Origin: an archaeon | GTDB taxonomy: Archaea; Nanobdellota; Nanobdellia; SCGC-AAA011-G17; GW2011-AR17 | Length of the DNA: 64,000 nucleotides | NCBI GenBank assembly: GCA_043814545.1 | Contig: JBDRJY010000014.1 | Location: forward strand, 7,617-71,616 | Reading direction: 5' to 3' | Shown: in pieces, positions 1-64,000 of the stretch | Layout of the letters: every line of letters begins with the position of its first letter | Numbering within the stretch: position 1 is the stretch's first letter | Position numbers and translations under genes: made by a program | Notes under the pieces: generated by a model | Told to the model about the DNA's origin: nothing | Database searches by the model: none | Seen by the model: only the letters and a program-made list of their open reading frames with translations

Positions 1-172
1 GTGCTCATATCGAGCTTTATTTTCGTAGATATCGTCCTTTACCACTTCTATATACTCCCGCAATTCAAACTTATTAATTGGAGTACTTCAAATCTCACAA
101 AATTACGTAATTTCCCAAGAACATAATCTCAAAGTAATACCCTTTTAGAGGGTACTTTTACTCTGAGTCGAA

Positions 173-247
173 TGCTCCGGCCGGGATTTGAACCCGGGTC
201 TTTGCCTCGAAAGGGCAAAATGATTGACCGAACTACACCACCGGAGC
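173..247 (-). tRNA. tRNA-Glu (anticodon UUC)
   Basis: Reverse complement reads GCTCCGGTGGTGTAG...TTTGCC-CTTTCGA-GGCAAA...CCGGGTTCAAATCCCGGCCGGAGCA. It has a 7-bp acceptor stem, a TTC anticodon in a 7-nt loop and a GTTCAAATCC T-arm. It is near-identical in architecture to methanogen tRNA-Glu, and CCA is not encoded. Confidence 0.85.
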
Positions 248-322
248 TTAAGTTTTTTGAATTCGATTTGGTTTATAAACTTTTCCCCCGTCAAAAACAA
301 AGGCAAAAACTAAACAATAATC

Positions 323-332
323 TTTATATAAA
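323..332 (+). promoter_or_regulatory. Putative archaeal TATA box (TTTATATAAA) upstream of the ABC ATPase gene; an SD-like AAAGAGGTG lies at 357-365
   Basis: An A/T octamer lies about 40 bp upstream of the GTG start at 371. A purine-rich RBS-like motif sits 6 nt before the start. Confidence 0.3.
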
Positions 333-370
333 GAAAAATCAATTGTTAAAGTAATAAAAGAGGTGTTTTT

Positions 371-1066
371 GTGAGGGATAATACTATTATTGAGTTAAAA
401 GAAGTTTGGAAAACTTATCATATGGGCGAAGTTCCTGTTCATGCGTTAAGAGGAATGAACCTTAAAATTAAAAATGGCGAGTTTGTTGCAGTTTTAGGGC
501 CGTCAGGTTCAGGTAAATCAACTGCAATGTCAATGATAGGTTGTTTAGACCTGCCTAGCAAAGGTTGTGTTTATCTAGAACATCAAGACATTTCTAAACT
601 AACTGAATCTAATTTAGCGCAAATTAGAGGAAAGAAAATAGGTTTCATTTTTCAAAGGTTTAACCTTTTATCAACGTTAACAGCAAGGGAAAATGTTGAA
701 TTGCCAATGATTTTTCAAGGTATTCCTAAAGATAAAAGAGAACTTATTGCGAAAGAATTATTAACAGATGTTGGCTTAGACAAACGTATGGATCATAGGC
801 CTACTCAGTTAAGTGGTGGTGAAATGCAGCGTGTTGCAATTGCGAGAGCTTTGGCAAACAATCCTGAAGTTGTTTTAGCTGACGAACCAACCGGCAATTT
901 AGATTCGAAAACAGGTCAAGAAATTATGAAAGTTTTAACAGAATTACACAGAAAATACAAACGTACTATAATCATGGTCACACACGATAAAAACGTGGCA
1001 AAGTTTGCGGACAGACAAGTCTTTTTACAAGACGGCCGTGTCGTACATAAAAGAGGTGCAAAATAA
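371..1066 (+). CDS. ABC transporter ATP-binding protein (MacB/LolD/FtsE-like)
   Basis: Walker [13 protein letters not shown] signature [15 protein letters not shown] and Walker [13 protein letters not shown] are present. The gene is first in a three-gene operon. Confidence 0.85.
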
Positions 1067-2398
1067 ATGAAAAAATTAATTTTGATTGGTTTACTTGTAA
1101 TACTTTGTGCAAGCATGGTTGCAGCGAACCAAATTGTTTATACAAGAGCAGACGAATTACGGATTGATTTGGTAAGTTACAATCCGTCGCCAGTACAACC
1201 AGGGGAAAAATCTAAACTAATGTTTGAATTAGTTAACCTTGATGAAGAAGCGTTAACAGATTTAACAATAACATTGATTGAAGATTTTCCGTTCTTTTTA
1301 GAAACAGGGGCAGATGCTGTGTTTGACTTTGATACTCTTGGTCCTGGTGAAAAAGAAAGTTTTTCGTTTCCTATCGTTGCAAACAGTAACATTGACGACG
1401 GTTTTTATACATTAAGGTTACAGTTTTATTCATCTAAAACTAACCAAATCACAAGTGAACCGTTCACAATTTATGTTCAAAAAGCTAATCGTGTTATTAG
1501 TCCGACTTCTGTTCAGGTTACATCTGTTGTAGAAGACGACGCAGGAAATTTTTACCCTGGCGAAGCTTCACAGGTTGTTGTCCATGTTCAAAACTTTGCA
1601 GCTTATCACATGAAAGATGTTTCAGTTAAATTAAACTTGACTGACTCGGCGATACCGTTCGCACCATACGGCTCAACGTCTGAGAAAAACATTCAAAGTG
1701 TTGGCATTGGCGAAGGCTACGATGTAGTGTTTGATATAATAGCGTTACCTGACGCAGAGTCAGGCATTTACAAAGTGCCTTTAACATTAGTTTATTATGA
1801 TGATCAAGGCACTAAGTATACTAAAGATAATTTGATAGGTTTAGTTATTGCAGCTATACCAGAATTACATTTTGAAATTAAAGATAACGAAATTTATTCA
1901 AAGCATGGTATGGGCGAAATTACTGTTGATATTATTAACATAGGGTTAACTAATCTTAAGTTTGTCACTGTGCAACTTAACGAACCTCTATTAGAATCAA
2001 GAGGAATTTTTGGTTATACAATTAAGGAATGGCCAGAGTTTAAACTGCTTTCAGAAGATAAAATTTATTTGGGAGATATTGAACCTGACGATGGTGAAAG
2101 CGTAGATTTCAAACTTAACTTAAAATCTAAGGACGACTTTATAACTTTACCTCTGACATTGACTTACCTTGACGCAAACAACAACGAGTATACTGAAAAT
2201 GTTGAACTTGAAGTTGAGATCTATAGTATGAAAGAGCTAGGCTTGGACAACGGTTCGTCATGGTTCACTATATTTATCTTAATTGTGTTAGCAGTTTACG
2301 CGTTTGGGTTTTGGCGATGGAGAAAAAAACATCCTAGGAAAGGTTTGTTGCAATATACAAAATTTTTATTTTCCTTTTTAGCAAGAAAAAATGATTAA
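1067..2398 (+). CDS. Secreted/surface protein with N-terminal signal peptide and C-terminal TM anchor plus basic tail (extracytoplasmic partner of the MacB-type ABC system)
   Basis: Hydrophobic N-terminus. The C-terminal segment WFTIFILIVLAVYAFGFWRWRKKHPRK is a TM anchor with a basic tail. The start abuts the ATPase stop and the end overlaps the permease start (ATGATTAA). Confidence 0.55.
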   Translation: MKKLILIGLLVILCASMVAANQIVYTRADELRIDLVSYNPSPVQPGEKSKLMFELVNLDEEALTDLTITLIEDFPFFLETGADAVFDFDTLGPGEKESFSFPIVANSNIDDGFYTLRLQFYSSKTNQITSEPFTIYVQKANRVISPTSVQVTSVVEDDAGNFYPGEASQVVVHVQNFAAYHMKDVSVKLNLTDSAIPFAPYGSTSEKNIQSVGIGEGYDVVFDIIALPDAESGIYKVPLTLVYYDDQGTKYTKDNLIGLVIAAIPELHFEIKDNEIYSKHGMGEITVDIINIGLTNLKFVTVQLNEPLLESRGIFGYTIKEWPEFKLLSEDKIYLGDIEPDDGESVDFKLNLKSKDDFITLPLTLTYLDANNNEYTENVELEVEIYSMKELGLDNGSSWFTIFILIVLAVYAFGFWRWRKKHPRKGLLQYTKFLFSFLARKND

Positions 2399-3599
2399 GG
2401 ATTACCTAGCATTTGCAATAAAGAGTATATTAAACCGGAAGCTACGTTCTTGGCTTACTGTAATAGGTATTTTTATTGGTATAGCAACAGTAGTAGCATT
2501 AATTTCGATTGGGCAAGGTATGGAATCTGCAATTAACGAAGAATTTGAAAAGTTAGGAACTAACAAAATTATTGTTTCGCCAACAGGCAGTTTTGTGGTA
2601 GGCATTGAATCTGCACGACCCCTCACTACAAAAGATGTAGAAGTTATTGAAGATGTTAAAGGTGTCGACGTAGTCGCAGGCATGATAGCCAGGACAGCCC
2701 AAGTTGAGTTTAAGAACGAAGTTAAGTACACTACTGTTTCAGGCATGCCAACTGATGAAGGTTATGAAGTTATGGAAGATATTCAATCTTTTACTATTGG
2801 TTCAGGTAGGGAAATTGAGGAAGGTGACACTTATGATGCAATGGTGGGTTATATTTTTGCAGAAGAATTGTTTGACAACGAACTTTCTGTTCGAGACAAA
2901 TTTTATATTGAAGGTCAAAAGTTTCAAGTTATTGGTATCATGGACAAGATTGGGAACCCTGAGGATGATAAACAAGTTATAATCCCTCTTGAGATTGCCC
3001 GTGAATTGTTTAACGAACCTGACAATGTTATGGCTATCATGATTAAGGTTAAAGAAGGTGAAGAACCTAGCGAAGTCGCTGAACGAATTGAAGAAGAGTT
3101 AAGAGATTCTCGGGACGAGGAAGAAGGCGAGGAAAGTTTTGCAGTACAAACCTTTGAAGATATTTTGAAACAAGTAGGCGTAGTGTTAAACATTATTAGC
3201 GCAGTTTTGATTGCAATCGCAGCAATTTCGTTATTGGTAGGTGGCATTGGCATTATGAATACAATGTACACTTCTGTATTAGAACGTACTAAAGAGATTG
3301 GCATAATGAAATCTTTAGGCGCAAAAAACTCTGATGTTTTACTTATATTCATGTTAGAGTCGGGAATTTATGGTTTAGTCGGTGGTACGATAGGTATCCT
3401 TACTGGTGTTTTGCTTAGTGTTGCAGTATCTCAAATAGCAGTTGCTGCCTTAGGAGTAGAATATTTCAGGGCAGATGTTAGCATTTGGTTGGTTTTGGGT
3501 GCATTAAGTTTTTCTTTTGTAGTAGGTTGTGCTTCAGGTGTGTTACCTGCGCGACAAGCTTCAAAGTTAAAACCTGTTGACGCTTTACGTTATGAGTAA
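2391..3599 (+). CDS. ABC transporter permease, FtsX/MacB family (MacB periplasmic domain plus C-terminal 4-TM FtsX domain)
   Basis: N-terminal TM, a large extracytoplasmic domain, and the C-terminal segment ...GGIGIMNTMYTSVLERTKEIGIMKSLGA... typical of FtsX-like permeases. Confidence 0.8.
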   Translation: MIKDYLAFAIKSILNRKLRSWLTVIGIFIGIATVVALISIGQGMESAINEEFEKLGTNKIIVSPTGSFVVGIESARPLTTKDVEVIEDVKGVDVVAGMIARTAQVEFKNEVKYTTVSGMPTDEGYEVMEDIQSFTIGSGREIEEGDTYDAMVGYIFAEELFDNELSVRDKFYIEGQKFQVIGIMDKIGNPEDDKQVIIPLEIARELFNEPDNVMAIMIKVKEGEEPSEVAERIEEELRDSRDEEEGEESFAVQTFEDILKQVGVVLNIISAVLIAIAAISLLVGGIGIMNTMYTSVLERTKEIGIMKSLGAKNSDVLLIFMLESGIYGLVGGTIGILTGVLLSVAVSQIAVAALGVEYFRADVSIWLVLGALSFSFVVGCASGVLPARQASKLKPVDALRYE

Positions 3600-3635
3600 A
3601 CCTTTTAAACCATGAGTTTATTCAATTTTTATATT

Positions 3636-3718
3636 GCCGAGGTCGCATAATCTGGTATTGCACCAGCCTGGAAAGCTGGACCCTCCGGGGTGTCTGGGTT
3701 CAAATCCCAGCCTCGGCG
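3636..3718 (+). tRNA. tRNA-Ser (anticodon GGA), class II with long variable arm
   Basis: GCCGAGG acceptor pairs with CCTCGGC. The anticodon stem CCAGC/GCTGG carries the loop CTGGAAA. The variable arm is CCCTCCGGGG and the T-arm is CTGGGTTCAAATCCCAG. Total length is 83 nt. Confidence 0.85.
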
Positions 3719-3779
3719 TATTCTTCTAATAATTAAAAAAATAGAAAAAGATATAAATCTTATATTAAAAGTCTTGTAT

Positions 3780-4604
3780 ATGGAAGAAGTGTTAATTGCT
3801 AATAGTAAAGAATTTGAAAATAAAATAGAAGAAATAAAGAAAGACGGGGCTAAATCAATTCAAGTCGTTTCAGATTTTGATAAAACTTTGACAAAAGCTT
3901 TTATTGATGGTAAAAAAATCATGAGTTCTTATGCAATCTTAAGGGAAAATAAATATTTAGGCGAGGAATATTCTGCCAAGGCTTTCGCATTATTTGATGA
4001 ATATCATCCTTATGAACTTTCAACAGAATTAACATTTGAAGAAAAAAAACAGAAAATGGACGAATGGTGGAGCAAACATTTAGAACTCATGATAAAAAGC
4101 GGAATTAATAAAGAAATATTTAAGGAGATTGCGGATAAAGATCATGTAAAGGTAAGGGAAGGTCTAAATAAATTCATAGAAATACTAAATAAAAATAACA
4201 TTCCTTTTTTAATATTTTCAGCAGGATTGGGGGATGTTATCAAAGAAGTGTTAAGAGTAAAAGGTTTTTTAAAACAAAATGTAAACATTATTGCTAATTT
4301 TTTTAAGTTTAATGGGCAAGGTAATGTTATTGGTTATGATCAAGATATAGTTCATGTTTTTAATAAGAATACCATCGAACATGATGAAGATATTCCCGAA
4401 AGAAAAAATGTAATTTTATTAGGTGATAATATTGACGATTTAGGTATGGTTGAAGGAATAAGTTATGACACTATAATAAAAATTGGTTTTTTAAATGAAA
4501 AAATTGAAGAAAGGAAAAAAGAATATTTAAAACATTTTGATATAATTATTGTTAATGATGGAAGTTTTAATAAAATCAATGAAATTTTTGAAAAAATAAT
4601 CTGA
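3780..4604 (+). CDS. HAD-superfamily pyrimidine 5'-nucleotidase-like protein (cN-III / UMPH-1 family)
   Basis: The start was moved to the ATG at 3780, because the tracked ORF start at 3690 overlaps tRNA-Ser. The VVSDFDKTLT motif I (DxDxT) and overall similarity resemble cytosolic 5'-nucleotidase III. Confidence 0.5.
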   Translation: MEEVLIANSKEFENKIEEIKKDGAKSIQVVSDFDKTLTKAFIDGKKIMSSYAILRENKYLGEEYSAKAFALFDEYHPYELSTELTFEEKKQKMDEWWSKHLELMIKSGINKEIFKEIADKDHVKVREGLNKFIEILNKNNIPFLIFSAGLGDVIKEVLRVKGFLKQNVNIIANFFKFNGQGNVIGYDQDIVHVFNKNTIEHDEDIPERKNVILLGDNIDDLGMVEGISYDTIIKIGFLNEKIEERKKEYLKHFDIIIVNDGSFNKINEIFEKII

Positions 4605-4696
4605 TTAAGGTTTTTATTTAATTTATTATTTACTTCAGCGTTTTTTAATTCTTTCACAAAATTTATAAGGGAAAGCAAATTCTTTTAATATTAATA

Positions 4697-5908
4697 ATGT
4701 CTAATTTTAAGAAATTATTCCCAACCGCTGTTTTATCATTAATTCTTGCAGGTACTGCTATTGGCTTGAAAACTGAACAAAAAGAACCTGAAAAAGAAAA
4801 AATTGAAAACACTGCTAAGCCTGATAAAAACATTTTAATTCTGGGATGGGATGGTGTACAGAGAGACGAGTTCTTCGATTGTTATAACAAAGAAGAAAAA
4901 GATTGTCCTGACGGCTTGCCGAATATTTTAAAATTGTCTGAAGATAACATATTTGAAATGACTATTACTAACGGCCAAAGTTGTACTAAACCTGGCTGGT
5001 CACAAATTTTTACTGGGTACGAAGTTGAAGATTTAGGTATTTACGATAATTTAAGGTTTGAACCTATGTCTGAAGGCTACACAGTTTTTGAACGGCTTGA
5101 AGACCATTTTGGCGACAACATTACAACAATTTTCATTGGCGGTAAAGATGGTAACATTGGTGGTAAATGTAAACTTTCAAATTCAGGTGAAATTATCACT
5201 GGCGAACCCTGGTGCCGAACTAAATCTAACATTGACCATTACGAAATTCATATAGGAGTAGTAAGTGAAGTTTCAGAAAGAACATTTGAAATCTTAGAGG
5301 AGATTAAAGATGAAAGATTTTTCATGTTTGTACAGTATAAAGAACCAGATTTCCCTGGCATACATTTTTTCACAGCTGATTCAAATGAATATAGGCGAGA
5401 GTTAAGAGCTGTTGATACAGAATTAGGCAGAATCATGGATTGGCTAAAAGAAAATAATTTAGATGATGATACAATTGTTTACGTTATAACTGACCACGGC
5501 GCTGGTAGCGGTTTAGCACACAGGAACGCGCCGTATGGGATTTTTGCAACTACTGATGAGAGGGTTATGAGGGAAGCAGACAGGATGGATTTTGCACCTA
5601 CTTGGCTAGAATTTTACGGTTTAGATCCAGACACATATTTACCAGAGATTGACGGCACTTCGTTATATCAGTTGCATGATTTACAATGTATACCTGAAGG
5701 CAGTGCTTATTTAGATTATAAGGGTGCGCCAGAATGTTGTCCAGGTTTAGAATCTATTTCTTTAGAAAAGGATTATATCCATGGTAGACCTGCTTGCGTT
5801 ACACCAGTGGGTGATGTTACGGACAATTCGGGGTATTGCACAGATTGTGGTAATGGTTCTTGCGATAAACCTGAAAACAAATGTAATTGTCCAGAAGATT
5901 GTAAATAA
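4697..5908 (+). CDS. Secreted alkaline-phosphatase-superfamily enzyme, nucleotide pyrophosphatase/phosphodiesterase (NPP)-like, with Cys-rich C-terminus
   Basis: Signal peptide present. LILGWDGVQRDEF resembles the NPP DGFR motif and VITDHGAGSG resembles the SDHG motif. The C-terminus is the Cys-rich CTDCGNGSCDKPENKCNCPEDCK. Confidence 0.5.
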   Translation: MSNFKKLFPTAVLSLILAGTAIGLKTEQKEPEKEKIENTAKPDKNILILGWDGVQRDEFFDCYNKEEKDCPDGLPNILKLSEDNIFEMTITNGQSCTKPGWSQIFTGYEVEDLGIYDNLRFEPMSEGYTVFERLEDHFGDNITTIFIGGKDGNIGGKCKLSNSGEIITGEPWCRTKSNIDHYEIHIGVVSEVSERTFEILEEIKDERFFMFVQYKEPDFPGIHFFTADSNEYRRELRAVDTELGRIMDWLKENNLDDDTIVYVITDHGAGSGLAHRNAPYGIFATTDERVMREADRMDFAPTWLEFYGLDPDTYLPEIDGTSLYQLHDLQCIPEGSAYLDYKGAPECCPGLESISLEKDYIHGRPACVTPVGDVTDNSGYCTDCGNGSCDKPENKCNCPEDCK

Positions 5909-5940
5909 TTCTATTATTAAATTAATAAAAAAAAGAAAAT

Positions 5941-6195
5941 TTAAGCAAACCTGCTTGCGATATCTTCGTTATTTTTTGGCGCAGCTTCACCTTGTTGCTT
6001 TTGCATTTGTTCTTGAATTTTCTTAGCTTCAGCTTCAAGATCCACACCTAGTTCTTTAAGTGCATGAATATGAGCTTGCATAAGTTGTTCAACGACTTGC
6101 AACAGCTTGATAAACTCTTCACGTTCTTTAGCTAGTACAGCTAGTGAACCTTTGTGAATACCAATTTGTTCATCTTTATTTGGTTGTTCTACCAT
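5941..6195 (-). CDS. Small coiled-coil hypothetical protein
   Basis: 84-aa ORF downstream of pheT with heptad-like charged composition. No motif recognised. Confidence 0.3.
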   Translation of the reverse strand: MVEQPNKDEQIGIHKGSLAVLAKEREEFIKLLQVVEQLMQAHIHALKELGVDLEAEAKKIQEQMQKQQGEAAPKNNEDIASRFA

Positions 6196-6233
6196 TTTAT
6201 CTTCTTCAAGAAAGAATATACTATATATAAAGT

Positions 6234-7886
6234 TTACTTATTCAGAATTTCAAATAATTCAGTAAGGTTAAGTTCAAAACCTACGATGGGTGTTTTAATA
6301 TCGAAATTATTTAATACTTGGGGATGAATTTCTCCTATGTAAGCAACATCTTTGCCTTGTACACTTACTCTGCCTACTCTGCCTTTAATAAAAGAATCAT
6401 GTTTAACATCCCTGACATTATATTTTACATCTAACATTCTTAACAAATAATCTAAGATTTGTTTAGCTTCAGTAAAGTTAGCAGTTTGATGAGTTATGGC
6501 TACGCCTAAGCGCGTAAATTCTTTTACACCAGTTTCAGACTTTGCATCTTCTGTGAACATTACGCCTGCTTCGAAAATTTTCTGTGGTAACTCATGATGT
6601 CTATTCTCTGATAGAATTTTTATTAACTGTGGTAGCATCCATGTTCGTAACACATTATATTCTTCGTTAACTGCTGAATCTAATTCTATTAACGGTAAGT
6701 TAACTAACATTTTTTCACACTGAGTTTCCTTATTAGTTAAATGATAAGAAGAAGTTTCTAAAAGGCCTAAGCCAGTAAGGATTTCTGAAATTTTTCTTTT
6801 GAACGTTTCCATTTCAGATTCAGAACCGATTGTTGCAACGTCAGGTATTTCTTCTTTAAAATTTTCATAACCGTACGCAATTGCAACATCTTCGACTAAA
6901 TCGATAGGATGTAAAATGTCTGCACGGTAAGAAGGTATTTGTGCAGTTCCTTTAGAATAATCGTAACCCATTTTAGCAAACAATTTTTCCAAATCTTTTT
7001 CTTTAAGTTCTAAACCTAACAATTTATTAACATATTGAATATCAATTTTCATTTTAGCCGGGTTTAGGTTAGGTGAAGATATTATTTTATTTGAATATTT
7101 CACTTTAACTTCGTATAACTTTCCACCCATGTCAGAAAACATTGTAGATAAAATATTAATGATCATGTTAAGAGTGTGAAAATCAAAACCTGAAGCTTCA
7201 ATAAAAATATCTTTAGTATTTTCAGAAACTTTACCAGTTTCGTGCGAATTAATTATTGGCGGCATTGAAAGAATCTTATCATAATTATCAACAAATAAAG
7301 CATATTTTTTCAAACCTTTCATTAAATGTGCATAAGTTTTTCCTGCAGGATGTCGAGATAAAATCTCTGCGCCGTCCATTTCTTTTAACGCTTCTAATGG
7401 TTTGAAAAGAATTTCTGAAGGTTTTTTTGCTAAATATTTAATTGGAAAACTAATTTTTTCCATAGGATAAATTCCGATAGCAGCTTTCTTACGGTTCCTA
7501 CAAAAAGTAACATGTAACTTTTCTTGAATTTGGATAACTTCGCGAATATTTTCGTCTGTAAATTTTAAATCCTTAACAACAGCACAAAGAGTGTAAGGTC
7601 TTACATTAGAAACATTTTTGTCAACATAAACTTCATATTGCGATTTAGCAACAGAATATTTTCTTAGACCTGTCTTAACACCGATAAAAGAAGATAGCGC
7701 TCGCGCAAAACCCTGTTCAGATAACATGTCTGGTCTATTCGGAAAAATTTCGACGTCAATATCTTCACTGTTAACATCTTCAAGGTCAGTACCTAACATA
7801 CTAATACGATCTTTCAAGGTTTTATCATCTAACTGTTTTCCTAAAAGTTTCATTACAGTTTTTTTATTCAACTTTACTGTAGGCAT
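6234..7886 (-). CDS. pheT: Phenylalanine--tRNA ligase beta subunit (archaeal type)
   Basis: 550 aa, which is the archaeal length rather than the roughly 800 aa of bacterial PheT. B3/4- and B5-like regions are present. The start abuts the pheS stop. Confidence 0.9.
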   Translation of the reverse strand: MPTVKLNKKTVMKLLGKQLDDKTLKDRISMLGTDLEDVNSEDIDVEIFPNRPDMLSEQGFARALSSFIGVKTGLRKYSVAKSQYEVYVDKNVSNVRPYTLCAVVKDLKFTDENIREVIQIQEKLHVTFCRNRKKAAIGIYPMEKISFPIKYLAKKPSEILFKPLEALKEMDGAEILSRHPAGKTYAHLMKGLKKYALFVDNYDKILSMPPIINSHETGKVSENTKDIFIEASGFDFHTLNMIINILSTMFSDMGGKLYEVKVKYSNKIISSPNLNPAKMKIDIQYVNKLLGLELKEKDLEKLFAKMGYDYSKGTAQIPSYRADILHPIDLVEDVAIAYGYENFKEEIPDVATIGSESEMETFKRKISEILTGLGLLETSSYHLTNKETQCEKMLVNLPLIELDSAVNEEYNVLRTWMLPQLIKILSENRHHELPQKIFEAGVMFTEDAKSETGVKEFTRLGVAITHQTANFTEAKQILDYLLRMLDVKYNVRDVKHDSFIKGRVGRVSVQGKDVAYIGEIHPQVLNNFDIKTPIVGFELNLTELFEILNK

Positions 7887-9398
7887 TTATTTTCTCCATA
7901 TTTTTATATCTCTTAATTGCTTAACATCGTTACGATATAAGTCACGTAAATCTTTAATTTTATAAAAATCAACTATAAGTCGGTCAAAACCAGGACCCCA
8001 TGCTAATACAGGTACAGGTTCTCCTAAAAGAGGTTCAACAACTTCGGGCCGAAACATTCCAGCACCGCCTAATTCTACCCACTGTTTCTTTTGCGGATGA
8101 TAAACATCTATTTCAACACTCATCTCTGTATATGGAAAATAAGCTGGCCGAAACCTAGCGTCAGGGAAACCTAATTTACCGAAAAACTTTTTCAAATAAC
8201 CTAATAGATGTCGAAAATTAGCGTTAGGGTCAACAACAATACCTTCGGTTTGGTTAAACTCAAACAAATGTTTCCAGTCAACAGCTTCGTTCCGAAAACA
8301 TTTTCCTACAGCGAAATATTTTGCAGGCCAGTCAGATTTTTTCAATTTTGCTAAAGTTTTTGAAGATAAAACAGTAGTATGTGTACGTAAGACATTACGC
8401 TTAGATTCGTTCGGACTCCAATCATACTGCCATCCTTGACTGTTAACTTTATCACCTTTTTCGTGTATAAGTTTAATATTTTTAACTAGGTTAGCATTAG
8501 GTAATTTTCCTTGTTTAGGTTTTTTAATAAAAAATGTATCTTGCATTTCTCGTGCAGGATGGTCTTGTGGTACGAACAAAGCGTCAAAGTTCCAGAATGA
8601 AGTGTTTAATATTGGGCCTTCCATTTCTTTAAATCCTAACTCAATCCAAACTTTACGTGCATAATCCATTGCTTGGTTAACGAAATGCCTTTTGCCCCCA
8701 TAGATTTGTGGAACATTAATTTTAACATCATAAGCACGAAACTCTTGGCCTTTCCATGAAGAGTTTTCAAGCATTTTCGGTGTAAGAGTACCGATAAACT
8801 TGTCAGAAAGTTTTTGTTTAGACAGTTCTTTACCAATATCAGTTAATTTAATTGTGCGATTTTTTATTAATTCAGTTTTAATAATATTCCTTCGCGAAGA
8901 TAAATTTTTGTAAGCAAGTTTTTCTTCAGGTTTTAATTCTTCTAAATTAATTGGAAGTTTTTTCAAGAACTGTTCTTCTAACGAATCTTTATTTAATAAT
9001 TTTTCACCATTAGCAGTTATTGATACAATAAGATTATTGTCTTCTTTAGTAATATCAATTGCAGCTTTACGTTTAAGGATACCAATGCAAGCATTCACTT
9101 CTTGCTTATCAAGTTTAATTGAAGAAACTTTTGTTTTGCCTTTAATAGATTTAAGAAAAATTTTTTCGGGCAAACCTTCTTTAACATACTGTGAACCAAG
9201 TTTATCCAATTTAATTTCTTCACTTACTTCAAGTTTAATTTTAAGAACTTCTTTATTTTCTAACCATTGCAAAGCACGCATAACTTCAACTTCTTTTAAC
9301 CCACTTTTTTTAACAAGTTCAGAAAGTGTTACACCATCTTTAAGATACGGAACAACTTTACGTTCCAACGAATGCAAGCCTGCAATAAGCTGTTTCAT
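7887..9398 (-). CDS. pheS: Phenylalanine--tRNA ligase alpha subunit (archaeal/eukaryal type with N-terminal extension)
   Basis: Class II catalytic core ...FRPAYFPYTEMSVEIDVY...GAGMFRPEV... with a long winged-helix N-terminus. Confidence 0.9.
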   Translation of the reverse strand: MKQLIAGLHSLERKVVPYLKDGVTLSELVKKSGLKEVEVMRALQWLENKEVLKIKLEVSEEIKLDKLGSQYVKEGLPEKIFLKSIKGKTKVSSIKLDKQEVNACIGILKRKAAIDITKEDNNLIVSITANGEKLLNKDSLEEQFLKKLPINLEELKPEEKLAYKNLSSRRNIIKTELIKNRTIKLTDIGKELSKQKLSDKFIGTLTPKMLENSSWKGQEFRAYDVKINVPQIYGGKRHFVNQAMDYARKVWIELGFKEMEGPILNTSFWNFDALFVPQDHPAREMQDTFFIKKPKQGKLPNANLVKNIKLIHEKGDKVNSQGWQYDWSPNESKRNVLRTHTTVLSSKTLAKLKKSDWPAKYFAVGKCFRNEAVDWKHLFEFNQTEGIVVDPNANFRHLLGYLKKFFGKLGFPDARFRPAYFPYTEMSVEIDVYHPQKKQWVELGGAGMFRPEVVEPLLGEPVPVLAWGPGFDRLIVDFYKIKDLRDLYRNDVKQLRDIKIWRK

Positions 9399-9462
9399 AG
9401 TTATAAATTATAGTTAAATGAAGTTTTTAAAGGTTTTGTCTTAAGAGTAGAAAAATAAATAA

Positions 9463-9780
9463 TTATTTGGGAATATAACGGAAAGTAACTTGATATTTGT
9501 CAAGGTCTTCATTTCCAAACGTAGTAACTTCAAATACGGCTGCTTGTAAAAATCCCCAAACTCCATCAGTATTGTAAAAAGACAGTTCATAACCATAATT
9601 TTGTCTACTACACGCAGGCATTTTCCGCCTAAGATGACATTCAATGGTTATATTTTGTCCATGAAAATCTTGAGCACCCTTATTATTAACATCCAAACCA
9701 ATTTTTTCCATAACTTCAACTAAATCTTTTCTTTTTCCGATAAAAAGTGCTTGATGCATTTTAATACTCTTCCTCTTCAC
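9463..9780 (-). CDS. Hypothetical protein (about 100 aa, Cys/His-containing)
   Basis: Clean ORF in an intergenic slot between pheS and the TrmB gene. No recognisable motif. The start is more likely the MHQALF... Met at about 9759. Confidence 0.3.
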   Translation of the reverse strand: MKRKSIKMHQALFIGKRKDLVEVMEKIGLDVNNKGAQDFHGQNITIECHLRRKMPACSRQNYGYELSFYNTDGVWGFLQAAVFEVTTFGNEDLDKYQVTFRYIPK

Positions 9781-9869
9781 GATATTTATTATTCTTACGA
9801 AAAAATAAACTAGGTTTATTAAAAAACTTCCGTTCTTCGGATTGTATCATTTTTAAAAAAAGAAAAAAT

Positions 9870-10670
9870 TTAGGCCAAAGCCTTTTGAGTTTTCCATGAA
9901 GTGTTAAACATACTTTCTAAAGCTTGCGCAAAGAACGGTGTATTAACCCATACGCCCGTATCATATGTTTCATGTACTTCTTTGTCGTCTGAAACCATAA
10001 ACAATACTTGTCGGCCGTCAATAATAACAAACCGTGCACTTTGTTGATCAACATTTTTGATTTCAGCATACTTCTTTAACTCAGCAGAGACTAGACCTTT
10101 CTCAACTGGAGCAGAAATTTTAATCTGAACGCCTCTTTCGTTAGCACGCTTAAGTGTGCTTTTCAAAGCTTCCATCTTACGAAGGAAACCTGTTTCGGTT
10201 GTTACAAGAACAACTGAATGTTCAGCGTTATTGATCAAGGTTTTTAGATGATCATAGATATTTTTTCGCCCTTTCAATAAACCTGAAAGGTCAGTAGCTT
10301 CAATTTTATCGATACCTTGCTTGTATAGCAATTCGATATCTTGGTAAATGTTAGTACCTTTAACTTTGTCAAGAGTCTTAAGATCTTCTTCAGCTTTCAC
10401 TTCAACTTTTCTTTTAACTCTGATTAGAATTTCGTCAGGTTTAACAGCTATATATTTGATAGGTTTACCTAACTTCATTACAATAAATCCTTTCTTTTCA
10501 AGACTTTCTAATACGTCATACGACCGAGACCTTGGTACATTACTAATGTCAGCCAATTCACCGGCAGAGGCAATACCACGTGACAGTAAAGCTGTCCATA
10601 CTTTAGCCTCATAGATATTTAATTCGAAGATTGTTCTTATCTGTTTTAAAAATTCTTCTCCTACGATCAT
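9870..10670 (-). CDS. TrmB-family transcriptional regulator (N-terminal winged HTH plus C-terminal effector domain)
   Basis: IYEAKVWTALLSRGIASAGELADISNVPRSRSYDVLESLEKKGFI is a classical TrmB HTH. Confidence 0.8.
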   Translation of the reverse strand: MIVGEEFLKQIRTIFELNIYEAKVWTALLSRGIASAGELADISNVPRSRSYDVLESLEKKGFIVMKLGKPIKYIAVKPDEILIRVKRKVEVKAEEDLKTLDKVKGTNIYQDIELLYKQGIDKIEATDLSGLLKGRKNIYDHLKTLINNAEHSVVLVTTETGFLRKMEALKSTLKRANERGVQIKISAPVEKGLVSAELKKYAEIKNVDQQSARFVIIDGRQVLFMVSDDKEVHETYDTGVWVNTPFFAQALESMFNTSWKTQKALA

Positions 10671-10773
10671 TTTTTTATACTCTCCTCTACCTCTCTTTTC
10701 TTGGGTTTGAAGATTAAATAGGTGATATATAAAGCTTCCGGTTATGTTACTACTGCCCAGTGTAACAGATAAC

Positions 10774-12501
10774 TTATCTATTATTCATATTTTTGGTGGA
10801 CTCTCTTGAAACAAGAGCTAGAACTAGAGAACCAAGAACCATACCACCTAATGCTAAGAATAAACTTTTAATACCGCTGAACCCACTATTAAATAAAATT
10901 AGCTTTTTAATTATGCTTTCTCCAAGTACAAATGGGTTAAACATTGCAATACTACGGAAAGGCATAGATAAAGTTTCTATAGGTAAAATAACACTTGAGA
11001 AGAATAATAGTACGATTCCTAAAGATATTGCTGCTATTGTTACTGTCTGTTTAGTGTTAAACACTGATCCTAATGTCATTCCAATAAAAATGAAAAATGA
11101 TGCTAACATTACTAATACAATAGCTGAAAGAGCATATGATTTGATAGGTACTTCGTTAAAGAAAAAGTATACTACTCCGAATATAATTGTTAATTGGAAT
11201 AATATTACTAATAAGTTACTGGTAAAGTTACCAGCCATGAAAAGTTTATCATTAGTTGGGCTGATAAAATTTCTAAAATGTGACCTACAGGTTTTTTCAG
11301 AGATGATTGTCGAACTTGAGATAAGTAAGCTTACGAACATAATTACTAAAACTAATAATGATGGTAAAATGTATAACAAATAATTGTTATTTGGGCTGAT
11401 TGGTTCAATTGTGTTTTGGACAGGACTAACAATATTATCTATGTTAGTTATTTTAATGTTTGAAATATCATTTGCAATTGATGATAAAGCAACGTTTATT
11501 GACGCTAAACCTGTTGCGTCTGATATCATTGTAGATTCAACATTTTCAAGTGTTATTTGAGCATTTTGAATTTGTGCTTCAACAACAGTTAGACCAGATA
11601 AAAGGTTTTCAAGTTTACGGAACGCTGTACTTGATGAGTTTGTAACAGATTTAAGATTATCAACTTCTTCAGAGATTGCGTCAAAATCAAAATTAGAATC
11701 ACTAAGAGCGATTAAATCAAACTGTTCTCTGATTGCGCTATTATCTTCTTTTAATTGATCTAAACTAGTTTTTTGTGTTGCAACTTTTTGATTGATGTTA
11801 TCAACAGTTGTTAAGATGTCAAGAACTATGTTTCCGCTTATTTCTTCAGATTCACTTAAAACTTTTTTTGCAATATCATTTGAAACTTGGTTAGCAAAAT
11901 TTATTCTAGAATTATCAACAATGATTCGTACTTCGTTATTATTACTATTATCGAGAAGCATGTTGGCTGGCAAAACTGTACAAACTTGTGCATTGCCAAA
12001 CTTTACAGCATTAATACATTCTTCCTCACTTGCTAACCTTAAAACATCATATTGTTCGTCATTAAGATTTGTTACGATATTTTCGCTAAGTTCAGAGTAA
12101 GCATCTGAATATACTCCAACTGTTAAGCCAGAGATAGCTGAAGTGTTAAAAGCAAAACCTACTAAAAACATAATAAACAACGGTCCGAATAAAAATATTA
12201 AGGCTGATGCTTTGGATCTAATAAGTAATTTAAGGTCTTTCTGAATAATATAATAAAGTTTAACCATTGGGTTATAGAAATGTTTGTGATGCAACTTTTC
12301 TTGGCTTCGATACATTAGTGCTTCGTCACGTTCAATGTTTTGCTGTGCTTCACGTCTTAAGGCAAAACCCATTTTTTCTTCAGGAACTTCGTTAGCATTA
12401 TTAGCTCTAAACGGCCCGTTAAATTCTACTTTTCTAACTTTAGCATGATTTTCATCGAACGGGTTTTCCGCTCTTGCCGGTTCTTTATTAAACAGTCCCA
12501 T
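10774..12501 (-). CDS. ABC-2 type exporter permease with large extracytoplasmic coiled-coil domain (YhgE/Pip-like)
   Basis: N-terminal TM, an extracellular domain of about 300 aa, and a C-terminal 5-TM ABC-2 membrane domain. Sits immediately downstream of the ABC ATPase. Confidence 0.65.
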   Translation of the reverse strand: MGLFNKEPARAENPFDENHAKVRKVEFNGPFRANNANEVPEEKMGFALRREAQQNIERDEALMYRSQEKLHHKHFYNPMVKLYYIIQKDLKLLIRSKASALIFLFGPLFIMFLVGFAFNTSAISGLTVGVYSDAYSELSENIVTNLNDEQYDVLRLASEEECINAVKFGNAQVCTVLPANMLLDNSNNNEVRIIVDNSRINFANQVSNDIAKKVLSESEEISGNIVLDILTTVDNINQKVATQKTSLDQLKEDNSAIREQFDLIALSDSNFDFDAISEEVDNLKSVTNSSSTAFRKLENLLSGLTVVEAQIQNAQITLENVESTMISDATGLASINVALSSIANDISNIKITNIDNIVSPVQNTIEPISPNNNYLLYILPSLLVLVIMFVSLLISSSTIISEKTCRSHFRNFISPTNDKLFMAGNFTSNLLVILFQLTIIFGVVYFFFNEVPIKSYALSAIVLVMLASFFIFIGMTLGSVFNTKQTVTIAAISLGIVLLFFSSVILPIETLSMPFRSIAMFNPFVLGESIIKKLILFNSGFSGIKSLFLALGGMVLGSLVLALVSRESTKNMNNR

Positions 12502-12503
12502 TT

Positions 12504-13436
12504 TTAGATTCTCGTGATAGCCTCAAACACTTCTTCGATTGACGGCCTGTTAATTTCAACACTCTTAATACGCTCTTTTTTATTTCTATAAAAATCTAAG
12601 ATACTTAAAAGAATTTTTTGCGGTTCAGGCGTGTAAAGGTGTAACGCATCATTTTTTACAAAACTTGTTTTAATGTTAAATTCTTTCAGTTTCTTAAGCA
12701 AAATTTCATAGTTACCATTTTCGCTTTTTAATTTGATAACGCCATTTTTTGTATATTTATCTTTTAATTCATCAGGGTTGCCTATTTCAACGATTTTACC
12801 TTTGTGTAAAATTGCTAACTGGGTAGATATTTGTTCAATCTCTCCCATCAAGTGTGATGTGATTATGACTTTTGTACCTTCATCAGAGATTTTCTGGATT
12901 AAAGCCATGATTTTTTTACGTAATACTGGATCTAAGTTACCGGTTGGCTCGTCTAAGATTAAGATTTTAGGATTATGTATCAATGAACATGCAATGTCTA
13001 AACGCCTGTACATTCCTGTTGATAATGAAGTAGTTATCATATGTCGTGCTTCAGCCAGTTCAAAAAAGTTTAATAGTTCGTTGATACGTTTTTGGATTGC
13101 AAAATTACTCATATTATGCATTTGACCAAAATAAATTAGGTTTTCTTCAACTGTAAGCTTAGGATAAATTGAACCTTCCTGCGTTGCAAATCCGAATAGA
13201 TCTTGTACCATAGATTTATTCTTAACTATATCCAAAGAATTATAATATATATTGCCTGTTGTTGGCTTCCAAAACCCGACTAAAATATTTAACAAAGTCG
13301 TTTTTCCAGAGCCACTTAGGCCAAGAATTGAAGTTATACCTTTATGAGGGATTCCAAGGGTAAGATTTTTGATAACGTTGTGTTTACCGAACCTTTTTGT
13401 TAAACCTTCTATACGTATAAAAGAATCATCACCCAT
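12504..13436 (-). CDS. ABC transporter ATP-binding protein (ABC-2 exporter type)
   Basis: Walker A GLSGSGKTT, signature LSTGMYRRLDIACSL and Walker [13 protein letters not shown] are present. Confidence 0.85.
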   Translation of the reverse strand: MGDDSFIRIEGLTKRFGKHNVIKNLTLGIPHKGITSILGLSGSGKTTLLNILVGFWKPTTGNIYYNSLDIVKNKSMVQDLFGFATQEGSIYPKLTVEENLIYFGQMHNMSNFAIQKRINELLNFFELAEARHMITTSLSTGMYRRLDIACSLIHNPKILILDEPTGNLDPVLRKKIMALIQKISDEGTKVIITSHLMGEIEQISTQLAILHKGKIVEIGNPDELKDKYTKNGVIKLKSENGNYEILLKKLKEFNIKTSFVKNDALHLYTPEPQKILLSILDFYRNKKERIKSVEINRPSIEEVFEAITRI

Positions 13437-13493
13437 TTTTAAATTAAAACACGCTGAACTGCTTAATAAAGTTTTTGCTTATTTAGAGGCAAA

Positions 13494-14339
13494 ATGTTAT
13501 ATACTTGGTTATCTTTTGAAAGGCTAATGAAACATAATCTTAAGATAATTACAATCTTATTAGTCTTGTTTTTCTTGGCACAGTTTATTGGTTTGATAGT
13601 AACTTCAGCTTATATGATTAGCCCTGAGTTACCTTTGAACATTGAACGGCCTGAGATGGATGAAGGCACAACTTCAATTTCCTTGTTTATGTTAATAGTT
13701 GTTGTCACTTTGTTAGCAATTTTATTGATTAACATGAAATTTTTCAGGTTTTGGCGGTTATGGTTTTTAGCTAGTGTTTTTTTAACTTTGACAATAAGTT
13801 TTTTCGCTTTCATTAAGAACGAAACAGTTGCAATTGTTATGGCTTTAGTATTAGCTTTATGGAAAGTGTATAGGTCTAATATTATAATTCATAATTTGAC
13901 TGAAGTTTTCATTTATGGTGCGTTAGCAGTAATTTTTGCACCATTATTAAACATATTTTTCGTTGCAATTTTATTGGTAGCAATTTCTGTTTATGATTAT
14001 ATTGCTGTTAGAAAAACTAAACATATGATTAAGTTGGCTAAAGCGCAAAGTCAAGCAAAAGTTTTTGCAGGAATTTTGGTGCCTTATGGTAAAAAATCTG
14101 CGATTTTGGGAGGGGGTGACATTGCATTTCCGTTATTATTTGCTGCAGTGATAATGCAAGATTTTGGTTTGAGCTTATTTAATCCTATTACTTACATTGT
14201 ACCTGTTTGTGTTTCAATTGCGTTAGCGATTTTGTTTTTGAAAGGAGAACCAAAGAAGTTTTACCCGGCAATGCCTTATTTAACTGTAGGATGTTTTGTC
14301 GGTTATGGTTTAGTTTTATTATTTAGCGCAATCTTGTAA
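13494..14339 (+). CDS. Polytopic membrane protein, presenilin/signal-peptide-peptidase-like (A22 intramembrane aspartyl protease family)
   Basis: About 8-9 TM segments. A YD motif (ISVYDYIAV) and a GxGD motif (LGGGDIAFP) are present. A PAL-like motif (YPAMPYL) resembles SPP PALLYLVP. Confidence 0.5.
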   Translation: MLYTWLSFERLMKHNLKIITILLVLFFLAQFIGLIVTSAYMISPELPLNIERPEMDEGTTSISLFMLIVVVTLLAILLINMKFFRFWRLWFLASVFLTLTISFFAFIKNETVAIVMALVLALWKVYRSNIIIHNLTEVFIYGALAVIFAPLLNIFFVAILLVAISVYDYIAVRKTKHMIKLAKAQSQAKVFAGILVPYGKKSAILGGGDIAFPLLFAAVIMQDFGLSLFNPITYIVPVCVSIALAILFLKGEPKKFYPAMPYLTVGCFVGYGLVLLFSAIL

Positions 14340-14572
14340 ATTTTTTTAGCAATTTTTTCTATAAGAACTTCATCTTTACAATTTTTGAAAGTTAAGTCAC
14401 CATACTTTTGCACCATGATTTCAACATTTTCTTCTTTTATGATTAAAGCAACAGGAGTTTCAACAATGATTTCAAAATTAGATTTAATTTTTTTAAAATC
14501 TAGTTTAGTGTTATGTTTAAGTTGAGCTTTGATTGCCCCTTTAGTTTTACACGGTTTAATTTCAAATTCCAT
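14303..14572 (-). CDS. Hypothetical small protein (89 aa)
   Basis: ORF only; no recognisable motif. Confidence 0.25.
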   Translation of the reverse strand: MEFEIKPCKTKGAIKAQLKHNTKLDFKKIKSNFEIIVETPVALIIKEENVEIMVQKYGDLTFKNCKDEVLIEKIAKKIYKIALNNKTKP

Positions 14573-14646
14573 TAAGAGGAATGAAAGTTTTAATCTATTT
14601 AAAATTATCAGAAACCTTTATATAACAACAAACCATATTTTGTAAT

Positions 14647-16578
14647 ATGAAAAAGGGTGTGATTTGGATATTCTTTTTAGTTATATTTTCACAATTAGTA
14701 CTTGCTCTGGACACTAAAACAAAATCTTTAGGTGGTTTTCTTGGTTCTTTGTTTACTGACATAGGTTCTTTGTTTATTGATTTGTTAAATTTACTTTTTG
14801 GTACAAGCGAATATAGTATATTATTTTTGAAATTGATGTTGGTTATAATAATTGCAACAGCGTTGTATCGGCCTGCGTTAAACATTTTTCAGCATCAGAA
14901 GGTTTCACTTTTGATAACAATTCTTATAGGTTTTATTGGAGTAAGGTTCATGCCTGAGTCTACTATTACATTTTTAGGCAGATATATTATGATTGCCGTT
15001 ATTGCAGCGTTACCTTGGTTTCTTGGTAGATTCTTTTTACCGTCGGGCTGGCCGCAAACAATTTTTATAATTGCATCTTATGGAGTTATGGCATATTTTC
15101 TTTTGAACTTTAGTAGTTATTCAGGTTACTTGCCTGAATTGGGAAAAGTAGGTGGTGGCGCAGAAATATTTACTGATTTGGTTTACATGTTTGAACATTA
15201 TGCTTTATTTATTATAATTTTGTTTGTGATTATTGCTGTAATTGCATTATTTATTCGGTTTAGGGATCCTACAAGTCGTCGAAGTTGGTGGCGTCGAAGG
15301 GGAAGTGGTGATGCTGATGGTAACGGTCCGGATGGTGCAGGCTCTGATGGTGCTACTCCAGATGGTAGACCAAGTCGAAGTAGAAGTCGAAGCATTTTAA
15401 GTTACTTGTTTGTTTTAGCATTGGCAGCATTAGGCGCATTCTTTGTTTTTTCAGGTAATTATTATTGGGCTGGTGCAGTCGCATTAGCTTTAGTTGCATA
15501 TTTCCTTTTAACTTCCGGGAGACCATATGCGCAAAGGTCAAGGGCGGGTGCAAGAAGACATTGGTGGAAATGGGTTTTAGGAATTTTGATACTTTTAGGA
15601 GCATATTTTACTGTAGTTCAAGGCCAATATTGGTTAACAGTTGTTTTGCTTACAGTCTTACTTTTGATTTACTGGTTAGGAAAACCTAAACCAGGAGTAC
15701 GCGCTGTAGTTCCTTATAGTTGGGGTCAAAGAATTTGGGCTTTGATTTTTGGTTTTGGTATAGCTTTTGCTTTAACATATTTTGGGATAATTTATTTTGG
15801 ATATTTATATGGAATTTTGGCAGGTGCAGGTTGGGTGTTAATTTTATTTATTTATTATGTTATTAGGGGAAGAACAGGTTTCAGAACAATTACAGCTACG
15901 AGAGCACATCTCCGTACACGTTGGCTATGGTGGATTTTAACACCTTTAACATTAGCAGGTTCTGTTCTTTTAACAATATACATTGGATGGTGGGCTGGCG
16001 CAATTGGTTTAGGACTTTTAATTTTAATTTGGTTATCTACTTCACCTAAAGCAAGTACAGCAAGAGGACATGTTGGTACAGCTGGCACACATTTACGCTC
16101 ACGTTGGCTTTGGTACCTTGCCGGTATTATAACTTTAGTCGCATCTTTTGCAGTAACTTATTACATTGGATGGTGGGCAGGTGCAATTGGTTTAGGACTT
16201 TTAATTTTAATTTGGTTATTTTCTTCATCTAGAACAAGTGCTGGCGCAGTTAGAGGTCATTTCCATGCACGTTGGCTATGGTGGATAGTAGGATTTGTAA
16301 CATTAATTACAGCATTTTCATTGACTTATTTTGTACATTGGACATTTGGTGTTGCCGGTTTAGCTCTTTTGATAGTAATTTGGTTCATGATATCTTCAAG
16401 AGAGGGTGTACGCAGTGCTAGAACTCACAGCCAAGGACATTTATTATTCATTATTTTTGCAATAATTATGATTATTTTAACAGTTATAAATTTCATGGTT
16501 CCTGATCCGATACCTTGGATCGACGAAATATTAATGGTAGGGTTAGACATTTATTTGATAATCAAAGGTATAGACTAA
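14647..16578 (+). CDS. Large polytopic membrane protein built from tandem two-helix Trp-rich repeats with Arg/His-rich loops; function unknown
   Basis: 643 aa and almost entirely hydrophobic. It contains at least 5 consecutive units of about 56-61 aa of the form RxRWLWW...TL...YIGWWAGAIGLGLLILIWL...RGH. A Gly/Asp/Pro/Ser/Arg low-complexity linker (RRSWWRRRGSGDADGNGPDGAGSDGATPDGRPSRSRSRS) is also present. Confidence 0.7.
   Translation: MKKGVIWIFFLVIFSQLVLALDTKTKSLGGFLGSLFTDIGSLFIDLLNLLFGTSEYSILFLKLMLVIIIATALYRPALNIFQHQKVSLLITILIGFIGVRFMPESTITFLGRYIMIAVIAALPWFLGRFFLPSGWPQTIFIIASYGVMAYFLLNFSSYSGYLPELGKVGGGAEIFTDLVYMFEHYALFIIILFVIIAVIALFIRFRDPTSRRSWWRRRGSGDADGNGPDGAGSDGATPDGRPSRSRSRSILSYLFVLALAALGAFFVFSGNYYWAGAVALALVAYFLLTSGRPYAQRSRAGARRHWWKWVLGILILLGAYFTVVQGQYWLTVVLLTVLLLIYWLGKPKPGVRAVVPYSWGQRIWALIFGFGIAFALTYFGIIYFGYLYGILAGAGWVLILFIYYVIRGRTGFRTITATRAHLRTRWLWWILTPLTLAGSVLLTIYIGWWAGAIGLGLLILIWLSTSPKASTARGHVGTAGTHLRSRWLWYLAGIITLVASFAVTYYIGWWAGAIGLGLLILIWLFSSSRTSAGAVRGHFHARWLWWIVGFVTLITAFSLTYFVHWTFGVAGLALLIVIWFMISSREGVRSARTHSQGHLLFIIFAIIMIILTVINFMVPDPIPWIDEILMVGLDIYLIIKGID
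15919..16440 (+). repeat. Intragenic tandem DNA repeat: three units of about 170-180 bp (15919-16101, 16102-16269, 16270-about 16440), each beginning CGTTGGCT(A/T)TGGT
   Basis: Visible by eye: units 1 and 2 share long identical runs (e.g. ...tacattggatggtgggc(a/t)gg(c/t)gcaattggtttaggacttttaattttaatttggtta...). Unit 3 is more divergent. Two further degenerate units lie upstream at the protein level. Confidence 0.65.
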
Positions 16579-16624
16579 ACAATTGATAACAATTATATAG
16601 TAATTCTCTCTTACTTTTTATTTA

Positions 16625-18556
16625 ATGAGCCTTCAGATATTATTAAAAAAAATTCAAGTGCACCACGATAAAGCGGATTTAGATTTGATTCGTAAAGCTT
16701 CTCGCTGGTCGGAAAAATATCATAAAGGTCAAAAGCGTGCATCTGGTGTAAGTTATTATCGGCACCCTTTAGCAGTTGCAAAAATTCTAGCAGATTTAAG
16801 GTTAGGCCCAATCACTATCGCTAGTGCTTTGTTGCATGATTTAGTTGAAGACACTGATGTTACTTTGAAAGATATTCGTAAAGAGTTTGGTGATGAGATA
16901 GGTAATATTATTGAAGGTTTGACAAAGATAGATAAATTAAGTGTTAAAGATCGTACTGAATATCATGCTGAAAGTATTCGTAAAGTAATGCTGGCTTCTG
17001 TTCAAGACATAAGAGTAATTTTCATTAAACTTGCTGATAAGTTACATAATATGCGTACTGTAGATGTTTTCCGTCCAGAAAAACGTAAACGTATTGCTAA
17101 AGAAGTTTTAGAAATTTATGCGCCTATTGCTTACAAGTTAGGTATAGCAACAATAAAATGGGAGCTTGAAGATTTAGCGTTTAGGCAGATTGAGCCAGAG
17201 ATTTATGAAGAACTTGCATTTAAAATTAAAAAAACTTCTAAGCAACGTGAAAAAGATTTACAACATATATCCGAAATTGTTAAAGAACTTTTAGAACAAA
17301 ATGGTATTCAAGTAAAAGTTTGTGGAAGACCAAAACACATTTACAGTATTTACAAAAAAATGTTACGTAAAAATTGTCGATTTTCAGAGATATATGATTT
17401 AACTGCATTACGTATCATAACAAAATCTGTTAAAGACTGTTATACTATTGTGGGTTTGTTACATAATAAATGGCGACCAGTACCAAAAGAGTTTGACGAT
17501 TACATTGCAATGCCTAAACCTAACATGTACCAGTCTTTGCACACTGTTGTTATCATTCCAGACGGTATTCCTGTCGAGATTCAAATTAGGACAACTGAAA
17601 TGGATCGTGTTGCTGAGGAAGGTATAGCTGCTCACTGGCGGTACAAAGGTGTTCATGGCGATGAAGATTTTGACACAAAGTTAAGTTGGATGCGACAAAT
17701 TTTGGACTGGCAACGCGAATCTAAAGACGCTAAAGAATTTATGGAAATGTTGCATATGGATTTTTTTGAAGACGAAATATTTTCTTTTACTCCTCAGGGG
17801 GATGTAGTTTCTTTACCTAAAGGCGCATGTGTTATTGATTTTGCTTATTCAATACATACTAATGTTGGCGATACTGCAATGGGGGGCAAAGTTAACGGAA
17901 AGTTTGTCCCTTTACGTACTGTTTTAAAAAATGGAGATATGGTAGAAGTTGTTACAGCTAAAAACCAAAAACCTTCCCGAGAATGGTTAAAGTTTGCAAA
18001 ATCTTCAAAAGCTAAAACTAAAATTCGACAATCTGTTGAACATTACGGAAAAATACCTGCAAGGGCTTTACAGAAAGTTAAAGAAGAAAAAAAAGAATTA
18101 GCAAAATGGATTATTAAAGTTGAAGGCATACGTGATCCGAACATAAACATTTCTAAATGTTGTTTACCTTTACCTGGCGACAAGATTGTTGGTTATGCTA
18201 CAGCATCTGACAAAGTAGCTATACACAAATTTGATTGTAAAAATATTAATAAAGTTAGTCGCGGTTCACGAAAAAAACCAGTAAAAGTAATTTGGATAGA
18301 CCGGATAGGGTCGGAAGTTAAATTAAAGGTTGACGCTGTTAATAGGGTAGGTTTGTTTGCAGAAATTCTTAATACTTTGGTTGCTAAGAAAACCAAAATT
18401 AAATCTGCTAATGCAAAACTTATTACTGGTAATATTGTAGAATGTTCTATCAACATAGAAATTGAAAGCCTGGGCCATTTACAAGATTTAATTAGAAGGA
18501 TAAATAAAATTAAAGATGTTAAGAAAGTTTTTATTGGAAATTTAATAGAAAAATAA
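16625..18556 (+). CDS. Bifunctional (p)ppGpp synthetase/hydrolase, long RelA/SpoT homolog (HD hydrolase + synthetase + TGS + ACT)
   Basis: HD motif HPLAVAKILADLRLGPITIASALLHDLVEDT. Synthetase core IYSIYKKM...RIITKSVKDCYTIVGLLHNKWRPVPKEFDDYIAMPKPNMYQSLHTVV. TGS region FTPQGDVVSLPKGACVIDFAYSIHTNVG. An ACT-like domain sits at the C-terminus. Confidence 0.85.
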   Translation: MSLQILLKKIQVHHDKADLDLIRKASRWSEKYHKGQKRASGVSYYRHPLAVAKILADLRLGPITIASALLHDLVEDTDVTLKDIRKEFGDEIGNIIEGLTKIDKLSVKDRTEYHAESIRKVMLASVQDIRVIFIKLADKLHNMRTVDVFRPEKRKRIAKEVLEIYAPIAYKLGIATIKWELEDLAFRQIEPEIYEELAFKIKKTSKQREKDLQHISEIVKELLEQNGIQVKVCGRPKHIYSIYKKMLRKNCRFSEIYDLTALRIITKSVKDCYTIVGLLHNKWRPVPKEFDDYIAMPKPNMYQSLHTVVIIPDGIPVEIQIRTTEMDRVAEEGIAAHWRYKGVHGDEDFDTKLSWMRQILDWQRESKDAKEFMEMLHMDFFEDEIFSFTPQGDVVSLPKGACVIDFAYSIHTNVGDTAMGGKVNGKFVPLRTVLKNGDMVEVVTAKNQKPSREWLKFAKSSKAKTKIRQSVEHYGKIPARALQKVKEEKKELAKWIIKVEGIRDPNINISKCCLPLPGDKIVGYATASDKVAIHKFDCKNINKVSRGSRKKPVKVIWIDRIGSEVKLKVDAVNRVGLFAEILNTLVAKKTKIKSANAKLITGNIVECSINIEIESLGHLQDLIRRINKIKDVKKVFIGNLIEK

Positions 18557-18563
18557 AAAAAAA

Positions 18564-19505
18564 TTAAGCTGATAATTCAGCATCAATAATTTCTTGGAAC
18601 GCACTCAACGGTTGTGCACCTACCAACGATATTCCGTTAATGAAAAATGCTGGCGTGCCAGAAACACCGTTACTTTGACCAATACCCATTTGTGCTGAAA
18701 CTGTATCAGCCATAGTATCTTCGTCAAGACAAGTGTTAAACGCTTCAGTGTCTAATCTCAATGCTTCAGCAGAAGATTTCAAACTGTCGACATCCAATGC
18801 ACCTTGGTCAGCAAACAATACATCATGGTATTCCCAGAACATTCCTTGCTCGTTTGCACAAAGTGAAGCTTCAGCAGCTTTCTGCGCATTAGCGTGGAAA
18901 CTTAACGGGAATTGCATGAAGACTACTCCAACTTCGTCATAAGCTTCAAGGACTTCCTCAATTGTTGTTGCACCTCTTGCACAGTATGGACATTCAAAGT
19001 CTGAAAATTCTATAATCAGAACTTCGCCGTCAGGGTTACCTCTTACAGTTAAACCAGTTGTATCAATTTCAACACGTTCAACTTCAGTAGGTTCAGTCTC
19101 GTCAGGGATATTAATGCCATTTGTCGTGTCTAAGACTGTCGGCATAAGCATTTTTCCATCTTTTGTAACATAAGATGTAAACTCTTTGCCACTAACAGTA
19201 ATTTTTAGTTTGTACATTCCGTATTCTTCGCTTACATCATTCAATTCTGCTTCAGCTAATCCACCTAACAAATTAATGTTAATATAATCCATTGTATCTT
19301 CTATAATTTGATCCTGGCTACCACTTGGTAAGGAAAAGGATCCGCCTAACACTACTGAGAAGACCAATAAAACTAATAATACACCTGTAGCAATTTGCCA
19401 TGGTAAAGCGTTTTTTGCAGAACGTAAAAATTTAACTTTATTTTTATGTTCTTTTAGAACTTCGTTTTTATGTTCACTCATATATTTCGCCTCCAATATA
19501 AACAA
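18564..19505 (-). CDS. Membrane-anchored thiol:disulfide oxidoreductase, DsbA-like thioredoxin fold, with N-terminal extracytoplasmic domain
   Basis: N-terminal TM. The FSDFECPYCARG CxxC active site sits in a DsbA-like context. Confidence 0.7.
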   Translation of the reverse strand: MFILEAKYMSEHKNEVLKEHKNKVKFLRSAKNALPWQIATGVLLVLLVFSVVLGGSFSLPSGSQDQIIEDTMDYININLLGGLAEAELNDVSEEYGMYKLKITVSGKEFTSYVTKDGKMLMPTVLDTTNGINIPDETEPTEVERVEIDTTGLTVRGNPDGEVLIIEFSDFECPYCARGATTIEEVLEAYDEVGVVFMQFPLSFHANAQKAAEASLCANEQGMFWEYHDVLFADQGALDVDSLKSSAEALRLDTEAFNTCLDEDTMADTVSAQMGIGQSNGVSGTPAFFINGISLVGAQPLSAFQEIIDAELSA

Positions 19506-19612
19506 GTGATTTGAATTTTTTGTAATATATAAAGTTTTATGTAATAAATACTATCCTCGGTTGCAGGCAAAAAATATATAAACTCTAACCAAAACTTTAA
19601 ACTGGTTAAAAA

Positions 19613-22000
19613 ATGGCTGAAATCAAGGATAAACGTTGGAGCAAAGAGTTAGAACAAGAAATTTATGAAAAATGGAAAAAAGATAAAACTTATGAATTTA
19701 ATGAAAATACAAAAAAACCAATTTATTCTATTGATACTCCGCCACCTTATGTAAACAGTCCAGTACATATTGGGCAAGCAACAACTTACGCTTTAATGGA
19801 CATGTTTGCTCGTTTTAAAAGAATGACTGGTTTTGAAGTTTTGTTTCCTTTAGGTTTGGATAGGAACGGTTTGCCTATTGAAATGGCAGCTGAAAAAAAG
19901 TTTAAAATTAAATTAACCGAAACTCCTCGTAAAGAGTTTATTAAATATTGTTACAAAGTTCTTGAAGAATCTAGTGCAGCTTCAACTGAATCATTTTTGC
20001 GTTTAGGTTTAAGTTTTAATTCTTGGAAGTTAGGCGATAAAGCTGGTGATGTTTACCATACTGATTCAGAGTCTTACAGAACTTTAACGCAAGAAACTTT
20101 TATTGACATGTGGAAAAAAGGTTTAATTTATGAAGATGAAAGAGTTAATAACTGGTGCCCAGGTTGCCAGACGACTGTTGCTGATTCTGAGATAGAGTAT
20201 AAAGATATTGAAACTTATTTTAATGATATTAAGTTTAAAGTTAAAGAATCAGGCGAAGAGATTATTATAGGTACAACAAGACCTGAACTAGTTTGCACTT
20301 GTGGCATAGTCATATTTAACCCTGAAGATGAAAGGTACAAAGAGCTTGAAGGTAAAACTGCAATCTCTCCGATCTTTGGGAAAGAAATTCCAATCAAAGC
20401 ACATCCTATGGCAGACATTGATAAAGGTACAGGCTTGGCAATGATGTGTTCGGCCGGTGACTTGACTGACATTAGATTTTTTCGTGAACAAAAGTTAGAA
20501 CCAGTTATTGCAATTAACCAAGACGGTACAATGAACAAGCATGCTGGTTTTTTGAAAGGTTTGAAAGTTAGGGAAGCTAGAAAAAAGATGATTGAAACTC
20601 TTCTAGAAAAAGACCTTCTTGTAAACAAGAAAAAAACTATACATCGTACACCTATTTGCGAGCGTAGTAAAGATGAAATTGAATTTATTTCAATGTCGGA
20701 ATTTTATGTTAAGCAAACTCATTACAAGTCTAAGATGAAACAAATGGCTAAAAAGTTAAACTTTTATTCTCCACAATCAAGACAAATCCTTTTAGACTGG
20801 ATTGAATCAGTTTCAATTGACTGGCCTATTTCCCGTCGAAGATACTACGCAACCGAGATACCGTTATGGTACTGTGAATGTGGCGAAGTTATTTTACCTC
20901 CTAAAGGAAAATATTACCAGCCTTGGAAAGAAGACCCGCCGATAAAAAAATGTCCTAAATGTGGTGGCACTAAATTTAAAGGAGAAGAAAGAGTTTTTGA
21001 CACTTGGTTTGACTCTTCAATCACACCGTTATACATTTTAAAATATTCTCGCGATAAAAAGTTTTTTGAAAAAGCTAAACCTTGCACATTACGTCCGCAG
21101 GGTAAAGAGATTATTCGAACATGGTTATATTATACATTGTTAAAATGTCATATGTTAACTGACGAATCTATTTTCTCTGACGTTTGGATAAATTATCATA
21201 TTGTCGACGAGAAAGGTCATAAAATGAGCAAATCTGTTGGCAACATTATTAATCCTAAAGAAATCTTAGACAAGTTAGGCGCAGAACCGTTTAGGTTATG
21301 GGCAGTTGTCGAAGGTAACTTAGAAAAAACAGATTTTAGATGTTCATTTGAACGTATAGAAGGTGCAGGAAAAACTTTGGTAAAATTATGGAACGTTGCA
21401 CGTTTCATTTCCCGTTTCCCGACGCCAAAAGGCGAACATAAATTAACGGATTTAGATAAATGGATAATTAACGAGATGAACGAGTTAACTGAATTTGCTA
21501 AACAACATTACGAGATTTACGATTTTCATAACCCTTCAACTAAAATAAAAAATTTCATTTGGGAAGCATTTTCTTCACATTATTTAGAGTTAGTTAAGAC
21601 AAGGGCTTACAATCCAGAAGGTAAATATTCTGATGAAGAACAAAACGGCGCATTGTACACTTTAAATTATTGTTTAGAGACAATCTTAAAACTTTGGGCA
21701 CCAGTATTACCTATGATGACTTACAAGTTGTACCAGGATTTACGAGGAGAAGATATACACGCTTGCGAATTCCCAACTTGCCATAAAAAGTTCGACAACT
21801 TACCTTTTACTACTGAAAACGTTTTCGAATTGAATTCATATGTTTGGAAATCTAAGAAAGATAACAGCTTGGCACTTAACGCTGAGGTTAAAACTTTAAC
21901 AATTCCTGAAAATTTAAAATCAGTTAAGAAAGATGTGCAGTTAACGCATAAGGTGCAAGAAATTGGTACAGGTAAAAAATTAAAATTAGAGTTTTTATAG
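19613..22000 (+). CDS. valS: Valine--tRNA ligase (archaeal type, compact)
   Basis: YSIDTPPPYVNSPVHIGQATTYALMDMFARFKRMTGFEVLFPLGLDRNGLPIE aligns closely with archaeal ValRS N-termini (HIGH region). The KMSKS motif is KMSKSVGN. The zinc/editing-proximal segment is CPKCGG...VFDTWFDSS. A TATA-like AAAATATATAAAC lies at 19573-19585. Confidence 0.8.
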   Translation: MAEIKDKRWSKELEQEIYEKWKKDKTYEFNENTKKPIYSIDTPPPYVNSPVHIGQATTYALMDMFARFKRMTGFEVLFPLGLDRNGLPIEMAAEKKFKIKLTETPRKEFIKYCYKVLEESSAASTESFLRLGLSFNSWKLGDKAGDVYHTDSESYRTLTQETFIDMWKKGLIYEDERVNNWCPGCQTTVADSEIEYKDIETYFNDIKFKVKESGEEIIIGTTRPELVCTCGIVIFNPEDERYKELEGKTAISPIFGKEIPIKAHPMADIDKGTGLAMMCSAGDLTDIRFFREQKLEPVIAINQDGTMNKHAGFLKGLKVREARKKMIETLLEKDLLVNKKKTIHRTPICERSKDEIEFISMSEFYVKQTHYKSKMKQMAKKLNFYSPQSRQILLDWIESVSIDWPISRRRYYATEIPLWYCECGEVILPPKGKYYQPWKEDPPIKKCPKCGGTKFKGEERVFDTWFDSSITPLYILKYSRDKKFFEKAKPCTLRPQGKEIIRTWLYYTLLKCHMLTDESIFSDVWINYHIVDEKGHKMSKSVGNIINPKEILDKLGAEPFRLWAVVEGNLEKTDFRCSFERIEGAGKTLVKLWNVARFISRFPTPKGEHKLTDLDKWIINEMNELTEFAKQHYEIYDFHNPSTKIKNFIWEAFSSHYLELVKTRAYNPEGKYSDEEQNGALYTLNYCLETILKLWAPVLPMMTYKLYQDLRGEDIHACEFPTCHKKFDNLPFTTENVFELNSYVWKSKKDNSLALNAEVKTLTIPENLKSVKKDVQLTHKVQEIGTGKKLKLEFL

Positions 22001-22036
22001 GAAGTTTTTTAAATCTCTTTTTCTATATATAACATA

Positions 22037-22741
22037 ATGAAAAGGGGCCAGGCTACTTTATTAATTCTATTCGGTTTAATTGTAGTTGTTCTGTTGGTTA
22101 GTACATATTATTTATTTTATCAAGTTGATGTTGTTGAAGAAGTTACTCAAACCATTGTTGAAACTGAACAACAGGAAGAAATTTTTTTAGAATTGGAAAA
22201 TTGTATTGAATTAGTTGTAGTGGATTCTTTGATTCAGATTGGCGAAAATGGTGGCCTTTATAACGAAATGAATTATTTAGCTAATGAAGGTATTAATAAC
22301 GTTCCTGACGAAACGGAATTAAATGAAGAATTTTTAGAATTTTTTGAAACTTATGTTCCATACTGTTTATACTACGTGGATTACCAAGATTATGAAATTG
22401 AAAGTGGCGATGTTAAATCCGATGTTACCCTAACTGACAATAGTGTTAAGTTAGAGATAACTTATCCTTTACAATTAACAGGAGAAAACTCGTTTAGTAT
22501 TGCTGAACCGTTTTACTACGAATATGATATTCCGTTAAAAACTTACCTTGATGTTGCTAACGAAATTGTGAATGAATATTTGGTTAATAATAGAATGTGT
22601 CTAAGCTGTATTTCAACTATTGGCACAGAAAACGATTTAAACATTAATATGTTGTTCGAGGAAGAAGGACAACTTATCATAATTGAAGATGAAAATGTCG
22701 ACTTTAGCGAGGGGGTGTACTATTTTGCGTTTATGGTTTAG
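22037..22741 (+). CDS. Type IV pilin-like protein with archaeal class III signal peptide (paralog of 42145-42897)
   Basis: N-terminus MKRGQ|ATLLILFGLIVVVLLV has a K/R-G-Q motif directly preceding a hydrophobic helix. There is clear full-length similarity to the 42145-42897 product, e.g. ...NRMCLSCISTIGTENDLNINMLFEEEG versus ...NKLCVSCITDITLDYNLEINFENLDEG. Confidence 0.55.
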   Translation: MKRGQATLLILFGLIVVVLLVSTYYLFYQVDVVEEVTQTIVETEQQEEIFLELENCIELVVVDSLIQIGENGGLYNEMNYLANEGINNVPDETELNEEFLEFFETYVPYCLYYVDYQDYEIESGDVKSDVTLTDNSVKLEITYPLQLTGENSFSIAEPFYYEYDIPLKTYLDVANEIVNEYLVNNRMCLSCISTIGTENDLNINMLFEEEGQLIIIEDENVDFSEGVYYFAFMV

Positions 22742-24707
22742 CTTTTTGCTTTTATTATTAATCGTCCCAGGGGTTTTTGCTGCTGAGTGTGACTTGGAAG
22801 AGTACGAGTATCAAGGCGAACTGGTTATGCGTTGCAATGTTAATGAAAATATTGAAATCTTAGGCAACGGGATATACCTTTCACCTGACGATACAGAAGT
22901 AAGAACAACTGGTAGTTACCCTTTCACGTTTCGTTTGTCTGAATCTATTCAAACTGAAGAAGGTTTTGAAATAGATGTAACAACTGTTGAAACAGAATGG
23001 GTTAAAGGAAATATTGGCGAAGACGGTATTTTTCAGGGTATATCTTTAGCCGACACTTTTATTTCTGATTATAACCTTCCAGAAAATTTTGAGTTTAGTT
23101 ATTATGTTGTTGATGACATATTTGAAATTGAACACTTTGATACGTTTGAAGGTTATGAGTACGAAGGCCATACGTTAAACATTGCTGAAGATGGGGTTAT
23201 AAAAATTCAAAATGTTGGCGGCGAATGGTTAATTTCTGGCTACAATTTTATGATTGACGACGTTCTTGTTAAAAGTTATAACTCTGCAACTTATGATGGG
23301 GTTAACGACAAATTTCTTTTTGATTTAGGCGGAGATTTTGAATATGCAGGAATAGATTTTTCGTCAGGGCAAGAATTTCAATTATTATCTTATGAAATTG
23401 ATGGTGTAAGCAGGGAAGATTTTCTTTATAATTTTTACCAGGGAGAACTTTTTACGAACGAAAACGATTATTTAATGTTATTAAATGAAGAAATCTCTCA
23501 AACAGAAATTGTACCTTTCATTTTAAACGGTGAAGGTTTAACTTTTGATGTTACATCAGACTCTCTTTTGTTTAACTTTGATGACCGAAACGATTATTTT
23601 AAGGGTGCTTTATCACAAGGTTCATTATTTTTTGAAGATTTAGGGACAGCACATGTTTACGGTAACGCAGAAATCCAAAACGGTCCGTACAAAACTTATT
23701 TTTATGAGGAAGGACGAACAGAAATGGAACTTCTGCAACGACCAGGTTATAATGTTTACAAAACCGGTTACGACATTGTCCCATTAAGTTTAGGTTATGT
23801 TAACGAAGATGGTTATGTTGAAGAAATTTTATACAAAGAATCTACTGCAAGTAGAGGGGTAGACAGTTTAACTGTTTCAACAGCTGAATTTTATGTTGGT
23901 GAAGATTACGTAACAGACGTTTCTGTAGAAACACTTTTAACGGAACCAGAAATTTCGACAGCGTTCTTAACTGATGAATCTTTTGAACCGTTGGAAGGTG
24001 AAGAACCAGAAGTAAGTTGTTTAGGTTTAAGTTTTGACGAATGCCTTTACAATCCGAAAGGCCACGGTTGTTTTTGGTCCGGCGGTTGTACAGAATGTAA
24101 TGTAATAATGTGCGAGATGTATAGTTCTCAGGAAGAATGTGTGAGAGACCCTTGTGGTTTTAACGATATCAGTTCAAAATGTTCGTTTGAAGGTGCGTGT
24201 ATGTCGGTAGATAGGATAGAAGATACTGTTGCAGCATCAGAGATTTTAGCTGTGGCAAATATATACAAGGAAGCTAGTGTCCATTACAGTCAAGGTAATT
24301 GGTTAATGGAAGAGCCAGAAGTGAACGGTTTAGATTGTTCAGGCTTTGCGCAAAAACCTTGGCACGAGTTGGGTGTAGCAATGCCGGCACGTGCGTCAAC
24401 ACAAGCAATGGTAACTCGGGATGATGGTACGACTGAAGTTAAAATGGAAAATTATTTTAACCATATTGAATGTAAAGATTTAAAACCTGCTGACATGCTA
24501 ATTTACCGTCCTAAACCAGGTGTTGAAAGGGATGGTCATGTAGTTTTGGTCAAAGAAAGTTATGGTAACAGTGGCGCAGTGATTATACATTCTAAAGGTG
24601 GAACAGGTGTTACTGAAGATTTTTTGATAGACGTTGAAAATGTTTATTCTCCTTTAGGGTTAGAGTTAAAGGATTGTTGGCGGCATAAGAGCGTTGTTTA
24701 TGAATAA
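22683..24707 (+). CDS. Large secreted Cys-rich protein with C-terminal NlpC/P60 cysteine peptidase domain
   Basis: Signal peptide present; an alternative in-frame TTG start at 22725 gives MRLWFSFLLLLLIVPGVFA|AEC. The C-terminus has NGLDCSGF (catalytic Cys), ...ADMLIYRP...DGHVVLV...AVIIHSKG (His triad region) and a Cys-rich linker. Overlaps the upstream pilin-like gene. Confidence 0.7.
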   Translation: MKMKMSTLARGCTILRLWFSFLLLLLIVPGVFAAECDLEEYEYQGELVMRCNVNENIEILGNGIYLSPDDTEVRTTGSYPFTFRLSESIQTEEGFEIDVTTVETEWVKGNIGEDGIFQGISLADTFISDYNLPENFEFSYYVVDDIFEIEHFDTFEGYEYEGHTLNIAEDGVIKIQNVGGEWLISGYNFMIDDVLVKSYNSATYDGVNDKFLFDLGGDFEYAGIDFSSGQEFQLLSYEIDGVSREDFLYNFYQGELFTNENDYLMLLNEEISQTEIVPFILNGEGLTFDVTSDSLLFNFDDRNDYFKGALSQGSLFFEDLGTAHVYGNAEIQNGPYKTYFYEEGRTEMELLQRPGYNVYKTGYDIVPLSLGYVNEDGYVEEILYKESTASRGVDSLTVSTAEFYVGEDYVTDVSVETLLTEPEISTAFLTDESFEPLEGEEPEVSCLGLSFDECLYNPKGHGCFWSGGCTECNVIMCEMYSSQEECVRDPCGFNDISSKCSFEGACMSVDRIEDTVAASEILAVANIYKEASVHYSQGNWLMEEPEVNGLDCSGFAQKPWHELGVAMPARASTQAMVTRDDGTTEVKMENYFNHIECKDLKPADMLIYRPKPGVERDGHVVLVKESYGNSGAVIIHSKGGTGVTEDFLIDVENVYSPLGLELKDCWRHKSVVYE

Positions 24708-25503
24708 AATGAAAAAAGTTTATAATATTTTATTAAAAGAGTATGGCCCTCAAGGCTGGTGGCCTATAATTGACAATAAGACACTGCTATGTGAATATGG
24801 GACTGGCGCACCAAAAAACGAATTGGAAGTATTAGAAATATGTATTGGTGCTATCTTAGCACAAGGAACACAATGGAAACCTAATGTTGTTACGTCTCTC
24901 CGTCAATTAAAGCTTGGCAGGGAACTTACAAAAGAAGAACAGGAGGTTATAAAAGAATTAGAGAAAGTATCTAAAAAAATATCCAAAAAGAGACAAAAAA
25001 CAATTCAAAATAATATATTGACCCAGAATACTAATTGGAACAATGTTGAAAAAGCATTAAAAAATTTAAGACCAATTACTGTTAACAGATTAGATAAAAT
25101 ATCTGAGAATGATTTAGATAAATTAATCAAACCTTCAGGATATTACAATCAAAAAGCTAAAAAAATTAAATTTTTTATAAAATTTTTAAAAGAAAAAAAT
25201 AAAATTAACAGGAAAAATCTTCTCGGTATTTGGGGCTTAGGCCCAGAGACTGTTGACTCAATTTTACTTTACGCTTATAATCAACCCTATTTCGTTATTG
25301 ACGCTTACACAAAAAGAATCTTTTCTCGTTTAGGTTACGAATATAAAACTTATGACGAATGGCAACAGTTTTTTCATGAAAACGTTAACAAAAAAATATA
25401 CAAAGAGTATCACGCATTATTAGTTGAACATGCAAAAAGATTTTGTACAACTAAACCAAAATGTAAAAAATGTTCGTTAAAAGAATTATGTCAATTCCGC
25501 TAA
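24694..25503 (+). CDS. HhH-GPD superfamily DNA glycosylase (endonuclease III-like) with inserted Lys-rich segment and C-terminal [4Fe-4S] Cys cluster
   Basis: ILAQGTQW and LLGIWGLGPETVDSILLYAY form the HhH-GPD region. CTTKPKCKKCSLKELC gives a C-x5-C-x2-C-x5-C cluster. Confidence 0.6.
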   Translation: MFMNKMKKVYNILLKEYGPQGWWPIIDNKTLLCEYGTGAPKNELEVLEICIGAILAQGTQWKPNVVTSLRQLKLGRELTKEEQEVIKELEKVSKKISKKRQKTIQNNILTQNTNWNNVEKALKNLRPITVNRLDKISENDLDKLIKPSGYYNQKAKKIKFFIKFLKEKNKINRKNLLGIWGLGPETVDSILLYAYNQPYFVIDAYTKRIFSRLGYEYKTYDEWQQFFHENVNKKIYKEYHALLVEHAKRFCTTKPKCKKCSLKELCQFR

Positions 25504-25504
25504 T

Positions 25505-26266
25505 TTACTTTTCTCTAATTTTTTTCAAAATAAAATATATTATTAGCAGTTGGATTAAAATTAATATTAAAATAATTAATAACAAATAATTGTATTCTTT
25601 TTGTTCAATAATTTCAAAAATATTTTCTGTTGACGCTTTTCCCCCGTCGTAAATTAATAAAATGTATAAGATATAATGTCCTACATCAATATCTTCAGGC
25701 AATGTAATTATTTTTATAAAATCTAAATTATTTCCTATAATCTTAGATTCTTTTTCTGTTAAAATAACATTATCATTTAAATCTATAATTGAATAATTTA
25801 ATGTTACGTTATTTGTTCCAGGTTCACCAAAGTTAGTTAATGATATGTTGATAAATAATATTTCGCTTAGACTAATTTTATTTTTAATTAGATTTGATTT
25901 TATATCAAATAGTGGTCCTTTAACAATACAGCTTTTATTTTCAATTGGCTTGTGTTTAGTTGTTTCACATTTATTTCTATCATGACAAATTCTTATCTCT
26001 TGATCATTATCACAATTTGCCCAATGTGTACAAGTCCAATTCTCTTGACATAGTAAGACGCGATTTAATATTCCGCTTCCGCGACCTGTAATTTCTTCTT
26101 CGATAGCTTCCCCAATTTCTTCTGTTGGCGCCGCTACAACTGTTAAAGAAACTTCACCAGTTGCCATGGCACTTATTTGATTATAAACAAAAAAACTGTT
26201 CATCGTTGTAATAATTAAGAAAACTATTATAAGAATCAATAAATTTTTATTTTTTAAATTATCCAT
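25505..26266 (-). CDS. Membrane-anchored surface protein (N-terminal TM/signal, Cys-containing ectodomain, C-terminal TM); last gene of the surface operon
   Basis: N-terminal hydrophobic segment and C-terminal YNYLLLIILILILIQLLIIYFILKKIREK. Confidence 0.4.
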   Translation of the reverse strand: MDNLKNKNLLILIIVFLIITTMNSFFVYNQISAMATGEVSLTVVAAPTEEIGEAIEEEITGRGSGILNRVLLCQENWTCTHWANCDNDQEIRICHDRNKCETTKHKPIENKSCIVKGPLFDIKSNLIKNKISLSEILFINISLTNFGEPGTNNVTLNYSIIDLNDNVILTEKESKIIGNNLDFIKIITLPEDIDVGHYILYILLIYDGGKASTENIFEIIEQKEYNYLLLIILILILIQLLIIYFILKKIREK

Positions 26267-26642
26267 TTTTAAAATTTATTTGTAATTTCCCTTCATATTC
26301 TCCATATGCTGCACTTTCAGGCACTGAAATTGAAACTTCGACAATTTTATTTTCATTTGGCATCATAACAAAATTATTTTCGGGTAATACAACCCAATGT
26401 TTTAATTTGCCTTTAGCCTTTAAATTAACATAAGAAATTTGATTAGAATTAGTAATGTTAACCATTCTAGTTCCAATACCTGCAGGTGTAATTGCCCCAA
26501 AATAAAGTGCATCATTATCAACATTAAATCCCGTATAATTTGCAACTGTTAAATACATGCCAATCTCATGATTTGGCGTATCTAAGGTAAGAAAAAAAAC
26601 TAAAGACGCAATTAAAATAACTAATATCAATTTAGCTTTCAT
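26259..26642 (-). CDS. Small secreted protein (signal peptide)
   Basis: Likely start is the MKAKLILVILIASLVFF Met within the tracked ORF 26259-26681. Tightly packed in the operon. Confidence 0.4.
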   Translation of the reverse strand: MKAKLILVILIASLVFFLTLDTPNHEIGMYLTVANYTGFNVDNDALYFGAITPAGIGTRMVNITNSNQISYVNLKAKGKLKHWVVLPENNFVMMPNENKIVEVSISVPESAAYGEYEGKLQINFKNG

Positions 26643-27762
26643 TTTTACGCCTCTTAAGCATTCTGTATACAAAAATTGCAATGATTATAATTAAAACTCC
26701 AATTATTACTAAATTCCAGGAGAAAATATTTCTTTTAACTTGAATTGGAATGTTTGTTTCCATTGATTTATCTGCAAAATATAAAGTTGTGTGTAAAATA
26801 TAATCACCTACATTAACATTAGTCGTATCCCAATAAGCGTTAAGATTTTTTTCTAATAAGGGCTTAAGTTCAATAGATTCAGTTTTTATTATCCCAATTT
26901 CTTGATTATTATCTAAGATTTGCAGTTCAGCATAAACATCTGTAATTTTTTCATTCCATAAACTTTTTAACGAAATTTCAATTTTATTAATTGTATTTAC
27001 TTGAAAGGCTGTAGGAACAATCTTGAGGATTTCAATAAGCAAATCTCCAATTTGGAAACTTTTTTCTGTTTCAATACTTTCTTCATCAAAATAAACTTTA
27101 GCTTTTACGATATATTCACCGGCGCTTAGATCTGTAGGTGTCCATTTTGTCGAAATTTCACCTGATTCTTTTGTATTAATTTTTATACTGTTTGTAGTTA
27201 ATATCGCAACTTCAGTACCATTAGAATCTGTAATTCTGATTGTTGCATCAACATTATTTAAATTTTCAGTACCTAAATTTTGTACGTCAAGTGTTATTTC
27301 TGTTTCTTTATTCAAATTAGTTTTTTCAATAGAAAGTTTAGTAGAAATATATTTTCCAGGGTAAGGGACAAGAATAAGAAACTGTGATTCTACGCCTGTA
27401 ACTGCTCCTACACCGCCTAAGTTTTCTGGAATAGCTTCTACAACACCTATTCTTGTATCATAAATTCCTGGTTTTTCAATGTTTTCAGGCAAATTAACTT
27501 CTACCACAAAACTTTTAATTTCGTTTTCGTTAAGCGTTGTTGAAGTTTCAGAAAGACTCACATATCCAGCTAACTCTCCTTTTGTATACATCTGAACAGT
27601 TGTCGGATTTTCTCTATTAATTATATTGTAAGTATATGTAGAATCTAAGTTTGGTTCAAAATTAACAGTGACGCGGCTGGGACTAATCCCTATAGCTAAT
27701 CCGCTTTTTGTAACTAATAAAATCAAAATTCCGAAGATTATAATTTTAATTATTTTGTTCAT
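26632..27762 (-). CDS. Cell-surface protein with CARDB/DUF11-like beta-sandwich repeats, signal peptide and C-terminal TM anchor with basic tail
   Basis: Signal peptide present. Repeated ...QNLGTENLNNVDATIRITDSNG... NxG-type motifs. C-terminal VIIGVLIIIIAIFVYRMLKRRKNES. Confidence 0.5.
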   Translation of the reverse strand: MNKIIKIIIFGILILLVTKSGLAIGISPSRVTVNFEPNLDSTYTYNIINRENPTTVQMYTKGELAGYVSLSETSTTLNENEIKSFVVEVNLPENIEKPGIYDTRIGVVEAIPENLGGVGAVTGVESQFLILVPYPGKYISTKLSIEKTNLNKETEITLDVQNLGTENLNNVDATIRITDSNGTEVAILTTNSIKINTKESGEISTKWTPTDLSAGEYIVKAKVYFDEESIETEKSFQIGDLLIEILKIVPTAFQVNTINKIEISLKSLWNEKITDVYAELQILDNNQEIGIIKTESIELKPLLEKNLNAYWDTTNVNVGDYILHTTLYFADKSMETNIPIQVKRNIFSWNLVIIGVLIIIIAIFVYRMLKRRKNES

Positions 27763-28352
27763 TATGATTCGTAAGCAGTGAACACTAAGTTTTCACTTTT
27801 TAATCCGGCTGGTTCATCGCCAGGAGGATTAATCAAAAGTTCAATCTGAACTTCGTCATTTGTGTCAACATAATTAAATTCGCAAACAGCTACTATTGGG
27901 TCAGTGCCAGGAACATTTGTCCATGTTATGGTGCTACAAGCAGGATTCCCCGGAACACCTTCACCAGCAACACTAGCAGCAAATTGAAAAGAACTTGTGT
28001 TATCTCCTCCACCAGTCCCGTTAAACAATGGCGTACTGTTTACATCTCTTGCGATTGTAAAATTAACTTCAACACTACCATCATTTCTTATTAAAAATGG
28101 GACAGGATTATTATCAGTAGTATTATCAGTCCCTCCAGCTGTAATATTTCCGAAATTAACATTATTTGTAACAAGAGTTATCTGTGCTACTTGTAACACA
28201 TTAACTTGTGCTATACCAACAGGCATACCTGTAATACTGTTGAAACCAGGTATATTCCAGTTAAAAATGAGAATAAAACCAACTAAAAGAATAATAAATA
28301 ATTCTATTCCAATCCTAATTTTGTTTTGTTTTGGCATTTCATAATTAATCAA
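27762..28352 (-). CDS. Small secreted Thr/Asn-rich protein, paralog family member 1 (conserved C-terminal ...EPAGLKSxxxxFTA motif)
   Basis: N-terminal hydrophobic segment after a charged n-region (..KQNKIRIG|IELFIILLVGF, possibly class III-like). The C-terminus GDEPAGLKSENLVFTAYES is shared with the 28349 and 31598 products. Confidence 0.5.
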   Translation of the reverse strand: MINYEMPKQNKIRIGIELFIILLVGFILIFNWNIPGFNSITGMPVGIAQVNVLQVAQITLVTNNVNFGNITAGGTDNTTDNNPVPFLIRNDGSVEVNFTIARDVNSTPLFNGTGGGDNTSSFQFAASVAGEGVPGNPACSTITWTNVPGTDPIVAVCEFNYVDTNDEVQIELLINPPGDEPAGLKSENLVFTAYES

Positions 28353-28909
28353 GCTTGCGTTGCTGTAAATGTTACAGTTGAACTTTTTAATCCGGCTGGT
28401 TCAGCATTAGGAATTGTGACCCCTATATCAACTTCAACTTGATCTCCAGTATCGGTAAAGGGAAGATCTGCAATTATTAAAATAGGATTACCGCTTGATG
28501 ACATGTTTGTTAAATTTACAATTGATCCAGTAGGACAACTAATTTCTCCACTACCGCAGGCGAATTGATAAGAGCTATTTGGATTTGGAGCTGTTGTAAA
28601 TATATCAGTTGCTTGAATTGTGACATTTACATTTACAGTCCCATCATTTTGTAATTGAAACGGCGCCGGACTATCATTAAGAGTATCATTATTGACATTG
28701 TTATCCATTGGTCCAAAATCGATAGAAGCGAGTGGTAACGAAATATAAGTTGTTGCAGTTACAGTAACATTTGCTACACCTGTAGGTGTAGAGGTTTGCG
28801 CTCCTGTAATAAGAGAAATACTTTCTTTATTTGATATAAGAACACAACTTCCAATAGTTAGCAGGAGCATGATAAAAATAAAAAATTTGAGTTTTAAGTT
28901 AATTTTCAT
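28349..28909 (-). CDS. Small secreted Thr/Asn-rich protein, paralog family member 2
   Basis: Signal peptide present. The C-terminus NAEPAGLKSSTVTFTATQA is shared. A 4-nt overlap with the downstream gene indicates translational coupling. Confidence 0.5.
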   Translation of the reverse strand: MKINLKLKFFIFIMLLLTIGSCVLISNKESISLITGAQTSTPTGVANVTVTATTYISLPLASIDFGPMDNNVNNDTLNDSPAPFQLQNDGTVNVNVTIQATDIFTTAPNPNSSYQFACGSGEISCPTGSIVNLTNMSSSGNPILIIADLPFTDTGDQVEVDIGVTIPNAEPAGLKSSTVTFTATQA

Positions 28910-29153
28910 TTAATACCTCCTCAAATTTGATGGCGTCATTTTTTGTTTCAAAGTTATTTGATGTTTGAGGATTAACATATAATTGTACCTTGCCAGAATT
29001 TGTAGTATCTGAAGACCTAACATTTGTTTGATTAGAAACCAACCCCAAAATTAAAATAATTACTAAAAATAAGATTAGAAGAACTAAAACTTTTTTATTT
29101 ATTTGCATCCCCCTTTTACCCCCTTTATTTTTAAGATTAAATATAGCTTTCAC
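28899..29153 (-). CDS. Small membrane-anchored protein (about 70-84 aa)
   Basis: MQINKKVLVLLILFLVIILILGLV is an N-terminal TM followed by a short polar tail. Confidence 0.35.
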   Translation of the reverse strand: MKAIFNLKNKGGKRGMQINKKVLVLLILFLVIILILGLVSNQTNVRSSDTTNSGKVQLYVNPQTSNNFETKNDAIKFEEVLNEN

Positions 29154-29201
29154 GCATTTAAAGGTATAGATTAATTTTCAAACTGAATCATCATTAAGAA
29201 G

Positions 29202-29690
29202 TTAAAGTTTTAAACTTATTAGTTCAAAAAAGGAATCAAATATAGTCTTTCTTTTCCAAACAATTTTATTTTTTCCATCATAATATTGGCTGGTAGTAAT
29301 GCTATTATTAGGAATATTTAATATATATTTAACAGTTTGACTTTTGCCTGGTTCAAGATAAAATACAATTTTGTTCTTATAACTTAATTCATCTATATTA
29401 TAAGTTAGCCACTCTGCCATAGGCCTATCACTTGTAATTATAATTTTCATTGGATATGGATAAAGGTTATTAAAATGCATATTCCGATAAGCACTTAACG
29501 AATTTATAGGGATGTTTCCAAAATGCAGTTTATTTTCATCAAGATTTAAACTAATATGGTCATCTTCTACAATATTAACATCCATGGGGTAATATATTGT
29601 TTCTTCAATTAGAACTTTGAAGTTTAAAATTAACGCAGTACCCAAACCAATTATAAAAATTATTACGAAAATTAAAATGATTTTTTTCAT
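29202..29690 (-). CDS. N-terminally membrane-anchored protein (162 aa)
   Basis: MKKIILIFVIIFIIGLGTALIL followed by a soluble domain. Sits in the operon. Confidence 0.4.
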   Translation of the reverse strand: MKKIILIFVIIFIIGLGTALILNFKVLIEETIYYPMDVNIVEDDHISLNLDENKLHFGNIPINSLSAYRNMHFNNLYPYPMKIIITSDRPMAEWLTYNIDELSYKNKIVFYLEPGKSQTVKYILNIPNNSITTSQYYDGKNKIVWKRKTIFDSFFELISLKL

Positions 29691-29694
29691 GATT

Positions 29695-30846
29695 TCACCT
29701 TTTCTTTCTTAGTAGGACAATAAGGAGGATTAGTGTTATTAAAAGTAGCCCGCTTGATGCAATCAAAGCTACCACTATCCAATCTTGGTTTTCAAAAATA
29801 AGATTATTTCCTTGATATTCCTCAACCTTGACTTCAAATTCACTTACTGTTTCTATCTCATCATAAGACAATTTTATTTTCAAAGTATAATTGCCAGGCA
29901 TTATATCATTTAAATCTAAACTTAAAGACAAATCTTTTTCACTAATAGCATTAAAAATAAATGAGTTAAGATTTGTTTTTGTTATCAAAGAAGATTCATC
30001 ATATAACCCAACTTCAATTTCAACATCTAAATCTTCAATCCAATAATTAAATGTTTTTAACGTAATAGTATTGATAACTTGACTATTTAATTTTTTTGGT
30101 ACGAGATCTAAAATTTCAATTTCTTTTTTTGCAATAATAAAATTTGCAATGTTTGAGGAACTTTCTTCCTTATCGTATTCTGTATATAAAACTAAATTAT
30201 AAAGGCCCAGATCCATAGCAGTTGTATCGGTTGACACTAATACGGATTCACTTGAATCAGGAAATAAATAATTCAAAGATTCAATTTCAACTTTTTTATT
30301 AAAACCTTCATCATTTGTTATTTGAAAATAACCGTCTACTGTGTTAATAACTTCTGTACCTATGTTACTGATTGTAGCTTTTAGTTCTGCAAAATCTCCT
30401 ACATTTTCAATTACCACTTCATCTATTTCTATTTTCAAAAATTTATCCGGATAAGGTGCATTAGTTGTAATAGGTATTTTCAGCGCTACAGTTGCGCCGA
30501 TATCTCCACTTGATCCAAATGGGACTAGATAAAATTTAATTAAAGCAATCTGCACGTCCCCAAATTCATTAAGTTCAGGTATAGTTAAACTGAAATCTAC
30601 ATCTTCACTTTCATAAGCTCCAACAAGAATTTTATCTGATGGAAAATTAAAGTATTCTTCATAATCGCTTTCAAGGGTAATTTCAATTATACTTTCTACT
30701 GCTAATTCATTTGTAACTGTTAGCGTAAACTCTTCTATTTCTCCTGGAGCATATCCTATGTTTATTTTTGCAGGATTAATTAACAGTGCATTTACAGAAA
30801 TAGATAAAATGGCTAAAAATAATATTATTATAATAATTTTTTTCAT
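29695..30846 (-). CDS. Cell-surface protein with CARDB/DUF11-like repeats, signal peptide and C-terminal TM anchor with basic tail
   Basis: Signal peptide present. ISNIGTEVINTVDGYFQITNDEG NxG motifs. C-terminal IVVALIASSGLLLITLILLIVLLRKKR. Confidence 0.5.
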   Translation of the reverse strand: MKKIIIIILFLAILSISVNALLINPAKINIGYAPGEIEEFTLTVTNELAVESIIEITLESDYEEYFNFPSDKILVGAYESEDVDFSLTIPELNEFGDVQIALIKFYLVPFGSSGDIGATVALKIPITTNAPYPDKFLKIEIDEVVIENVGDFAELKATISNIGTEVINTVDGYFQITNDEGFNKKVEIESLNYLFPDSSESVLVSTDTTAMDLGLYNLVLYTEYDKEESSSNIANFIIAKKEIEILDLVPKKLNSQVINTITLKTFNYWIEDLDVEIEVGLYDESSLITKTNLNSFIFNAISEKDLSLSLDLNDIMPGNYTLKIKLSYDEIETVSEFEVKVEEYQGNNLIFENQDWIVVALIASSGLLLITLILLIVLLRKKR

Positions 30847-30868
30847 CTTTTACCTCTTTTATAATAAA

Positions 30869-31426
30869 TTATGTTAAAGTACGTTGCAGATTATCATATC
30901 TATTAAATTTCACTCTTGAAATTTTGTTTTTAAGATTATCAATCATAAAATGAAATAACTCCGAAGGGTTATTTTTGATTAAACTAGTGTGGGAAAAAGT
31001 AAATAGTTCTTGAGTTTCGATAAAATTATGAAGATTTTGTTTTTGTTTTTCAGAATGAAAAAATTTGTCTAATTCTGGCAAATTTTTAAAACCATAGAGC
31101 AATATATGACTTGAACTACCTTTTGGAATGCGGTAAATATTGATAATTTGTGGAACTTGTAATAATTTTTTCTCAATTTCAACTTGTCCTTCCTTTTTTC
31201 CTTCATTTGTTAATTTAGTTATTGCTAAAGCAAAAGTTTCGATTCCTAATTTTGCATAATTTAAATTTAAAGTGTATGAATCTATAATTATACATTCTAA
31301 TTTTCTTCTAATTTTACCAACAGCGACACTTGAAATAGCTAATTTTGATGCAATTTCACTATCAGAAATTCTCGAATTTTCAAGTAATAATTTTAAAGTT
31401 CTTTTTTCATTTTTAGTTAACTTCAT
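30869..31426 (-). CDS. Transcriptional regulator with Lrp/AsnC-type N-terminal HTH; first gene of the surface-protein operon
   Basis: MKLTKNEKRTLKLLLENSRISDSEIASKLAISSVAVGKIRRKLE matches the AsnC-type HTH. The C-terminal domain of about 130 aa is unassigned. Confidence 0.55.
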   Translation of the reverse strand: MKLTKNEKRTLKLLLENSRISDSEIASKLAISSVAVGKIRRKLECIIIDSYTLNLNYAKLGIETFALAITKLTNEGKKEGQVEIEKKLLQVPQIINIYRIPKGSSSHILLYGFKNLPELDKFFHSEKQKQNLHNFIETQELFTFSHTSLIKNNPSELFHFMIDNLKNKISRVKFNRYDNLQRTLT

Positions 31427-31597
31427 TGTGCGAGGCCTTTAACTTATTAATCAAATAGGCTATTATAGTTTATAAATCTAACGTTTATTTTTTTAACTTT
31501 TCTTTAACCATTTTGTTTTACATTTAAGCCACGACTTTAAATCTATGGAAGATTGTATCAGTTTTTAAATTAATTTAAGTAAAGGGGGTAAAAAAAC

Positions 31598-32209
31598 TTG
31601 AAAAAAAAATTTGTATTGGTCTCTTTATTATTGGTGACCTTTTTGTGTGCTGTTACAAATGTAATGGCAGCAACAGATGACGCAACTATAACATTAACTC
31701 AGGCAGGTTCAGCTGGAATCACCTTACCAGTTAGTGTTTTAGGATTTGGTAGTGGGTATTATAACGCAAGTTGTACCGTGGATTATTCAGAACTGGATTC
31801 TTTTAGTAAGAATAGTGCATGTTGGATAAATACTACGGATTTCTTGGCTACGGATACTTACCATGTTATTGAAAATAGTGGTAGTTCAGTTTTGAATATT
31901 ACAGCAGATACAGATAAGTTTAACGCTGAAAATTTATTCTGTAGTGGTGTAACTTGTCCTGGTACAACGTCTGCAGAAATTGCGATACAATCGCAGCAGA
32001 ACGAAACAGGATCCTGTAACACGGCTTTAACGACTCCATACGAAAAAATACTGGATGATACAAAAGAGTATCCTACCGGCCTTTGTGATGAATTAAATTT
32101 CCAAGACAGTAAAGATACAATAAGGGTTTACTACAGGTTTAGAGTACCAATAGATGCGCATGCAGGTGCGAAAACATTGACTGTGACCTACGAAGGTATT
32201 GCCGTATAA
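31598..32209 (+). CDS. Small secreted Thr-rich protein, paralog family member 3 (TTG start)
   Basis: A GGGGGT SD lies 7 nt before the TTG start. Signal peptide MKKKFVLVSLLLVTFLCAVTNVMA. The C-terminus ...HAGAKTLTVTYEGIAV is related to the 27762 and 28349 C-termini. Confidence 0.5.
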   Translation: MKKKFVLVSLLLVTFLCAVTNVMAATDDATITLTQAGSAGITLPVSVLGFGSGYYNASCTVDYSELDSFSKNSACWINTTDFLATDTYHVIENSGSSVLNITADTDKFNAENLFCSGVTCPGTTSAEIAIQSQQNETGSCNTALTTPYEKILDDTKEYPTGLCDELNFQDSKDTIRVYYRFRVPIDAHAGAKTLTVTYEGIAV

Positions 32210-32242
32210 GAGAAAGATAATCTGTATAAGAGAATAAAACAA

Positions 32243-32271
32243 TTTTTTTTTTTTAAGTTTCAATTTTTTTT
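32243..32271 (+). terminator. Oligo-T tract (12 T then 7 T), archaeal-style intrinsic terminator after the 31598-32209 gene
   Basis: aatttttttttttttaagtttcaatttttttt lies 34 nt after the stop codon. Confidence 0.4.
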
Positions 32272-32459
32272 AAATTTTCAGATTCTTTTTTAGGTGGTTC
32301 AACTATTGTTACTCCAACAATGCCAGAACCGCTTTGAGATATGGAAACTTCCTTCATACCCATATTTTCTATACTAGAAAGAATAAAAATACTCCCTAAA
32401 GCAATAGTAATTAATAAGAAAAAAATTAAGACTAAAATTAAAAGATTTTTTCCTTTCAT
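32253..32459 (-). CDS. Small single-TM protein (68 aa)
   Basis: MKGKNLLILVLIFFLLITIALGSIFIL hydrophobic N-terminus. No homology recognised. Confidence 0.3.
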   Translation of the reverse strand: MKGKNLLILVLIFFLLITIALGSIFILSSIENMGMKEVSISQSGSGIVGVTIVEPPKKESENLKKIET

Positions 32460-32500
32460 CCAAATTTATTACTGTTTAGAAAATTTAAATATCTTTTGTT

Positions 32501-32947
32501 TTAAATCTTAAGTTGCCTTTCTTTAGGAACCATATTATGGATTTTACCATCTTTTAACCGACCACACCCAAAAATATCTTTATCATGTTGAATTAGTACA
32601 TAAGGTCCTTCCTCTTTAGTCTTAGATTCAATATCTTCGCCTTTCATCCACTCTTCAATTTCCTTAGAATTTAATGAAACAATATTTTTTTTAGCTTTAA
32701 TCATTTGTGAACCTTCAATGCTAGGACGAAACCCATTTTTCTCTAGCTTACCAAAATACATACCAATACGATTAGTTTTCATTTTTTCCAATTCAATTTG
32801 ATCCAAAGCTTTAGATATAAGAAAAATTTTATCTTTATTGTTTTTTAGAAAACCAAGATCTAACTTTTCTTTAATACCAAACTGTTCTTCAATCTGTTTA
32901 TAGATTTTTTTCACATCACGAGTGTTAAGGATTTGATAATTTCGCAT
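32501..32947 (-). CDS. Hypothetical protein, possibly PUA-domain / Nip7-like
   Basis: 148 aa. The C-terminal GPYVLIQHDKDIFGCGRLKDGKI segment is reminiscent of a PUA fold. Weak evidence. Confidence 0.3.
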   Translation of the reverse strand: MRNYQILNTRDVKKIYKQIEEQFGIKEKLDLGFLKNNKDKIFLISKALDQIELEKMKTNRIGMYFGKLEKNGFRPSIEGSQMIKAKKNIVSLNSKEIEEWMKGEDIESKTKEEGPYVLIQHDKDIFGCGRLKDGKIHNMVPKERQLKI

Positions 32948-32979
32948 ATGAAAAAAGGAAGAAAAGAAGTTAATAAACT

Positions 32980-33711
32980 TTACTCTACAGTATAATAAAC
33001 TCTTCGCCGATCTTTACCTTTATTATCAGATTTTAAACCAACTATTTTACCAATTTCTTCAATATTCTTAACATGGGTACCACCGCAAGCTTCTTTTGCA
33101 AAACCTTTAATGTCAACGATGCGAACGTCTTTAATATCTTCAGAAAAACCTTTGGCTAAGGTAGTAAATTTATCGCCTAAGATTTGTTTAGCTTCTTCTA
33201 AAGGAACTAAAGTTAGAGTAACAGATAATTTTTTAGCAATAACTTCGTTAGCTTTCTCTACATACTCTTTAAATTTTTCTTTATCATAATTTTCTAAAGA
33301 GAAATCAATACGTGATTTTTCTAAACCTAACTGGTTACCAGTAATTTTAGCGCCAGTTTCTTTTAATATTACGTTAGCTAGAATATGTGCAGCAGTGTGC
33401 AGCCTCATAAACATATGTCTGCGTTCCCAATCAATTTTTCCGGTAACTTCGTCACCTTCATTAAGACCTTCATCAACTTCATGACTGATATTGTCGCCAA
33501 ATTTTCCAACAAAAACAACTTTAAACTCTTTATCATCAGATTTACGTACTAGGACACCAGTGTCATACGGCTGACCGCCAGAGTTAGGGTAAAAAGCAGT
33601 TTTATCTAAGACAACAAACTTACCATTGGTTACAGTTACAACTTTTGCGTCAAATTCTTTCAAATAACACTCAAGTAAATATAAAGCAGGATTCATTTTT
33701 ATTTTATTCAC
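32980..33711 (-). CDS. alaX: Alanyl-tRNA editing protein AlaX-M (Ser/Gly-tRNA(Ala) hydrolase)
   Basis: HTAAHIL zinc motif (HxxxH) and CGGTHV motif. The length of about 240 aa is typical of AlaX-M. Confidence 0.8.
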   Translation of the reverse strand: MNKIKMNPALYLLECYLKEFDAKVVTVTNGKFVVLDKTAFYPNSGGQPYDTGVLVRKSDDKEFKVVFVGKFGDNISHEVDEGLNEGDEVTGKIDWERRHMFMRLHTAAHILANVILKETGAKITGNQLGLEKSRIDFSLENYDKEKFKEYVEKANEVIAKKLSVTLTLVPLEEAKQILGDKFTTLAKGFSEDIKDVRIVDIKGFAKEACGGTHVKNIEEIGKIVGLKSDNKGKDRRRVYYTVE

Positions 33712-33741
33712 GATACTTTTATATATATACTTTTCTTTTCT

Positions 33742-35424
33742 TTGGCTGTTATGGAAGACAAGATTAGAGCTTTAGCATTAGAAAATGCTGTAAAATTTAA
33801 AGGTAAAGCTAATCCTAAATCAATCATGGGCCAAATTCTATCACAGGATAAAAATGTTAATCCTGGCGACGTTGCTAAAGAAGTTAACAGAATTGTAAAC
33901 GAAGTTAATTCTCTTTCATTAGATGAACAAAAGAAAGAATTAGATAATTTGGATCCTAAACTATTAGAGAAAAAGCAAAGGGAAGTTAAGGAAGGTTTAA
34001 AGGAGTTGAATAATGTTAAAGGCAAAGTTATAATGCGGTTTGAACCATCGCCTTCAGGACCGTTACATGTTGGTCATGCTTATACTGGCTGTTTAAATTC
34101 TGAATATGTTAATAAATATAAGGGCAAATTCATTCTAAGAATAGCTGACACTAACGCTGAAAACATTTATGTTCCCGCTTACAAATTGATTGAAGAAGAT
34201 GGCAACTGGTTGTTTGGTAATGTATCAGAACTTATAATCCAGTCAGATCACATGGACATTTATTATGAATACGCTGAAAAACTTTTTGATTTAGGTGTAG
34301 TATACGTTTGTGAATGTTCTGGCGATAAATTTAGAGAATATTCTAAAGAAAAAAAAGATTGTCCCTGTAGAAATTTATCTATTCAAGAACATACAAAACG
34401 TTGGAAAAAAATGTTTAAGGGTTATGAACAAGGTGAAGCAGTTGTAAGGTTTAAGACAGACATGCAACATAAAAATCCTGCAATGCGTGATTTTCCGTTG
34501 TTAAGAATCAAAGACGTTAAACATCCTAGGCAAAAAGATAAGTATAGAGTTTGGCCGTTGATGATATTTTCAGTTGCAATTGACGATGTTAACTCGAAAA
34601 TGACTCATATTATTCGGGCAAAAGATCATGCTGATAACGCAAAAAAGCAAGAATACATTTTCAAAGCTTTAAAATTTCCAATCCCTGAAACAGTTTTCGT
34701 TGGAAGAATTAATTTTGAAGGTTTTGAAGTTTCATGTTCTAAAACTAGAAAGAAAATTGAAGAAGGTTTGTACGACGGTTGGGACGATATTCGGTTACCG
34801 TTCATGCCAGCGTTAAGACGTCGCGGTTACAAAGCAGAAGCTTTCAAAAAATATGCAATTGCCGTCGGGGCGACACTTGCAGATAAATCTGTTTCAAAAG
34901 ACGATTTTTTTAAAAGTATTAACGCCTTTAACAAAGATGTAATTGATCCAGTATCACACAGGTATTTCTTTGTTGAGGATCCTAAAAAAATATTTGTAAA
35001 AAACGCACCACCTCAGAATTTAGAACTGGATTTACACCCTGATAATAAAAAAGGCGGTAGAATCTTTAAAACTCAGGAAGAATTTTTAATAACTAAACAA
35101 GATTATGAAGAATTAAAAGACAAAGTAATTAATCGTCTTATGGATTGTTTAAATTTTATAAAAATCGGCGACGATTTTAAGTTTCATTCGCAAGAATATG
35201 AAAAGTATAAAGGTTCTAAAGGCAAAATTATACATTGGGTGCCAATAGAAAAAAATGTTCAGGTAGAAATTCTTATGCCGGACAACACAATTAAGTCTGG
35301 TGTAGCTGAACAAGGTATAAGAAAACTTAAAGAAGGAGAAATCATACAATTTGAAAGATTCGGCTTTTGCAGGTTGGACAAAAATGAAAAAAATCTTTAT
35401 AAATTTTGGTTTGCACATAAATGA
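33742..35424 (+). CDS. gltX: Glutamate--tRNA ligase (archaeal type)
   Basis: MRFEPSPSGPLHVGHAY (HIGH region). The 560-aa length with an archaeal-type anticodon-binding C-terminus is consistent with archaeal GluRS. Confidence 0.85.
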   Translation: MAVMEDKIRALALENAVKFKGKANPKSIMGQILSQDKNVNPGDVAKEVNRIVNEVNSLSLDEQKKELDNLDPKLLEKKQREVKEGLKELNNVKGKVIMRFEPSPSGPLHVGHAYTGCLNSEYVNKYKGKFILRIADTNAENIYVPAYKLIEEDGNWLFGNVSELIIQSDHMDIYYEYAEKLFDLGVVYVCECSGDKFREYSKEKKDCPCRNLSIQEHTKRWKKMFKGYEQGEAVVRFKTDMQHKNPAMRDFPLLRIKDVKHPRQKDKYRVWPLMIFSVAIDDVNSKMTHIIRAKDHADNAKKQEYIFKALKFPIPETVFVGRINFEGFEVSCSKTRKKIEEGLYDGWDDIRLPFMPALRRRGYKAEAFKKYAIAVGATLADKSVSKDDFFKSINAFNKDVIDPVSHRYFFVEDPKKIFVKNAPPQNLELDLHPDNKKGGRIFKTQEEFLITKQDYEELKDKVINRLMDCLNFIKIGDDFKFHSQEYEKYKGSKGKIIHWVPIEKNVQVEILMPDNTIKSGVAEQGIRKLKEGEIIQFERFGFCRLDKNEKNLYKFWFAHK

Positions 35425-36002
35425 AAATAACAACTTCTAAAATTGAGATAAGAGATCTAGGAAAAGCTTGGCTAGTTTTATCTTTAGCTTTTGCAATAGT
35501 GTTTACAAGAGATCTAGTTTTAAGTTTATTATTAAAAAATTTTGTAATAGCATTAATAACTGTTGGTGCAGGTTTTATTTTACACGAGTTAGGTCACAAA
35601 TTTGTTGCACAATATTATGGTTGTACAGCAGAATTTCGAGCTTTTAACCAAATGCTTTTATTAGCTTTAGTTTTATCATTTTTCGGCTTAATCTTTGCAG
35701 CACCTGGTGCAGTTATGATTAGAGGACATTTAAGCTTGGCAAGAAACGGTAAAATCTCTTTAGCAGGACCGTTAACAAATTTTATCCTAGCTACGTTATT
35801 TTTCGCTTTAGCTTACTTTACAACCGGTTTTGTATTTGAAATAGGTCGCATAGGCTTTTTAATTAACACATGGCTAGGATTGTTTAACATGATTCCGGTA
35901 TGGAACCTTGATGGTAAAAAGATTTACAACTGGGACAAAACTATATACTTTATTGTTGTAATAGTTGGTTTTACGTTTTTATTCCTTGGAACATCCTTAT
36001 AA
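35421..36002 (+). CDS. Site-2 protease family (M50) intramembrane zinc metalloprotease, short form
   Basis: HELGHKF (HExxH) lies in a TM helix. The NLDGKKI (LDG) motif is in a later helix. There are 4-6 TM segments. Confidence 0.6.
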   Translation: MKITTSKIEIRDLGKAWLVLSLAFAIVFTRDLVLSLLLKNFVIALITVGAGFILHELGHKFVAQYYGCTAEFRAFNQMLLLALVLSFFGLIFAAPGAVMIRGHLSLARNGKISLAGPLTNFILATLFFALAYFTTGFVFEIGRIGFLINTWLGLFNMIPVWNLDGKKIYNWDKTIYFIVVIVGFTFLFLGTSL

Positions 36003-36041
36003 AAAACTATATAAACCAAAAAATCTATTCTATATATACAT

Positions 36042-37721
36042 ATGTGGTTTAAAAAAAAGCTTAACAGTATGAAACGGTTAAAACAAATTGTTGAAGTTTT
36101 ATTTTCTAAAGAATTAGGTTTTGTAATTGAACGTTTAAAGCTTAAAACCCATCTTACATTATCAAAAAAGATCCAGCAAAGTAAGTTTAAGAATAAACCG
36201 AAATCCATGTCTATAACATTACGGCAAGTCATGGAAGAGTTAGGTGCAACTTTTGTTAAACTGGGACAATTGTTAAGTTTAAGGACGGATTTTTTGCCGA
36301 AAGAATATTGTGAAGAGTTTGCAAAGTTACAGGACGACGTTTTGCCGTTTGAATATTCTCAAGTAAAAAAAATTGTTGAAAAAGAGTTTGGCAAACCAAT
36401 AATAAAAATATTTAAAGAATTTGAAAAAATTCCTATTGCTTCAGCTTCAGTAGGTCAAGTCCATAGAGCTAAATTAAAAAATGGTAAAGTTGTAGCAGTA
36501 AAAGTTCAAAGGCCAGGCATACAAAATACATTTCAGACGGATATTGAACTTTTATTTGAGTTGGCAAAGTTAGCTGAAAATTATATGGATGAGTTAAAAC
36601 AGTATGATTTGAAAAATATTGTTGAAGAGTTTGAACGTTATACGAGGAAAGAGTTAGATTATAAGCTTGAAGGTAAAAACATTGACACATTTTACGCAGT
36701 TTATAAATATAATAAATATATCAAGATTCCAAAAGTATATTGGGATTATACGACGTCAAAAGTTCTTACAATGGAATTTATGGAAGGCGTTAAGATTAGC
36801 GAAATTAAAAGTTTTGAAAAATTAAAAAGTAATAGAAAAACAATTTGTAAATTATTAACACAAGCTTTCATTGTGCAAACATTAGAGTATGGTGTGTTCC
36901 ACGCCGACCCACATCCTGGCAATATTTTCGTACAAAAGAATAACCAGATTGCGTTATTAGATTTTGGTATCATTGGCAGGTTAACTCCTGACATGAAAGA
37001 ATCTTTAGGAAAAATCTTTATAGGTTTAATTAAACACGACCTTGACACTTTAACCCAGGGCTTTTTAGACGTAGGCATGGTTGAAGGTGATATTGATATT
37101 AAACGGTTTAAGGAAGACCTTTACGAAAGTTTATCCTATTATTATAACATTTCTTTAAAACAAACTAATATGGGTAATTTCTTTTATGATGTTTTCGCAT
37201 TAGCAAGAAGGTATAACATGAAATTTCCAACTAATTTCGTTTTACTGATTAAAGCTATGGTTACGACGGAAGGTTTTTGTAAAAAATTAGATCCAAACTT
37301 TAACTTTGTCCAAGTTTCAAGAAGTTATGCTGAAGATTTGGTAAGTAAACGTAAAGCGCCTGGTTATTTGTTAAAATCAGTTAAAAGAACAGCTTTAGGG
37401 TTCAAGGATGTTATGCAAAATCTGCCACAAGATATACGTAAAATTACAACGATGATCCAGAAAGGTACGTTAGTTAATGTTGACATTAACAATGAAGATA
37501 TTAAACGTTTTACAATTGAAATGGACAGGTCTAGCAATAGGTTAACATTTGGTTTGATTATTGCAGCTTTGATTGTAGCAGCATCGTTAATAACTTTAAC
37601 AAATATGCCCCCATTTTTGTTAGGCTTACCATTTCTATCATGGTTTGCTTTAGGATTGGTAGGTATTTTATCATTATTATTAATTTTTTCCATATTACGG
37701 GAAAATAAAGGAGGTGAATAA
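36042..37721 (+). CDS. UbiB/ABC1 (aarF domain) atypical protein kinase with C-terminal TM segments
   Basis: LGATFVKLGQLLSLRTDFLP, IASASVGQVHRAKL and FHADPHPGNIFV are present. C-terminal hydrophobic helices. Confidence 0.8.
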   Translation: MWFKKKLNSMKRLKQIVEVLFSKELGFVIERLKLKTHLTLSKKIQQSKFKNKPKSMSITLRQVMEELGATFVKLGQLLSLRTDFLPKEYCEEFAKLQDDVLPFEYSQVKKIVEKEFGKPIIKIFKEFEKIPIASASVGQVHRAKLKNGKVVAVKVQRPGIQNTFQTDIELLFELAKLAENYMDELKQYDLKNIVEEFERYTRKELDYKLEGKNIDTFYAVYKYNKYIKIPKVYWDYTTSKVLTMEFMEGVKISEIKSFEKLKSNRKTICKLLTQAFIVQTLEYGVFHADPHPGNIFVQKNNQIALLDFGIIGRLTPDMKESLGKIFIGLIKHDLDTLTQGFLDVGMVEGDIDIKRFKEDLYESLSYYYNISLKQTNMGNFFYDVFALARRYNMKFPTNFVLLIKAMVTTEGFCKKLDPNFNFVQVSRSYAEDLVSKRKAPGYLLKSVKRTALGFKDVMQNLPQDIRKITTMIQKGTLVNVDINNEDIKRFTIEMDRSSNRLTFGLIIAALIVAASLITLTNMPPFLLGLPFLSWFALGLVGILSLLLIFSILRENKGGE

Positions 37722-38168
37722 ATGGATAAGATAAGAAAAACTTTACTTGTTGGTTTAGGTGCAGGTATAGTGGCAAAGGAAAAGACTGAACGTATTGCAA
37801 AGAAGTTTCTTTGTAAAGGAATGGCTAAAAGAAAAACAGCTACACGTATGGTAAGGAAAGCTATCTCTAAAGGTCTTCAAGAAGAGCAAAAGTTTGAGAA
37901 GGGTTTAAAGATGGGTGTAAGTGTTTTACGTAAAGCTTCAAAGAAAGCAGGTGTTGAAAGAAAAACTAAAAAAGTTGTTAAAGAAGCTGCCATAATTTCC
38001 AAGGAAGGTGCTAAGAAAGCTATTAAAATTTCCAAGGAAGGTGCAAAGAGAGCTAGAACAGTTGTAAAGAAAACTATCAAGCAAAAACCTGTTAAGAGAA
38101 AAAAGCCAGCAAAAACAACACGTAAAAAAACAGTCAAACGTAAAGCTCCTCGGAAAAAAAGAAAATAA
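37722..38168 (+). CDS. Highly basic Lys/Ala-rich protein (histone H1-tail-like / nucleic-acid-binding?)
   Basis: 148 aa. After a short hydrophobic N-terminus (TLLVGLGAGIVA) the rest is K/A/R-rich with repeated KEGAKKAIKISKEGAKRA and a C-terminal KRKKPAKTTRKKTVKRKAPRKKRK. Confidence 0.5.
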   Translation: MDKIRKTLLVGLGAGIVAKEKTERIAKKFLCKGMAKRKTATRMVRKAISKGLQEEQKFEKGLKMGVSVLRKASKKAGVERKTKKVVKEAAIISKEGAKKAIKISKEGAKRARTVVKKTIKQKPVKRKKPAKTTRKKTVKRKAPRKKRK

Positions 38169-38190
38169 AATTTTTTAAAAAGGTGTTTTA

Positions 38191-39099
38191 ATGGATTTAA
38201 GTAAAGTTTGCAAGGATATTAGGACTTTGAAGGTTCAAGGAGCGGCTAATGTAGCCCGTTATGCTTTAATGGGATATGCGTTAACTGCAGCTAGATCTAA
38301 AGCTAAAACTAAACAACAATTTTTTTCTGAATTGAATCAAGCTAAAAAAAAGTTATTTGCAACACGGCCAACTGAACCAGCTATGCGCAATTACATCAAT
38401 TTTGTAACACGTATTGTAGAGAATGAAGGTCTTACTGATGTAAAGCGTTTAAAGTTATTAACACAACAGTTTTCTAAAAAATTAATTGCAGAAAGAAAAA
38501 AAGAAAAAGAAAAATTGTACAGTTACGGTGCAAACGAAATTAAAAGCGGTTCAATTGTGTTTACGCACTGTCATTCTTCGTCGGTAATGGGCGTTTTGAA
38601 AGAAGCAAGGAAAAAGAGAAAGTTTCAAGTATATAATACAGAGACAAGACCTTTGTTCCAAGGTAGAAAAACTGCTAAAGAGTTAGCAAAAGTAAAAATT
38701 CCTGTTACACATTTCGTTGATTCGGCTGCTAGAGTTGCAATAAAAAAATCAGATATAATGTTAATCGGCGCTGATTCTATTACACCAACAAGAGTTTTTA
38801 ACAAAATTGGTTCAGAAATGTTTGCGGAAATTGCACAGAAATATGGTGTGCCAGTTTATGTATGTTCTTCCGCCTGGAAATTTAATCCGTTAACAACTAA
38901 AGGGTTTGGAGAAAAAATTGAAGAACGCAATCCTAATGAAATTTGGAAGTTTCCACCTAAAGGTGTTAAAATAAAAAATTATGCTTTTGAAAAAGTACAT
39001 ATTGATTTGATTGAAGGTTTTATTTCAGAATTAGGTGTGTTAAACTCATCAATGTTTTTTCAGGAAATCAAACTTAAACATCCGTGGATGTTCCAATAA
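38191..39099 (+). CDS. eIF-2B alpha/beta/delta family protein (ribose-1,5-bisphosphate isomerase / MtnA-like)
   Basis: ...GANEIKSGSIVFTHCHSSSV...IGADSITPTRVFNKIGSEMFAEIAQKYGVPVYVCSSAWKF is typical of the IF-2B fold. Confidence 0.7.
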   Translation: MDLSKVCKDIRTLKVQGAANVARYALMGYALTAARSKAKTKQQFFSELNQAKKKLFATRPTEPAMRNYINFVTRIVENEGLTDVKRLKLLTQQFSKKLIAERKKEKEKLYSYGANEIKSGSIVFTHCHSSSVMGVLKEARKKRKFQVYNTETRPLFQGRKTAKELAKVKIPVTHFVDSAARVAIKKSDIMLIGADSITPTRVFNKIGSEMFAEIAQKYGVPVYVCSSAWKFNPLTTKGFGEKIEERNPNEIWKFPPKGVKIKNYAFEKVHIDLIEGFISELGVLNSSMFFQEIKLKHPWMFQ

Positions 39100-39162
39100 C
39101 ATCGGAAAAACGAACTAAATTCTTGAATTAACCATTTAAACAAAATTTTCAACAGTATTCAT

Positions 39163-40200
39163 ATGCGTTACATAATATTATTACTTTTATTGATGCCAGG
39201 AGTTACAGCTAGTTTAACAATCAATGAAATCATGCCTAACCCGATAGGTGCAGACAATGCACCACAACCAAGAGGGGAATGGGTCGAATTATATAATCCA
39301 ACATCTGAAAAAATATATTTAGAAGATTATTATTTAACAGATTTAATAGAATATCATAAGTTAGAGATTTTAGAGGAATACATAGAACCTTACCAATATC
39401 TAACTATTTATCGAGATGAAGACGGCGATTTTGCATTAAACAATAATGGTGATGAAGTTAAACTATTTCATAATAAAACCCTAATAGACAAAATGGAATA
39501 TAAAAAATCTGAACAGTCATTATCTATAGCAAAAACCGAACAAGGTTGGATGATACAAACACCTTCACTAAACAAAGAAAATTATCCTTATGATTACACA
39601 CCGCAATGCGATTGGGAATTAGAGATTTGGTTAAACGAAACAATAACCTTAGACCCTTATTTTAAAGTTAAAATAAACAACGTTTATGGCGGTAAGAACA
39701 ACCTTACATTAACGCGTACAATTTTAAATCAAAAAGAAATAGAACGTTTATACGAAAATTTAACATTTTCTATCATTACAAAAACATCTTACACTTACAA
39801 ACCTCAACTTAAACCTGGCCCTCATAGAATACAAGCAGCAATAGAATCTTTAAATTGTAATGATACAAATATGGACAATAATAAAGTAGAAACCTTGGTA
39901 TATATCCCTGAAACAGTAAATTCATTAGAAATAGTAAATTCTTTAAATACTACAGGCATAAATTATTTAAACCCTACGGGAAACATTGTTTATGAGTCAA
40001 AGGGTAGGAAAGCAAAAACTTATGCAGTTTACGCCTTTTGCGCTATAATAATAGTATTAATTGTATATTGGGGAATTAAAGATGAAATCAAAAAAAATCA
40101 TAGCACGAATCATAGTCGAAGTTCTAGGTGCACCAAAAGAACACGTCGAAAAAACAATGCAACAGATAATAGAAAATCTAAAGCAAGACAAAGATCTTAA
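39163..40200 (+). CDS. Secreted lamin-tail-domain (LTD) protein with C-terminal TM anchor
   Basis: Signal peptide present. LTINEIMPNPIGADNAPQPRGEWVELYNPTSEKIYLEDYYLTD is the LTD signature. There is a C-terminal TM VYAFCAIIIVLIVYWGI. The last roughly 40 codons are low-complexity basic and overlap the next gene, so the true stop may lie earlier, or there is a frameshift or sequencing issue. Confidence 0.5.
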   Translation: MRYIILLLLLMPGVTASLTINEIMPNPIGADNAPQPRGEWVELYNPTSEKIYLEDYYLTDLIEYHKLEILEEYIEPYQYLTIYRDEDGDFALNNNGDEVKLFHNKTLIDKMEYKKSEQSLSIAKTEQGWMIQTPSLNKENYPYDYTPQCDWELEIWLNETITLDPYFKVKINNVYGGKNNLTLTRTILNQKEIERLYENLTFSIITKTSYTYKPQLKPGPHRIQAAIESLNCNDTNMDNNKVETLVYIPETVNSLEIVNSLNTTGINYLNPTGNIVYESKGRKAKTYAVYAFCAIIIVLIVYWGIKDEIKKNHSTNHSRSSRCTKRTRRKNNATDNRKSKARQRS

Positions 40201-40501
40201 ACTTTTAGAAACAAATGTCCATGATTTGGAAGAACAAGAGCATCCTAACGTACCAAATGTAAAATTATATTCTACGTTTACAGAAATTGAACTTGAAACA
40301 ACAGAGTTAAAGAAAATTATTAGTTTAGCGTTTGATTACATGCCATCTAATATTGAAATCATAGAACCGGCAGGCATGGACATTGATTTGAACGAAGTTA
40401 GTGACATCTTAAATGATTTATTGGCAAGGTTACACCAATATGATTCAATCATGAAAAATTTGCACGCTGAAAATACAATCTTAAAAAGTCAGAAAAAATA
40501 G
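40082..40501 (+). CDS. Hypothetical cytoplasmic protein (about 140 aa)
   Basis: Start chosen at MKSKKIIARIIVEVLGAP within the tracked ORF 40061-40501. No recognised motif. Confidence 0.35.
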   Translation: MKSKKIIARIIVEVLGAPKEHVEKTMQQIIENLKQDKDLKLLETNVHDLEEQEHPNVPNVKLYSTFTEIELETTELKKIISLAFDYMPSNIEIIEPAGMDIDLNEVSDILNDLLARLHQYDSIMKNLHAENTILKSQKK

Positions 40502-40503
40502 TT

Positions 40504-42144
40504 TTATTGTGAATCTAGGAAACTGGAAGCTTCGTTGTTACTGTGTACAGGCATTATGCAATTATTATCTTCACACTGGCCATAATCTGTTTCGCCATTT
40601 TCTTTAATTTCAATTATATTATTAACGTTACTATTTTTTTCTAGGATTGTTAAATCAATTTCAAGAGGCGTTACATCCATTCCTTTCAAAGTATAAAGTT
40701 GAGGTTTACCGTCGACCATATGTATAAAAGTTTGTTGTTCAATTACTTCATGTATTGAATCAGCAAGATCTATTATGGCACCTTCAGTAACTATTATGTC
40801 AACAGAATCATCTTCATCTAATTCTACATAAGTTTCACCTATCAAAGTTTCAACAATAGGTTCATTTTCAATGGGTTCAATTTCTTCTTTAACCCAGACA
40901 ACTAACATCGTTGTAACACCTTCACCTTCAACAACATAATTATTATTATCATTTAAACAATGGTTAACAAAGTTAGTTGTAAAATCTTTAGTTTTATCAG
41001 AACAAGAACTAAGACGTAAATCTTTATGGTTAGCATTGTTAATTATTTCTAAACCGGTTTCAATATTAAGTTCAAAAATAGTCACAGTAGCTTCCGGCCC
41101 AATATAATATTCTATGTCTGAAATAATTCTTAAATAAGAATCGGCTGGAGTATCAATAAAAAGCTGTTCGCCATTAGATCTTGTCCATACAAAATCCCCA
41201 CTAAAATATAAACCTGTAGCATATTTTTGGATAAGCATTTGACCACCATAGGGTTCAATAGTATAACTTCCTTTAGATATGCCATTCTCATCATATTGTA
41301 ATATTTTAAATTCTCTATTCTCAGTGTCAACATAAACATAACCTTCAGCGTATCGTATCATACCACCTTCAGGAATTTCATAATATTCATCAATGAAAAA
41401 GTAAGTTCCACCGTCTGAACCAGCATAAATTGTAGCTTCAATAAGGTTACCTTCTTTATCATATTTAACATAACTACCTTCACCAACATTAAGGTAAGGT
41501 GGCCTAATACCTTCAATCTCAATGTTAGCTTCAGCATCAGCAGTAAATGTAACAAACTCATCATCAGATTGTAAATTTAGGTTTTCGCTGGTTACCAAAT
41601 TAGCGCCTTCAATGTCTAAAAAATATTCTAAGTCAAATTCTCCTTCGCCTAAATTAAGCTCGGCATTAATAATATTACCTTCATCATTAAAATCAACATC
41701 ACCCTCAGCTTTATTTTCTTGCATAAGAGTTTGGATTTGTTTTGCTTGCCCCCAAAGTTCGATTATTTGATCAATGTCAGGATTATTTTCCATGGCTTTT
41801 CTCAGCATAGCTTCTTTTGCGGCATCAACAGGATTTGCAACATATTGGTAAGCTTGAAAAATTGTATTGTATACTTCTTCAAGGTCGGGATTTTTGTCAA
41901 GAACTTGCGTTTGAAACTGTGATTGAAGTTCGCCCATGGCAGCAGCTTTTGTATTTAAAACAAAACCAACTACTTTAGCAGCTTTAGGGTCAAGTTGCGA
42001 CAGCTGTGATGTTCCTAAAGAGATTAAATAGTTTCCAGCACCTTGCGATTTGACAGACATTGCGCTTGATAACGGGTCAAAAGTTGCAATGCTAAATGCA
42101 CTAACTAGGAACAATGCCAACATTATTGCTAAAACTTTTTTCAT
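40504..42144 (-). CDS. Large secreted protein (546 aa, signal peptide); partner of pilin-like paralog B
   Basis: MKKVLAIMLALFLVSAFSIA signal peptide. The start abuts the stop of the 42145-42897 gene. No catalytic motif recognised. Confidence 0.5.
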   Translation of the reverse strand: MKKVLAIMLALFLVSAFSIATFDPLSSAMSVKSQGAGNYLISLGTSQLSQLDPKAAKVVGFVLNTKAAAMGELQSQFQTQVLDKNPDLEEVYNTIFQAYQYVANPVDAAKEAMLRKAMENNPDIDQIIELWGQAKQIQTLMQENKAEGDVDFNDEGNIINAELNLGEGEFDLEYFLDIEGANLVTSENLNLQSDDEFVTFTADAEANIEIEGIRPPYLNVGEGSYVKYDKEGNLIEATIYAGSDGGTYFFIDEYYEIPEGGMIRYAEGYVYVDTENREFKILQYDENGISKGSYTIEPYGGQMLIQKYATGLYFSGDFVWTRSNGEQLFIDTPADSYLRIISDIEYYIGPEATVTIFELNIETGLEIINNANHKDLRLSSCSDKTKDFTTNFVNHCLNDNNNYVVEGEGVTTMLVVWVKEEIEPIENEPIVETLIGETYVELDEDDSVDIIVTEGAIIDLADSIHEVIEQQTFIHMVDGKPQLYTLKGMDVTPLEIDLTILEKNSNVNNIIEIKENGETDYGQCEDNNCIMPVHSNNEASSFLDSQ

Positions 42145-42897
42145 TTATGCATACCTGCTTGCAAACACGAACTGGAAATCTTCGTCGTAAACTTGCGAAT
42201 TTTTATCTGTTATCATAAACAATGTGCCTTCATCTAAATTTTCAAAATTTATTTCTAAATTATAATCTAGTGTAATATCAGTAATACAGCTAACGCAAAG
42301 TTTGTTATCATATATTTGATTTTCTATGATAAAGTTTAATGCTTCATGTAATTGAAACAAATAAATATTTTGATTTAAACTAAAATCATTTATTCTATAT
42401 TCAATAGAATTATATTTAACAGATATTGGCCAATAAATATCCCACGTTACCAAATCTTCAATAACAACAATAGGTTCAATATTGCCATAACTTAAATCAA
42501 AATTTTCATAATCTTTAACACAATTTTGGTAATTAGCTTTCATGTAAGACGCTAAATCATTTTCCCAGACTGTAAGATCAACAACATTATTTTGTCCTTT
42601 ATCATAAAGGTAAGGTACAGCATAAATATCATATTCTAAAAATGATAATGGTGTTTCGTAAAGATAACCTCCAGTTAAACCTAAATTATATACAGCATCA
42701 TTGCTTAAATCATATAAACAAGAATAAATTTGGTCTTTCAGTTCTTGAACTTCGTTAGGTAAAACTGATTCTTCGACGAACCCGGACTTTTGAAACATAT
42801 CAACCAATTCACTACGAAAAAAGAAACCTAAAATTATTATAATAAATAAAATTAGACCTAGAATAATTAAAATTGTAACTTGACCTTTTTTTGGCAT
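42145..42897 (-). CDS. Type IV pilin-like protein with archaeal class III signal peptide (paralog of 22037-22741)
   Basis: MPKKGQ|VTILIILGLILFIIIIL. Full-length similarity to the 22037 product, e.g. LGLTGGYLYE versus IGENGGLYNE, and a shared C-terminal CxSCI motif. Confidence 0.55.
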   Translation of the reverse strand: MPKKGQVTILIILGLILFIIIILGFFFRSELVDMFQKSGFVEESVLPNEVQELKDQIYSCLYDLSNDAVYNLGLTGGYLYETPLSFLEYDIYAVPYLYDKGQNNVVDLTVWENDLASYMKANYQNCVKDYENFDLSYGNIEPIVVIEDLVTWDIYWPISVKYNSIEYRINDFSLNQNIYLFQLHEALNFIIENQIYDNKLCVSCITDITLDYNLEINFENLDEGTLFMITDKNSQVYDEDFQFVFASRYA

Positions 42898-42917
42898 AAA
42901 ACTATAATCTTTTAAGG

Positions 42918-45323
42918 TTATAAAAACTTTTCTTCCTCTTCTTCCTCAGACATTTCACCCACTTCTTTAACTTGTGAAGCATTTTTCTCTTCAAGCCTTT
43001 CTCGTGCAACATTTAACAACAAACGTTTTTCGACGTTAGCGACGATATGTTTGATTTTTTTGACAGCGTCAGGGTTAGCTGAAATGCTATCAATACCTTT
43101 CTTAACTAAGAACTCAGCCATTTCAGGTCTACTACCAGCTTGTCCGCAAATACTAGTTTCAACATTATATTCTCTGCAAACTTTGATTACGTGCGCAATT
43201 TGTCTAAGAACAGCAGGATGCATTTCGTCATAAAGTTTTTGAATCTTTTCATTATTTCTATCAACGGCTAAAGTAAATTGTGTAAGATCGTTAGTACCAA
43301 ATGAAACAAAGTCTATACCTTCTTTACAAATTTCTTCGATGATTTGTACAGCTGCCGGTGTTTCAACCATAACACCAAACTCAATATTTTCCATAGGTTC
43401 AAGACCAACTTCTCTCAAAATTTTTTTAGCTTCAATAATTTGTGAAACGTGTGTTACTAAGGGTATCATAACACCTAAGTTGGTAAAACCAGCATCATGT
43501 ATTTTTTTAATAGCCTCATATTCGGCCTTTAACAATTCAGGCTGATCCAAACTTCTTCTAATACTACGCCAACCCATCATAGGATTTTCTTCGTGTGGTT
43601 CTTCATCCCCGCCTTCTAAACCACGAAACTCATCAGTAGGCGCGTCTAATGTTCTATACCAAATAGGCTTATCTTTGAACGCTTTACAAAAAATTAATAA
43701 GTTCTCGACTAGATTTTCAACAAATTCATCTTTTTGACCGTGTTGTATCATGTAAAAAGGATGAACTTTACTTTTCAAGTTAATGAACTCTCCTCTAAGT
43801 AAACCAATACCATCTGCACCAGTTTCAGCAGCTTTTTCTGCAAAGTCGGGCAGGTCCATGACCACTTTAACTTTTGTAATTGTATCAACTTCTGGTAAGT
43901 TTTCATAAAACTCTTCTTTAGGTTGTTCAATTTTTATTAAACCTTCATAAATTTTACCAGTTGTACCGTCAACAGTAATTTCTTGACCTTCTTGTAATTT
44001 TTGCGTGGCATTACTGGTTCCAACAACAGAAGGTATACCCATTTCTCTGGATACAATTGCTGCGTGACACGTTGCGCCTCCAGAATCAGTTACGATTGCT
44101 GCAGCTTTAACCATTGCTGCAACATAATCAGGGTTAGTCATTTCAGCAACAAGGACATCGCCTTTCTCAATTTTGTTTAAATCTTCAGGTCCGTGCAAAA
44201 TCTTAACTTTACCCGAACCAATACCTGGACTAGCCCCAATACCTGAAAGAATTTCTTTTTTATCTGTTGTAACAGGTTGCTTTTTTTTAGTTTCTTCAAC
44301 TTTCTTTTTCAAAGTTGTGATTGGTCTAGATTGTACAATGTAAATATTAGCACCGTCAATTGCAAATTCTAAATCCTGCGGATTTTGATAATGTGCTTCA
44401 ATTTTTTTAGCTAACTTTGCAAGCTTAACAATTTCAAACTCGTTCAAAACTTGCGACTGTGCTTTAGCACTATCTATGTTTTGTTTAACAGTTTTACCAA
44501 AGTTAAGATCTAAGGTATACATCCAATCTTGTTTTTGCACATTAATATTTTTTATCTCAAAATGGTCTTTACTAACAATATATTTGTCAGGGTTTATTGC
44601 GCCAGAAACAACAGCTTCTCCAAGACCCCAACCAGCTTCAATAAGAATTTCATTTTCATTAAAATTTAAAGGATTAACTGAAAATATTACACCTGACTTT
44701 TCAGAGTTAACCATTTTTTGTACAATTACCGAGATGAAAACTTTGTTATGTGCAAAATTATTTTTTACACGGTAAAAGATTGCACGCGCAGTGAACAAGG
44801 AAGCCCAACATTTTTTAACGGCTGTTAACAAAGAATTGTTTCCTTTAATATTAAGATAAGTTGCTTGTTGTCCTGCAAATGAAGCAGTTGGAAGATCTTC
44901 TGCAGTGGCAGAACTTCTCACAGCAACAAAAGGTAAATCTCTTCCAGTTTTAATTATATCTAATGTATTTTTGTTTAATGGGTTAGAAAAAATGTCTGCA
45001 TCAATGTTAAGATTATCATAAGCTTCACTGATATCCTGCTTAATTTCGTCAGGTATGTCAGTGTTCATAAAAATCTCATTAATTTTTTTTGATGTATCCT
45101 GTAAAGTTTGATTATCTTCAACATCTAAAGAATCTAGTAATGGATAAATCTCTTCATCAATACCTGTAGATTCAATAAAAAACTTATACGCTTGTGCTGT
45201 CACTGCAAATCCTGGTGGTATAGGCATTTGTGCGTTATACATTTCGGCTAACGAAGCACCCTTACCTCCAGCAATATTTAGACTATCTTTAGAAAGTTCT
45301 TTGAACCATGCAACATTTGTCAT
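42918..45323 (-). CDS. ppsA: Phosphoenolpyruvate synthase (pyruvate, water dikinase)
   Basis: N-terminal ATP-grasp MTNVAWFKELSKDSLNIAGGKGASLAEM. Phospho-His domain GGATCHAAIVSREMGIPSVVG. C-terminal PEP-utilising TIM barrel. 801 aa. Confidence 0.9.
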   Translation of the reverse strand: MTNVAWFKELSKDSLNIAGGKGASLAEMYNAQMPIPPGFAVTAQAYKFFIESTGIDEEIYPLLDSLDVEDNQTLQDTSKKINEIFMNTDIPDEIKQDISEAYDNLNIDADIFSNPLNKNTLDIIKTGRDLPFVAVRSSATAEDLPTASFAGQQATYLNIKGNNSLLTAVKKCWASLFTARAIFYRVKNNFAHNKVFISVIVQKMVNSEKSGVIFSVNPLNFNENEILIEAGWGLGEAVVSGAINPDKYIVSKDHFEIKNINVQKQDWMYTLDLNFGKTVKQNIDSAKAQSQVLNEFEIVKLAKLAKKIEAHYQNPQDLEFAIDGANIYIVQSRPITTLKKKVEETKKKQPVTTDKKEILSGIGASPGIGSGKVKILHGPEDLNKIEKGDVLVAEMTNPDYVAAMVKAAAIVTDSGGATCHAAIVSREMGIPSVVGTSNATQKLQEGQEITVDGTTGKIYEGLIKIEQPKEEFYENLPEVDTITKVKVVMDLPDFAEKAAETGADGIGLLRGEFINLKSKVHPFYMIQHGQKDEFVENLVENLLIFCKAFKDKPIWYRTLDAPTDEFRGLEGGDEEPHEENPMMGWRSIRRSLDQPELLKAEYEAIKKIHDAGFTNLGVMIPLVTHVSQIIEAKKILREVGLEPMENIEFGVMVETPAAVQIIEEICKEGIDFVSFGTNDLTQFTLAVDRNNEKIQKLYDEMHPAVLRQIAHVIKVCREYNVETSICGQAGSRPEMAEFLVKKGIDSISANPDAVKKIKHIVANVEKRLLLNVARERLEEKNASQVKEVGEMSEEEEEEKFL

Positions 45324-45436
45324 TGAAAAACATAAATATCTTACGACTTTATAAGCTTTTTGCGATAAAAAAACTAAAAAACTTTATATATTATAAAACA
45401 TATTATTTTGAAGGGTAGTATACCTGGGGTGGTTGA

Positions 45437-46687
45437 ATGAAAAAAGAGGTTAAACTAATTTTATTATTTGTGTTAATTCTAACACTATTATTTGCTATAG
45501 ACGTAACAGCATCATTAAATGTTGCTTTATCTGATCAAGGTTCAGGTGTCAAAGAAAAAGTTACTGGCAACACATTATTGTTGGCAGATTTAAATGTAAG
45601 TATATGGGATAACTTAACAGAAGGTAACTTACTTTATAATGAAGTTTTTTCAAACGCAATTGTCAACGGTTCCTGGAACGTGATGCTTGGCGAAAATTCA
45701 TCTAACCCTTTAACATTAGAATACGGCAATTTATACTACAAAGATTATATGATTGGTTCTGAAGACGCAGACTTTACTGATATTAACGGCACTGTTGTTG
45801 AACGTATGTTCTTTCGCGCCCCATTAGGAGATATTAATTCAACTGTTATTGCGCCAAATTCAATTAACGAAACACATATTGATAATAATGCAAATTTAAC
45901 TTTAGGTGGTAAAATCACTTTTGCTTTTGGCGAAATAATTGATAATTTGATTAATGGATATATACAAATAACTGGCGGTTTAAATGTTACAAAAGATGTT
46001 CATGTGGGTGAAAACCTTACTGTTCACGGTGGAAAAATAGAATTAGATAAAACTGCAAATGAGATAACAACTTTATCAAGTAACTCAAACATTACTTTTA
46101 GTTTTAATCAATTAACGACTGTTGTAGGAAGATTTAGTAACCAATTATTTGAAGTGTTTGGTAATTCTGAAATGTATAACTTATCATTAAAAGATAAACT
46201 TACCCTCAGTGCTAAAGATGCCCTTCTGGACATTTCTCCAGTATCCGGTGGAAATTTAACTTTATTATTCCAAGACAAAGCAACGTTTAAATTTACAGAT
46301 TCGGGACAATTTGGCATTAATTTAGAAAACCCTGTTGACGTTTTACATATGAGTGGTAATAATGTTTCGTTCCAAGGTATAGCACCTGCTGCTCATTTAA
46401 GGATAAATTTGGCAGGTGGAAGTGGTACAAATTTAGTAATATTCAATACTCGTATTGGCGCTATTGATTATCCGCATTTAACTTTTGATCCAATAACTCA
46501 ATTTACAGGTATTGGTACTAACACGCCTGATGCTAACTTAACAGTGAACGGAGCCATTCGTCTTGTAGAACAAACCAGTATGTCAGTAGTATGTGATGGA
46601 ACAAAGAAAGGTTTAATATTTTTTAACGACACCGACAACAATTTTATGGGATGTAATGGTGGTGTATGGGTGCAGTTAAACAACTAG
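45437..46687 (+). CDS. Secreted fibre-like protein with very many N-x-S/T sequons and a tail-fibre-like C-terminal motif
   Basis: Signal peptide present. More than 15 N-glycosylation sequons (NVSI, NLTE, NGSW, NSSN, NGTV, NSTV, NETH, NLTL, NVTK, NLTV, NITF and others). The C-terminus GAIRLVEQTS...GLIFFNDTDNNFMGCNGGVWVQL resembles the G-x-IRFN...W..L ending of phage/cell-surface fibre proteins. Confidence 0.45.
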   Translation: MKKEVKLILLFVLILTLLFAIDVTASLNVALSDQGSGVKEKVTGNTLLLADLNVSIWDNLTEGNLLYNEVFSNAIVNGSWNVMLGENSSNPLTLEYGNLYYKDYMIGSEDADFTDINGTVVERMFFRAPLGDINSTVIAPNSINETHIDNNANLTLGGKITFAFGEIIDNLINGYIQITGGLNVTKDVHVGENLTVHGGKIELDKTANEITTLSSNSNITFSFNQLTTVVGRFSNQLFEVFGNSEMYNLSLKDKLTLSAKDALLDISPVSGGNLTLLFQDKATFKFTDSGQFGINLENPVDVLHMSGNNVSFQGIAPAAHLRINLAGGSGTNLVIFNTRIGAIDYPHLTFDPITQFTGIGTNTPDANLTVNGAIRLVEQTSMSVVCDGTKKGLIFFNDTDNNFMGCNGGVWVQLNN

Positions 46688-46709
46688 GAGGTGTAAGGAG
46701 ATAAAATAA

Positions 46710-47858
46710 ATGTCACGGAAGGTCATCATTTTAACATTGGCAACTTTCCTACTAGTGATACCTTTTGTATTATCTTTTAACGCAACGACAACAACTTACA
46801 CTATAGATGCTTTTCATATGGGCGTTGCAACAAGCAACATTTCTGATACTTTAACTTACGAATTTTACAGTACAACTACATCAATGCAACCTAGCACTAA
46901 TGGTACAAGTACTTCTTATTCGTTTTTTGTTTCATGGTTTCCTAAAGCAACATGGTATGATTCAATCCCTCCTAACATAACTTTGCACAGCCCGGCAAAT
47001 AATGCGATTGTATATGTTCCGACGATTACAGTTAATTTTTCAGCTATAGACGAATTATCTACAATAAGTAATTGTACATTATTCATTGACAACCAAACCG
47101 CGTTCATTAACACAACCATCCCTGAAAATCGTAGCATGCAAATTACTGGCAATATTACTGAAGGTCAACACACTTGGCACATAGGATGCTACGATCATCT
47201 GGGCTTACCACAAAATACTTCGTCCAGGTACATAACTGCAGATTTTTCTGTTGCTGAAGAAATAACTGGTGGTGGCGCTGGCCCTAGTGGTGGTGGAGTT
47301 GTTCCTGTTGATGAAGAAGAGGAAGAAGTGCCTGAAGAACAAGCCCCAGAAGCTGAGGAGGAAGAAGCTGTTGTTGACGAGGAAGGTGGAATTGAAGATT
47401 TACCTGACGCAGGTTTTGACGAGGGAGAAGATCCTGTATTTGGAGAAGATTACGAAGATATTTTGAAAGAAATTCTTGGACCAGAAGATATACAAGATAT
47501 CTTAGATATTATTGAATTAGAACCTGATGTAGAAGTTTCGGTTGAAGACGGAGTTATTACTACTCAGATAAGTGTTACAGGTCTTTATAGTTTGGAGATA
47601 GTTAAAGAAAAAGGTAAATTACCTAGATTTGATATCGACTTTTCAGGGCCAGGTTATAGTCCAGTTAAATTAGATAAAGATTTTACAAAAGAGATTTTTA
47701 AATATTTTGTTAACAATTATAAAAGATGGGGAGATGTTTGGGACTGGTTATTATTATTACTAATCATTATTGCTTCAATATTATTAACTTACGATCATTT
47801 AGAAGCTGATAGAAAAGAAAAAATTTGGCAACGTTACCATGATTGGCGTCAAAGGTAA
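46710..47858 (+). CDS. Secreted protein with N-glycosylation sequons, an acidic low-complexity segment and C-terminal TM anchor
   Basis: Signal peptide present. EEEEEVPEEQAPEAEEEEAVVDEEGGIEDLPDAGFDEGED is the acidic segment. C-terminal WLLLLLIIIASILLTY. Confidence 0.45.
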   Translation: MSRKVIILTLATFLLVIPFVLSFNATTTTYTIDAFHMGVATSNISDTLTYEFYSTTTSMQPSTNGTSTSYSFFVSWFPKATWYDSIPPNITLHSPANNAIVYVPTITVNFSAIDELSTISNCTLFIDNQTAFINTTIPENRSMQITGNITEGQHTWHIGCYDHLGLPQNTSSRYITADFSVAEEITGGGAGPSGGGVVPVDEEEEEVPEEQAPEAEEEEAVVDEEGGIEDLPDAGFDEGEDPVFGEDYEDILKEILGPEDIQDILDIIELEPDVEVSVEDGVITTQISVTGLYSLEIVKEKGKLPRFDIDFSGPGYSPVKLDKDFTKEIFKYFVNNYKRWGDVWDWLLLLLIIIASILLTYDHLEADRKEKIWQRYHDWRQR

Positions 47859-49192
47859 AAGTTAGAAAATTTCTTTAAGGCAAACACAGCCTGTTCAGGA
47901 TAATCAAATGTTGGTATAGAATTTTGTTCAAGTTTATTTTTCAGTTCTTGGGTTTGATTACCGCCTGTAGATACAACTACAATAGTTTTTGTTTTAACAT
48001 TATCTTTAATCACATCAACAATTTTATTGTTTAATGTAGGCGTTTGTAATAAGGCAACTAATAGGATTATGTCAATATTTTTATCTTTACTAACAGCAAT
48101 AAGCGCATGTTCGTACCGTTTAGGGTCAGCATCACCTACAAGATCAATGGGATTGCCAATAGTCGTAATGTCAGGCAAAAGTTTTTTTAATTTATTTTTG
48201 GTTGAATCTTTTATTTGTGCCAATTTTAATCCGTTTTTCACGATAGCATCAGTGCAAAGTATACCATACCCGCCCCCGTTAGTTATGACTTGTACGTTTA
48301 AACCTTTAGGCACACGACCTTTTTCGAAAAGTTTAGCAACCAAAAACAATTCTTCTAAAGTTTCAACTTGTATTAATCCGGTTTGTTTAAATGCAGCATT
48401 ATAAACATGATGTTGTCCTGCTAACGAACCTGTATGTGATAAAGTCGCTTTCGACCCTTCCATGGTTGCACCACCTTTGATGACTATGACTGGCTTTTTT
48501 TCTGCAACATTTTTAGCAACTTCCATGAAACGTTTAGCATCGCTAACACCTTCAATGTAAAGACAAATAACTTTAGTATTACGATCTTTTTCAAGATATT
48601 CAAGACAATCTGACTCGTTAAGGCTAGTTGCATTACCATAACTTATGAATTTAGAAAACCCATAACCTAAACTTGAAGCTTTATCAAGCATTGCTGCGCC
48701 GAGAGCGCCGCTTTGACTAATGAAAGAGATTACACCTTTTTCAGGACGCTGCATTTTTTCTCGCGGTAAAAACAATAAGTCTAAGTTTGAATAAGCATCA
48801 AACGTTCCAAGACAATTTGGTCCGATAGCTTTAATTTCATGCTCTTTTAATTTATCTTTAAGCTTTTTTTCTAATTCAAAGTTACCAGTTTCTTTAAAAC
48901 CTGAAGAAATAATTATAACATGTTTAATTTTTTTCTTTCCGCATTCATCTAAAATGTTTAGGACTAATTTTGCAGGTATTGCTATAACTGCTAGGTCAAT
49001 GGAATCAGGTATATCATTTAGTGTAGGATAAACAGTTTCTCCTAAAACTTTTTTTATATTAGGGTTAACAGGGTAAATTTTCCCTTTATAGCCGTTTTGT
49101 AAAAGGTTTTTATAAATTGTATGTCCAACCTTTTTTTCGTTAGCTGAGACACCTATGATAGCAACACTTTGTGCGTTAAAGAACTTATCCAT
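47849..49192 (-). CDS. Acetate--CoA ligase (ADP-forming) alpha subunit-like / CoA-binding NDP-forming acyl-CoA synthetase
   Basis: CoA-binding N-terminus FNAQSVAIIGVSANEKKVGHTIYKNLLQNGYKGKIYPVNP followed by a succinyl-CoA-synthetase-like flavodoxin domain. 447 aa. Confidence 0.6.
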   Translation of the reverse strand: MDKFFNAQSVAIIGVSANEKKVGHTIYKNLLQNGYKGKIYPVNPNIKKVLGETVYPTLNDIPDSIDLAVIAIPAKLVLNILDECGKKKIKHVIIISSGFKETGNFELEKKLKDKLKEHEIKAIGPNCLGTFDAYSNLDLLFLPREKMQRPEKGVISFISQSGALGAAMLDKASSLGYGFSKFISYGNATSLNESDCLEYLEKDRNTKVICLYIEGVSDAKRFMEVAKNVAEKKPVIVIKGGATMEGSKATLSHTGSLAGQHHVYNAAFKQTGLIQVETLEELFLVAKLFEKGRVPKGLNVQVITNGGGYGILCTDAIVKNGLKLAQIKDSTKNKLKKLLPDITTIGNPIDLVGDADPKRYEHALIAVSKDKNIDIILLVALLQTPTLNNKIVDVIKDNVKTKTIVVVSTGGNQTQELKNKLEQNSIPTFDYPEQAVFALKKFSNFYL

Positions 49193-49574
49193 ACTTCAAA
49201 AGGAGTAAGCTGATATTTTTAAATCTTTTCAATCGTGTTTATTTGTCACTTTAAAATTTTAACAGGCTTTTACTACTTTAAGTTGAACCCAAACGTTTAA
49301 ATACTATGTTGCTTTTTTTAACATTAATGGATCCTTTAGAATTTTTCTCAGAAGATGATTCATGTGAAGAAAATGAAAGCTACTATGATTTTTCTTTGTT
49401 TATCGCAATGTGATAACTTTGATTAAACTCGCAAGTGGTAGCAATGGTTCTTGTAATTAATTTAGTAACATAATCTTTATATACTTGTTTGATTAATAAT
49501 ATATTAGAAATATACATAGTAAACATCTCGCAGTAATTCTACAGAAACCATTTCATAATAATATTAGAAAAGGA

Positions 49575-49708
49575 TTTGTTTTCCTCAATGGCCTCGCAAA
49601 CCGAATGAGGAAAACAAAAACCAAAACATGGAAACTCAAACAAGAATTCCCAAACCAAAGAAACAAAACATGTTAATAAATGTTTCGCAAATTTTGAATT
49701 CTTGTTTC
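49575..49708 (+). promoter_or_regulatory. Structured leader/promoter region of ftsZ: perfect 13-bp hairpin (49575-49618) and nested 13-bp inverted repeat (49637-49649 / 49696-49708); GGAGG RBS at 49727-49731
   Basis: TTTGTTTTCCTCA...TGAGGAAAACAAA with an 18-nt loop. CAAACAAGAATTC...GAATTCTTGTTTC flanks an inner AAACATGTTAATAAATGTTT palindrome. Confidence 0.35.
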
Positions 49709-49739
49709 CAGTTTCTTCAAACCAAAAAAGGAGGACAAA

Positions 49740-50828
49740 ATGTCTGAAGAAAATAATGTGTTAGGTTCATTAGTTAATGAAGCTTTAGAAAAAACTAGAG
49801 AGTATTCTAAAGAAGATTTAAACATTGGCAAAGCAAACATAAAAGTTGTAGGCTGTGGTGGTGGTGGAGGAAATGCAACTGATTGGCTGTACAAAAAAGG
49901 TATTGAAGGTGCAGAGATCATTGCGATTAATACTGATAAACAACATTTAGATTTGATTGAAGCTGATAAAAAGATTTTGATAGGTCGAGAACTTACACGT
50001 GGTTTGGGTTGTGGTGGTTATCCGAATAAAGGACGGGACGCTGCTAAAGAACAGTTGACTGAAATTAAAAATATGATTAAAGGTTCAGACATGGTTTTTA
50101 TTACTGCAGGTTTAGGTGGTGGTACTGGTACAGGTTCAGCACCAATTGTTGCACAAGTTGCAAAAGAAAATAATGCAATTGTTATAGGTACTGTTACAAT
50201 GCCGTTTGAAATTGAAAAAGCTAGAATTGATAAAGCTGAATTTGGTTTACAACAGTTGCGCGAGATATGTGATACTGTAATTGTTATAGATAATAATCGC
50301 CTTGTAAAAATTGCTGGAAATCTGCCAATTCAGCAAGCATTTGCTGTTGCGAATGAATTAATTTCTACGATGATAAAAAGTATTGTAGAAATTATTGCTG
50401 TTCCCTCGTTAGTTAATTTGGATTACGCGGACGTTCGTGCTATTATGGCTAATGGAGATGTCTCAGTTATTGGTGTTGGGGAAAGCGACTCTGAACATAG
50501 AGTTGATGAAGCTGTAAAACGCGCATTAAGCAATCCTTTGTTGGACGTTAGTTACGACGGTGCGACCGGCGCGTTAATCCATATTACAGGGGGCAATGAT
50601 TTAACTTTGGAAGAAGTTAGCAAGGCAGGAGAACTGATTACTGAAGCTTTAGACGCAGATGCTAACGTGATTTGGGGTTCAAGAATTAATCCCGATTTTA
50701 AAGGTAAACTCCGTGTTATGACAATTGTAACCGGCGTGTCTTCACCTTACATACTTGGTAAAAGTTCAAAAAAAGATAAGATTATTCATCATAAATTTAA
50801 GGACGATTTGGGTATAGATATGATTTAG
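49740..50828 (+). CDS. ftsZ: Cell division GTPase FtsZ
   Basis: VVGCGGGGGNATDWL and the tubulin signature AGLGGGTGTGSAPIVAQ. Confidence 0.9.
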   Translation: MSEENNVLGSLVNEALEKTREYSKEDLNIGKANIKVVGCGGGGGNATDWLYKKGIEGAEIIAINTDKQHLDLIEADKKILIGRELTRGLGCGGYPNKGRDAAKEQLTEIKNMIKGSDMVFITAGLGGGTGTGSAPIVAQVAKENNAIVIGTVTMPFEIEKARIDKAEFGLQQLREICDTVIVIDNNRLVKIAGNLPIQQAFAVANELISTMIKSIVEIIAVPSLVNLDYADVRAIMANGDVSVIGVGESDSEHRVDEAVKRALSNPLLDVSYDGATGALIHITGGNDLTLEEVSKAGELITEALDADANVIWGSRINPDFKGKLRVMTIVTGVSSPYILGKSSKKDKIIHHKFKDDLGIDMI

Positions 50829-50856
50829 AATAAAAATTAGGGGGTGTTGTTAAAAA

Positions 50857-51069
50857 ATGGAAGAAAAAAACAAGTATTATGTGATGTGGCAAGTGGTAAA
50901 AAAGAAGACAAAAAACGGATTAGTGAACCAAATCCTTGGCAAGAAAATTGCATATAAAACATCGATTGTTCACAGTTACGACAATGAAGAAGTCGCTAAC
51001 TTTGGTTTTAAAAATATAAAATCCAATGGCGGCTATCGACCAGTATTGTTAAAAGTACTTAGGGAATAA
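50857..51069 (+). CDS. Small hypothetical protein (70 aa) downstream of ftsZ
   Basis: ORF with a GGGGGTG SD-like motif upstream. No motif recognised. Confidence 0.3.
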   Translation: MEEKNKYYVMWQVVKKKTKNGLVNQILGKKIAYKTSIVHSYDNEEVANFGFKNIKSNGGYRPVLLKVLRE

Positions 51070-51325
51070 ATCCTTTTTACGGTCGGTCAGGTTGAGGCCT
51101 GGCCGCACCACTATACACAAAAATGGACGCAACGAAAAAACACAAAAAAATGATTGAGTTTGAGATAGAGAATTGTATTGATAATATCGATTTTTATAAG
51201 AAAGAAATCGATTACATGCAGGAAAAGATTCAAGGCCTGCACCGTCTCAAACAATCAATCGAAATTAACGAATAAAAGTACGTTTGGATAAGGTTTAAAT
51301 ATTCTTCTATGTTATTTTATGTTAT

Positions 51326-51835
51326 ATGGTTAAAGTTTTATTTGTAATAGCACAACATAATTTTCAAGACAAAGAATTTTCTGTGCCTAAAGATATTTTA
51401 GAAAGTAAAGGTTTTGAAGTTGTTGTTGCAAGTGTTAAGAAAGGCGAATGTGTTGGCATGTTTGGTTCAAAAGCTACGGCTGATGTTACAATTGATGAAG
51501 TTAATTCTAAGGATTATGATGCTTTGGTTTTGGTAGGTGGTTCAGGTGCAATTGTTTATGTTGAGAATAAAAAAGTTTTAAGTTTGGTTAAAGAAATGAA
51601 TACCGACAATAAAATAGTTGCAGCAATTTGTATTGCACCAGTAATTTTAGCAAAATCAGGTCTCTTAGAAGGTAAAAAAGCAACAGTCTATAATTTTCCT
51701 TTATCAAAACAATACTTTTCGTTACATAATGTTAAGAAGCTTGATGATAACGTTGTTGTTGATGGTAATATTATTACTGGTAACGGTCCGAAAGCAGCTG
51801 AAGAGTTTGGTAACGCAATTGCAGAAAAACTATGA
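51326..51835 (+). CDS. DJ-1/PfpI family protein (class I glutamine amidotransferase-like fold)
   Basis: DALVLVGGSGA and the nucleophile elbow AAICIAPVILAKSG. Confidence 0.75.
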   Translation: MVKVLFVIAQHNFQDKEFSVPKDILESKGFEVVVASVKKGECVGMFGSKATADVTIDEVNSKDYDALVLVGGSGAIVYVENKKVLSLVKEMNTDNKIVAAICIAPVILAKSGLLEGKKATVYNFPLSKQYFSLHNVKKLDDNVVVDGNIITGNGPKAAEEFGNAIAEKL

Positions 51836-52449
51836 TATCAAAAATATTACAAAGGTTTAGGAAACATTACAAAACACCGAAGACTGCTTTAATATATAGA
51901 TCTAATTTCCAATTATTAGTTTCAACAATACTTTCGGCACAATGTACTGATAAGAGGATTAACGCTGTTACAAAAGAATTGTTTAAGAAATATAAAACTC
52001 CACAAGATTTTGCAAAAATAAATATATTAACTTTAGAGAAAGAAATATATTCGACTGGCTTTTATAAAAATAAAGCAAAAAATATCAAGGCTACATCTAA
52101 ACTCTTGGTAGAAAAGTATAATTCTCGTGTACCTAGCAATATGAAAGATTTGTTAACTTTACCTGGCGTTGCAAGGAAAACTGCTAATGTTGTTTTATCT
52201 TCGGCTTTTAACAAGAATGAAGGAGTGGTTGTTGATACGCATGTTAGACGAGTAAGTTATAGGTTAGGTTTAACTAAGAATAAAGATCCTAAAAAGATTG
52301 AACAAGATTTAATGAAAATTCTTTCAAAACGTTCATGGGGAAACATTTCTTTTTATTTGATTAATCATGGTAGAACTTTGTGTACAGCTAGAAACAAAAA
52401 ATGTAAACAATGTTTCTTGAACGACATTTGCCCTTCGGCAGAAATCTAA
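51832..52449 (+). CDS. nth: Endonuclease III (HhH-GPD DNA glycosylase/AP lyase with [4Fe-4S] cluster)
   Basis: LPGVARKTANVVL HhH-GPD motif and a catalytic Lys region. C-terminal CTARNKKCKQCFLNDIC gives C-x6-C-x2-C-x5-C. Confidence 0.8.
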   Translation: MISKILQRFRKHYKTPKTALIYRSNFQLLVSTILSAQCTDKRINAVTKELFKKYKTPQDFAKINILTLEKEIYSTGFYKNKAKNIKATSKLLVEKYNSRVPSNMKDLLTLPGVARKTANVVLSSAFNKNEGVVVDTHVRRVSYRLGLTKNKDPKKIEQDLMKILSKRSWGNISFYLINHGRTLCTARNKKCKQCFLNDICPSAEI

Positions 52450-52482
52450 ACCTTTATATATTTAGTATTTTTCTTTCGCATT

Positions 52483-53409
52483 ATGGAAGCTGTTAAAAAA
52501 ATGTTAGAGAAACAACACTATTGTTTTTTAGGCGAACATAGCGCATTAAAGGTTTGTAGTTGGACAAAAAAATCTTTACGTGATGAAGGTGTTTGTTATA
52601 AAGAAAAGTTTTATGGTATTAGATCACATTTATGCGCACAAATTTCTCCTATAGTGAATTTCTGTAACCATGATTGTGTTTTTTGTTGGCGTGATAAAGG
52701 TAATTGGGAAGTAAAAAAGTTAGATGAACCTTCAGAGATAATCTCAGGCATTGCGCAAGCGCAGAAGAAGATGTTAACTGGTTTTAACGGTTATGATGGA
52801 GTTAACAAGGATAAGTTAGAAGAAGCTTCTGACCCGCAACATATCGCAATTTCCCTTACTGGCGAGATTTTAGCGTATAAAAAAATAAGTGAATTGATAA
52901 AAGGTTTTCATGAAGCAGGTAAAACTACTTTTGTCGTTACCAACGGTACTTTCCCTGATGTTTTACGTAAAATGGAAATGCCTACACAGTTGTATATCTC
53001 TATTGAAGCTCCTAATAAAGAATTGTATAAGAAGATTGACAAACCTTTATTCCAAGATACATGGGACAAGTTAATGGACTCTTTGGATATAATGAAAAAT
53101 TTGAAAACTAAAACTCGTACTGCTTTACGTATAACTGCTATTAAAGATTTAAACATGATTGACCCTGAAGGTTATGCTAAACTAATTGAAAAAGCAGATG
53201 CAACTTTTGTCGAAGTTAAATCTTACATGTACGTTGGTGCTTCGCAACAAAAATTAGAAATTGAAAACATGCCTCGCCATCCCGAAGTAAAAGAATTTGC
53301 TGAAGAGATAGCTAAACATTGCGGTTATAAAATTATTGACGAACAAAAAGAGTCTCGTGTTGTATTGTTAATGAAAGAAGATTTTGATGGTAGGGTTATG
53401 AAGTTTTAA
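52483..53409 (+). CDS. taw1: tRNA 4-demethylwyosine synthase Taw1 (TYW1, radical SAM)
   Basis: ...YGIRSHLCAQISPIVNFCNHDCVFCWRD... contains the radical-SAM CxxxCxxC-like cluster plus the Taw1-specific upstream Cys. The length of about 310 aa is typical of archaeal Taw1. Confidence 0.75.
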   Translation: MEAVKKMLEKQHYCFLGEHSALKVCSWTKKSLRDEGVCYKEKFYGIRSHLCAQISPIVNFCNHDCVFCWRDKGNWEVKKLDEPSEIISGIAQAQKKMLTGFNGYDGVNKDKLEEASDPQHIAISLTGEILAYKKISELIKGFHEAGKTTFVVTNGTFPDVLRKMEMPTQLYISIEAPNKELYKKIDKPLFQDTWDKLMDSLDIMKNLKTKTRTALRITAIKDLNMIDPEGYAKLIEKADATFVEVKSYMYVGASQQKLEIENMPRHPEVKEFAEEIAKHCGYKIIDEQKESRVVLLMKEDFDGRVMKF

Positions 53410-53451
53410 TAAAACAACTTTTATATACTCCTATCACATATATTTAATATT

Positions 53452-54072
53452 ATGGTAACAAAAATCAAAATTAAAGAAACTGCACTTATAGTAATAGATA
53501 TTACCAATCAATGTTGTCATCCGAAGTATGAAATAAAAAAATGGAATTTGACATTCAATAAGATTAGAAAAATAGTCCCATCTTTAAAAAAGTTTATAAC
53601 AAAATATAGAAAAGCTGGTGGAAAAGTAATTTTTGTCAATTGCACCCCTTGGAAAAAAGAATTTTTAACTCCAAATATTATAGAATTGTATAAAGATCCG
53701 AAATGTAAATATTACTCTTCCGACAAATCAGGTTTTAGTGAAGAATTTTTTGAATTAGAACCAACAAAAGACGACTTAATTATCACTAAAAGCACATATG
53801 ATGCCTTTACCAACCCAAAATTAAATAAATATTTGAAAAAACAAAAAATCAAGTATGTTGTTATTACTGGTATTTTTGGTGATGGTTGTGTTCAATCTAC
53901 AATTCAAGGAGGATTTTCAGCAGGATATAATTTTATTATATTAAAAGATTTGATAGAAACCACAGATGTTCCCGTCAGACAAAAATTACAACAACTCTTG
54001 AAAAGATATACTTGGCCTGTTATGTTTGGCAAAACAATTTCTTCAAAAGAATTTTTTAAATTTGTAAAATAA
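53452..54072 (+). CDS. Isochorismatase-family cysteine hydrolase (nicotinamidase-like)
   Basis: TALIVIDITNQC is the N-terminal D/K motif region. VVITGIFGDGCVQST carries the catalytic Cys. Confidence 0.55.
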   Translation: MVTKIKIKETALIVIDITNQCCHPKYEIKKWNLTFNKIRKIVPSLKKFITKYRKAGGKVIFVNCTPWKKEFLTPNIIELYKDPKCKYYSSDKSGFSEEFFELEPTKDDLIITKSTYDAFTNPKLNKYLKKQKIKYVVITGIFGDGCVQSTIQGGFSAGYNFIILKDLIETTDVPVRQKLQQLLKRYTWPVMFGKTISSKEFFKFVK

Positions 54073-54077
54073 ATAAC

Positions 54078-54887
54078 TTATTTAGTTCTAGAACAATAAT
54101 GAAAATAATCGCATTGACCAGTTTTCCATTTACACAACGCCGATTCTTTCTTTGGATAATCTTTAATTTCTTTTGTTTGCGTACCTTCGTGAACTTTACG
54201 AATTTCATATTTTGCAAACTCAATTAATTGGTCATCAACATGACAAAATTTTTCACTGTATTTTAAGAAATTCACACCGACTCTGTTAGGTCTTACACCG
54301 TGTTGTTCTTCATACATTAAAGCATAAATTCCTAACTGCAACTTATAATCATCAGTTAAGGTATCTTTTTTAGAAGTTTTATAATCTATAAGGGTAACAA
54401 AATCTTTTTCTTCATGTATTGCATCAATAAAACCTCTTACACCTAACTCTGTGGATTGATATTGCAGTTCAGTTTTAGGTTTAATATAATTAAATGATTC
54501 AACAAATTCTAACTTTTCCATTCTTAGGTTAAGTTTATTCATAAAACCTTGAAACCAGTTGTTTAACATACGCATTGACTCGTCTTTATAGAAAGCTAAC
54601 TGTTCAGCAGTAAGATCTAATTCATTAAGTTTAGATTCTTTGTTCATCCAATGTTTGTTAAAGCTTTCAAGTAATATCACGTTAAGTTCAATCTCAAACC
54701 CTTCTTTTGATAAGGTTGTAGGTTCAATTTTAAAAAAATCTTCTAAAGTGGAATGAACAATGTTACCTCTAATCAAATGTATTGAAGGTAAAGAAGGTAA
54801 TTGCATTATATACGAGAAAAAATATCTTCTAGGACACTGTCTATACGTATTAATAGATGATGGTGATTGTATACGTGCAAAATTCAT
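54078..54887 (-). CDS. PD-(D/E)XK nuclease, RecB/Cas4-like with Cys cluster (orphan, no CRISPR context)
   Basis: N-terminal NTYRQCPRRYFFSY. GFIDAIHEE...LIDYKTSK is a D...ExK motif. C-terminal CKWKTGQCDYFHYC supplies Fe-S-type Cys ligands. Confidence 0.55.
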   Translation of the reverse strand: MNFARIQSPSSINTYRQCPRRYFFSYIMQLPSLPSIHLIRGNIVHSTLEDFFKIEPTTLSKEGFEIELNVILLESFNKHWMNKESKLNELDLTAEQLAFYKDESMRMLNNWFQGFMNKLNLRMEKLEFVESFNYIKPKTELQYQSTELGVRGFIDAIHEEKDFVTLIDYKTSKKDTLTDDYKLQLGIYALMYEEQHGVRPNRVGVNFLKYSEKFCHVDDQLIEFAKYEIRKVHEGTQTKEIKDYPKKESALCKWKTGQCDYFHYCSRTK

Positions 54888-54914
54888 GAAATAACTAAAC
54901 GAAAAAAATAGTAT

Positions 54915-55451
54915 TTAAGTATTATTGCGTTTGACTGTTTTTAACATGATGATAGGGTAATATAAAAAATATTTTAGTTTGGTTTTCACTGGATTTTTTT
55001 CAACTTCATCTAAATATTCCATTTCAGCTTTAGTACGATAAATATCACAATGTAAAGTTTTCAAACCTATCAATGGGCTTATTATGCCTGGTTTATACTT
55101 TTTCCTACGTTCAATCAGTTCAGGACTTAATCTATCAAGAGAATTTTTTGTTAATGGTCTAAGACCAACAACTTGCATTTCACTTTTTAGAATATTATAC
55201 AGTTGCGGCATTTCGTCTAACCGCCATTTACGCAAAAAGTTACCAATAGACGTTATTCGGGGATCATTTTTAATTTTCCCATACTCATCGACACCTTTTT
55301 CTTCACGAAGTTGTTCATATAATGATTCAGAATCATGGTACATGGTACGAAATTTATAAATTTTAAACAAATCTCCATTTAAACCAATACGCTCTTGTTC
55401 AAAAATAATTTCTTTTTTTATTCTTTGAACAAGATTTTCTAATGATTTCAC
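54915..55451 (-). CDS. Bacterial-type sugar phosphotransferase catalytic domain (Bac_transf, PglC/WbaP-like) apparently lacking the N-terminal membrane helix
   Basis: IYKFRTM...DPRITSIGNFLRKWRLDEMPQLYNILKSEMQVVGLRPL is the canonical Bac_transf core. The ORF begins directly at the soluble domain, and there is no upstream in-frame extension. Confidence 0.6.
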   Translation of the reverse strand: MKSLENLVQRIKKEIIFEQERIGLNGDLFKIYKFRTMYHDSESLYEQLREEKGVDEYGKIKNDPRITSIGNFLRKWRLDEMPQLYNILKSEMQVVGLRPLTKNSLDRLSPELIERRKKYKPGIISPLIGLKTLHCDIYRTKAEMEYLDEVEKNPVKTKLKYFLYYPIIMLKTVKRNNT

Positions 55452-55629
55452 TATAATATGTAAAATGCTAGAAATATTTAAGTTTTATTAAAGAGAGGCT
55501 CCCAAACCCAAAGGCTTGAGGAACCCCCAAATCACCCCTCAGATACAGCTAGTGATTTTATGGTTATATTTAAATCTTACCATCCTTAATCCTAAATATT
55601 TATAAAGAACTAATTATTCAGCCAAAGAT

Positions 55630-56556
55630 ATGAGAATCTTAGTTACAGGCGGTGCAGGTTTTATCGGTTCACATTTATGTGAAACTTTGTTAAGGCAAGG
55701 CCATTATGTAATTTGTTTAGACAATTTTTATTGTAGTTCTAAGGAAAATATTAGACATTTGATTCCTCATCCCAACTTTGAACTTATTAGACACGACATT
55801 ACAGAATCGTTAAGAATAGAAGTTGACCAGATTTATAATTTAGCATGTCCAGCTTCACCAGTACATTACCAAAAAAATCCTATTAAAACAGTTAAGACAA
55901 ATGTTTTAGGAATTGTAAACATGTTAGGTTTAGCTAAGAGAACTGGCGCAAGAATTTTACAAGCTTCAACTTCAGAAGTTTACGGTAACCCATTAGAACA
56001 TCCACAAACTGAAAAATATTGGGGCAATGTTAATCCGATAGGTGTAAGAAGTTGTTACGATGAAGGTAAGCGTGTGGCTGAAACTTTAATGATGGATTAT
56101 TACAGGCAAAACCAGGTTGATATTCGTATTGTAAGAATCTTTAACACTTACGGTCCAAGAATGGCTAAGAACGATGGTCGTGTAGTACCAAACTTCATTA
56201 ACCAGGCTTTGTTAGGCCAAGACATAACTGTGTACGGTGATGGTGAACAAACACGATCTTTCTGTTATGTTTCAGAATTAGTTGACGGTATGATGAAAAC
56301 AATGAACTCTGAAAACTTTACAGGTCCTGTTAACTTAGGCAACCCGACAGAATATACAATGATCCAGTTAGCTGAAACAATTATAAAATTGACTAACTCA
56401 CAATCTCGATTAATTTACCAAGAGTTACCTTCTGACGATCCAGTTAAACGTAAACCTGATATAACTTTAGCAAGGGAAAAGTTAGGTTGGGTACCTAAGA
56501 TAGAGTTGGAAGAAGGTTTAAGAACAACTATTGAACATTTTAAGCAACGGCTTTGA
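55630..56556 (+). CDS. UDP-glucuronate decarboxylase (UDP-xylose synthase) / NAD-dependent sugar epimerase-dehydratase
   Basis: [21 protein letters not shown]...[18 protein letters not shown] closely resembles UXS. The short-chain dehydrogenase/reductase catalytic Tyr/Lys region is present. Confidence 0.8.
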
Positions 56557-56557
56557 T

Positions 56558-56655
56558 TTTTGCCTTTGGCTGTGTATATAAAAAGTAATGTTTAATTTGT
56601 AATGAGGTTATTTGTTTTTTAGGTTGTGTTTTAATTATTTGGTTTGTGGACAAAA
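56558..56655. repeat. Intergenic repeat element copy A (about 100 bp); copy B lies at 62682-62780 and the GTTTGTGGACA core recurs at 63453-63463
   Basis: A: tttgcctttggctgtgtata...aggttgtgttttaattatttggtttgtggacaaaa. B: tttgccttcggctgtgtaca...agattgtgttttaattgtttgatttgtggacagat. Identity is about 75%, and both lie just upstream of +strand genes. Confidence 0.5.
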
Positions 56656-56696
56656 TAGATAGATTTTTAAAAAATACTTATTCTCTGATTAATAAA

Positions 56697-56987
56697 ATGA
56701 GTCTAATTGAATTAACAGAAGATGATGAAAACTTTTTTTTAGATGGCGAAATCCAAGGTTTTGTTTGCAGCGAAAATGGAAATGCTTTAGTCTTAAATTC
56801 ACCTATTTCTTTAGCTATTGAAGGTTCTGCCATGAGAAAATTCTATTTAGCTGATGAACCACCAACATTATATATTCAATATCAAAATTCTGTAACTGAT
56901 AATTTGGTTCCACTTAAACTTGGGAAGGTTAGCGATGTTGGAAAAGCAGAAAAATGGATTGAAAGAGTTAATAAATTATATGAATAA
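56697..56987 (+). CDS. Small hypothetical protein (97 aa)
   Basis: The ATG at 56697 (MSLIELTEDD...) is the preferred start, because the tracked ORF start at 56646 lies inside the repeat element. Confidence 0.35.
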   Translation: MSLIELTEDDENFFLDGEIQGFVCSENGNALVLNSPISLAIEGSAMRKFYLADEPPTLYIQYQNSVTDNLVPLKLGKVSDVGKAEKWIERVNKLYE

Positions 56988-57050
56988 CTTCTGTCTTTAA
57001 ATCCACTGGTTAATGGATAAAAACTCCTAAACCCGTAAGGAAAAACTAAT

Positions 57051-57611
57051 TTAAATTAATCTAAGAAAATTCTTAATTAAAGTTTCACCGTCTTTATCTG
57101 AACATTCAGGATGAAACTGTACACCGAACAAAGGTTTTTTCTTATGTTTCATTGCTAAAACATCAACAAAGTCAGATGAAGCTAATAACATAAAATCTTC
57201 AGGAATTTTTACAATATACTCTTCGTGGTTACAATACATTTGACATTTATCAAGACCTTTAAAGATTTGACCTTCTTTATGCACAATTACACGTTTAGTA
57301 CCTTCGATAGCAAACCCTAAGTTTCTTAATGTAGAACCGTTCAAGAAACCGATTAACTGATGACCGAAACAGATACCTAACACAGGCTTATCATAATTTT
57401 TTAGAAAACGATAACAGCGTAGAACTTTCCTTTGAACTTTAGCTTCAGCTAGCATTAAAGGCGATCCTGAAAGAATTAAACCGTCAAACTTATCCATGTT
57501 AGTTTTTGGTATTTGGTTTATTGTAACTGTTTTATATTTAACTTTAAGTTTATCAAGTATTTTAGTTAAATCAGGAAAGAATTTTGAACCATTATCAACA
57601 ACACCAAGCAT
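57051..57611 (-). CDS. Class I glutamine amidotransferase, most like archaeal GMP synthase subunit A
   Basis: GICFGHQLIG catalytic Cys region. ...IFKGL... and ...LFGVQFHPE... are conserved in GuaA-A/GATase1. Confidence 0.6.
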   Translation of the reverse strand: MLGVVDNGSKFFPDLTKILDKLKVKYKTVTINQIPKTNMDKFDGLILSGSPLMLAEAKVQRKVLRCYRFLKNYDKPVLGICFGHQLIGFLNGSTLRNLGFAIEGTKRVIVHKEGQIFKGLDKCQMYCNHEEYIVKIPEDFMLLASSDFVDVLAMKHKKKPLFGVQFHPECSDKDGETLIKNFLRLI

Positions 57612-57730
57612 ATTATTACCTAATATAATTTGGATTTATAAGTTTTGCCTAAATAATCTTAAGAATAATGGTGTTCATATATTATTTGGACGCCAAATCT
57701 TTTTATATCATATATGTCCGTGGATTTGTT

Positions 57731-58249
57731 ATGGAAATCGTTGAATATGAAGGTTATAGAATTCCTGTAGGAAATCATAAAGGTAAAAAGATTGTGATAG
57801 GTTGCGACCACAGAGGTTATGATTTGAAAGAAAAGTTAAAAATCTTTTTAGTATCACACGGTTATAAAGTTGTAGATGTAGGTTGTCAAAGTTCAGAACG
57901 TTGCGATTATCCTATATATTCTCGCGCTGTTGGCAAGTTAGTATATGAAGACGAAACTTTTGGCACTGTAGGGATAGGTATTTGCGGTTCTGGTATAGGA
58001 ATAAGTATACCTGCTTCTAAATTTAAAGGAGTATATCCAGGGTTATGTGTTAATGTAGAACAAGCTAAAAGTACTAGAAAACATAATAATACTAATTATT
58101 TATCTTTGCCAGCTGACCAGTTAGATTTTGAAAAAGCCAGACAGATTGTTGAAGCTTGGCTTGAAGAACCTTTCTTTTCTACAAAAGATGAAGAATCATA
58201 TTTGAAACGGTTTGTACAAACTCTTGAAGTTGAAGAAGAAGTTTATTGA
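57731..58249 (+). CDS. rpiB: Ribose-5-phosphate isomerase B (RpiB/LacAB family)
   Basis: KIVIGCDHRGYDLKE...VGC...GIGICGSGIGISI. The start was placed at the in-frame ATG at 57731. Confidence 0.75.
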   Translation: MEIVEYEGYRIPVGNHKGKKIVIGCDHRGYDLKEKLKIFLVSHGYKVVDVGCQSSERCDYPIYSRAVGKLVYEDETFGTVGIGICGSGIGISIPASKFKGVYPGLCVNVEQAKSTRKHNNTNYLSLPADQLDFEKARQIVEAWLEEPFFSTKDEESYLKRFVQTLEVEEEVY

Positions 58250-58578
58250 TTTCTTTTATATTTATCTTCTACTCTTACGATATCGTTTTCGTTAAAATTA
58301 CCATAAGATATTTCTAAGAATTTTAAAGGTCCAATGGCACGGTGTTTGGTTCCTCGTTTAATAAAAAACTCATCCCCTGGCTTAGTTTCAAATGTTTCAT
58401 CGTTTAAAATAACTTTTCCACCGCCTTCCAATATTTTCCAAAACTCGTCTCTATTATTATGATACTGGTAAGATAACGGTTCGTTGGGTTTAACTGTAAT
58501 AATTTTAACTGTCGTTGTTTCGTTATGCGTGTACTGTTCAAAGTTACCCCACGGTCTGTGGTCGATTATTTTTTTCAT
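58243..58578 (-). CDS. Cupin-domain protein (mannose-6-phosphate isomerase-like small cupin)
   Basis: RPWGNFEQY...KPNEPLSYQYHNNRDEFWKILEGGGKV...PGDEFFIKRGTKHRAIG are cupin motifs 1 and 2. Confidence 0.6.
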   Translation of the reverse strand: MKKIIDHRPWGNFEQYTHNETTTVKIITVKPNEPLSYQYHNNRDEFWKILEGGGKVILNDETFETKPGDEFFIKRGTKHRAIGPLKFLEISYGNFNENDIVRVEDKYKRNQ

Positions 58579-58645
58579 ATATTATGAAATAGATTTAGTA
58601 TATTTAAATAATATCTAAGTAAGATTTATATATAATAGTGAATTC

Positions 58646-59473
58646 TTGATTGAGATGCCATTACAAGCAATTTTATTTGACTGGTCAGGAACTTTAAGCC
58701 ACGACTTAGATGTTGTTTTAAAAACCCAGAACGAACAGTTTATAGCAATAGGCGCATTACCTCGTGCTTTAGAAGAACAGGACAAATTTTATGCTGAACG
58801 CGGGCAACGTCAGATGGTAGGTGCGCAAGAAATAACAAAACAATTTTACCAATCAGAGATGGAATTGCCTTACATGAAATGGTATTCTCGTTTTACAGAT
58901 TGTCCGAAAGAAAGAATTGATAAAATCTTTTTTGAAATTTATACTAGAAATGCTCACGAAACCTCTATTATTCCAGGGGCAGAAAATGTATTACAGTACT
59001 TAAAAATTAATTGTATAAAATCTTTGGTACTTTCAGCTTCTCAACAACCACATATTGAAAAAGAAATTGCAAGATATAATCTTGAAGGTTTATTTGATGA
59101 AGTTAAAGGTAGTTGTTATGATAAAAGGGATGATATTAAAGAATTAATGAACAAACACGGATTAATACCTTACAAAACAATATTTATTGGCGACATGGTA
59201 CACGATGTTGAAACAGCTTTACATGCTGGCATTATTTCAGTAGCTGTATCTCATCCTAAATCTAGTTATACAATTAAAGAAAAATTGTTAAAGGCTAACC
59301 CTCATTATATTATTGAAGATATAAAATCTTTAATACCATTAGCAGAATTATTAAGACAGTGGCCTATATCTGAGTTAATGCCTCACCAAACATATGAAGA
59401 AAGGCCGATAATGATTGAAAATGAAACGAATTTTAAGTCCCTCGCTGCTAGGTTACGAAGATCAGTTAGATGA
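58646..59473 (+). CDS. HAD-superfamily hydrolase (phosphatase-like; motif I variant DWSGT)
   Basis: AILFDWSGTLSHD and ...IGDMVHDVETALHAGIISVAVSH (motif IV). Overlaps the next gene by about 50 nt. Confidence 0.5.
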   Translation: MIEMPLQAILFDWSGTLSHDLDVVLKTQNEQFIAIGALPRALEEQDKFYAERGQRQMVGAQEITKQFYQSEMELPYMKWYSRFTDCPKERIDKIFFEIYTRNAHETSIIPGAENVLQYLKINCIKSLVLSASQQPHIEKEIARYNLEGLFDEVKGSCYDKRDDIKELMNKHGLIPYKTIFIGDMVHDVETALHAGIISVAVSHPKSSYTIKEKLLKANPHYIIEDIKSLIPLAELLRQWPISELMPHQTYEERPIMIENETNFKSLAARLRRSVR

Positions 59474-60188
59474 GAAGTTATCTTTTATTCTTGATATGAT
59501 TGAAGTTGGCATAGTTAACATGCACATTGACGTTATGGCTCCGCCTTTTATTTCTGACACGAATAAATTTTCTTTAGAGAAATTTAAATTTTTGTATGGC
59601 AAATTGAAAGGTAAGTGTAGTTTTGATATTCACTTTATGTTATCTAATCCTATTCCTTATATTGAATCTTTGGATTTTATTGAAAATAAAAATAAAATTA
59701 TATTAACAATACATATGGAAAGTTTTAGAACTTTTTCTGGGGGATTAGAAAGGTTTAATTCTAAAGATTATGATTTGATTAAATCAGATAATGTAAGGTT
59801 AAGGCAAGCTGATTTAGAAATAAAAAATAAAATTGTTAAAACTTTAGAAATGATTAAAGGTAAAGGATTTAAGACAGGTATTGCATTAGAACCAGGAACA
59901 TCTTTAGAAAATTTAACACCTTTGGTAATGGAAAATGTGGATTTAGTTTTGTTAATGAGTGTTGTTTCTGGTGCTGGCGGTCAAAAGTATCATGATTATG
60001 TTACTGAGAAAATAAAAAATGTTAAAAATAATTTTCCGTCGGTAATTGTGCAAGTTGACGGCGGCGTGAATGAAGAAACTTTACCGATAGTTATTGAAGC
60101 TGGCGCTGATAACATTGTAATTGGTTCTTATATTACAAATGAAGAAGATGTTAAAGGAAGAGTGAAAGAAATTCTAAATTTATTATGA
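59415..60188 (+). CDS. rpe: Ribulose-phosphate 3-epimerase-like (divergent)
   Basis: ILSPSLL, ...MHIDVMAPPFISD (variant of HVDVMDGHFVPN), ...GGQKY... and VDGGVNEETL. Confidence 0.55.
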   Translation: MKMKRILSPSLLGYEDQLDEKLSFILDMIEVGIVNMHIDVMAPPFISDTNKFSLEKFKFLYGKLKGKCSFDIHFMLSNPIPYIESLDFIENKNKIILTIHMESFRTFSGGLERFNSKDYDLIKSDNVRLRQADLEIKNKIVKTLEMIKGKGFKTGIALEPGTSLENLTPLVMENVDLVLLMSVVSGAGGQKYHDYVTEKIKNVKNNFPSVIVQVDGGVNEETLPIVIEAGADNIVIGSYITNEEDVKGRVKEILNLL

Positions 60189-60284
60189 TTAAAATATTTT
60201 AATTTTTGGTAGATATAAATCATTCAATTATAAAACAAAAGCTTTTTATAATAAATAATAAATAAATAATAAAGAGGTGAAATT

Positions 60285-60557
60285 ATGCCAACAAAAAAAC
60301 TTAAAGTAAAAACACAGGCAGGAAAAATAATTGAATATCCTGTCTCAAAAGTTAAAAGAATTCTTTCAGACGCAGGTTATAGTGGTAAGATTTTGGTTAA
60401 TGCTACCGGAGAAGTTTTTAAAGAAGCTAAAAAACTGACCAAAGGTGGAGTAATCACAGCAACGAATTTGCAGAAAGCTATTGTTGTATCAGTTGCAAAA
60501 ACTAATAACACTGTTATTAACTCAGCGCAAAAAATCGTAAAAAGAGTTCTGAAATAA
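60285..60557 (+). CDS. Small basic hypothetical protein (90 aa)
   Basis: AAAGAGGTGA SD 5 nt upstream. A T-rich tract follows the stop. No motif recognised. Confidence 0.3.
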   Translation: MPTKKLKVKTQAGKIIEYPVSKVKRILSDAGYSGKILVNATGEVFKEAKKLTKGGVITATNLQKAIVVSVAKTNNTVINSAQKIVKRVLK

Positions 60558-60587
60558 TTTTTATTTTTTTTATTTTTATTATGGGGA

Positions 60588-61616
60588 TTAATCAACAATA
60601 ACTGTCTCTAATTGCGGCAACAAACAAAAATCAGTTTTAAAATTGTAAGCTCCAGCGTTAAGAAAAACTAGTTTATCGCCAACTTTAGGATTTTTCAAAT
60701 AAACTCTGTAACGGAATATATCCATTGAGTCAGGTGTACAACCTTTTATAGTAAAACCTTCGCCGTTTTCTAATTCTCCGTCGACAAGTAACCGAACATG
60801 TGCGATAAACGTATCCATTGCAGCATTATACACTGAAGCGTTAACAATAATATTATTTTTATAAACATTAACAATTTCTGTTTCTAATTGTACACAGGGT
60901 GCAGCAATAAAGCGTCCAGGTTCAATAATAAACTCTTTACCAACTAACCATTTACGTAAAGTTTCAATTTCATTAAAGATTTTAACAAACAGTTTATCAG
61001 TACGAGAATTTTTGTAACGCATAGGCATACCACCACCCATGTTTAATATGTCAATAGCTTCAAAAGTTTCAGGTGTAATAACTTGTTCAAGCTCAGTTTT
61101 CATTGACCATTCGCTAATGTTTTGCGTTTTACGATGAAAATGTATGCCTAATTTGTTTACAAGTTTATTTTTTTTCAACTTAGGAACTAACTTATTAACT
61201 TCGTCTGAATACATTCCGAAAACAAAATGCTTTCCGGTATGGATTGTATTTTCTTTCAACTTCATCCGTAATAACAAATTAATTGAAATAGAATGTTTCT
61301 CAATATAATTTAATAAAACTTGTAAATCTTTACGATTATCTACGACAAATGATTCACACTTTAACGAAAACACAGAATCTAATTCACTACCGTTAAGCCC
61401 TTGGGCAAAAAACCAAGCTCGTTTACAATCACTAAGACATTCTAAACTTGCAACAGAATGTACAGAAAACATACAATCGGTTTCTTTATCTAACAACTTA
61501 CCAACTTCAAAATTTGTTTTCAAACTGTAAGAAACAGTGTCACACATAGATTTCATAATAGAATATTGTTCCATCATCTTAGATTTACTTAAAACAAACT
61601 TAGCTTTACTAATCAT
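60588..61616 (-). CDS. PLP-dependent fold-III decarboxylase (Orn/DAP/Arg/carboxy(nor)spermidine decarboxylase family), short form
   Basis: ...YSLKTNF (PLP-Lys region), ...MGGGMPMRY (Gly-rich loop), EPGRFIAAP and AGAYNF. A 4-nt overlap with the upstream deoxyhypusine synthase gene indicates an operon. Confidence 0.6.
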   Translation of the reverse strand: MISKAKFVLSKSKMMEQYSIMKSMCDTVSYSLKTNFEVGKLLDKETDCMFSVHSVASLECLSDCKRAWFFAQGLNGSELDSVFSLKCESFVVDNRKDLQVLLNYIEKHSISINLLLRMKLKENTIHTGKHFVFGMYSDEVNKLVPKLKKNKLVNKLGIHFHRKTQNISEWSMKTELEQVITPETFEAIDILNMGGGMPMRYKNSRTDKLFVKIFNEIETLRKWLVGKEFIIEPGRFIAAPCVQLETEIVNVYKNNIIVNASVYNAAMDTFIAHVRLLVDGELENGEGFTIKGCTPDSMDIFRYRVYLKNPKVGDKLVFLNAGAYNFKTDFCLLPQLETVIVD

Positions 61617-62551
61617 TCTAAAAGACCTTCCTCATCTAACCGTTCTAAAACATTAACCATTACCAATGGAAACGTAATAGTTACGTCACCGATAACAGTA
61701 GCTGCATCAGAATCGTCTTTAATCTTACCCCAGCTTTTAGCTTCATTAGTTGTCGCACCGCTCATACTACCAGAACTAGAATGCGCAGTAGTCAAATAAA
61801 CAGCATAATCTAAACCGCCGTTTAACAAACAAGATAAGATTGCGTGATGTTTAGATATGCTACCACCTAAGGTAATAAGACCCTTCTTTTCATCCTGGCT
61901 GGTAGATAACAAAATATTTTTAAAATCATGTACAACATCTACAATAAAATCTGGATGTTTTTCTTGAAACATAAACAAATGGAACCCAAAAGAACCGTCA
62001 GTTATAGCAGGACAAAAGATTGGCACATCGTTCTTAGCAGCTTGGTAAAGAATAGAATCCTCATCAGTCATCATCAAACCAATTTCTTTAAACAATTCAG
62101 AAGGTGTCCATCTTTTCTTTTTTTCATACAATTTAGCTAATATAGGTAATAAAAGATCTTCAAACTTACAATAACTTTCATTAGTAACAAACAAGTTACC
62201 TACTCTGTTAACCCCTTTCTCATACAATTCAACGTCATCTGACTTAAAATCTCCAATGATAAACTTCTCGCCAGCAGCTTTCATGATATCTTCTTCAATA
62301 CCGCCAACAGTAGTTACAATAACATCAGCCATTTTGTTTTGGATAACTTGTGCAAAGAAACCACGTAAACCGGAAGTGACCATGTTAGAAGTGAATGTGA
62401 AGAATATTGTAGCCTGTTCTTTCTTCATCTTAACAATTACGTCTGCTGCGTTAGAAAGTTGGATACTTTGAAAACCTAAGTTTTTATACTGAGTAACCAA
62501 ATCCTTAACTTTCATACCTTTTTCCCATTTTAGATCTTGTACATATGCCAT
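61613..62551 (-). CDS. dys: Deoxyhypusine synthase
   Basis: ...IFFTFTSNMVTSGLRGFFAQVIQNKMADVIVTTVGGIEEDIMKAAG... and ...ITLGGSISKHHAI... are typical of DHS. Confidence 0.8.
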   Translation of the reverse strand: MAYVQDLKWEKGMKVKDLVTQYKNLGFQSIQLSNAADVIVKMKKEQATIFFTFTSNMVTSGLRGFFAQVIQNKMADVIVTTVGGIEEDIMKAAGEKFIIGDFKSDDVELYEKGVNRVGNLFVTNESYCKFEDLLLPILAKLYEKKKRWTPSELFKEIGLMMTDEDSILYQAAKNDVPIFCPAITDGSFGFHLFMFQEKHPDFIVDVVHDFKNILLSTSQDEKKGLITLGGSISKHHAILSCLLNGGLDYAVYLTTAHSSSGSMSGATTNEAKSWGKIKDDSDAATVIGDVTITFPLVMVNVLERLDEEGLLE

Positions 62552-62843
62552 TTTTTAGAATAAATCTCCTAAATATTATGGTAACTAACTAAAAGAATTA
62601 ACTGTGAGCTCTAACATTATCAGTTTTATTTACCATGTAGTAAAGAAAAAATAGATTGTTTATAAAGGTTTTGATTTGGTCTTTGCCTTCGGCTGTGTAC
62701 AGAGAATGTTGTGTTTTGTTTATGTTAAGATTGTTCGTATTTTAGATTGTGTTTTAATTGTTTGATTTGTGGACAGATTCGTTATATTTATATAGGGAAG
62801 GTTTTCTAATTTTCTATCATAATAATTACTTGGAGGCAATAAA

Positions 62844-63410
62844 ATGAAAAATATTAAAACACTTTCCGACAAAGCTGTTCTAAAAAGATGGGAAGCGGAT
62901 TGTTTAGAAGAATTAGCTAAGAAATTAAGACATGGAAGAAATCTAACAAGGATATTAAATCCATTGAATGAAAATACTTATTTTAATAATCTACGGATTA
63001 ACCAAAAATTTGCCGATTTATACGCAGATATGTTATTTACTAATGAAACAGCTGATGAAGCTGATGAATATGATAAATTATTTATGAAGGTTGTAAGGCA
63101 TGCCGATAATTTTAAAGTTATACATGCTTTTGCTGAAGCTGGAGACCCATTATGTCAACGTTTAATAGAAAACACTAATAATTCAACAATTCAGCACGAA
63201 CCAGCCTTGATTTATTGGGGAATTGAATTTTCACCAATTGCTACAAAGTTATTAACAAGAACAATGACCGAAGAAGAATATAACGGATATTTGAATGGAA
63301 CTTTACCTATTTACGAAAAGAAAGATTGGAATCTTCCTGGAGAGGACAAGACTTTTCCTGGGATTAATATTCCTGATGTAGAAGCAATTTATTTGCCACA
63401 AGGGGAATAA
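62844..63410 (+). CDS. Hypothetical protein (188 aa)
   Basis: A GGAGG SD lies 8 nt upstream. No motif recognised. Confidence 0.35.
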   Translation: MKNIKTLSDKAVLKRWEADCLEELAKKLRHGRNLTRILNPLNENTYFNNLRINQKFADLYADMLFTNETADEADEYDKLFMKVVRHADNFKVIHAFAEAGDPLCQRLIENTNNSTIQHEPALIYWGIEFSPIATKLLTRTMTEEEYNGYLNGTLPIYEKKDWNLPGEDKTFPGINIPDVEAIYLPQGE

Positions 63411-63482
63411 TGTTTTCTTTTTATTCTTTTTATTCTATCCATAAATCAACTGGTTTGTGGACATAATAAAAGAAAGAAAAAA

Positions 63483-63900
63483 TTATTTTTTTTCAATCAT
63501 TTCAAATACATCAGCATTATAGGGTATTGGTTTGTGGTTTCCGATTTCATTATCCAATTCAGTAAGATTATCAAACCATCTTCCAGAGATTTCTTTAAAT
63601 GGAAGTTTTGAACCAAGATCTAATGCAGTCTTTTTCATAGCTTCATATCTTCTCTCACTTGCATTAGTGGAGATTGTAAGCTGTGTAGCAAATAGATTTC
63701 TATCTTCTTTCTGTTTTATTCCACCAAATTTAAGTTCTACACATCCAATACCTAATTTTTTATTCCCAATAATTCTTTGGTCATAATAGGTGTTGCCTCC
63801 AGCAGTATTTGGTGAATAGACTATTCCAATTTCAGAGCATATACTATCAAATCTTTCTCTATCTATTCTTTCTTCCAATTCTACGAACCATGTGTCTGAC
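63483..63900 (-). CDS. Hypothetical protein (139 aa)
   Basis: The start was set at MSDTWF, which is preceded by GGAGG-N8-ATG. The tracked longer ORF would overlap the upstream gene end. Confidence 0.4.
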
Positions 63901-63915
63901 ATTTTGTTTTCCTCC

Positions 63916-64000
63916 TTAAATATAATAATACTCTTCAACTTGAGCATTTGAACCAATGATGTATCTAGGAACATCTACTGCCCTATCAATTACTTTTGCA
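63916..64000 (-). CDS. C-terminal fragment of a gene continuing beyond the window end (...AKVIDRAVDVPRYIIGSNAQVEEYYYI*)
   Basis: Open frame on the minus strand running to the window edge. It ends at a TAA immediately before the SD of the next gene. Confidence 0.3.
   Translation of the reverse strand, partial: AKVIDRAVDVPRYIIGSNAQVEEYYYI

Follow-up and report, generated by a model that had tools for sequence, protein, structure and literature searches.

The window analysed here, a stretch of 64,000 nucleotides, carries a run of genes for small secreted and large membrane-anchored proteins, and it raises the question of what these proteins do together at the surface of a tiny archaeon of the symbiotic (DPANN) type. 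An earlier note described an eight-gene operon headed by a regulator, with every junction overlapping by 4 to 50 nt, and likened it to the subunits and adhesins of fimbrial systems. The open reading frames that it named are all present in the ORF list of the window (Table 1), but the co-directional genes number nine, with a divergent paralog in addition. Five of their junctions do overlap, by 1, 4, 8, 11 and 50 nt, whereas at the other three the genes stand apart, by 22, 4 and 48 nt. The 50-nt overlap shrinks to 11 nt if p140 starts at an internal ATG, and the 48-nt gap widens to 93 nt if p84 starts at ATG 29108, which its homologues suggest is likely its true start.

Table 1. Genes of the cluster, with positions in the window
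Feature	Positions	Strand	Character
Regulator (Lrp/AsnC-like HTH), 185 aa	30869-31426	-	Lineage-specific; outside the conserved module
Large protein #1, 383 aa	29695-30846	-	Paralog of the 376-aa protein, same architecture
p162, 162 aa	29202-29690	-	N-terminally anchored; divergent p140-like partner of the 383-aa protein
p84, 84 aa	28899-29153	-	Small, N-terminally anchored; gene 1 of the six-gene module
Subunit A, 186 aa	28349-28909	-	Signal peptide and ~150-aa pilin-like Ig "handle" domain
Subunit B, 196 aa	27762-28352	-	Paralog of A; separate orthologous group kept across DPANN lineages
Large protein #2, 376 aa	26632-27762	-	Proposed membrane-tethered chaperone/anchor (WxLIP-like)
p140, 140 aa	26259-26681	-	Single Ig domain, N-terminally anchored
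p253, 253 aa	25505-26266	-	Both ends anchored; final gene of the module
p203, 203 aa	31598-32209	+	Divergent transcription; Cys-rich (7 Cys); distant third handle paralog
68-aa ORF	32253-32459	-	Possibly p84-like (TM segment and "SGIVGVTIV" strand); tentative

The cluster consists of a six-gene core module (29153 to 25505) and an extra large/small pair (383 + 162). An N-terminal hydrophobic segment is present in all nine non-regulator proteins, p203 included, and the 376-, 383- and 253-aa proteins have a C-terminal transmembrane (TM) segment as well, as had been claimed for the two large ones. The regulator fits less well. Its matches to Lrp/AsnC-type NCBIfam models (E 1e-7 to 2e-9) fall far under the curated cutoffs, that to Pfam HTH_24 reaches 21.2 bits (cutoff 21.9) and that to HTH_AsnC is likewise weak. 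It does not head a conserved operon: its orthologue is found only in the nearest relative (loci L001/L002) and there runs divergently from the module.

The module itself is conserved as a unit. Its order, an ~80-aa anchored protein, A, B, an ~380-aa three-Ig TM protein, an ~140-aa Ig protein and an ~250-aa protein, is kept in MAGs of Nanoarchaeota, Aenigmatarchaeota, Woesearchaeota, Undinarchaeota, Micrarchaeota and Pacearchaeota, and of 29 non-redundant loci 23 have a large gene directly after a handle gene. The handle either makes up a protein by itself or forms the very C-terminal end of giant DPANN proteins of the beta-helix/laminin-G type (named examples come from Pacearchaeota and Micrarchaeota), which carry Laminin_G_3, Beta_helix and FG-GAP domains. 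In 56 of 56 such proteins, 400 to 4,458 aa long, it ends 0 to 9 residues from the C-terminus, and 55 of these domains group with subunit type A. Genes for handle-bearing giants adjoin the same module in several genomes, and in several relatives a second large gene, akin to that for the 383-aa protein, directly follows the giant adhesin gene; loci L016 and L019-L021 read giant, ~163 aa, large, p84-like, handle, large, p140-like. A profile search of 286 window ORFs found no giant adhesin; the module here stands without an adjacent giant and has instead the 383 + 162 pair, p203 and a lineage-specific Lrp-like regulator.

The two large proteins are paralogs (24% identity, E 6e-16). Both exceed the cutoff of 28.9 bits for PF11797 (WxLIP_HBD/DUF3324), the 376-aa protein at 37.1 bits and the 383-aa protein at 33.8 bits, and 10 of 13 homologues match this family too. 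They had been called CARDB/DUF11-like; CARDB is a marginal match to the 376-aa protein (23.5 bits, cutoff 22.7), DUF11 is unsupported, and PF11797 is the better Pfam match for both. Besides its signal peptide and C-terminal TM helix, the 376-aa protein has three Ig domains, the N-terminal one PapD-like and the other two DUF3324-like. Its first domain has a long hairpin with a disordered tip, in which the pattern KPG.hD.RIG..E is followed by a variable Gly/Ser loop and [VI]GA..GVE.Q..I.VPYPGKY, and the low-confidence loop 114-119 of the model falls within this conserved hairpin. In a structure search the large protein came closest, among solved structures, to the E. faecium WxL-interacting protein and next to fimbrial chaperones. 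Given this PapD-like/WxLIP-like fold of the partner proteins, the fimbrial subunit/adhesin analogy of the earlier note is apt.

The three small secreted proteins that the note grouped as paralogs are related to different degrees. Subunits A and B are clear paralogs (31% identity, E 6e-25, BLAST), with identities of 47-62% within the A group, 48-57% within the B group and 35-44% between groups. BLAST aligns A with p203 over 40 C-terminal residues only (E 2e-4); the handle profile, however, aligns along the whole of p203 (hmm 10-190, E 5e-11 in a search of the 286 ORFs of the window), and p203 is thus a real but distant paralog. Subunit A is rich in Thr, Asn and Ser and has seven N-x-S/T sequons. 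The shared C-terminal motif is real: across 19 sequences P167, E170, G173 and K175 never vary, and D169, A172, S177 and A183 hardly do. Handle residues 154-184 match NPCBM_assoc (best E 4.5e-4), and in CARDB/NEW3-type Ig domains the counterpart of the "PAGxKS..V.FTA" motif is the last hairpin; alone the motif is no evidence of a donor strand. The SCPU-like domain that had been suggested did not appear, SCPU and DUF4402 being unmatched apart from a single member at E 0.63. No Pfam family covers the handle domain, which belongs to an unannotated family with 2,504 matching clusters at E<=1e-3.

The predicted structures of the subunit and of the large protein are of monomers only, and three of five AF2 models of the subunit scored below 60 despite an alignment deeper than that of the large protein. 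An Ig-like fold is supported, and it is pilin-like: the best Foldseek match to the subunit model is TLP-1a (E 8.8e-4), followed by PapA, FimF/G, PapE, CsuA/B, the S. acidocaldarius thread subunit and the Pyrobaculum bundling pilin, so that the top matches are almost all donor-strand pilins.

In p84 (no Pfam or NCBIfam family) a hydrophobic segment at residues 15-45 is followed by a conserved "[ST]GxVxL[YF]V" strand and a second strand "LNV[VI]", and its homologues, of 63-86 aa, lie directly upstream of subunit A in many loci. Residues 76-124 of p140 match the large-protein (A2) profile (hmm 46-95, E 1e-6), and by this match its Ig domain is a homologue of the one at the N-terminus in the large proteins; its Pfam matches are weak (WxLIP_PGBD E 0.037, DUF7524 E 0.012), and a p140-like gene directly follows the large gene in many loci. 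Iterated profiles link p162 (hydrophobic segment at residues 1-29) and p140 reciprocally at E 1e-29 to 1e-42; pairwise BLAST gives E 0.037. In p253 an N-terminal TM segment that bears the strand motif "TGEVSLTV" is combined with a six-Cys region, a single Ig domain and a TM helix at the C-terminus. The C-terminal half of p253 aligns with the part of the large-protein profile that covers the third Ig domain and the TM helix (hmm 250-378, E 4e-9), and in relatives the module ends in p253 homologues of variable length. The 68-aa ORF reached the p253 N-terminus (3e-13) and p84 (2e-4) by jackhmmer, matches that were lost at a stricter threshold. A post-TM motif, [ST]G-x-[VA]-x-[LV]-x-V, is common to A, B, p84, p253 and the 68-aa ORF.

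We favour, with rather more confidence than doubt, the reading that this is a membrane-tethered DPANN surface-display complex on the Csc/WxL and chaperone-subunit plan, in which strand complementation would join the parts. Csc/WxL clusters are found in Lactobacillales and Bacillales, where CscA has the architecture DUF916-DUF3324-TM and CscD is a short LPXTG protein. CscA/WxLIP has 320-380 aa with a signal peptide, Ig domains and a C-terminal TM segment, CscB is a small WxL protein made up of the domain only, CscC is a large WxL protein with lectin-type domains and a C-terminal WxL domain, CscD is a very short anchored protein, and the commonest Gram-positive cluster has one WxLIP together with a pair of WxL proteins (PMC1534035, PMC9772566, PMC10599100); an AlphaFold prediction has the WxLIP hairpin completing the WxL sandwich (PMC10599100). 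CscA thus resembles the 376/383-aa proteins, CscB resembles A and B, CscC the giant proteins with their always C-terminal anchoring domain and CscD p84; the one-plus-two set resembles A, B and one large protein, and the predicted hairpin completion is the mechanism that may operate here. The differences are that the archaeal host has no peptidoglycan, so that the proposed role in binding peptidoglycan cannot apply; that the large protein has three Ig domains rather than two; that the short protein sits on an N-terminal TM segment rather than an LPXTG signal; that the conserved p140-like and p253-like genes have no Csc counterpart; and that the adhesins reach 4,458 aa.

Chaperone-usher systems, with PapD/FimC chaperones, FimA/PapA pilins and the two-domain adhesins FimH/PapG, share with this module the pilin-like fold of the subunits, a pilin-type domain at the adhesins' extreme C-terminus, a long variable-loop hairpin that ends the first domain where PapD has its donor G1 strand, and a mostly conserved basic residue near the mature N-terminus. 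They differ in that here there is neither usher nor outer membrane, that the "chaperone" has a C-terminal TM helix and extra Ig domains, and that the module matches neither PF00345 nor PF02753 nor any fimbrial Pfam family. We lean, short of conviction, towards an archaeal Csc/WxL counterpart or an usher-less chaperone/pilin system that would tether subunits and giant adhesins. All parts would be exported by Sec, and the large protein would be held in the membrane by its own C-terminal helix. The hairpin of its N-terminal domain would capture the handle by beta-strand complementation, as the PapD G1 strand binds a pilin or as the WxLIP hairpin is predicted to insert into WxL. The outcome would be a non-covalent attachment of the small subunits, and in relatives of giant adhesins, to a peptidoglycan-free cell, with A and B as a platform or short stalk and p84, p140 and p253 as accessory anchored strands or domains.

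Several observations count against this reading. The handle lacks WxL motifs and did not match the WxL domain PF13731 at E<=10 in 19 members, and tryptophan is absent from subunit A. The N-terminal domain of the large protein has neither a PF06030/DUF916 or PapD Pfam match nor the NQIDKxxxYFDLK motif, and by sequence the large-protein profile fails to retrieve the WxLIP chain from the PDB. The "GISPSR" motif has a basic residue that is not wholly conserved, handle and large genes vary in number from locus to locus, and the window lacks a giant adhesin.

An unlikely but serious alternative is that the proteins build a true fibre by donor-strand exchange, an archaeal pilus comparable to threads, bundling pili and tafi. 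Once its signal peptide had been cleaved, subunit A would polymerise by way of the N-terminal "TPTGxANVTV" strand, and B would serve as an adaptor or a minor subunit. A giant with its C-terminal handle would be the tip adhesin, like FimH and PapG, and the base would be capped and anchored either by the large protein with its TM anchor or by the p84 strand, the role that has been proposed for TafF. Archaeal filaments of this kind include the S. acidocaldarius threads (Saci_0406), the Pyrobaculum bundling pili (AbpA, TasA-like) and the haloarchaeal tafi, or Tat-dependent bundling pili (TafA/E/C/F, DUF1102 relatives). They too have Sec- or Tat-exported, glycosylation-rich Ig-fold subunits, and tafi are modelled with an Ig base protein, TafF, on a C-terminal TM helix and a laminin-G tip. 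TLP-1a/b are environmental fibrils of freshwater (CryoSeek, PDB 9ikj/9ikk) whose source organism is unknown; their Ig-like protomer is likewise completed by donor-strand exchange, but it has ~236 aa, identity is 8-10%, TM-scores are only 0.34-0.42 and nothing ties TLP-1 to DPANN. A fibre would accord with the dominance of donor-strand pilins, archaeal thread and bundling-pilus subunits among them, in the Foldseek results, with the handle's place at the giants' extreme C-terminus, as for the pilin domain in two-domain tip adhesins, and with the common post-TM motif, which would fit strands meant for a single type of groove. The stretch that follows the predicted cleavage site is, moreover, strongly conserved although confidence in its model is low (pLDDT 46-62, residues 31-50), the low scores of three of the five AF2 models point the same way, and tafi offer an archaeal precedent, a donor-strand fibre whose base protein has a C-terminal TM segment (PMC11821415). 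The giants, however, align over the "NxTV" first strand too (profile start 33-52 in most), so that this strand may be part of the domain rather than a free donor. Two equally conserved subunit groups with one large protein per module look rather like a complex of fixed stoichiometry, and the large gene that adjoins each giant adhesin gene suggests one-to-one capture. The known archaeal filaments are described as chaperone-free, whereas a PapD/WxLIP-like protein is present here; the pilin-like domain of TafC is N-terminal, whereas the handle is always C-terminal; and no filament has been observed here, no Tat motif is present and no sequence homology to Saci_0406, TasA/AbpA or DUF1102 was found.

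It is improbable that these Ig-fold envelope proteins form no more than a loose set, such as CARDB-like glycoproteins or a coat of the S-layer or glycocalyx kind, whose genes lie together only through co-expression and which has no specific chaperone/anchor-handle pairing. The folds are all generic Ig-like sandwiches, to which many unrelated Ig proteins score nearly equally, CARDB is matched too, profile-profile comparison finds no relation between handle and large protein (probability 1.2%), and DPANN envelopes are poorly known; but the strict gene order across phylum-level DPANN lineages, the obligatorily C-terminal handle in all the giants, their adjacency to the module and the four-component match to Csc/WxL (PMC1534035) argue for a specific complex. 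A type IV pilus-like, archaellum-like or sortase/archaeosortase-dependent system is very improbable, since beyond the general theme of small secreted archaeal proteins with N-terminal hydrophobic segments the nine ORFs of the cluster, every one of them accounted for, include no ATPase, platform protein or prepilin peptidase (Pfam, NCBIfam), the N-termini are of Sec type, with a hydrophobic core and then small residues, rather than class III signal peptides, and no PGF-CTERM or LPXTG-type sorting signal follows the handle, which ends at the protein's C-terminus.

The membrane-tethered display complex would be the probable way in which these DPANN cells fasten adhesins to their own surface, since the same pilin-like domain ends the giant adhesins encoded beside it in relatives.

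Nine consecutive minus-strand ORFs run from 31426 down to 25505 of the window, which has a G+C content of ~31%, with p203, the third small secreted protein of the cluster, lying divergent from the regulator side. The earlier note had described eight genes, all overlapping; this is only approximately right, because there are nine ORFs and their junctions comprise five overlaps (1 to 50 nt) and three gaps (4 to 48 nt). Every cluster protein except the regulator has a hydrophobic N-terminal segment, and a second, C-terminal one is found in the 376-, 383-, and 253-aa proteins. No tRNA or Rfam match was found in or near the cluster when the window was scanned.

The small subunits A and B are clear paralogs (31% identity, E 6e-25). 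By BLAST, p203 matches them over its last 40 residues only (E 2e-4), but the profile of their family, whose ~150-aa domain we call the handle, matches it end to end (E 5e-11); p203 is therefore a distant third paralog, as the earlier note had proposed in counting three. The two large proteins, of 376 and 383 aa, are also paralogs (E 6e-16). A profile match shows that p140 is homologous to their N-terminal domain and that the C-terminal half of p253 shares homology with the last of their Ig domains and the TM helix; p162 is linked to the p140 family through iterated profiles only. The 68-aa ORF convergent to p203 has a TM segment and an 'SGIVGVTIV' strand; it resembles the p84 family and the N terminus of p253 and, judged from its sequence, could be a further small protein with an anchored strand.

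Features of the window and of related loci
Feature	Location	Strand	Length (aa)	Description
Regulator	30869-31426	-	185	HTH protein
Large protein	29695-30846	-	383	Paralog of the 376-aa protein
p162	29202-29690	-	162	Linked to p140 family
p84	28899-29153	-	84	First gene of module
A	28349-28909	-	186	Small handle subunit
B	27762-28352	-	196	Small handle subunit
Large protein	26632-27762	-	376	'DUF3324 domain-containing' (NCBI name)
p140	26259-26681	-	140	Related to large-protein N-terminal domain
p253	25505-26266	-	253	Related to large-protein C-terminal part
p203	31598-32209	+	203	Distant handle paralog
68-aa ORF	32253-32459	-	68	Possibly p84-like
443-aa ORF	1067-2398	+	443	Ig match to p253 profile
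643-aa ORF	14647-16578	+	643	Upstream of RelA/SpoT homologue
RelA/SpoT homologue	16625-18556	+	643	Full-length long form
674-aa protein	22683-24707	+	674	Secreted, Cys-rich
Closest relative, L001	12334-14355		673	Position of 674-aa gene
L016	24385-24891			~163-aa family
L018	16431-16910			~163-aa family
L019	19846-20337			~163-aa family
L020	19128-19622			~163-aa family
L021	20398-20883			~163-aa family

Exact-protein look-ups and pattern scans (the latter yielding 9 loci from genomes and 15 from metagenomes) gathered 36 related loci, 29 of them non-redundant, which were annotated with iterated profiles. Exact protein matches assign the window to a 134-kb contig of a metagenome-assembled archaeon (locus tags ABIF40_). 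The nearest relatives of the window are MAGs labelled Nanoarchaeota, Aenigmatarchaeota, and Woesearchaeota (DPANN), and in these, as in Undinarchaeota, Micrarchaeota, and Pacearchaeota MAGs, the same order recurs: a p84-like gene, A, B, a large gene of ~380 aa, a p140-like gene, and a p253-like gene. B sometimes lies behind the p140-like gene in relatives, or is absent. In 23 of these 29 loci a large gene comes directly after a handle gene, and most of the remainder are truncated by contig ends. In the window this six-gene module corresponds exactly to 29153 down to 25505, so that the claim of a cluster conserved as a unit holds for this stretch across DPANN lineages. A and B form separate orthologous groups, with identities of 47 to 62% within A, 48 to 57% within B, and 35 to 44% between them.

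The operon headed by a regulator, also part of the earlier description, did not survive this comparison. A regulator orthologue occurs only in the closest relative, which shares the flanking GluRS, AlaX, and HhH-GPD genes, and there it is divergent from the module; the regulator is a local addition and not a defining part of the module. It matches HTH_24 just below the cutoff (E 2e-4, 21.2 bits versus 21.9), HTH_AsnC at E 0.003, and NCBIfam Lrp-type models over nearly its full length at E 1.7e-9 to 1.7e-5, far below their curated cutoffs; a Pfam search gave no match to PF01037, the C-terminal RAM/AsnC_trans_reg domain. Window positions 25505-35424 are syntenic with 4145-11981 of L001, the locus of that relative, through GluRS, AlaX, a ~150-aa PUA-domain protein, the regulator, the module, and an HhH-GPD glycosylase. 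In comparison with L001, the window has its regulator inverted and has gained the 383- and 162-aa genes, p203, and the 68-aa ORF; judged from the sequence, this resembles a recent expansion of the locus.

No Pfam or NCBIfam model matches the small subunits, and word-indexed homologue searches were shallow (18, 10, and 12 matches); the size of the family became visible only in an exhaustive profile search, which returned 2,504 clusters at E<=1e-3. About one third of the best 150 matches are long proteins (400 to 4,458 aa), and in all of these the handle lies 0 to 9 residues from the C terminus. Named examples of these giants come from Pacearchaeota and Micrarchaeota; their N-terminal parts contain beta-helix, laminin-G/ConA-like, FG-GAP, and Ig domains, and 55 of 56 giant terminal domains group with subunit type A. 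In the AF2 model of A (best pLDDT 83, with three of five models below 60), the signal helix is followed by a sandwich of eight strands. A Foldseek search of the PDB ranks donor-strand pilins highest (E 9e-4 to 0.05, TM 0.3 to 0.5): TLP-1a comes first (E 8.8e-4), ahead of PapA, FimF/G, PapE, CupE, and CsuA/B, and the S. acidocaldarius thread subunit and the Pyrobaculum bundling pilin are matched as well. These similarities are of fold only: Pfam and PDB profile searches found no match of the handle family to Saci_0406, AbpA/TasA (Peptidase_M73), or DUF1102, and the PDB sequence search with the handle profile gave nothing relevant. TLP-1a/b (PDB 9ikj/9ikk), likewise similar at fold level only, are environmental freshwater fibrils (CryoSeek) of unknown organism, which raises the question of whether ultra-small archaea or bacteria that get through 0.22-um filters are the source of some of them.

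The motif to which the earlier note drew attention, '...PAGLKS..V.FTA', is truly conserved in the small subunits as 'P.DEPAGxKS.TVTFTA'. In alignments it coincides with the final hairpin of NEW3/CARDB-type Ig domains, and an analogous '...P...G.Y...' ending is present in the large, p140, and p253 sequences; the motif marks the fold and is not in itself evidence for a donor strand. Because it always ends the protein, it is perhaps a docking edge. SCPU-like domains, also suggested for the paralogs, were rejected, as SCPU/DUF4402 matched one member only, at E 0.63.

The large proteins provide the other half of the module. All five AF2 models of the 376-aa protein are robust (pLDDT 86 to 87) and consist of three beta-sandwich domains and a terminal helix (residues 347-375); hydrophobic segments lie at 1-27 and 344-371 in this protein and at 1-26 and 355-381 in its paralog. 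Both exceed the gathering score of PF11797 (DUF3324/HBD; 37.1 and 33.8 bits, respectively, versus 28.9), which is also found at E<0.1 in 10 of 13 large-protein homologues. The CARDB/DUF11-like label of the earlier note therefore needs amendment: CARDB is marginal, and DUF11 was rejected, with one homologue at E 0.054. PDB sequence searches with a single large protein and with the large-protein profile returned CARDB-domain proteins or noise and no WxLIP. Among 20 homologues, the mature N terminus is conserved as A[IL]G[IV][ST]P[SGA][RK], and so is a hairpin with which the first domain ends, 'KPG.hD.RIG..E' and '[VI]GA..GVE.Q..I.VPYPGKY' on either side of a variable Gly/Ser loop. The sole low-confidence internal stretch of the 376-aa model, residues 114-119, falls within this loop. 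A profile-profile comparison found no relation between handle and large protein.

Large genes also accompany the giants. In four long contigs (L016, L019, L020, and L021) the genes that come after a giant gene, on its own strand, encode in order a ~163-aa TM protein, a large protein, a p84-like protein, a handle protein of ~210 aa, then a second large protein and a p140-like protein. The p84-like slot was detected by profile in L020 and L021, where p253-like genes end the series, and is occupied by a ~67- to 69-aa ORF in L016 and L019; in L017, a 959-aa handle protein adjoins a complete module. A profile search found no giant handle member within the 64-kb window, in which the 383-aa gene does represent the second large protein, with p162 as its p140-like partner. 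The ~163-aa proteins, N-anchored and bearing 'PLVIAP.D ... YYWKV.G', lie directly 3' of giant genes and 5' of their large gene; we rejected them as p162/p140 homologues, for they are a separate conserved family, and the window has no member.

Several genes elsewhere in the window deserve mention. The long RelA/SpoT homologue, in what appears to be a DPANN MAG, carries HD_4, RelA_SpoT, TGS, and ACT domains at E 1e-43 to 1e-12; the ORF ahead of it has the same length and no Pfam match. Long RSH enzymes are unusual in archaea, and horizontal acquisition or mis-binning is possible. At its C terminus the 674-aa protein weakly matches NlpC/P60 (E 7e-4, below cutoff), and its counterpart in the closest relative was matched by size and position only; if it is a cell-wall-hydrolase-like enzyme of a wall-less episymbiont, it could act on a host. 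The 443-aa ORF matches no Pfam family; its residues 138-252 match the p253 profile in the Ig region (E 3e-9), and it may encode a further Ig-type surface protein, one that lies outside the cluster.

How might these parts work together? PapD-type chaperones hold pilins by strand completion. The same principle emerges from an AlphaFold prediction for WxLIP, in which a disordered hairpin turns into a strand completing the WxL sandwich (PMC10599100). Csc/WxL clusters of Lactobacillales and Bacillales, most commonly with a single WxLIP plus a pair of WxL proteins, encode CscA/WxLIP (320 to 380 aa, with signal peptide, Ig domains, and C-terminal TM), small WxL-domain-only CscB, large CscC with lectin-type domains and an invariably C-terminal WxL domain, and a very short anchored CscD (PMC1534035, PMC9772566, PMC10599100). 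The DPANN module matches this plan component for component, and its large proteins likewise have the signal peptide, C-terminal TM helix, size, and DUF3324 domain of WxLIP. In contrast, their sequences lack the N-terminal DUF916/PF06030 domain with its NQIDKxxxYFDLK motif, and although a WxLIP would be expected to cluster with at least two WxL-domain proteins (PF13731, dual Trp-x-Leu motif), none of 19 handle proteins matches PF13731 (E<=10) and Trp-x-Leu motifs are lacking, A having no Trp at all. We thus rejected WxL family membership for the small subunits; the WxL role would instead be taken by an analogous handle domain unrelated by sequence. Nor does Pfam detect the PapD-family domains PF00345/PF02753 of chaperone-usher systems, and no large beta-barrel protein that could correspond to an outer-membrane usher is found among the cluster ORFs; to our knowledge, such archaea lack an outer membrane. 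By analogy, the cluster would work like Csc/WxL and chaperone systems without being a sequence-level member of either, its DUF3324-type domain excepted.

From the shared plan, the predicted WxLIP hairpin, and the PapD principle, we propose the large proteins as handle receptors. Tethered to the membrane, these would bind the handle domain through strand complementation, thereby holding the small subunits, and in relatives the giant adhesins too, on the membrane. Our analysis shows the folds, where the domains lie, and the synteny; both the interaction and its nature are what we infer. At its widest, and here we are tentative and lean toward doubt, this would be a hitherto undescribed, phylum-spanning, usher-less chaperone-pilin system of DPANN archaea, in which a membrane-anchored PapD/WxLIP-fold protein completes the handle Ig fold by donor-strand complementation as a general fastening of giant host-attachment adhesins and possibly of short fibres.

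Alternatively, donor-strand exchange may chain the subunits into a fibre that has the giant at its tip as adhesin and is anchored in the membrane by the large protein or by p84. Haloarchaeal tafi have been modelled with TafF as membrane anchor (PMC11821415), and among the archaeal donor-strand filaments considered here, no chaperone or usher could be identified for threads, and cannulae are reported to be free of chaperones (PMC9715654, PMC12518558). Pilins dominate the Foldseek list of A, the N-terminal strand of A is conserved yet poorly modelled, and a post-TM motif, [ST]G-x-[VA]-x-[LV]-x-V, is common to A, B, p84, p253, and the 68-aa ORF. The giants, however, align over the first strand too, the module has two equally conserved subunit types per large protein, and giant genes have an adjoining large-protein gene of their own. 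The core mechanism is common to fibre and receptor, the main difference being the number of chained subunits. A type IV pilus or archaellum was rejected on the N termini, which are Sec-like and not class III signal peptides, and on the lack of an assembly ATPase or platform gene in the cluster, and a sortase-type arrangement on signal-peptide type, gene content, and the lack of a C-terminal sorting signal.

Most DPANN archaea are obligate episymbionts, and their biology hinges on attachment to a host cell; their very large surface proteins stay on cells without a wall or known sorting signals. The cluster offers a testable answer for the display of giants: a new C-terminal handle domain (~2,500 clusters, no Pfam family) with a proposed cognate, membrane-anchored PapD/WxLIP-like receptor encoded beside it. 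Our full-text literature searches found no paper that links DPANN with DUF3324, WxL, or PapD-like proteins or that describes the handle domain. Receptor capture of the handle would extend a Csc/WxL-type surface complex, known to date from Lactobacillales and Bacillales only, to archaea and would supply the first candidate chaperone-like component of an archaeal donor-strand system. The usher-less chaperone-pilin system, if real, would connect, by evolution or by mechanism, Gram-positive WxL/WxLIP complexes, Gram-negative chaperone-usher pili, and the donor-strand filaments of archaea. The handle profile could serve to list the surface-displayed adhesins of any DPANN genome, and the module is of good potential interest for the attachment of DPANN archaea to their hosts.

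Follow-up and report, generated by a model that had tools for sequence, protein, structure and literature searches.

Proteins with a prepilin-type signal-like N-terminus and their unrelated secreted partners in DPANN archaea: a possible two-gene surface-display unit

What does a conserved small gene do next to a large secreted partner that differs from one copy to the other? The question is raised by a 64-kb (64,000-nucleotide) stretch of archaeal DNA, called the window below, which has a G+C content of ~32% and the gene content of a small archaeon (archaeal-type aminoacyl-tRNA synthetases, FtsZ, PEP synthase, deoxyhypusine synthase and TrmB). Two such pairs, cassettes A and B, lie in the window, and we refer to their genes as small A, large A, small B and large B (Table 1). 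An earlier note, made from the sequence alone, had called the small genes pilin-like and had likened the arrangement to polymorphic effector cassettes. We favour another reading, at slightly less than even confidence: cassette B may be one copy of a two-gene surface-display unit widespread in DPANN archaea, in which the small protein is an anchor or adaptor and the large one the displayed partner.

The two ORFs of cassette B exist at the coordinates given in the earlier note. Both are 100% identical to NCBI annotated products (P0001 and P0003, labelled 'MAG: ... [archaeon]', on a 134-kb contig), and the identical annotated protein together with thousands of homologs ruled out a chance ORF in the case of small B. 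The junction of the two genes reads TAAATG, in which the stop codon TAA of small B is followed without a gap by the ATG of large B. Cassette B starts 20 nt 3' of the PEP synthase gene (ppsA) on the same strand, and the motif TTTTTATAA at this boundary may, judging from its sequence and position, be a TATA box for a leaderless small-B transcript. Downstream of the cassette lies a convergent 146-aa gene on the opposite strand, which is conserved and whose ortholog in a related genome is marked MJ0538-family. A phage or plasmid origin of cassette B was ruled out by the housekeeping, syntenic context and by the lack of PHROG matches.

Table 1. Positions of the two cassettes and their features in the window. 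The slash marks the putative cleavage position.
Feature	Position	Strand	Remarks and basis
Small A gene	22037-22741	+	234 aa; paralog of small B
Large A gene	22683-24707	+	674 aa from first start codon; overlaps small A by 47-59 nt
NlpC/P60-like C-terminal domain, large A residues 548-623	24324-24551	+	Weak PF00877 match
Large B gene	40504-42144	-	546 aa; secreted partner without membrane anchor; ORF and identical NCBI protein
All-beta domain, large B residues ~160-360	41065-41667	-	Defines partner class 0
Helical N-terminal region, mature large B residues ~24-145	41710-42075	-	Alignment; AF2 helices at low confidence
Sec-type signal peptide, large B residues 1-21, MKKVLAIMLALFLVSAFSIAT	42082-42144	-	Read from sequence
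Small B gene	42145-42897	-	250 aa; ORF and identical NCBI protein
Predicted extracytoplasmic alpha/beta domain, small B residues ~48-250	42148-42756	-	AF2 secondary structure and cysteine pattern
Class III (prepilin-type) signal-like N-terminus, small B residues 1-27, MPKKG/QVTILIILGLILFIIIILGFFF-R	42817-42897	-	Pattern scan and family logo
Candidate TATA box TTTTTATAA	42918-42926	-	~25 nt upstream (centre) of small-B ATG; overlaps ppsA stop codon

That small B is a second copy of the small gene of cassette A, as had been proposed, was borne out by BLASTP (25% identity over ~250 aa, E 2e-17) and by the family HMM, which picked out these two genes and no other when the window was translated in all six frames (E 1e-84 and 2e-59, against 0.19 for the best of the rest). 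The large proteins had been described as showing no obvious similarity, and every comparison agreed. The best BLASTP alignment between them (E 0.01 over 90 aa) was not significant, an iterated HMM of the large-B type did not detect large A, and the pairwise profile alignment that the earlier note had suggested as a check gave an HHalign probability of <1%, with large A entered as a single sequence because no relatives of it were found in the metagenome scans. The N-terminus of large A is of Sec type (LLLLLIVPGVFA). Its C-terminal match to Pfam PF00877 (E 7e-4, 20 bits) falls under the 23-bit cut-off, and no PDB sequence was matched; the translation contains the motifs DCSGF ... GHVVLV ... IIHS, which are plausible Cys/His motifs of an NlpC/P60-like domain.

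Word-indexed searches with single proteins gave two matches each, and it was an exhaustive profile search over 1.84 billion cluster representatives that revealed the family, with 5373 representatives at E<=1e-3 and 2545 at E<=1e-10. Nearly all members are 230-270 aa long and match from end to end; members of a long form (625-780 aa) retain positions 1-199 and carry an extension as well, with partners of ~1200 aa. The named sources are Woesearchaeota, Pacearchaeota, Nanoarchaeota/Nanoarchaeia and one Diapherotrites, all of them DPANN; a few further records carry the dubious labels Methanosarcinales or Patescibacteria. Small B had no Pfam match at E<=0.1, and small A matched nothing but a PMBR repeat, a non-pilin family, and that below threshold. 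The NCBIfam scan of the small proteins at E<=1 returned chance-level, non-pilin matches only, no PHROG matched, and a profile search of PDB sequences found no pilin.

The most conserved part of the small-protein family is its N-terminus. The logo of 149 representatives reads M-x-K(82%)-[RK](99%)-[G75/A13/S11]-Q(92%)-[VIL]-T/S(88%; T75%)-x-F(83%)-[IV]-I-x-[GA], with [G/A/S] before Q in 99%, T/S at +3 and F at +5, and Q occupies +1 in 150 of 151 family sequences. This motif is near-invariant. The leader is just 3-5 residues long, and between the G and the next R/K lie exactly 22 uncharged residues. As far as the sequence can tell, this N-terminus looks like a class III (prepilin-type) signal, a form known from the FlaFind motif; Gln at +1 is a feature of one group of archaeal pilin substrates. 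A FlaFind-type pattern (short basic leader, [KR][GA] cleavage motif, ~20 hydrophobic residues), which we applied as a written pattern in place of the FlaFind program, was matched by small A and small B only among the ORFs of the window. In small B, the predicted cleavage site lies after G5. Because G-Q-x-T-x-F is kept at fixed positions, a plain membrane anchor does not explain the N-terminus.

The AF2 model of small B, obtained from a 14-sequence alignment (pLDDT 87.5, pTM 0.76), starts with a helix (residues 4-36), which leads through a linker of low confidence (38-43) to a compact domain made up of three units, each a helix plus a beta-hairpin. Pilins typically have a long helix that packs on a sheet; the helix of the model, which ends at residue 36, is not of this kind. 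Structure comparison of the model found no significant structural relative of the ~200-aa domain and detected no thioredoxin-like fold. The ectodomain of the small proteins is not recognisable as that of a pilin. Small B has the invariant residues C60 and C126 and a C201-x-x-C204 motif. All four cysteines are present in 135 of 151 members, and C201 and C204 are missing together in 14. This pattern suggests disulfides C60-C126 and C201-C204, and two such disulfides would place the domain outside the cytoplasm.

A C-x-x-C motif at the start of a helix is also found in thiol-disulfide oxidoreductases, and the small protein might accordingly be viewed as a dedicated membrane-anchored maturation factor, either a folding chaperone or a thiol-disulfide helper, with an uncleaved signal anchor at its N-terminus and a partner that is released or otherwise attached. 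The globular domain that is not pilin-like, the tight translational coupling of the two genes, the fact that each subfamily has its own partner class, and the cysteine-rich character of some partner classes with 'CCEKT' N-termini would all suit such a factor. However, the CxxC pair is lost in the 14 members with the family signature kept, which argues that it is not an essential active site; a thioredoxin-like enzyme was ruled out on this ground, and the model revealed no such fold. Large B, moreover, has only four cysteines, and a simple anchor leaves the conservation of the N-terminal signature unexplained. We therefore consider a maturation factor distinctly unlikely.

The pairing of a conserved module with a variable large partner, which the earlier note had seen in this one genome, proved to be general. 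Scanning 185,579 species genomes with a 9-sequence alignment yielded 79 related loci, and exact-protein look-ups added 6, which makes 85 in all. They contain 101 family genes, 93 of which are followed by an ORF on the same strand that starts -71 to +168 nt from the stop codon, with a 4-nt overlap as the commonest junction. Most of the eight unpaired family genes sit at contig ends. A Sec-like N-terminus was recognised in 79 of 91 partners, compared with 103 of 437 (24%) other flanking ORFs, and a C-terminal transmembrane or hydrophobic segment in just one of the 91; complete partners are mostly 400-1300 aa long. No other conserved neighbour was found around the pair among 629 flanking ORFs of the 85 loci. 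The cassettes stand in a tandem small-large-small-large arrangement in at least nine loci, and single genomes carry several paralogous cassettes with non-homologous partners.

BLAST clustering divided 78 partners into classes of 28, 15, 8 and 5 and many singletons, that is, at least four non-homologous classes, between which HHalign found no relation beyond the signal peptides. Large B belongs to the class of 28 (class 0), and large A is a singleton. The partners of class 0 share a conserved N-proximal domain and vary in their C-terminal parts. Recognisable domains of the partners are sparse and extracellular, namely Ig-like domains (Big_13, fn3, Glucodextran_B), Peptidase_M64, PG_binding_1 and MopE, to which large A adds its sub-threshold NlpC/P60 match. 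Since the two-gene unit recurs across DPANN archaea with unrelated partners, its function is probably the surface display of adhesins or hydrolases.

Large B itself had been called secreted, and its N-terminus (MKKVLAIMLALFLVSAFSIA), as read from the sequence, is indeed of Sec type. Searches with this protein gave no match in Pfam, NCBIfam, PHROG or PDB, and no functional domain was identified by these scans. The AF2 model, made from a 2-sequence alignment, is usable only for residues ~160-360, the all-beta domain that is common to ~27 partners from other DPANN genomes. Residues ~24-145 are the part best conserved in the alignment with the ortholog P0004, and we regard them, by inference only, as a candidate region for docking to the small protein.

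Do the cassettes behave as interchangeable modules? In 58 of 78 cases, a small protein and its closest homolog from a different locus have partners of one and the same class, whereas 2000 permutations gave 13.6 as the expected number and 27 as the maximum. This co-segregation could partly reflect shared organismal descent. Cassette B as a whole lies inside a 15-gene syntenic block of housekeeping genes in GCA_054040335.1, a related genome of ~75% identity. Between the two genomes, identity is 69-78% for the cytoplasmic proteins of the block, 43-58% for other secreted proteins, 50% for small B and 38% for large B. The cassette thus diverges faster than its surroundings, and of all genes in the block large B evolves fastest. 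Because the small subfamily tracks the partner class and cassette B is fully syntenic, we conclude that the cassettes are inherited as co-diverging units and are neither shuffled nor mobile.

These observations bear on the polymorphic effector reading, according to which the large protein would be an effector with interchangeable toxic ends and the small one its delivery or immunity component. A conserved small module beside very diverse large partners, the constant N-proximal and variable C-terminal parts of class 0, and the NlpC/P60-like hydrolase domain at the end of large A are what such a cassette could look like. Yet the small subfamilies and partner classes co-diverge rather than recombine, the synteny of the block is intact, and no toxin, immunity or PHROG family was matched at the cassettes, nor did we find orphan C-terminal modules or immunity genes downstream, where the next gene is the MJ0538-family one on the opposite strand. 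The analogy drawn in the earlier note fails its defining tests, and we regard a toxin cassette as highly improbable.

Could the small proteins be parts of a type IV filament? A Pfam scan of the window ORFs of >=150 aa over the 64 kb gave no match to a filament ATPase, a platform protein or an A24 peptidase, and the 629 flanking ORFs of the 85 loci (within 5 kb) contained no secretion-ATPase-like Walker motif. The missing machinery nearby does not settle the matter, since many pilin genes of archaea are found away from such loci (PMC4858521). In locus L025, 6 nt separate the cassette from a Peptidase_A24 gene (PF01478, E 1e-11, plus Arc_PepC), and in locus L060 a single gene stands between a homolog of this peptidase gene and a cassette belonging to the same class; L025 and L060 are related, so this proximity is a hint only. 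Class III signals also occur on non-pilin proteins such as the binding proteins of the bindosome (bioRxiv 10.64898/2026.04.22.720090). The link of the small proteins to type IV filament machinery is weak. We think it rather unlikely that the small proteins are a hitherto undescribed, DPANN-specific class of adaptor pilins, each dedicated to one adhesin or cell-wall hydrolase that is secreted and then loaded onto a type IV filament tip or a short pseudopilus, and that the set of cassettes in a genome, here A and B, is a toolkit with which to recognise, attach to and breach host cells.

A different kind of surface structure also has to be weighed. SlaA and SlaB of Sulfolobales form an S-layer pair encoded by adjacent genes, in which a small membrane-anchored protein holds a large anchorless secreted one. 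The cassettes resemble this pair in their gene arrangement and in both kinds of protein, and they might encode a two-component surface layer with the large protein as the canopy on a small membrane stalk; that the pair is conserved and vertically inherited and that beta-rich domains are present would be in keeping with this. In contrast to SlaA/SlaB, however, a genome may hold many paralogous cassettes with unrelated partners, hydrolase-like domains (M64, NlpC/P60-like) occur in some of these partners, and the anchor is N-terminal and class III-like instead of a C-terminal transmembrane segment and coiled-coil stalk. Nor was there a match to any lattice-forming or S-layer family. We judge an S-layer pair to be very unlikely. 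The readings as maturation factor, S-layer pair and toxin cassette are all less well supported than that of an anchor or adaptor with its displayed partner.

Under the anchor/adaptor reading, the small protein would be made with a class III (prepilin-type) signal, inserted into the membrane and probably processed after Gly5 by an A24 signal peptidase. A hydrophobic helix of 22 residues would then retain it, be it in the membrane or inside the core of a structure like a type IV filament, with the disulfide-stabilised alpha/beta domain facing outward. Both proteins would come from one message, on which start and stop codons abut or overlap. The large one would be exported by the Sec pathway and, lacking an anchor, stay at the surface through the binding of its conserved N-terminal part to the small protein. 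The variable distal part would then provide an adhesive or hydrolytic function, and the paralogous cassettes of one genome, such as A and B, would present different partners. In favour of this reading are the N-terminal signature, the gene pairing, the co-segregation with partner class, the conserved N-proximal domain of class 0, the extracellular partner domains, the predicted disulfides, the A24 peptidase genes of L025 and L060 and the fast divergence of the cassette; against it are the AF2 helix that ends at residue 36, the lack of filament genes in the window scan, the lack of an ATPase within 5 kb of the 85 loci, the possible share of organismal descent in the co-segregation and the lack of a functional domain in the matches of large B.

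Little is known about the means by which DPANN archaea attach to their hosts and exploit them, and their pilins have been noted as unidentifiable by homology (PMC4858521, PMC6393860). In Saccharibacteria, which are analogous ultrasmall bacteria, type IV pili were shown to drive episymbiosis (PMC9894109, PMC11623550). A family of thousands of proteins with a prepilin-type signal and an obligate secreted partner offers concrete candidates for an apparatus that may serve attachment or attack the host wall. Class III signal proteins and pilin-plus-adhesin pairs are already known; the small-protein family, the fold of its ectodomain and its obligate pairing with unrelated partner classes are covered by neither Pfam nor NCBIfam, and the literature searched does not describe them. 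The family could be defined as a new Pfam/NCBIfam model, as apparently none exists.

Among the closest known systems are the tip pseudopilin GspK of type II secretion and the minor pilin PilX (PDB 3ci0_K, 2opd_A). PilY1-type proteins are recognised by a beta-propeller, DUF2341 or vWA domain, and large B had no Pfam match of this type. The same features are also cited in PMC4858521. The minor pilins and the non-pilin tip adhesin PilY1/PilC of bacterial type IVa pili, and the PilY-like adhesins predicted in archaea (Makarova et al. 2016, PMC4858521; bioRxiv 10.64898/2026.04.22.720090), share with the cassettes a prepilin-type protein beside a large Sec-exported anchorless one, a dependence of the large protein on the prepilin-type one for presentation at the surface, which we infer for the cassettes, and fast-diverging partners that include adhesin-like domains. 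Unlike these systems, the cassettes have a single small protein in place of 4-5 minor pilins and are not encoded with a filament ATPase or platform, their partners lack a PilY1-type Pfam match, and the fold of the small protein is not recognisably that of a pilin. The binding proteins of the Sulfolobales 'bindosome' (bioRxiv 10.64898/2026.04.22.720090) likewise combine a class III signal and a hydrophobic helix with a functional domain that is not a pilin, and their genes also lie away from the filament-machinery loci. In contrast to them, the domain of the small proteins is not a solute-binding fold, and the constant neighbour of the small gene, in place of adjoining ABC transporters, is a large secreted protein.

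Three further secreted or membrane proteins are encoded around cassette B. One contains a Lamin Tail Domain and has a membrane segment at its C-terminus; the other two are rich in N-x-T/S sequons, and one of these carries a long acidic low-complexity stretch. All three are syntenic in the related locus L001, yet their identity is only 43-58%. A second cluster encoding surface proteins is located at 26259-32209 of the window, where two proteins have WxLIP_HBD/CARDB domains and three secreted proteins share similar C-terminal motifs, '...EPAGLKS..V.FTA' in two of them and 'AGAKTLTVTYEG' in the third.

The small family also has a long-form branch, whose proteins are 625-780 aa long; they retain the signal together with family positions 1 to ~200 and carry an additional extension of ~430 aa without family assignment. 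The partners encoded after these long-form genes are ~1200 aa long and have Ig-like domains. Some family members are on contigs with the record titles 'Patescibacteria group bacterium' or 'uncultured Methanosarcinales archaeon' (loci L023 on JBNMFJ010000015.1, L027, L031, L040, L042, L048, L049, L065, L072 and L075). These titles may reflect mis-binning or mislabelling instead of a genuine spread of the small family beyond DPANN. L023 is also among the few loci where the family gene lacks a partner on its own strand.

The DPANN-like archaeon of the window encodes a full-length long RelA/SpoT homolog; (p)ppGpp enzymes of this type are, to our knowledge, uncommon in archaea. The open reading frame of equal length upstream of it gave no family match.

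Genes for type IV leader peptidase were found near cassettes at two of the related loci. At L025, from a Nanoarchaeia genome, such a gene lies 6 nt downstream of a small-large cassette, and at L060, in another such genome, a homolog and a same-class cassette are one gene apart. The window itself encodes a presenilin/signal-peptide-peptidase-like membrane protease; this protease and the prepilin peptidases are different families within the GxGD protease group. Its presence is no evidence for class III signal processing.

Coordinates of the features, within the window or within each related locus
Feature	Sequence	Position	Strand	Assignment
Presenilin/signal-peptide-peptidase-like protease	window	13494-14339	+	PF06550, E 6e-8
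ORF, 643 aa	window	14647-16578	+	
Long RelA/SpoT homolog	window	16625-18556	+	HD_4 + RelA_SpoT + TGS + ACT_4
Two proteins with C-terminal membrane segments	window	26632-27762, 29695-30846		WxLIP_HBD/CARDB
Three secreted proteins, ~190-200 aa	window	27762-28352, 28349-28909, 31598-32209		
Three proteins around cassette B	window	39163-40200, 45437-46687, 46710-47858	all +	
Type IV leader peptidase	L025	7849-8697	-	Peptidase_A24 + archaeal A24 C-terminal domain
Homolog of L025 Peptidase_A24 gene	L060	8225-9079	-	by homology
Long-form branch example	L027	4998-6884, 6881-10666		
Long-form branch example	L046	4998-6998		
Long-form branch example	L055	4992-6950

What the first reader, a model, noticed from the sequence alone, without database searches (positions are those of the whole stretch)
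56558..56655. Roughly 100-bp intergenic element present twice (56558-56655 and 62682-62780, about 75% identical) with a conserved GTTTGTGGACA core that recurs a third time at 63453-63463
Both full copies start TTTGCCTT(T/C)GGCTGTGTA and end AG(G/A)TTGTGTTTTAATT(A/G)TTTG(G/A)TTTGTGGACA(A/G)A, and each sits 40-60 bp upstream of a +strand gene start (56697 and 62844). The third core occurrence lies in a convergent 3' intergenic region. This could be a shared promoter/operator for a regulon, a small structured RNA gene, or a miniature mobile or repeat element.
Basis: seen in the sequence. Interest (0 to 1): 0.5.

Follow-up and report, generated by a model that had tools for sequence, protein, structure and literature searches.

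The report
Shared flanks of two accessory genes
Two strain-specific genes of unknown function in an uncultivated DPANN archaeon share a ~120-bp upstream non-coding region and a 27-bp motif on both sides of each gene. This is most likely a shared regulatory module, not a structured RNA or a widespread mobile repeat.

Summary
The repeat is real. Windows 56552-56669 and 62675-62792 are 76% identical over 118 ungapped bases, about 20 SD above shuffled controls. The genome is a DPANN archaeon (Woesearchaeota/Nanoarchaeota-like), so archaeal BRE/TATA promoter rules apply.

Each copy has a conserved 5' block (88%), a variable middle (61%) and a conserved 3' block (89%). The core TGGTTTGTGGACA ends 11 nt before the best-scoring TATA box of the downstream gene, just upstream of a non-consensus BRE. 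That is the usual position of an archaeal activator site.

A 27-nt motif taken from the 3' block has exactly four strong matches in 64 kb, all on the + strand. They bracket ORF96 (56697-56987) and ORF188 (62844-63410).

Both units are missing from the closest relatives. Copy A plus ORF96 is a clean 507-bp insertion. No Rfam family matches, the fold is no better than shuffles, and the + strand has almost no C. Nothing related turned up in genome, viral, phage, plasmid or metagenome collections apart from the same organism. No integrase, transposase or reverse transcriptase is in the window.

Best reading: shared promoter-proximal regulatory flanks of two accessory single-gene units. A recombination-site role for the 27-nt motif is not excluded.

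The parts
56552..56576 (+). Copy A, conserved 5' block (TTTGATTTTTGCCTTTGGCTGTGTA) with a 3-bp hairpin GCC-TTT-GGC. It starts at the stop codon of the epimerase/dehydratase gene.
   Evidence: 88% identical to copy B over 25 nt. Pattern found twice against 0.09 expected. It marks the left edge of the 507-bp insertion relative to L001.
56577..56617 (+). Copy A, variable middle segment; G/T-rich and C-free.
   Evidence: 61% identical to copy B. 0 C in 56571-56650.
56618..56655 (+). Copy A, conserved 3' block. It holds the 27-nt motif (56629-56655) and the core TGGTTTGTGGACA (56640-56652).
   Evidence: 89% identical to copy B. Top PWM hit in the window.
56656..56671 (+). Predicted BRE/TATA of ORF96 (TAGATAGATTTTTAAA; TATA at 56664-56671), 25 nt before the ATG. 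This is a leaderless-type spacing.
   Evidence: Best promoter-PWM hit in the intergenic region, score 7.4. The genome-wide mode is 22-26 nt from motif end to ATG.
56697..56987 (+). ORF96, a hypothetical protein with no homologues other than itself.
   Evidence: In-frame codon-usage score of 0.47, like real genes. Only a self hit among 5.8 billion proteins. Annotated as ABIF40_03990 in the NCBI MAG.
56996..57022 (+). Fourth copy of the 27-nt motif (TTTAAATCCACTGGTTAATGGATAAAA), 9 nt after the ORF96 stop codon.
   Evidence: Rank 4 of 127,948 positions for a PWM trained on copies A and B only. 20/27 identical to the 63440 copy.
62675..62699 (+). Copy B, conserved 5' block (TTTGGTCTTTGCCTTCGGCTGTGTA). 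It abuts the divergent DHS promoter.
   Evidence: Homology to relatives L001-L003 stops at 62678. A similar block, TTTTTGCCTTCGCAGGTTGTGTCA, is present in L002/L003 at the same locus.
62700..62740 (+). Copy B, variable middle segment.
   Evidence: 61% identical to copy A. 2 C in 80 nt.
62741..62778 (+). Copy B, conserved 3' block with the 27-nt motif (62752-62778) and the core TGATTTGTGGACA (62763-62775).
62779..62794 (+). Predicted BRE/TATA of ORF188 (TCGTTATATTTATATA; TATA at 62787-62794), 49 nt before the ATG, with a GGAGG Shine-Dalgarno at 62832-62836.
   Evidence: Best + strand promoter-PWM hit, score 9.1. The leadered class with GGAGG is seen at other genes of the window.
62844..63410 (+). 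ORF188, a member of a small uncharacterised DPANN protein family (conserved GDPLC ... LLTRTMTEKEYNGYLNGxLP).
   Evidence: 24 distant homologues in 1.8 billion representatives, named hypothetical proteins of Woesearchaeota/archaeon. Alignment A8. No Pfam, PDB or NCBIfam match. Codon score 0.40.
63418..63481 (.). Imperfect 31-nt-arm palindrome between convergent ORF188 and ORF163. Its right arm is the third 27-nt motif copy (63440-63466; core 63451-63463).
   Evidence: Inverted repeat I1. RNA fold -22.6 kcal/mol, z = -5.1, 0 of 200 shuffles as stable. PWM rank 3.
62659..62674 (-). Canonical BRE/TATA (TCAAAACCTTTATAAA) of the divergent deoxyhypusine synthase operon. It defines the left limit of unit B.
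   Evidence: Promoter-PWM score 15.0. Conserved in L001-L003.

Best explanation
The repeat is the shared non-coding 5' flank of two accessory, strain-specific single-gene transcription units in a DPANN archaeal chromosome.

Shown: each unit has a ~100-bp upstream module (conserved 5' block, variable spacer, conserved 3' block), then a BRE/TATA core promoter, then the ORF, then a second copy of the 27-nt motif in the 3' flank. Both units are absent from the closest relatives.

Inferred mechanism: the 27-nt motif, with its core TGGTTTGTGGACA, is a binding site for one sequence-specific DNA-binding protein. In the 5' flank it ends 4 nt upstream of a BRE that departs from the genome consensus. From there the bound protein would help or hinder TFB/TBP recruitment and so co-regulate the two genes. 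This is the way archaeal activators such as TFB-RF1, EarA, Ptr2 or the ara-box factor work on weak BRE/TATA promoters.

The role of the 3'-flank copies is inferred least securely. They may be a second operator, used for looping or as a roadblock, or a unit boundary. The two modules are paralogous (76% identical). Most likely one was copied from the other, or both came from a common source, with selection keeping the two end blocks.
For: - The repeat is highly significant.
- Conservation is uneven: end blocks 88-89%, middle 61%, Fisher p = 0.0016, with the blocks chosen after seeing the data.
- The organism is archaeal.
- A de novo promoter motif from 30 window genes is GCAAAACCTTTATATA, ending 22-26 nt before the ATG or 42-61 nt in leadered genes.
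- The best + strand promoter hits lie just downstream of the core, with the same 11-nt core-to-TATA gap in both copies. The spacings to the ATG are 25 nt and 49 nt plus GGAGG.
- Their BRE halves (TAGATAGA, TCGTTATA) do not match GCAAAACC, and their scores (7.4, 9.1) are in the lower range.
- Archaeal activators typically bind just upstream of the BRE at promoters whose BRE/TATA deviate from consensus (PMC5512572).
- The 3' block itself scores poorly as a promoter on either strand.
- Both ORFs have host-like codon usage.
- Intergenic repeats that carry promoters have an archaeal precedent in halovirus HF2 (PMC8707807).
Against: - Only two promoters carry the module, and no further gene in 64 kb does.
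- A pure operator model does not predict a motif copy downstream of each ORF in the same orientation.
- No candidate regulator is linked to the units.
- No transcript or binding data exist.
- The near-absence of C on the + strand is unexplained.
- The TATA and TSS positions are predictions from a PWM built on 30 genes.
Confidence: 0.4

Rival explanations
1. Cassette boundaries or recombination sites. The 27-nt motif copies that bracket each ORF in direct orientation would be sites for a site-specific recombinase or transposase acting in trans. The ~0.5-0.8-kb units (5' module, promoter, ORF, 3' motif) would be small non-autonomous mobile cassettes.
For: - Four motif copies, all on the + strand, bracket exactly the two accessory ORFs and occur nowhere else in 64 kb.
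- Unit A is a clean 507-bp insertion between genes that abut in L001.
- Homology to three relatives stops exactly at the left edge of unit B.
- Both left junctions follow GGYTTTGATTT.
- The 63440 copy lies between two convergent terminator-like T-runs, outside both transcription units.
- Integrons and CALINs exist in Nanoarchaeota (PMC9668308).
Against: - The empty site in L001 has no motif copy, so motif-by-motif integration is not indicated.
- There are no terminal inverted repeats and no clear target duplication.
- No attC-type R''/R' cores were seen, and the 5' copies cannot form hairpins because C is absent.
- No integrase, transposase or RT is present in any window ORF.
- Only two units exist, 76% identical.
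- No copy was found in 596 Gb of genomes, IMG/VR, phages, plasmids or JGI metagenomes apart from the same organism.
- ORF188 homologues sit in ordinary chromosomal contexts elsewhere.
Confidence: 0.22
2. Non-functional relic. A ~165-bp upstream region, plus a bit of 3' flank, was duplicated once by illegitimate or homologous recombination. It is decaying neutrally, and the apparent blocks and motif copies have no present function.
For: Only two copies, restricted to one lineage. The B-locus 5' block looks ancestral, being present in L002/L003, which suggests copy A is a secondary duplicate.
Against: Divergence is not uniform: 61% in the middle against 88-89% at the ends. The core-to-TATA spacing is conserved. 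The motif recurs in both 3' flanks, which a single duplication of an upstream region does not explain.
Confidence: 0.15
3. Small RNA gene. One version is a + strand GU-rich RNA. The other is a - strand G-free, CA-rich ~60-70-nt RNA running from the 3' block towards the GCC-RAA-GGC hairpin. The conserved ends would serve as promoter and 3' handle, and the variable middle as an antisense or guide segment.
For: The layout is conserved ends around a variable middle. Base composition is extremely strand-asymmetric, which would give an unstructured - strand RNA. A short conserved hairpin has a loop change T/C that keeps the stem. The 3' block resembles the neighbouring DHS promoter read on the - strand, 21/27 (D1).
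Against: No Rfam match. No fold is better than shuffles on either strand. One compensatory pair only. The promoter PWM gives at most 3.5 for the A-copy 3' block on the minus strand, and no hit within the 3' block ranks among the top six in either intergenic region. No conserved terminator. No C/D or H/ACA box arrangement.
Confidence: 0.08

Closest known systems
Archaeal activator-dependent promoters with an upstream binding site next to a weak BRE (TFB-RF1/pf1089, EarA/fla operon, ara-box, Ptr2)
   Same: A conserved site sits immediately upstream of a BRE/TATA whose BRE departs from the genome consensus, at a fixed spacing to the TATA box (principle from PMC5512572).
   Different: The sequence is unrelated to the known sites as far as I recall them. 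No regulator is identified. Extra motif copies lie downstream of the genes. There is a further conserved 5' block about 70 nt upstream.
Halovirus HF2 intergenic repeats that carry promoters (PMC8707807)
   Same: Repeated intergenic sequences of tens of bp in an archaeal genetic element, lying upstream of genes and associated with promoter activity.
   Different: HF2 repeats are in a virus genome, in many copies of 29 or 58 bp, and contain the promoter. Here there are two chromosomal copies of ~120 bp, and most of the repeat lies upstream of the core promoter.
Phage 'morons' (independent promoter-ORF-terminator units inserted between genes that are adjacent in related genomes)
   Same: Unit A is exactly such an insertion: 507 bp with its own predicted promoter, between the epimerase and GATase genes, which abut in L001.
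   Different: The context is a housekeeping archaeal chromosome with no prophage genes. Codon usage is host-like. The two units share flanks.
Integron gene cassettes / CALINs, now known in Nanoarchaeota (PMC9668308)
   Same: Single-ORF units of 0.5-0.8 kb with a repeated site at the unit boundaries. The 3' site of unit B is an imperfect palindrome.
   Different: Units are dispersed, not in an array. Each has its own promoter. There are no RYYYAAC/GTTRRRY cores and no IntI. The 5' copies cannot fold. The empty site lacks the motif.

Membership tests
Any Rfam RNA family | Covariance-model match at or near the gathering score | tested here: not met
   Only two tRNAs in the whole window at gathering. 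Nothing overlaps the element at E<=10 in 56400-63700.
Structured small RNA (generic) | Fold more stable than shuffled sequence, and compensatory changes between copies | tested here: not met
   z = +1.19 and -0.64 (+ strand), -0.30 and +0.51 (- strand). Consensus -7 kcal/mol with 1 compensatory pair from 2 sequences.
Archaeal BRE/TATA promoter with upstream activator site | TATA box at the genome's canonical distance from the start codon or TSS | tested here: met
   TATA ends 25 nt (A) and 49 nt plus GGAGG (B) before the ATG. The genome modes are 22-26 and 42-61 nt.
Archaeal BRE/TATA promoter with upstream activator site | BRE deviates from consensus, and a conserved site lies directly upstream of it | tested here: met
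   BRE halves are TAGATAGA and TCGTTATA against the consensus GCAAAACC. The core ends 11 nt before the TATA in both copies.
Archaeal BRE/TATA promoter with upstream activator site | A protein binds the site and changes transcription | not testable with these tools
   Uncultivated organism. No expression or binding data are available here.
Integron cassette / attC | attC with RYYYAAC ... GTTRRRY cores and a foldable imperfect palindrome | tested here: not met
   By inspection of the sequences, no such cores flank either the 5' modules or the 3' flanks; no pattern or attC-model search was run. The 5' modules do not fold. Only the B 3' flank is palindromic.
Integron cassette / attC | Integron integrase and/or an array of attC sites | tested here: not met
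   No Phage_integrase or other recombinase domain in the window ORFs. The units are 6 kb apart and separated by housekeeping genes.
MITE / IS-derived element | Terminal inverted repeats and a target-site duplication | tested here: not met
   No TIR between the unit ends. The junctions CTTTGA... and ...ATCTAA give no clear duplication.
MITE / IS-derived element | Many copies in the genome or in related genomes | tested here: inconclusive
   Two copies in 64 kb. None in relatives L001-L003. None in the genome, viral or metagenome scans apart from the same organism. The rest of this genome could not be read.
IS200/IS605-type element or PATE | Subterminal hairpins at both ends and a TnpA/TnpB gene | tested here: not met
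   The left-end motif copies cannot form hairpins. No Y1 transposase or TnpB domain found. The shared left flank TTTGATTT is only suggestive.
Diversity-generating retroelement TR/VR pair | Mismatches confined to adenines of one copy; a reverse transcriptase nearby; the VR inside a coding region | tested here: not met
   15 of 28 substitutions involve A in copy A. The rest are G>A, T>C, T>A, T>G and G>T. No RT found, and both copies are non-coding.

The most novel reading that the evidence does not exclude
The 27-nt direct repeats are recombination sites of a so far undescribed DPANN cassette-exchange system. It would move or swap promoter-bearing single-gene units between chromosomal sites without attC-type hairpins or a linked integrase. 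The 5' module would be the arm of the site.
Probability: 0.12. Interest if true: 0.7.

Novelty: new member of a known kind. Interest (0 to 1): 0.3.

Why it matters
If the regulatory reading is right, this gives a concrete candidate cis-element: a defined 13-nt core at a fixed distance from the TATA box. It would serve to study transcription control in DPANN archaea, for which almost no regulatory sites are known. It would also show how newly acquired accessory genes are wired by copying an existing upstream module.

If the minority reading is right (motif as recombination site), it would point to a new way in which tiny archaeal genomes exchange single genes.

As it stands this is a lineage-restricted, two-copy feature of modest general interest.

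Tried and rejected
- **Rfam**, at gathering and at E<=10: nothing.
- **Single-strand folds of both copies on both strands, and RNAalifold:** no signal.
- **Paralogy of the two downstream proteins:** none.
- **Exact-pattern scans** with the 3' block in genome contigs (one chance hit in Neptunicella), in IMG/VR with the 3' block, the 5' block and the 3'-flank motif (chance hits only, checked with nhmmer and local alignment), and in JGI metagenomes (54 hits, of which only L036 is real, and it is 100% identical to window 55788-57122).
- **BLAST against phages and plasmids,** DNA and protein: no match.
- **PHROGs and PADLOC** for the ORFs: nothing credible.
- **AlphaFold2 single-sequence models** of ORF188 and ORF96: pLDDT 37 and 46, unusable, so no fold search was run.
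- **Profile of the ORF188 family** against PDB and NCBIfam: nothing.
- **Exact-protein look-ups** to extend beyond the window or find other strains: DHS, ORF96, ORF188, ORF163 and GATase are not on record.
- **DGR TR/VR idea:** rejected on the substitution spectrum.
- **attC, MITE and IS200/IS605 ideas:** rejected or left inconclusive (see membership tests).
- **The 3' block as a promoter in its own right:** rejected on PWM scores.
- **Conserved small peptide in the element:** rejected. The short ORFs differ between the copies (reading).
- **Upstream regions of ORF188 homologues** (L083-L088): no match to the element profile.

Full report
**Observation**

The longest direct repeat in the window is 56552-56669 vs 62675-62792: 118 nt without gaps, 76% identical. 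A local alignment of the two intergenic regions scores 59. Dinucleotide-preserving shuffles give 14.4 +/- 2.2 (maximum 25), and random window segments reach at most 18.

The 5' block TTTGCCTTYGGCTGTGTA occurs twice against 0.09 expected. The 11-mer GTTTGTGGACA alone is not significant. An nhmmer profile of the two copies finds only these two full copies in the window and a weak third hit at 63445-63467.

**Organism and setting**

The deoxyhypusine synthase at 61613-62551 (-) is 100% identical to a protein of an NCBI 'MAG: archaeon'. Its next relatives are from Woesearchaeota/Nanoarchaeota MAGs. The window is therefore part of a DPANN archaeal chromosome with about 32% G+C.

The gene content is housekeeping: aminoacyl-tRNA synthetases, FtsZ, PEP synthase, ABC transporters and sugar-nucleotide enzymes. 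No integrase, transposase or reverse transcriptase domain was found in any ORF (same calls). Archaeal BRE/TATA rules apply here, not sigma-70 rules.

**Anatomy of the repeat**

Conservation is uneven (Fisher p = 0.0016, blocks chosen post hoc):

| Segment | Length | Identity |
|---|---|---|
| 5' block | 25 nt | 88% |
| Middle | 41 nt | 61% |
| 3' block | 36 nt | 89% |

I cannot explain this.

**Promoters**

I derived the promoter of this genome de novo from 30 upstream regions of the window. The motif is GCAAAACCTTTATATA. It ends 22-26 nt before the ATG in most genes (leaderless type), or 42-61 nt before it in genes that also show a GGAGG-type Shine-Dalgarno.

- In intergenic region A the best hit is 56656-56671 (TAGATAGATTTTTAAA), 25 nt before the ATG of ORF96.
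- In region B the best + strand hit is 62779-62794 (TCGTTATATTTATATA), 49 nt before the ATG of ORF188, with GGAGG at 62832-62836.
- In both copies the core TGGTTTGTGGACA ends 11 nt before the TATA box, about 4 nt upstream of a BRE that does not resemble the consensus.
- The 3' block itself, with its TTTTAATT, scores poorly as a promoter on either strand.

It is not the promoter itself.

**A 27-nt motif brackets both ORFs**

I trained a PWM only on the 27-nt end of the 3' block of copies A and B and scanned both strands of the window (127,948 positions). The training sites rank first and second. Fourth is 56996-57022, in the 3' flank of ORF96.

With all four sites in the PWM, they score 30.6-34.4. 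The next position scores 16.7 and is the palindromic partner of the 63440 site. After that comes 13.0. All four are on the + strand.

The 63440 copy forms the right arm of a 31-nt-arm imperfect palindrome between the convergent ORF188 and ORF163. Its fold is -22.6 kcal/mol, z = -5.1. The 56996 copy forms only a weak hairpin.

**The downstream genes**

ORF96 and ORF188 are not similar to each other. Both have in-frame codon-usage scores like bona fide genes of the window, and both are annotated as hypothetical proteins in the NCBI MAG.

ORF96 has no homologue other than itself. ORF188 has none in the word-indexed search. The exhaustive HMMER search finds 24 distant relatives. They are hypothetical proteins of Woesearchaeota and unclassified archaea with a conserved GDPLC ... 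LLTRTMTEKEYNGYLNGxLP signature and no Pfam, PDB or NCBIfam match. One homologue lies in an ordinary chromosomal context.

**Comparison with relatives**

Three loci from close relatives were recovered through the DHS protein: L001 (90% DHS identity) and L002/L003 (96%). None contains the element.

- **Locus A.** The epimerase and glutamine amidotransferase genes abut in L001. The window has a clean 507-bp insertion (56557-57063) that begins with the 5' block and contains ORF96 and the 3' motif.
- **Locus B.** All three relatives are homologous to the window up to 62678, the end of the canonical DHS promoter on the minus strand (TCAAAACCTTTATAAA, PWM score 15.0). Beyond that point they differ from the window. 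L001 also differs from L002 and L003, which are identical to each other there.
- **A possible ancestral 5' block.** L002/L003 carry a 5'-block-like sequence (TTTTTGCCTTCGCAGGTTGTGTCA) on the far side of an extra 191-aa gene at this locus. The 5' block may therefore be ancestral at locus B, and copy A may be a secondary copy. A related 12-mer also lies upstream of a tRNA gene, at window 298 on the minus strand.

**Wider searches**

| Search | Result |
|---|---|
| 3' block in 596 Gb of species-representative genomes | one chance hit |
| Three patterns in IMG/VR | chance hits only |
| 3' block in JGI metagenomes | only a 1,335-bp contig 100% identical to the window |
| Phage and plasmid collections | no match |

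The pattern scans require exact matches at 16-20 specified bases, so diverged copies would be missed. The rest of this genome could not be read.

**RNA hypotheses**

No Rfam family matches, even at E<=10. Neither strand of either copy folds better than shuffles. The consensus fold is -7 kcal/mol with a single compensatory pair. No canonical promoter is placed to drive either strand.

A G-free minus-strand RNA with conserved ends and a variable middle remains imaginable, but nothing here supports it beyond composition.

**Mobile-element hypotheses**

In favour:
- The units are strain-specific.
- They share defined left ends.
- They are bracketed by a direct 27-nt motif.
- Both left junctions follow GGYTTTGATTT.

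Against:
- There are no terminal inverted repeats or clear target duplication.
- No attC cores were seen.
- The left copies cannot form hairpins.
- The empty site in L001 has no motif.
- No recombinase is present in the window.
- Only two units are known anywhere.

A DGR template/variable repeat pair is excluded by the substitution spectrum.

**Most likely mechanism**

I take the repeat to be the shared regulatory 5' flank of two accessory single-gene transcription units. The conserved core is a protein-binding site placed where archaeal activators act on promoters with weak BRE/TATA elements (PMC5512572). It would co-regulate the two genes.

This part is inference. The spacing, the non-consensus BRE and the uneven conservation are shown. 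Binding and regulation are not.

The 3'-flank copies fit this model poorly. They are the main reason to keep the recombination-site model alive. I put the models at about 0.40 (regulatory), 0.22 (recombination or cassette boundary), 0.15 (neutral relic) and 0.08 (sRNA).

**Relation to known systems and novelty**

The closest analogies are:
- activator-dependent archaeal promoters (TFB-RF1, EarA, ara-box, Ptr2);
- the promoter-carrying intergenic repeats of halovirus HF2 (PMC8707807);
- phage morons, for the insertion architecture of unit A;
- integron cassettes, now known in Nanoarchaeota (PMC9668308), whose defining features are not met here.

The sequence belongs to no described family. The kind of thing, a duplicated upstream regulatory module on accessory genes, is known. 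Interest is modest at 0.3: a real, clean, lineage-restricted feature with one unusual trait, the same motif on both sides of each gene, that deserves a whole-genome and read-level check.

Noticed in passing
L083 1-2052 (JGI Ga0485326_054638; holds P0123, a 38%-identical homologue of ORF188): Each of three consecutive small ORFs is bracketed by its own perfect 14-15-nt inverted repeat: 100-113/496-509, 979-993/1205-1219 and 1403-1416/1963-1976. The contig also has four direct copies each of AATTnnnnCTAATTATGTTAGGC and AAAAGCTTTAGCTTTT. A different sequence pair for each gene suggests 5'-3' pairing at the RNA level or unit boundaries. Unexplained.
   Followed up: partly
window 62552-62674 (- strand): The canonical DHS promoter lies about 107 nt upstream of the DHS start codon, which implies a leader of about 80 nt. 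The leader sequence is well conserved in L001-L003. It shows only weak structure: -15 kcal/mol, z = -1.5, one compensatory pair in 3 sequences. It could be a regulatory leader of the DHS-ornithine/arginine decarboxylase operon.
   Followed up: partly
window 56571-56650 and 62694-62773: The + strand has 0 and 2 cytosines in 80 nt, against 15% in the genome. No explanation found.
   Followed up: partly
window 62652-62678 vs 62743-62769: The DHS promoter region (TAGATTGTTTATAAAGGTTTTGATTTG) is 78% identical over 27 nt to the 3' block of copy B (TAGATTGTGTTTTAATTGTTTGATTTG) (D1). This could be chance in T-rich DNA, or a hint that the 3' block derives from a promoter duplication.
   Followed up: no
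L082 1-1206 (JGI Ga0180007_10218120, same sample as the window organism): The contig is 99.6% identical to window 62962-63189, inside ORF188. It then continues with unrelated sequence, including a prepilin-like N_methyl ORF. This is either strain-level recombination inside ORF188 or an assembly chimera.
   Followed up: partly
window 16625-18556 (+): A full-length RelA/SpoT-type protein (HD_4, RelA_SpoT, TGS and ACT domains) is encoded in this DPANN archaeon. To my knowledge long RSH enzymes are uncommon in archaea, so this is possibly a bacterial acquisition.
   Followed up: no
window 15901-16305: Three tandem repeats of about 168-183 nt lie inside the 643-aa ORF 14647-16578, which has no Pfam match (D2/D3).
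   Followed up: no
window 298-309 (- strand), upstream of the tRNA at 173-247: The 12-mer TTTTTGCCTTTG, identical to the start of copy A's 5' block, lies upstream of a tRNA gene. Its reverse complement contains GGCAAAAAC, which resembles the BRE half of the genome's promoter consensus.
   Followed up: partly
window 51326-51835, 53452-54072, 57668-58578, 59415-60557: Several other genes are present in the window but absent from, or uncalled in, the syntenic region of L001: DJ-1/PfpI, isochorismatase, RpiB, cupin, ribulose-phosphate epimerase and a 90-aa ORF. None carries the element. Gene content in this region therefore varies generally between relatives.
   Followed up: no
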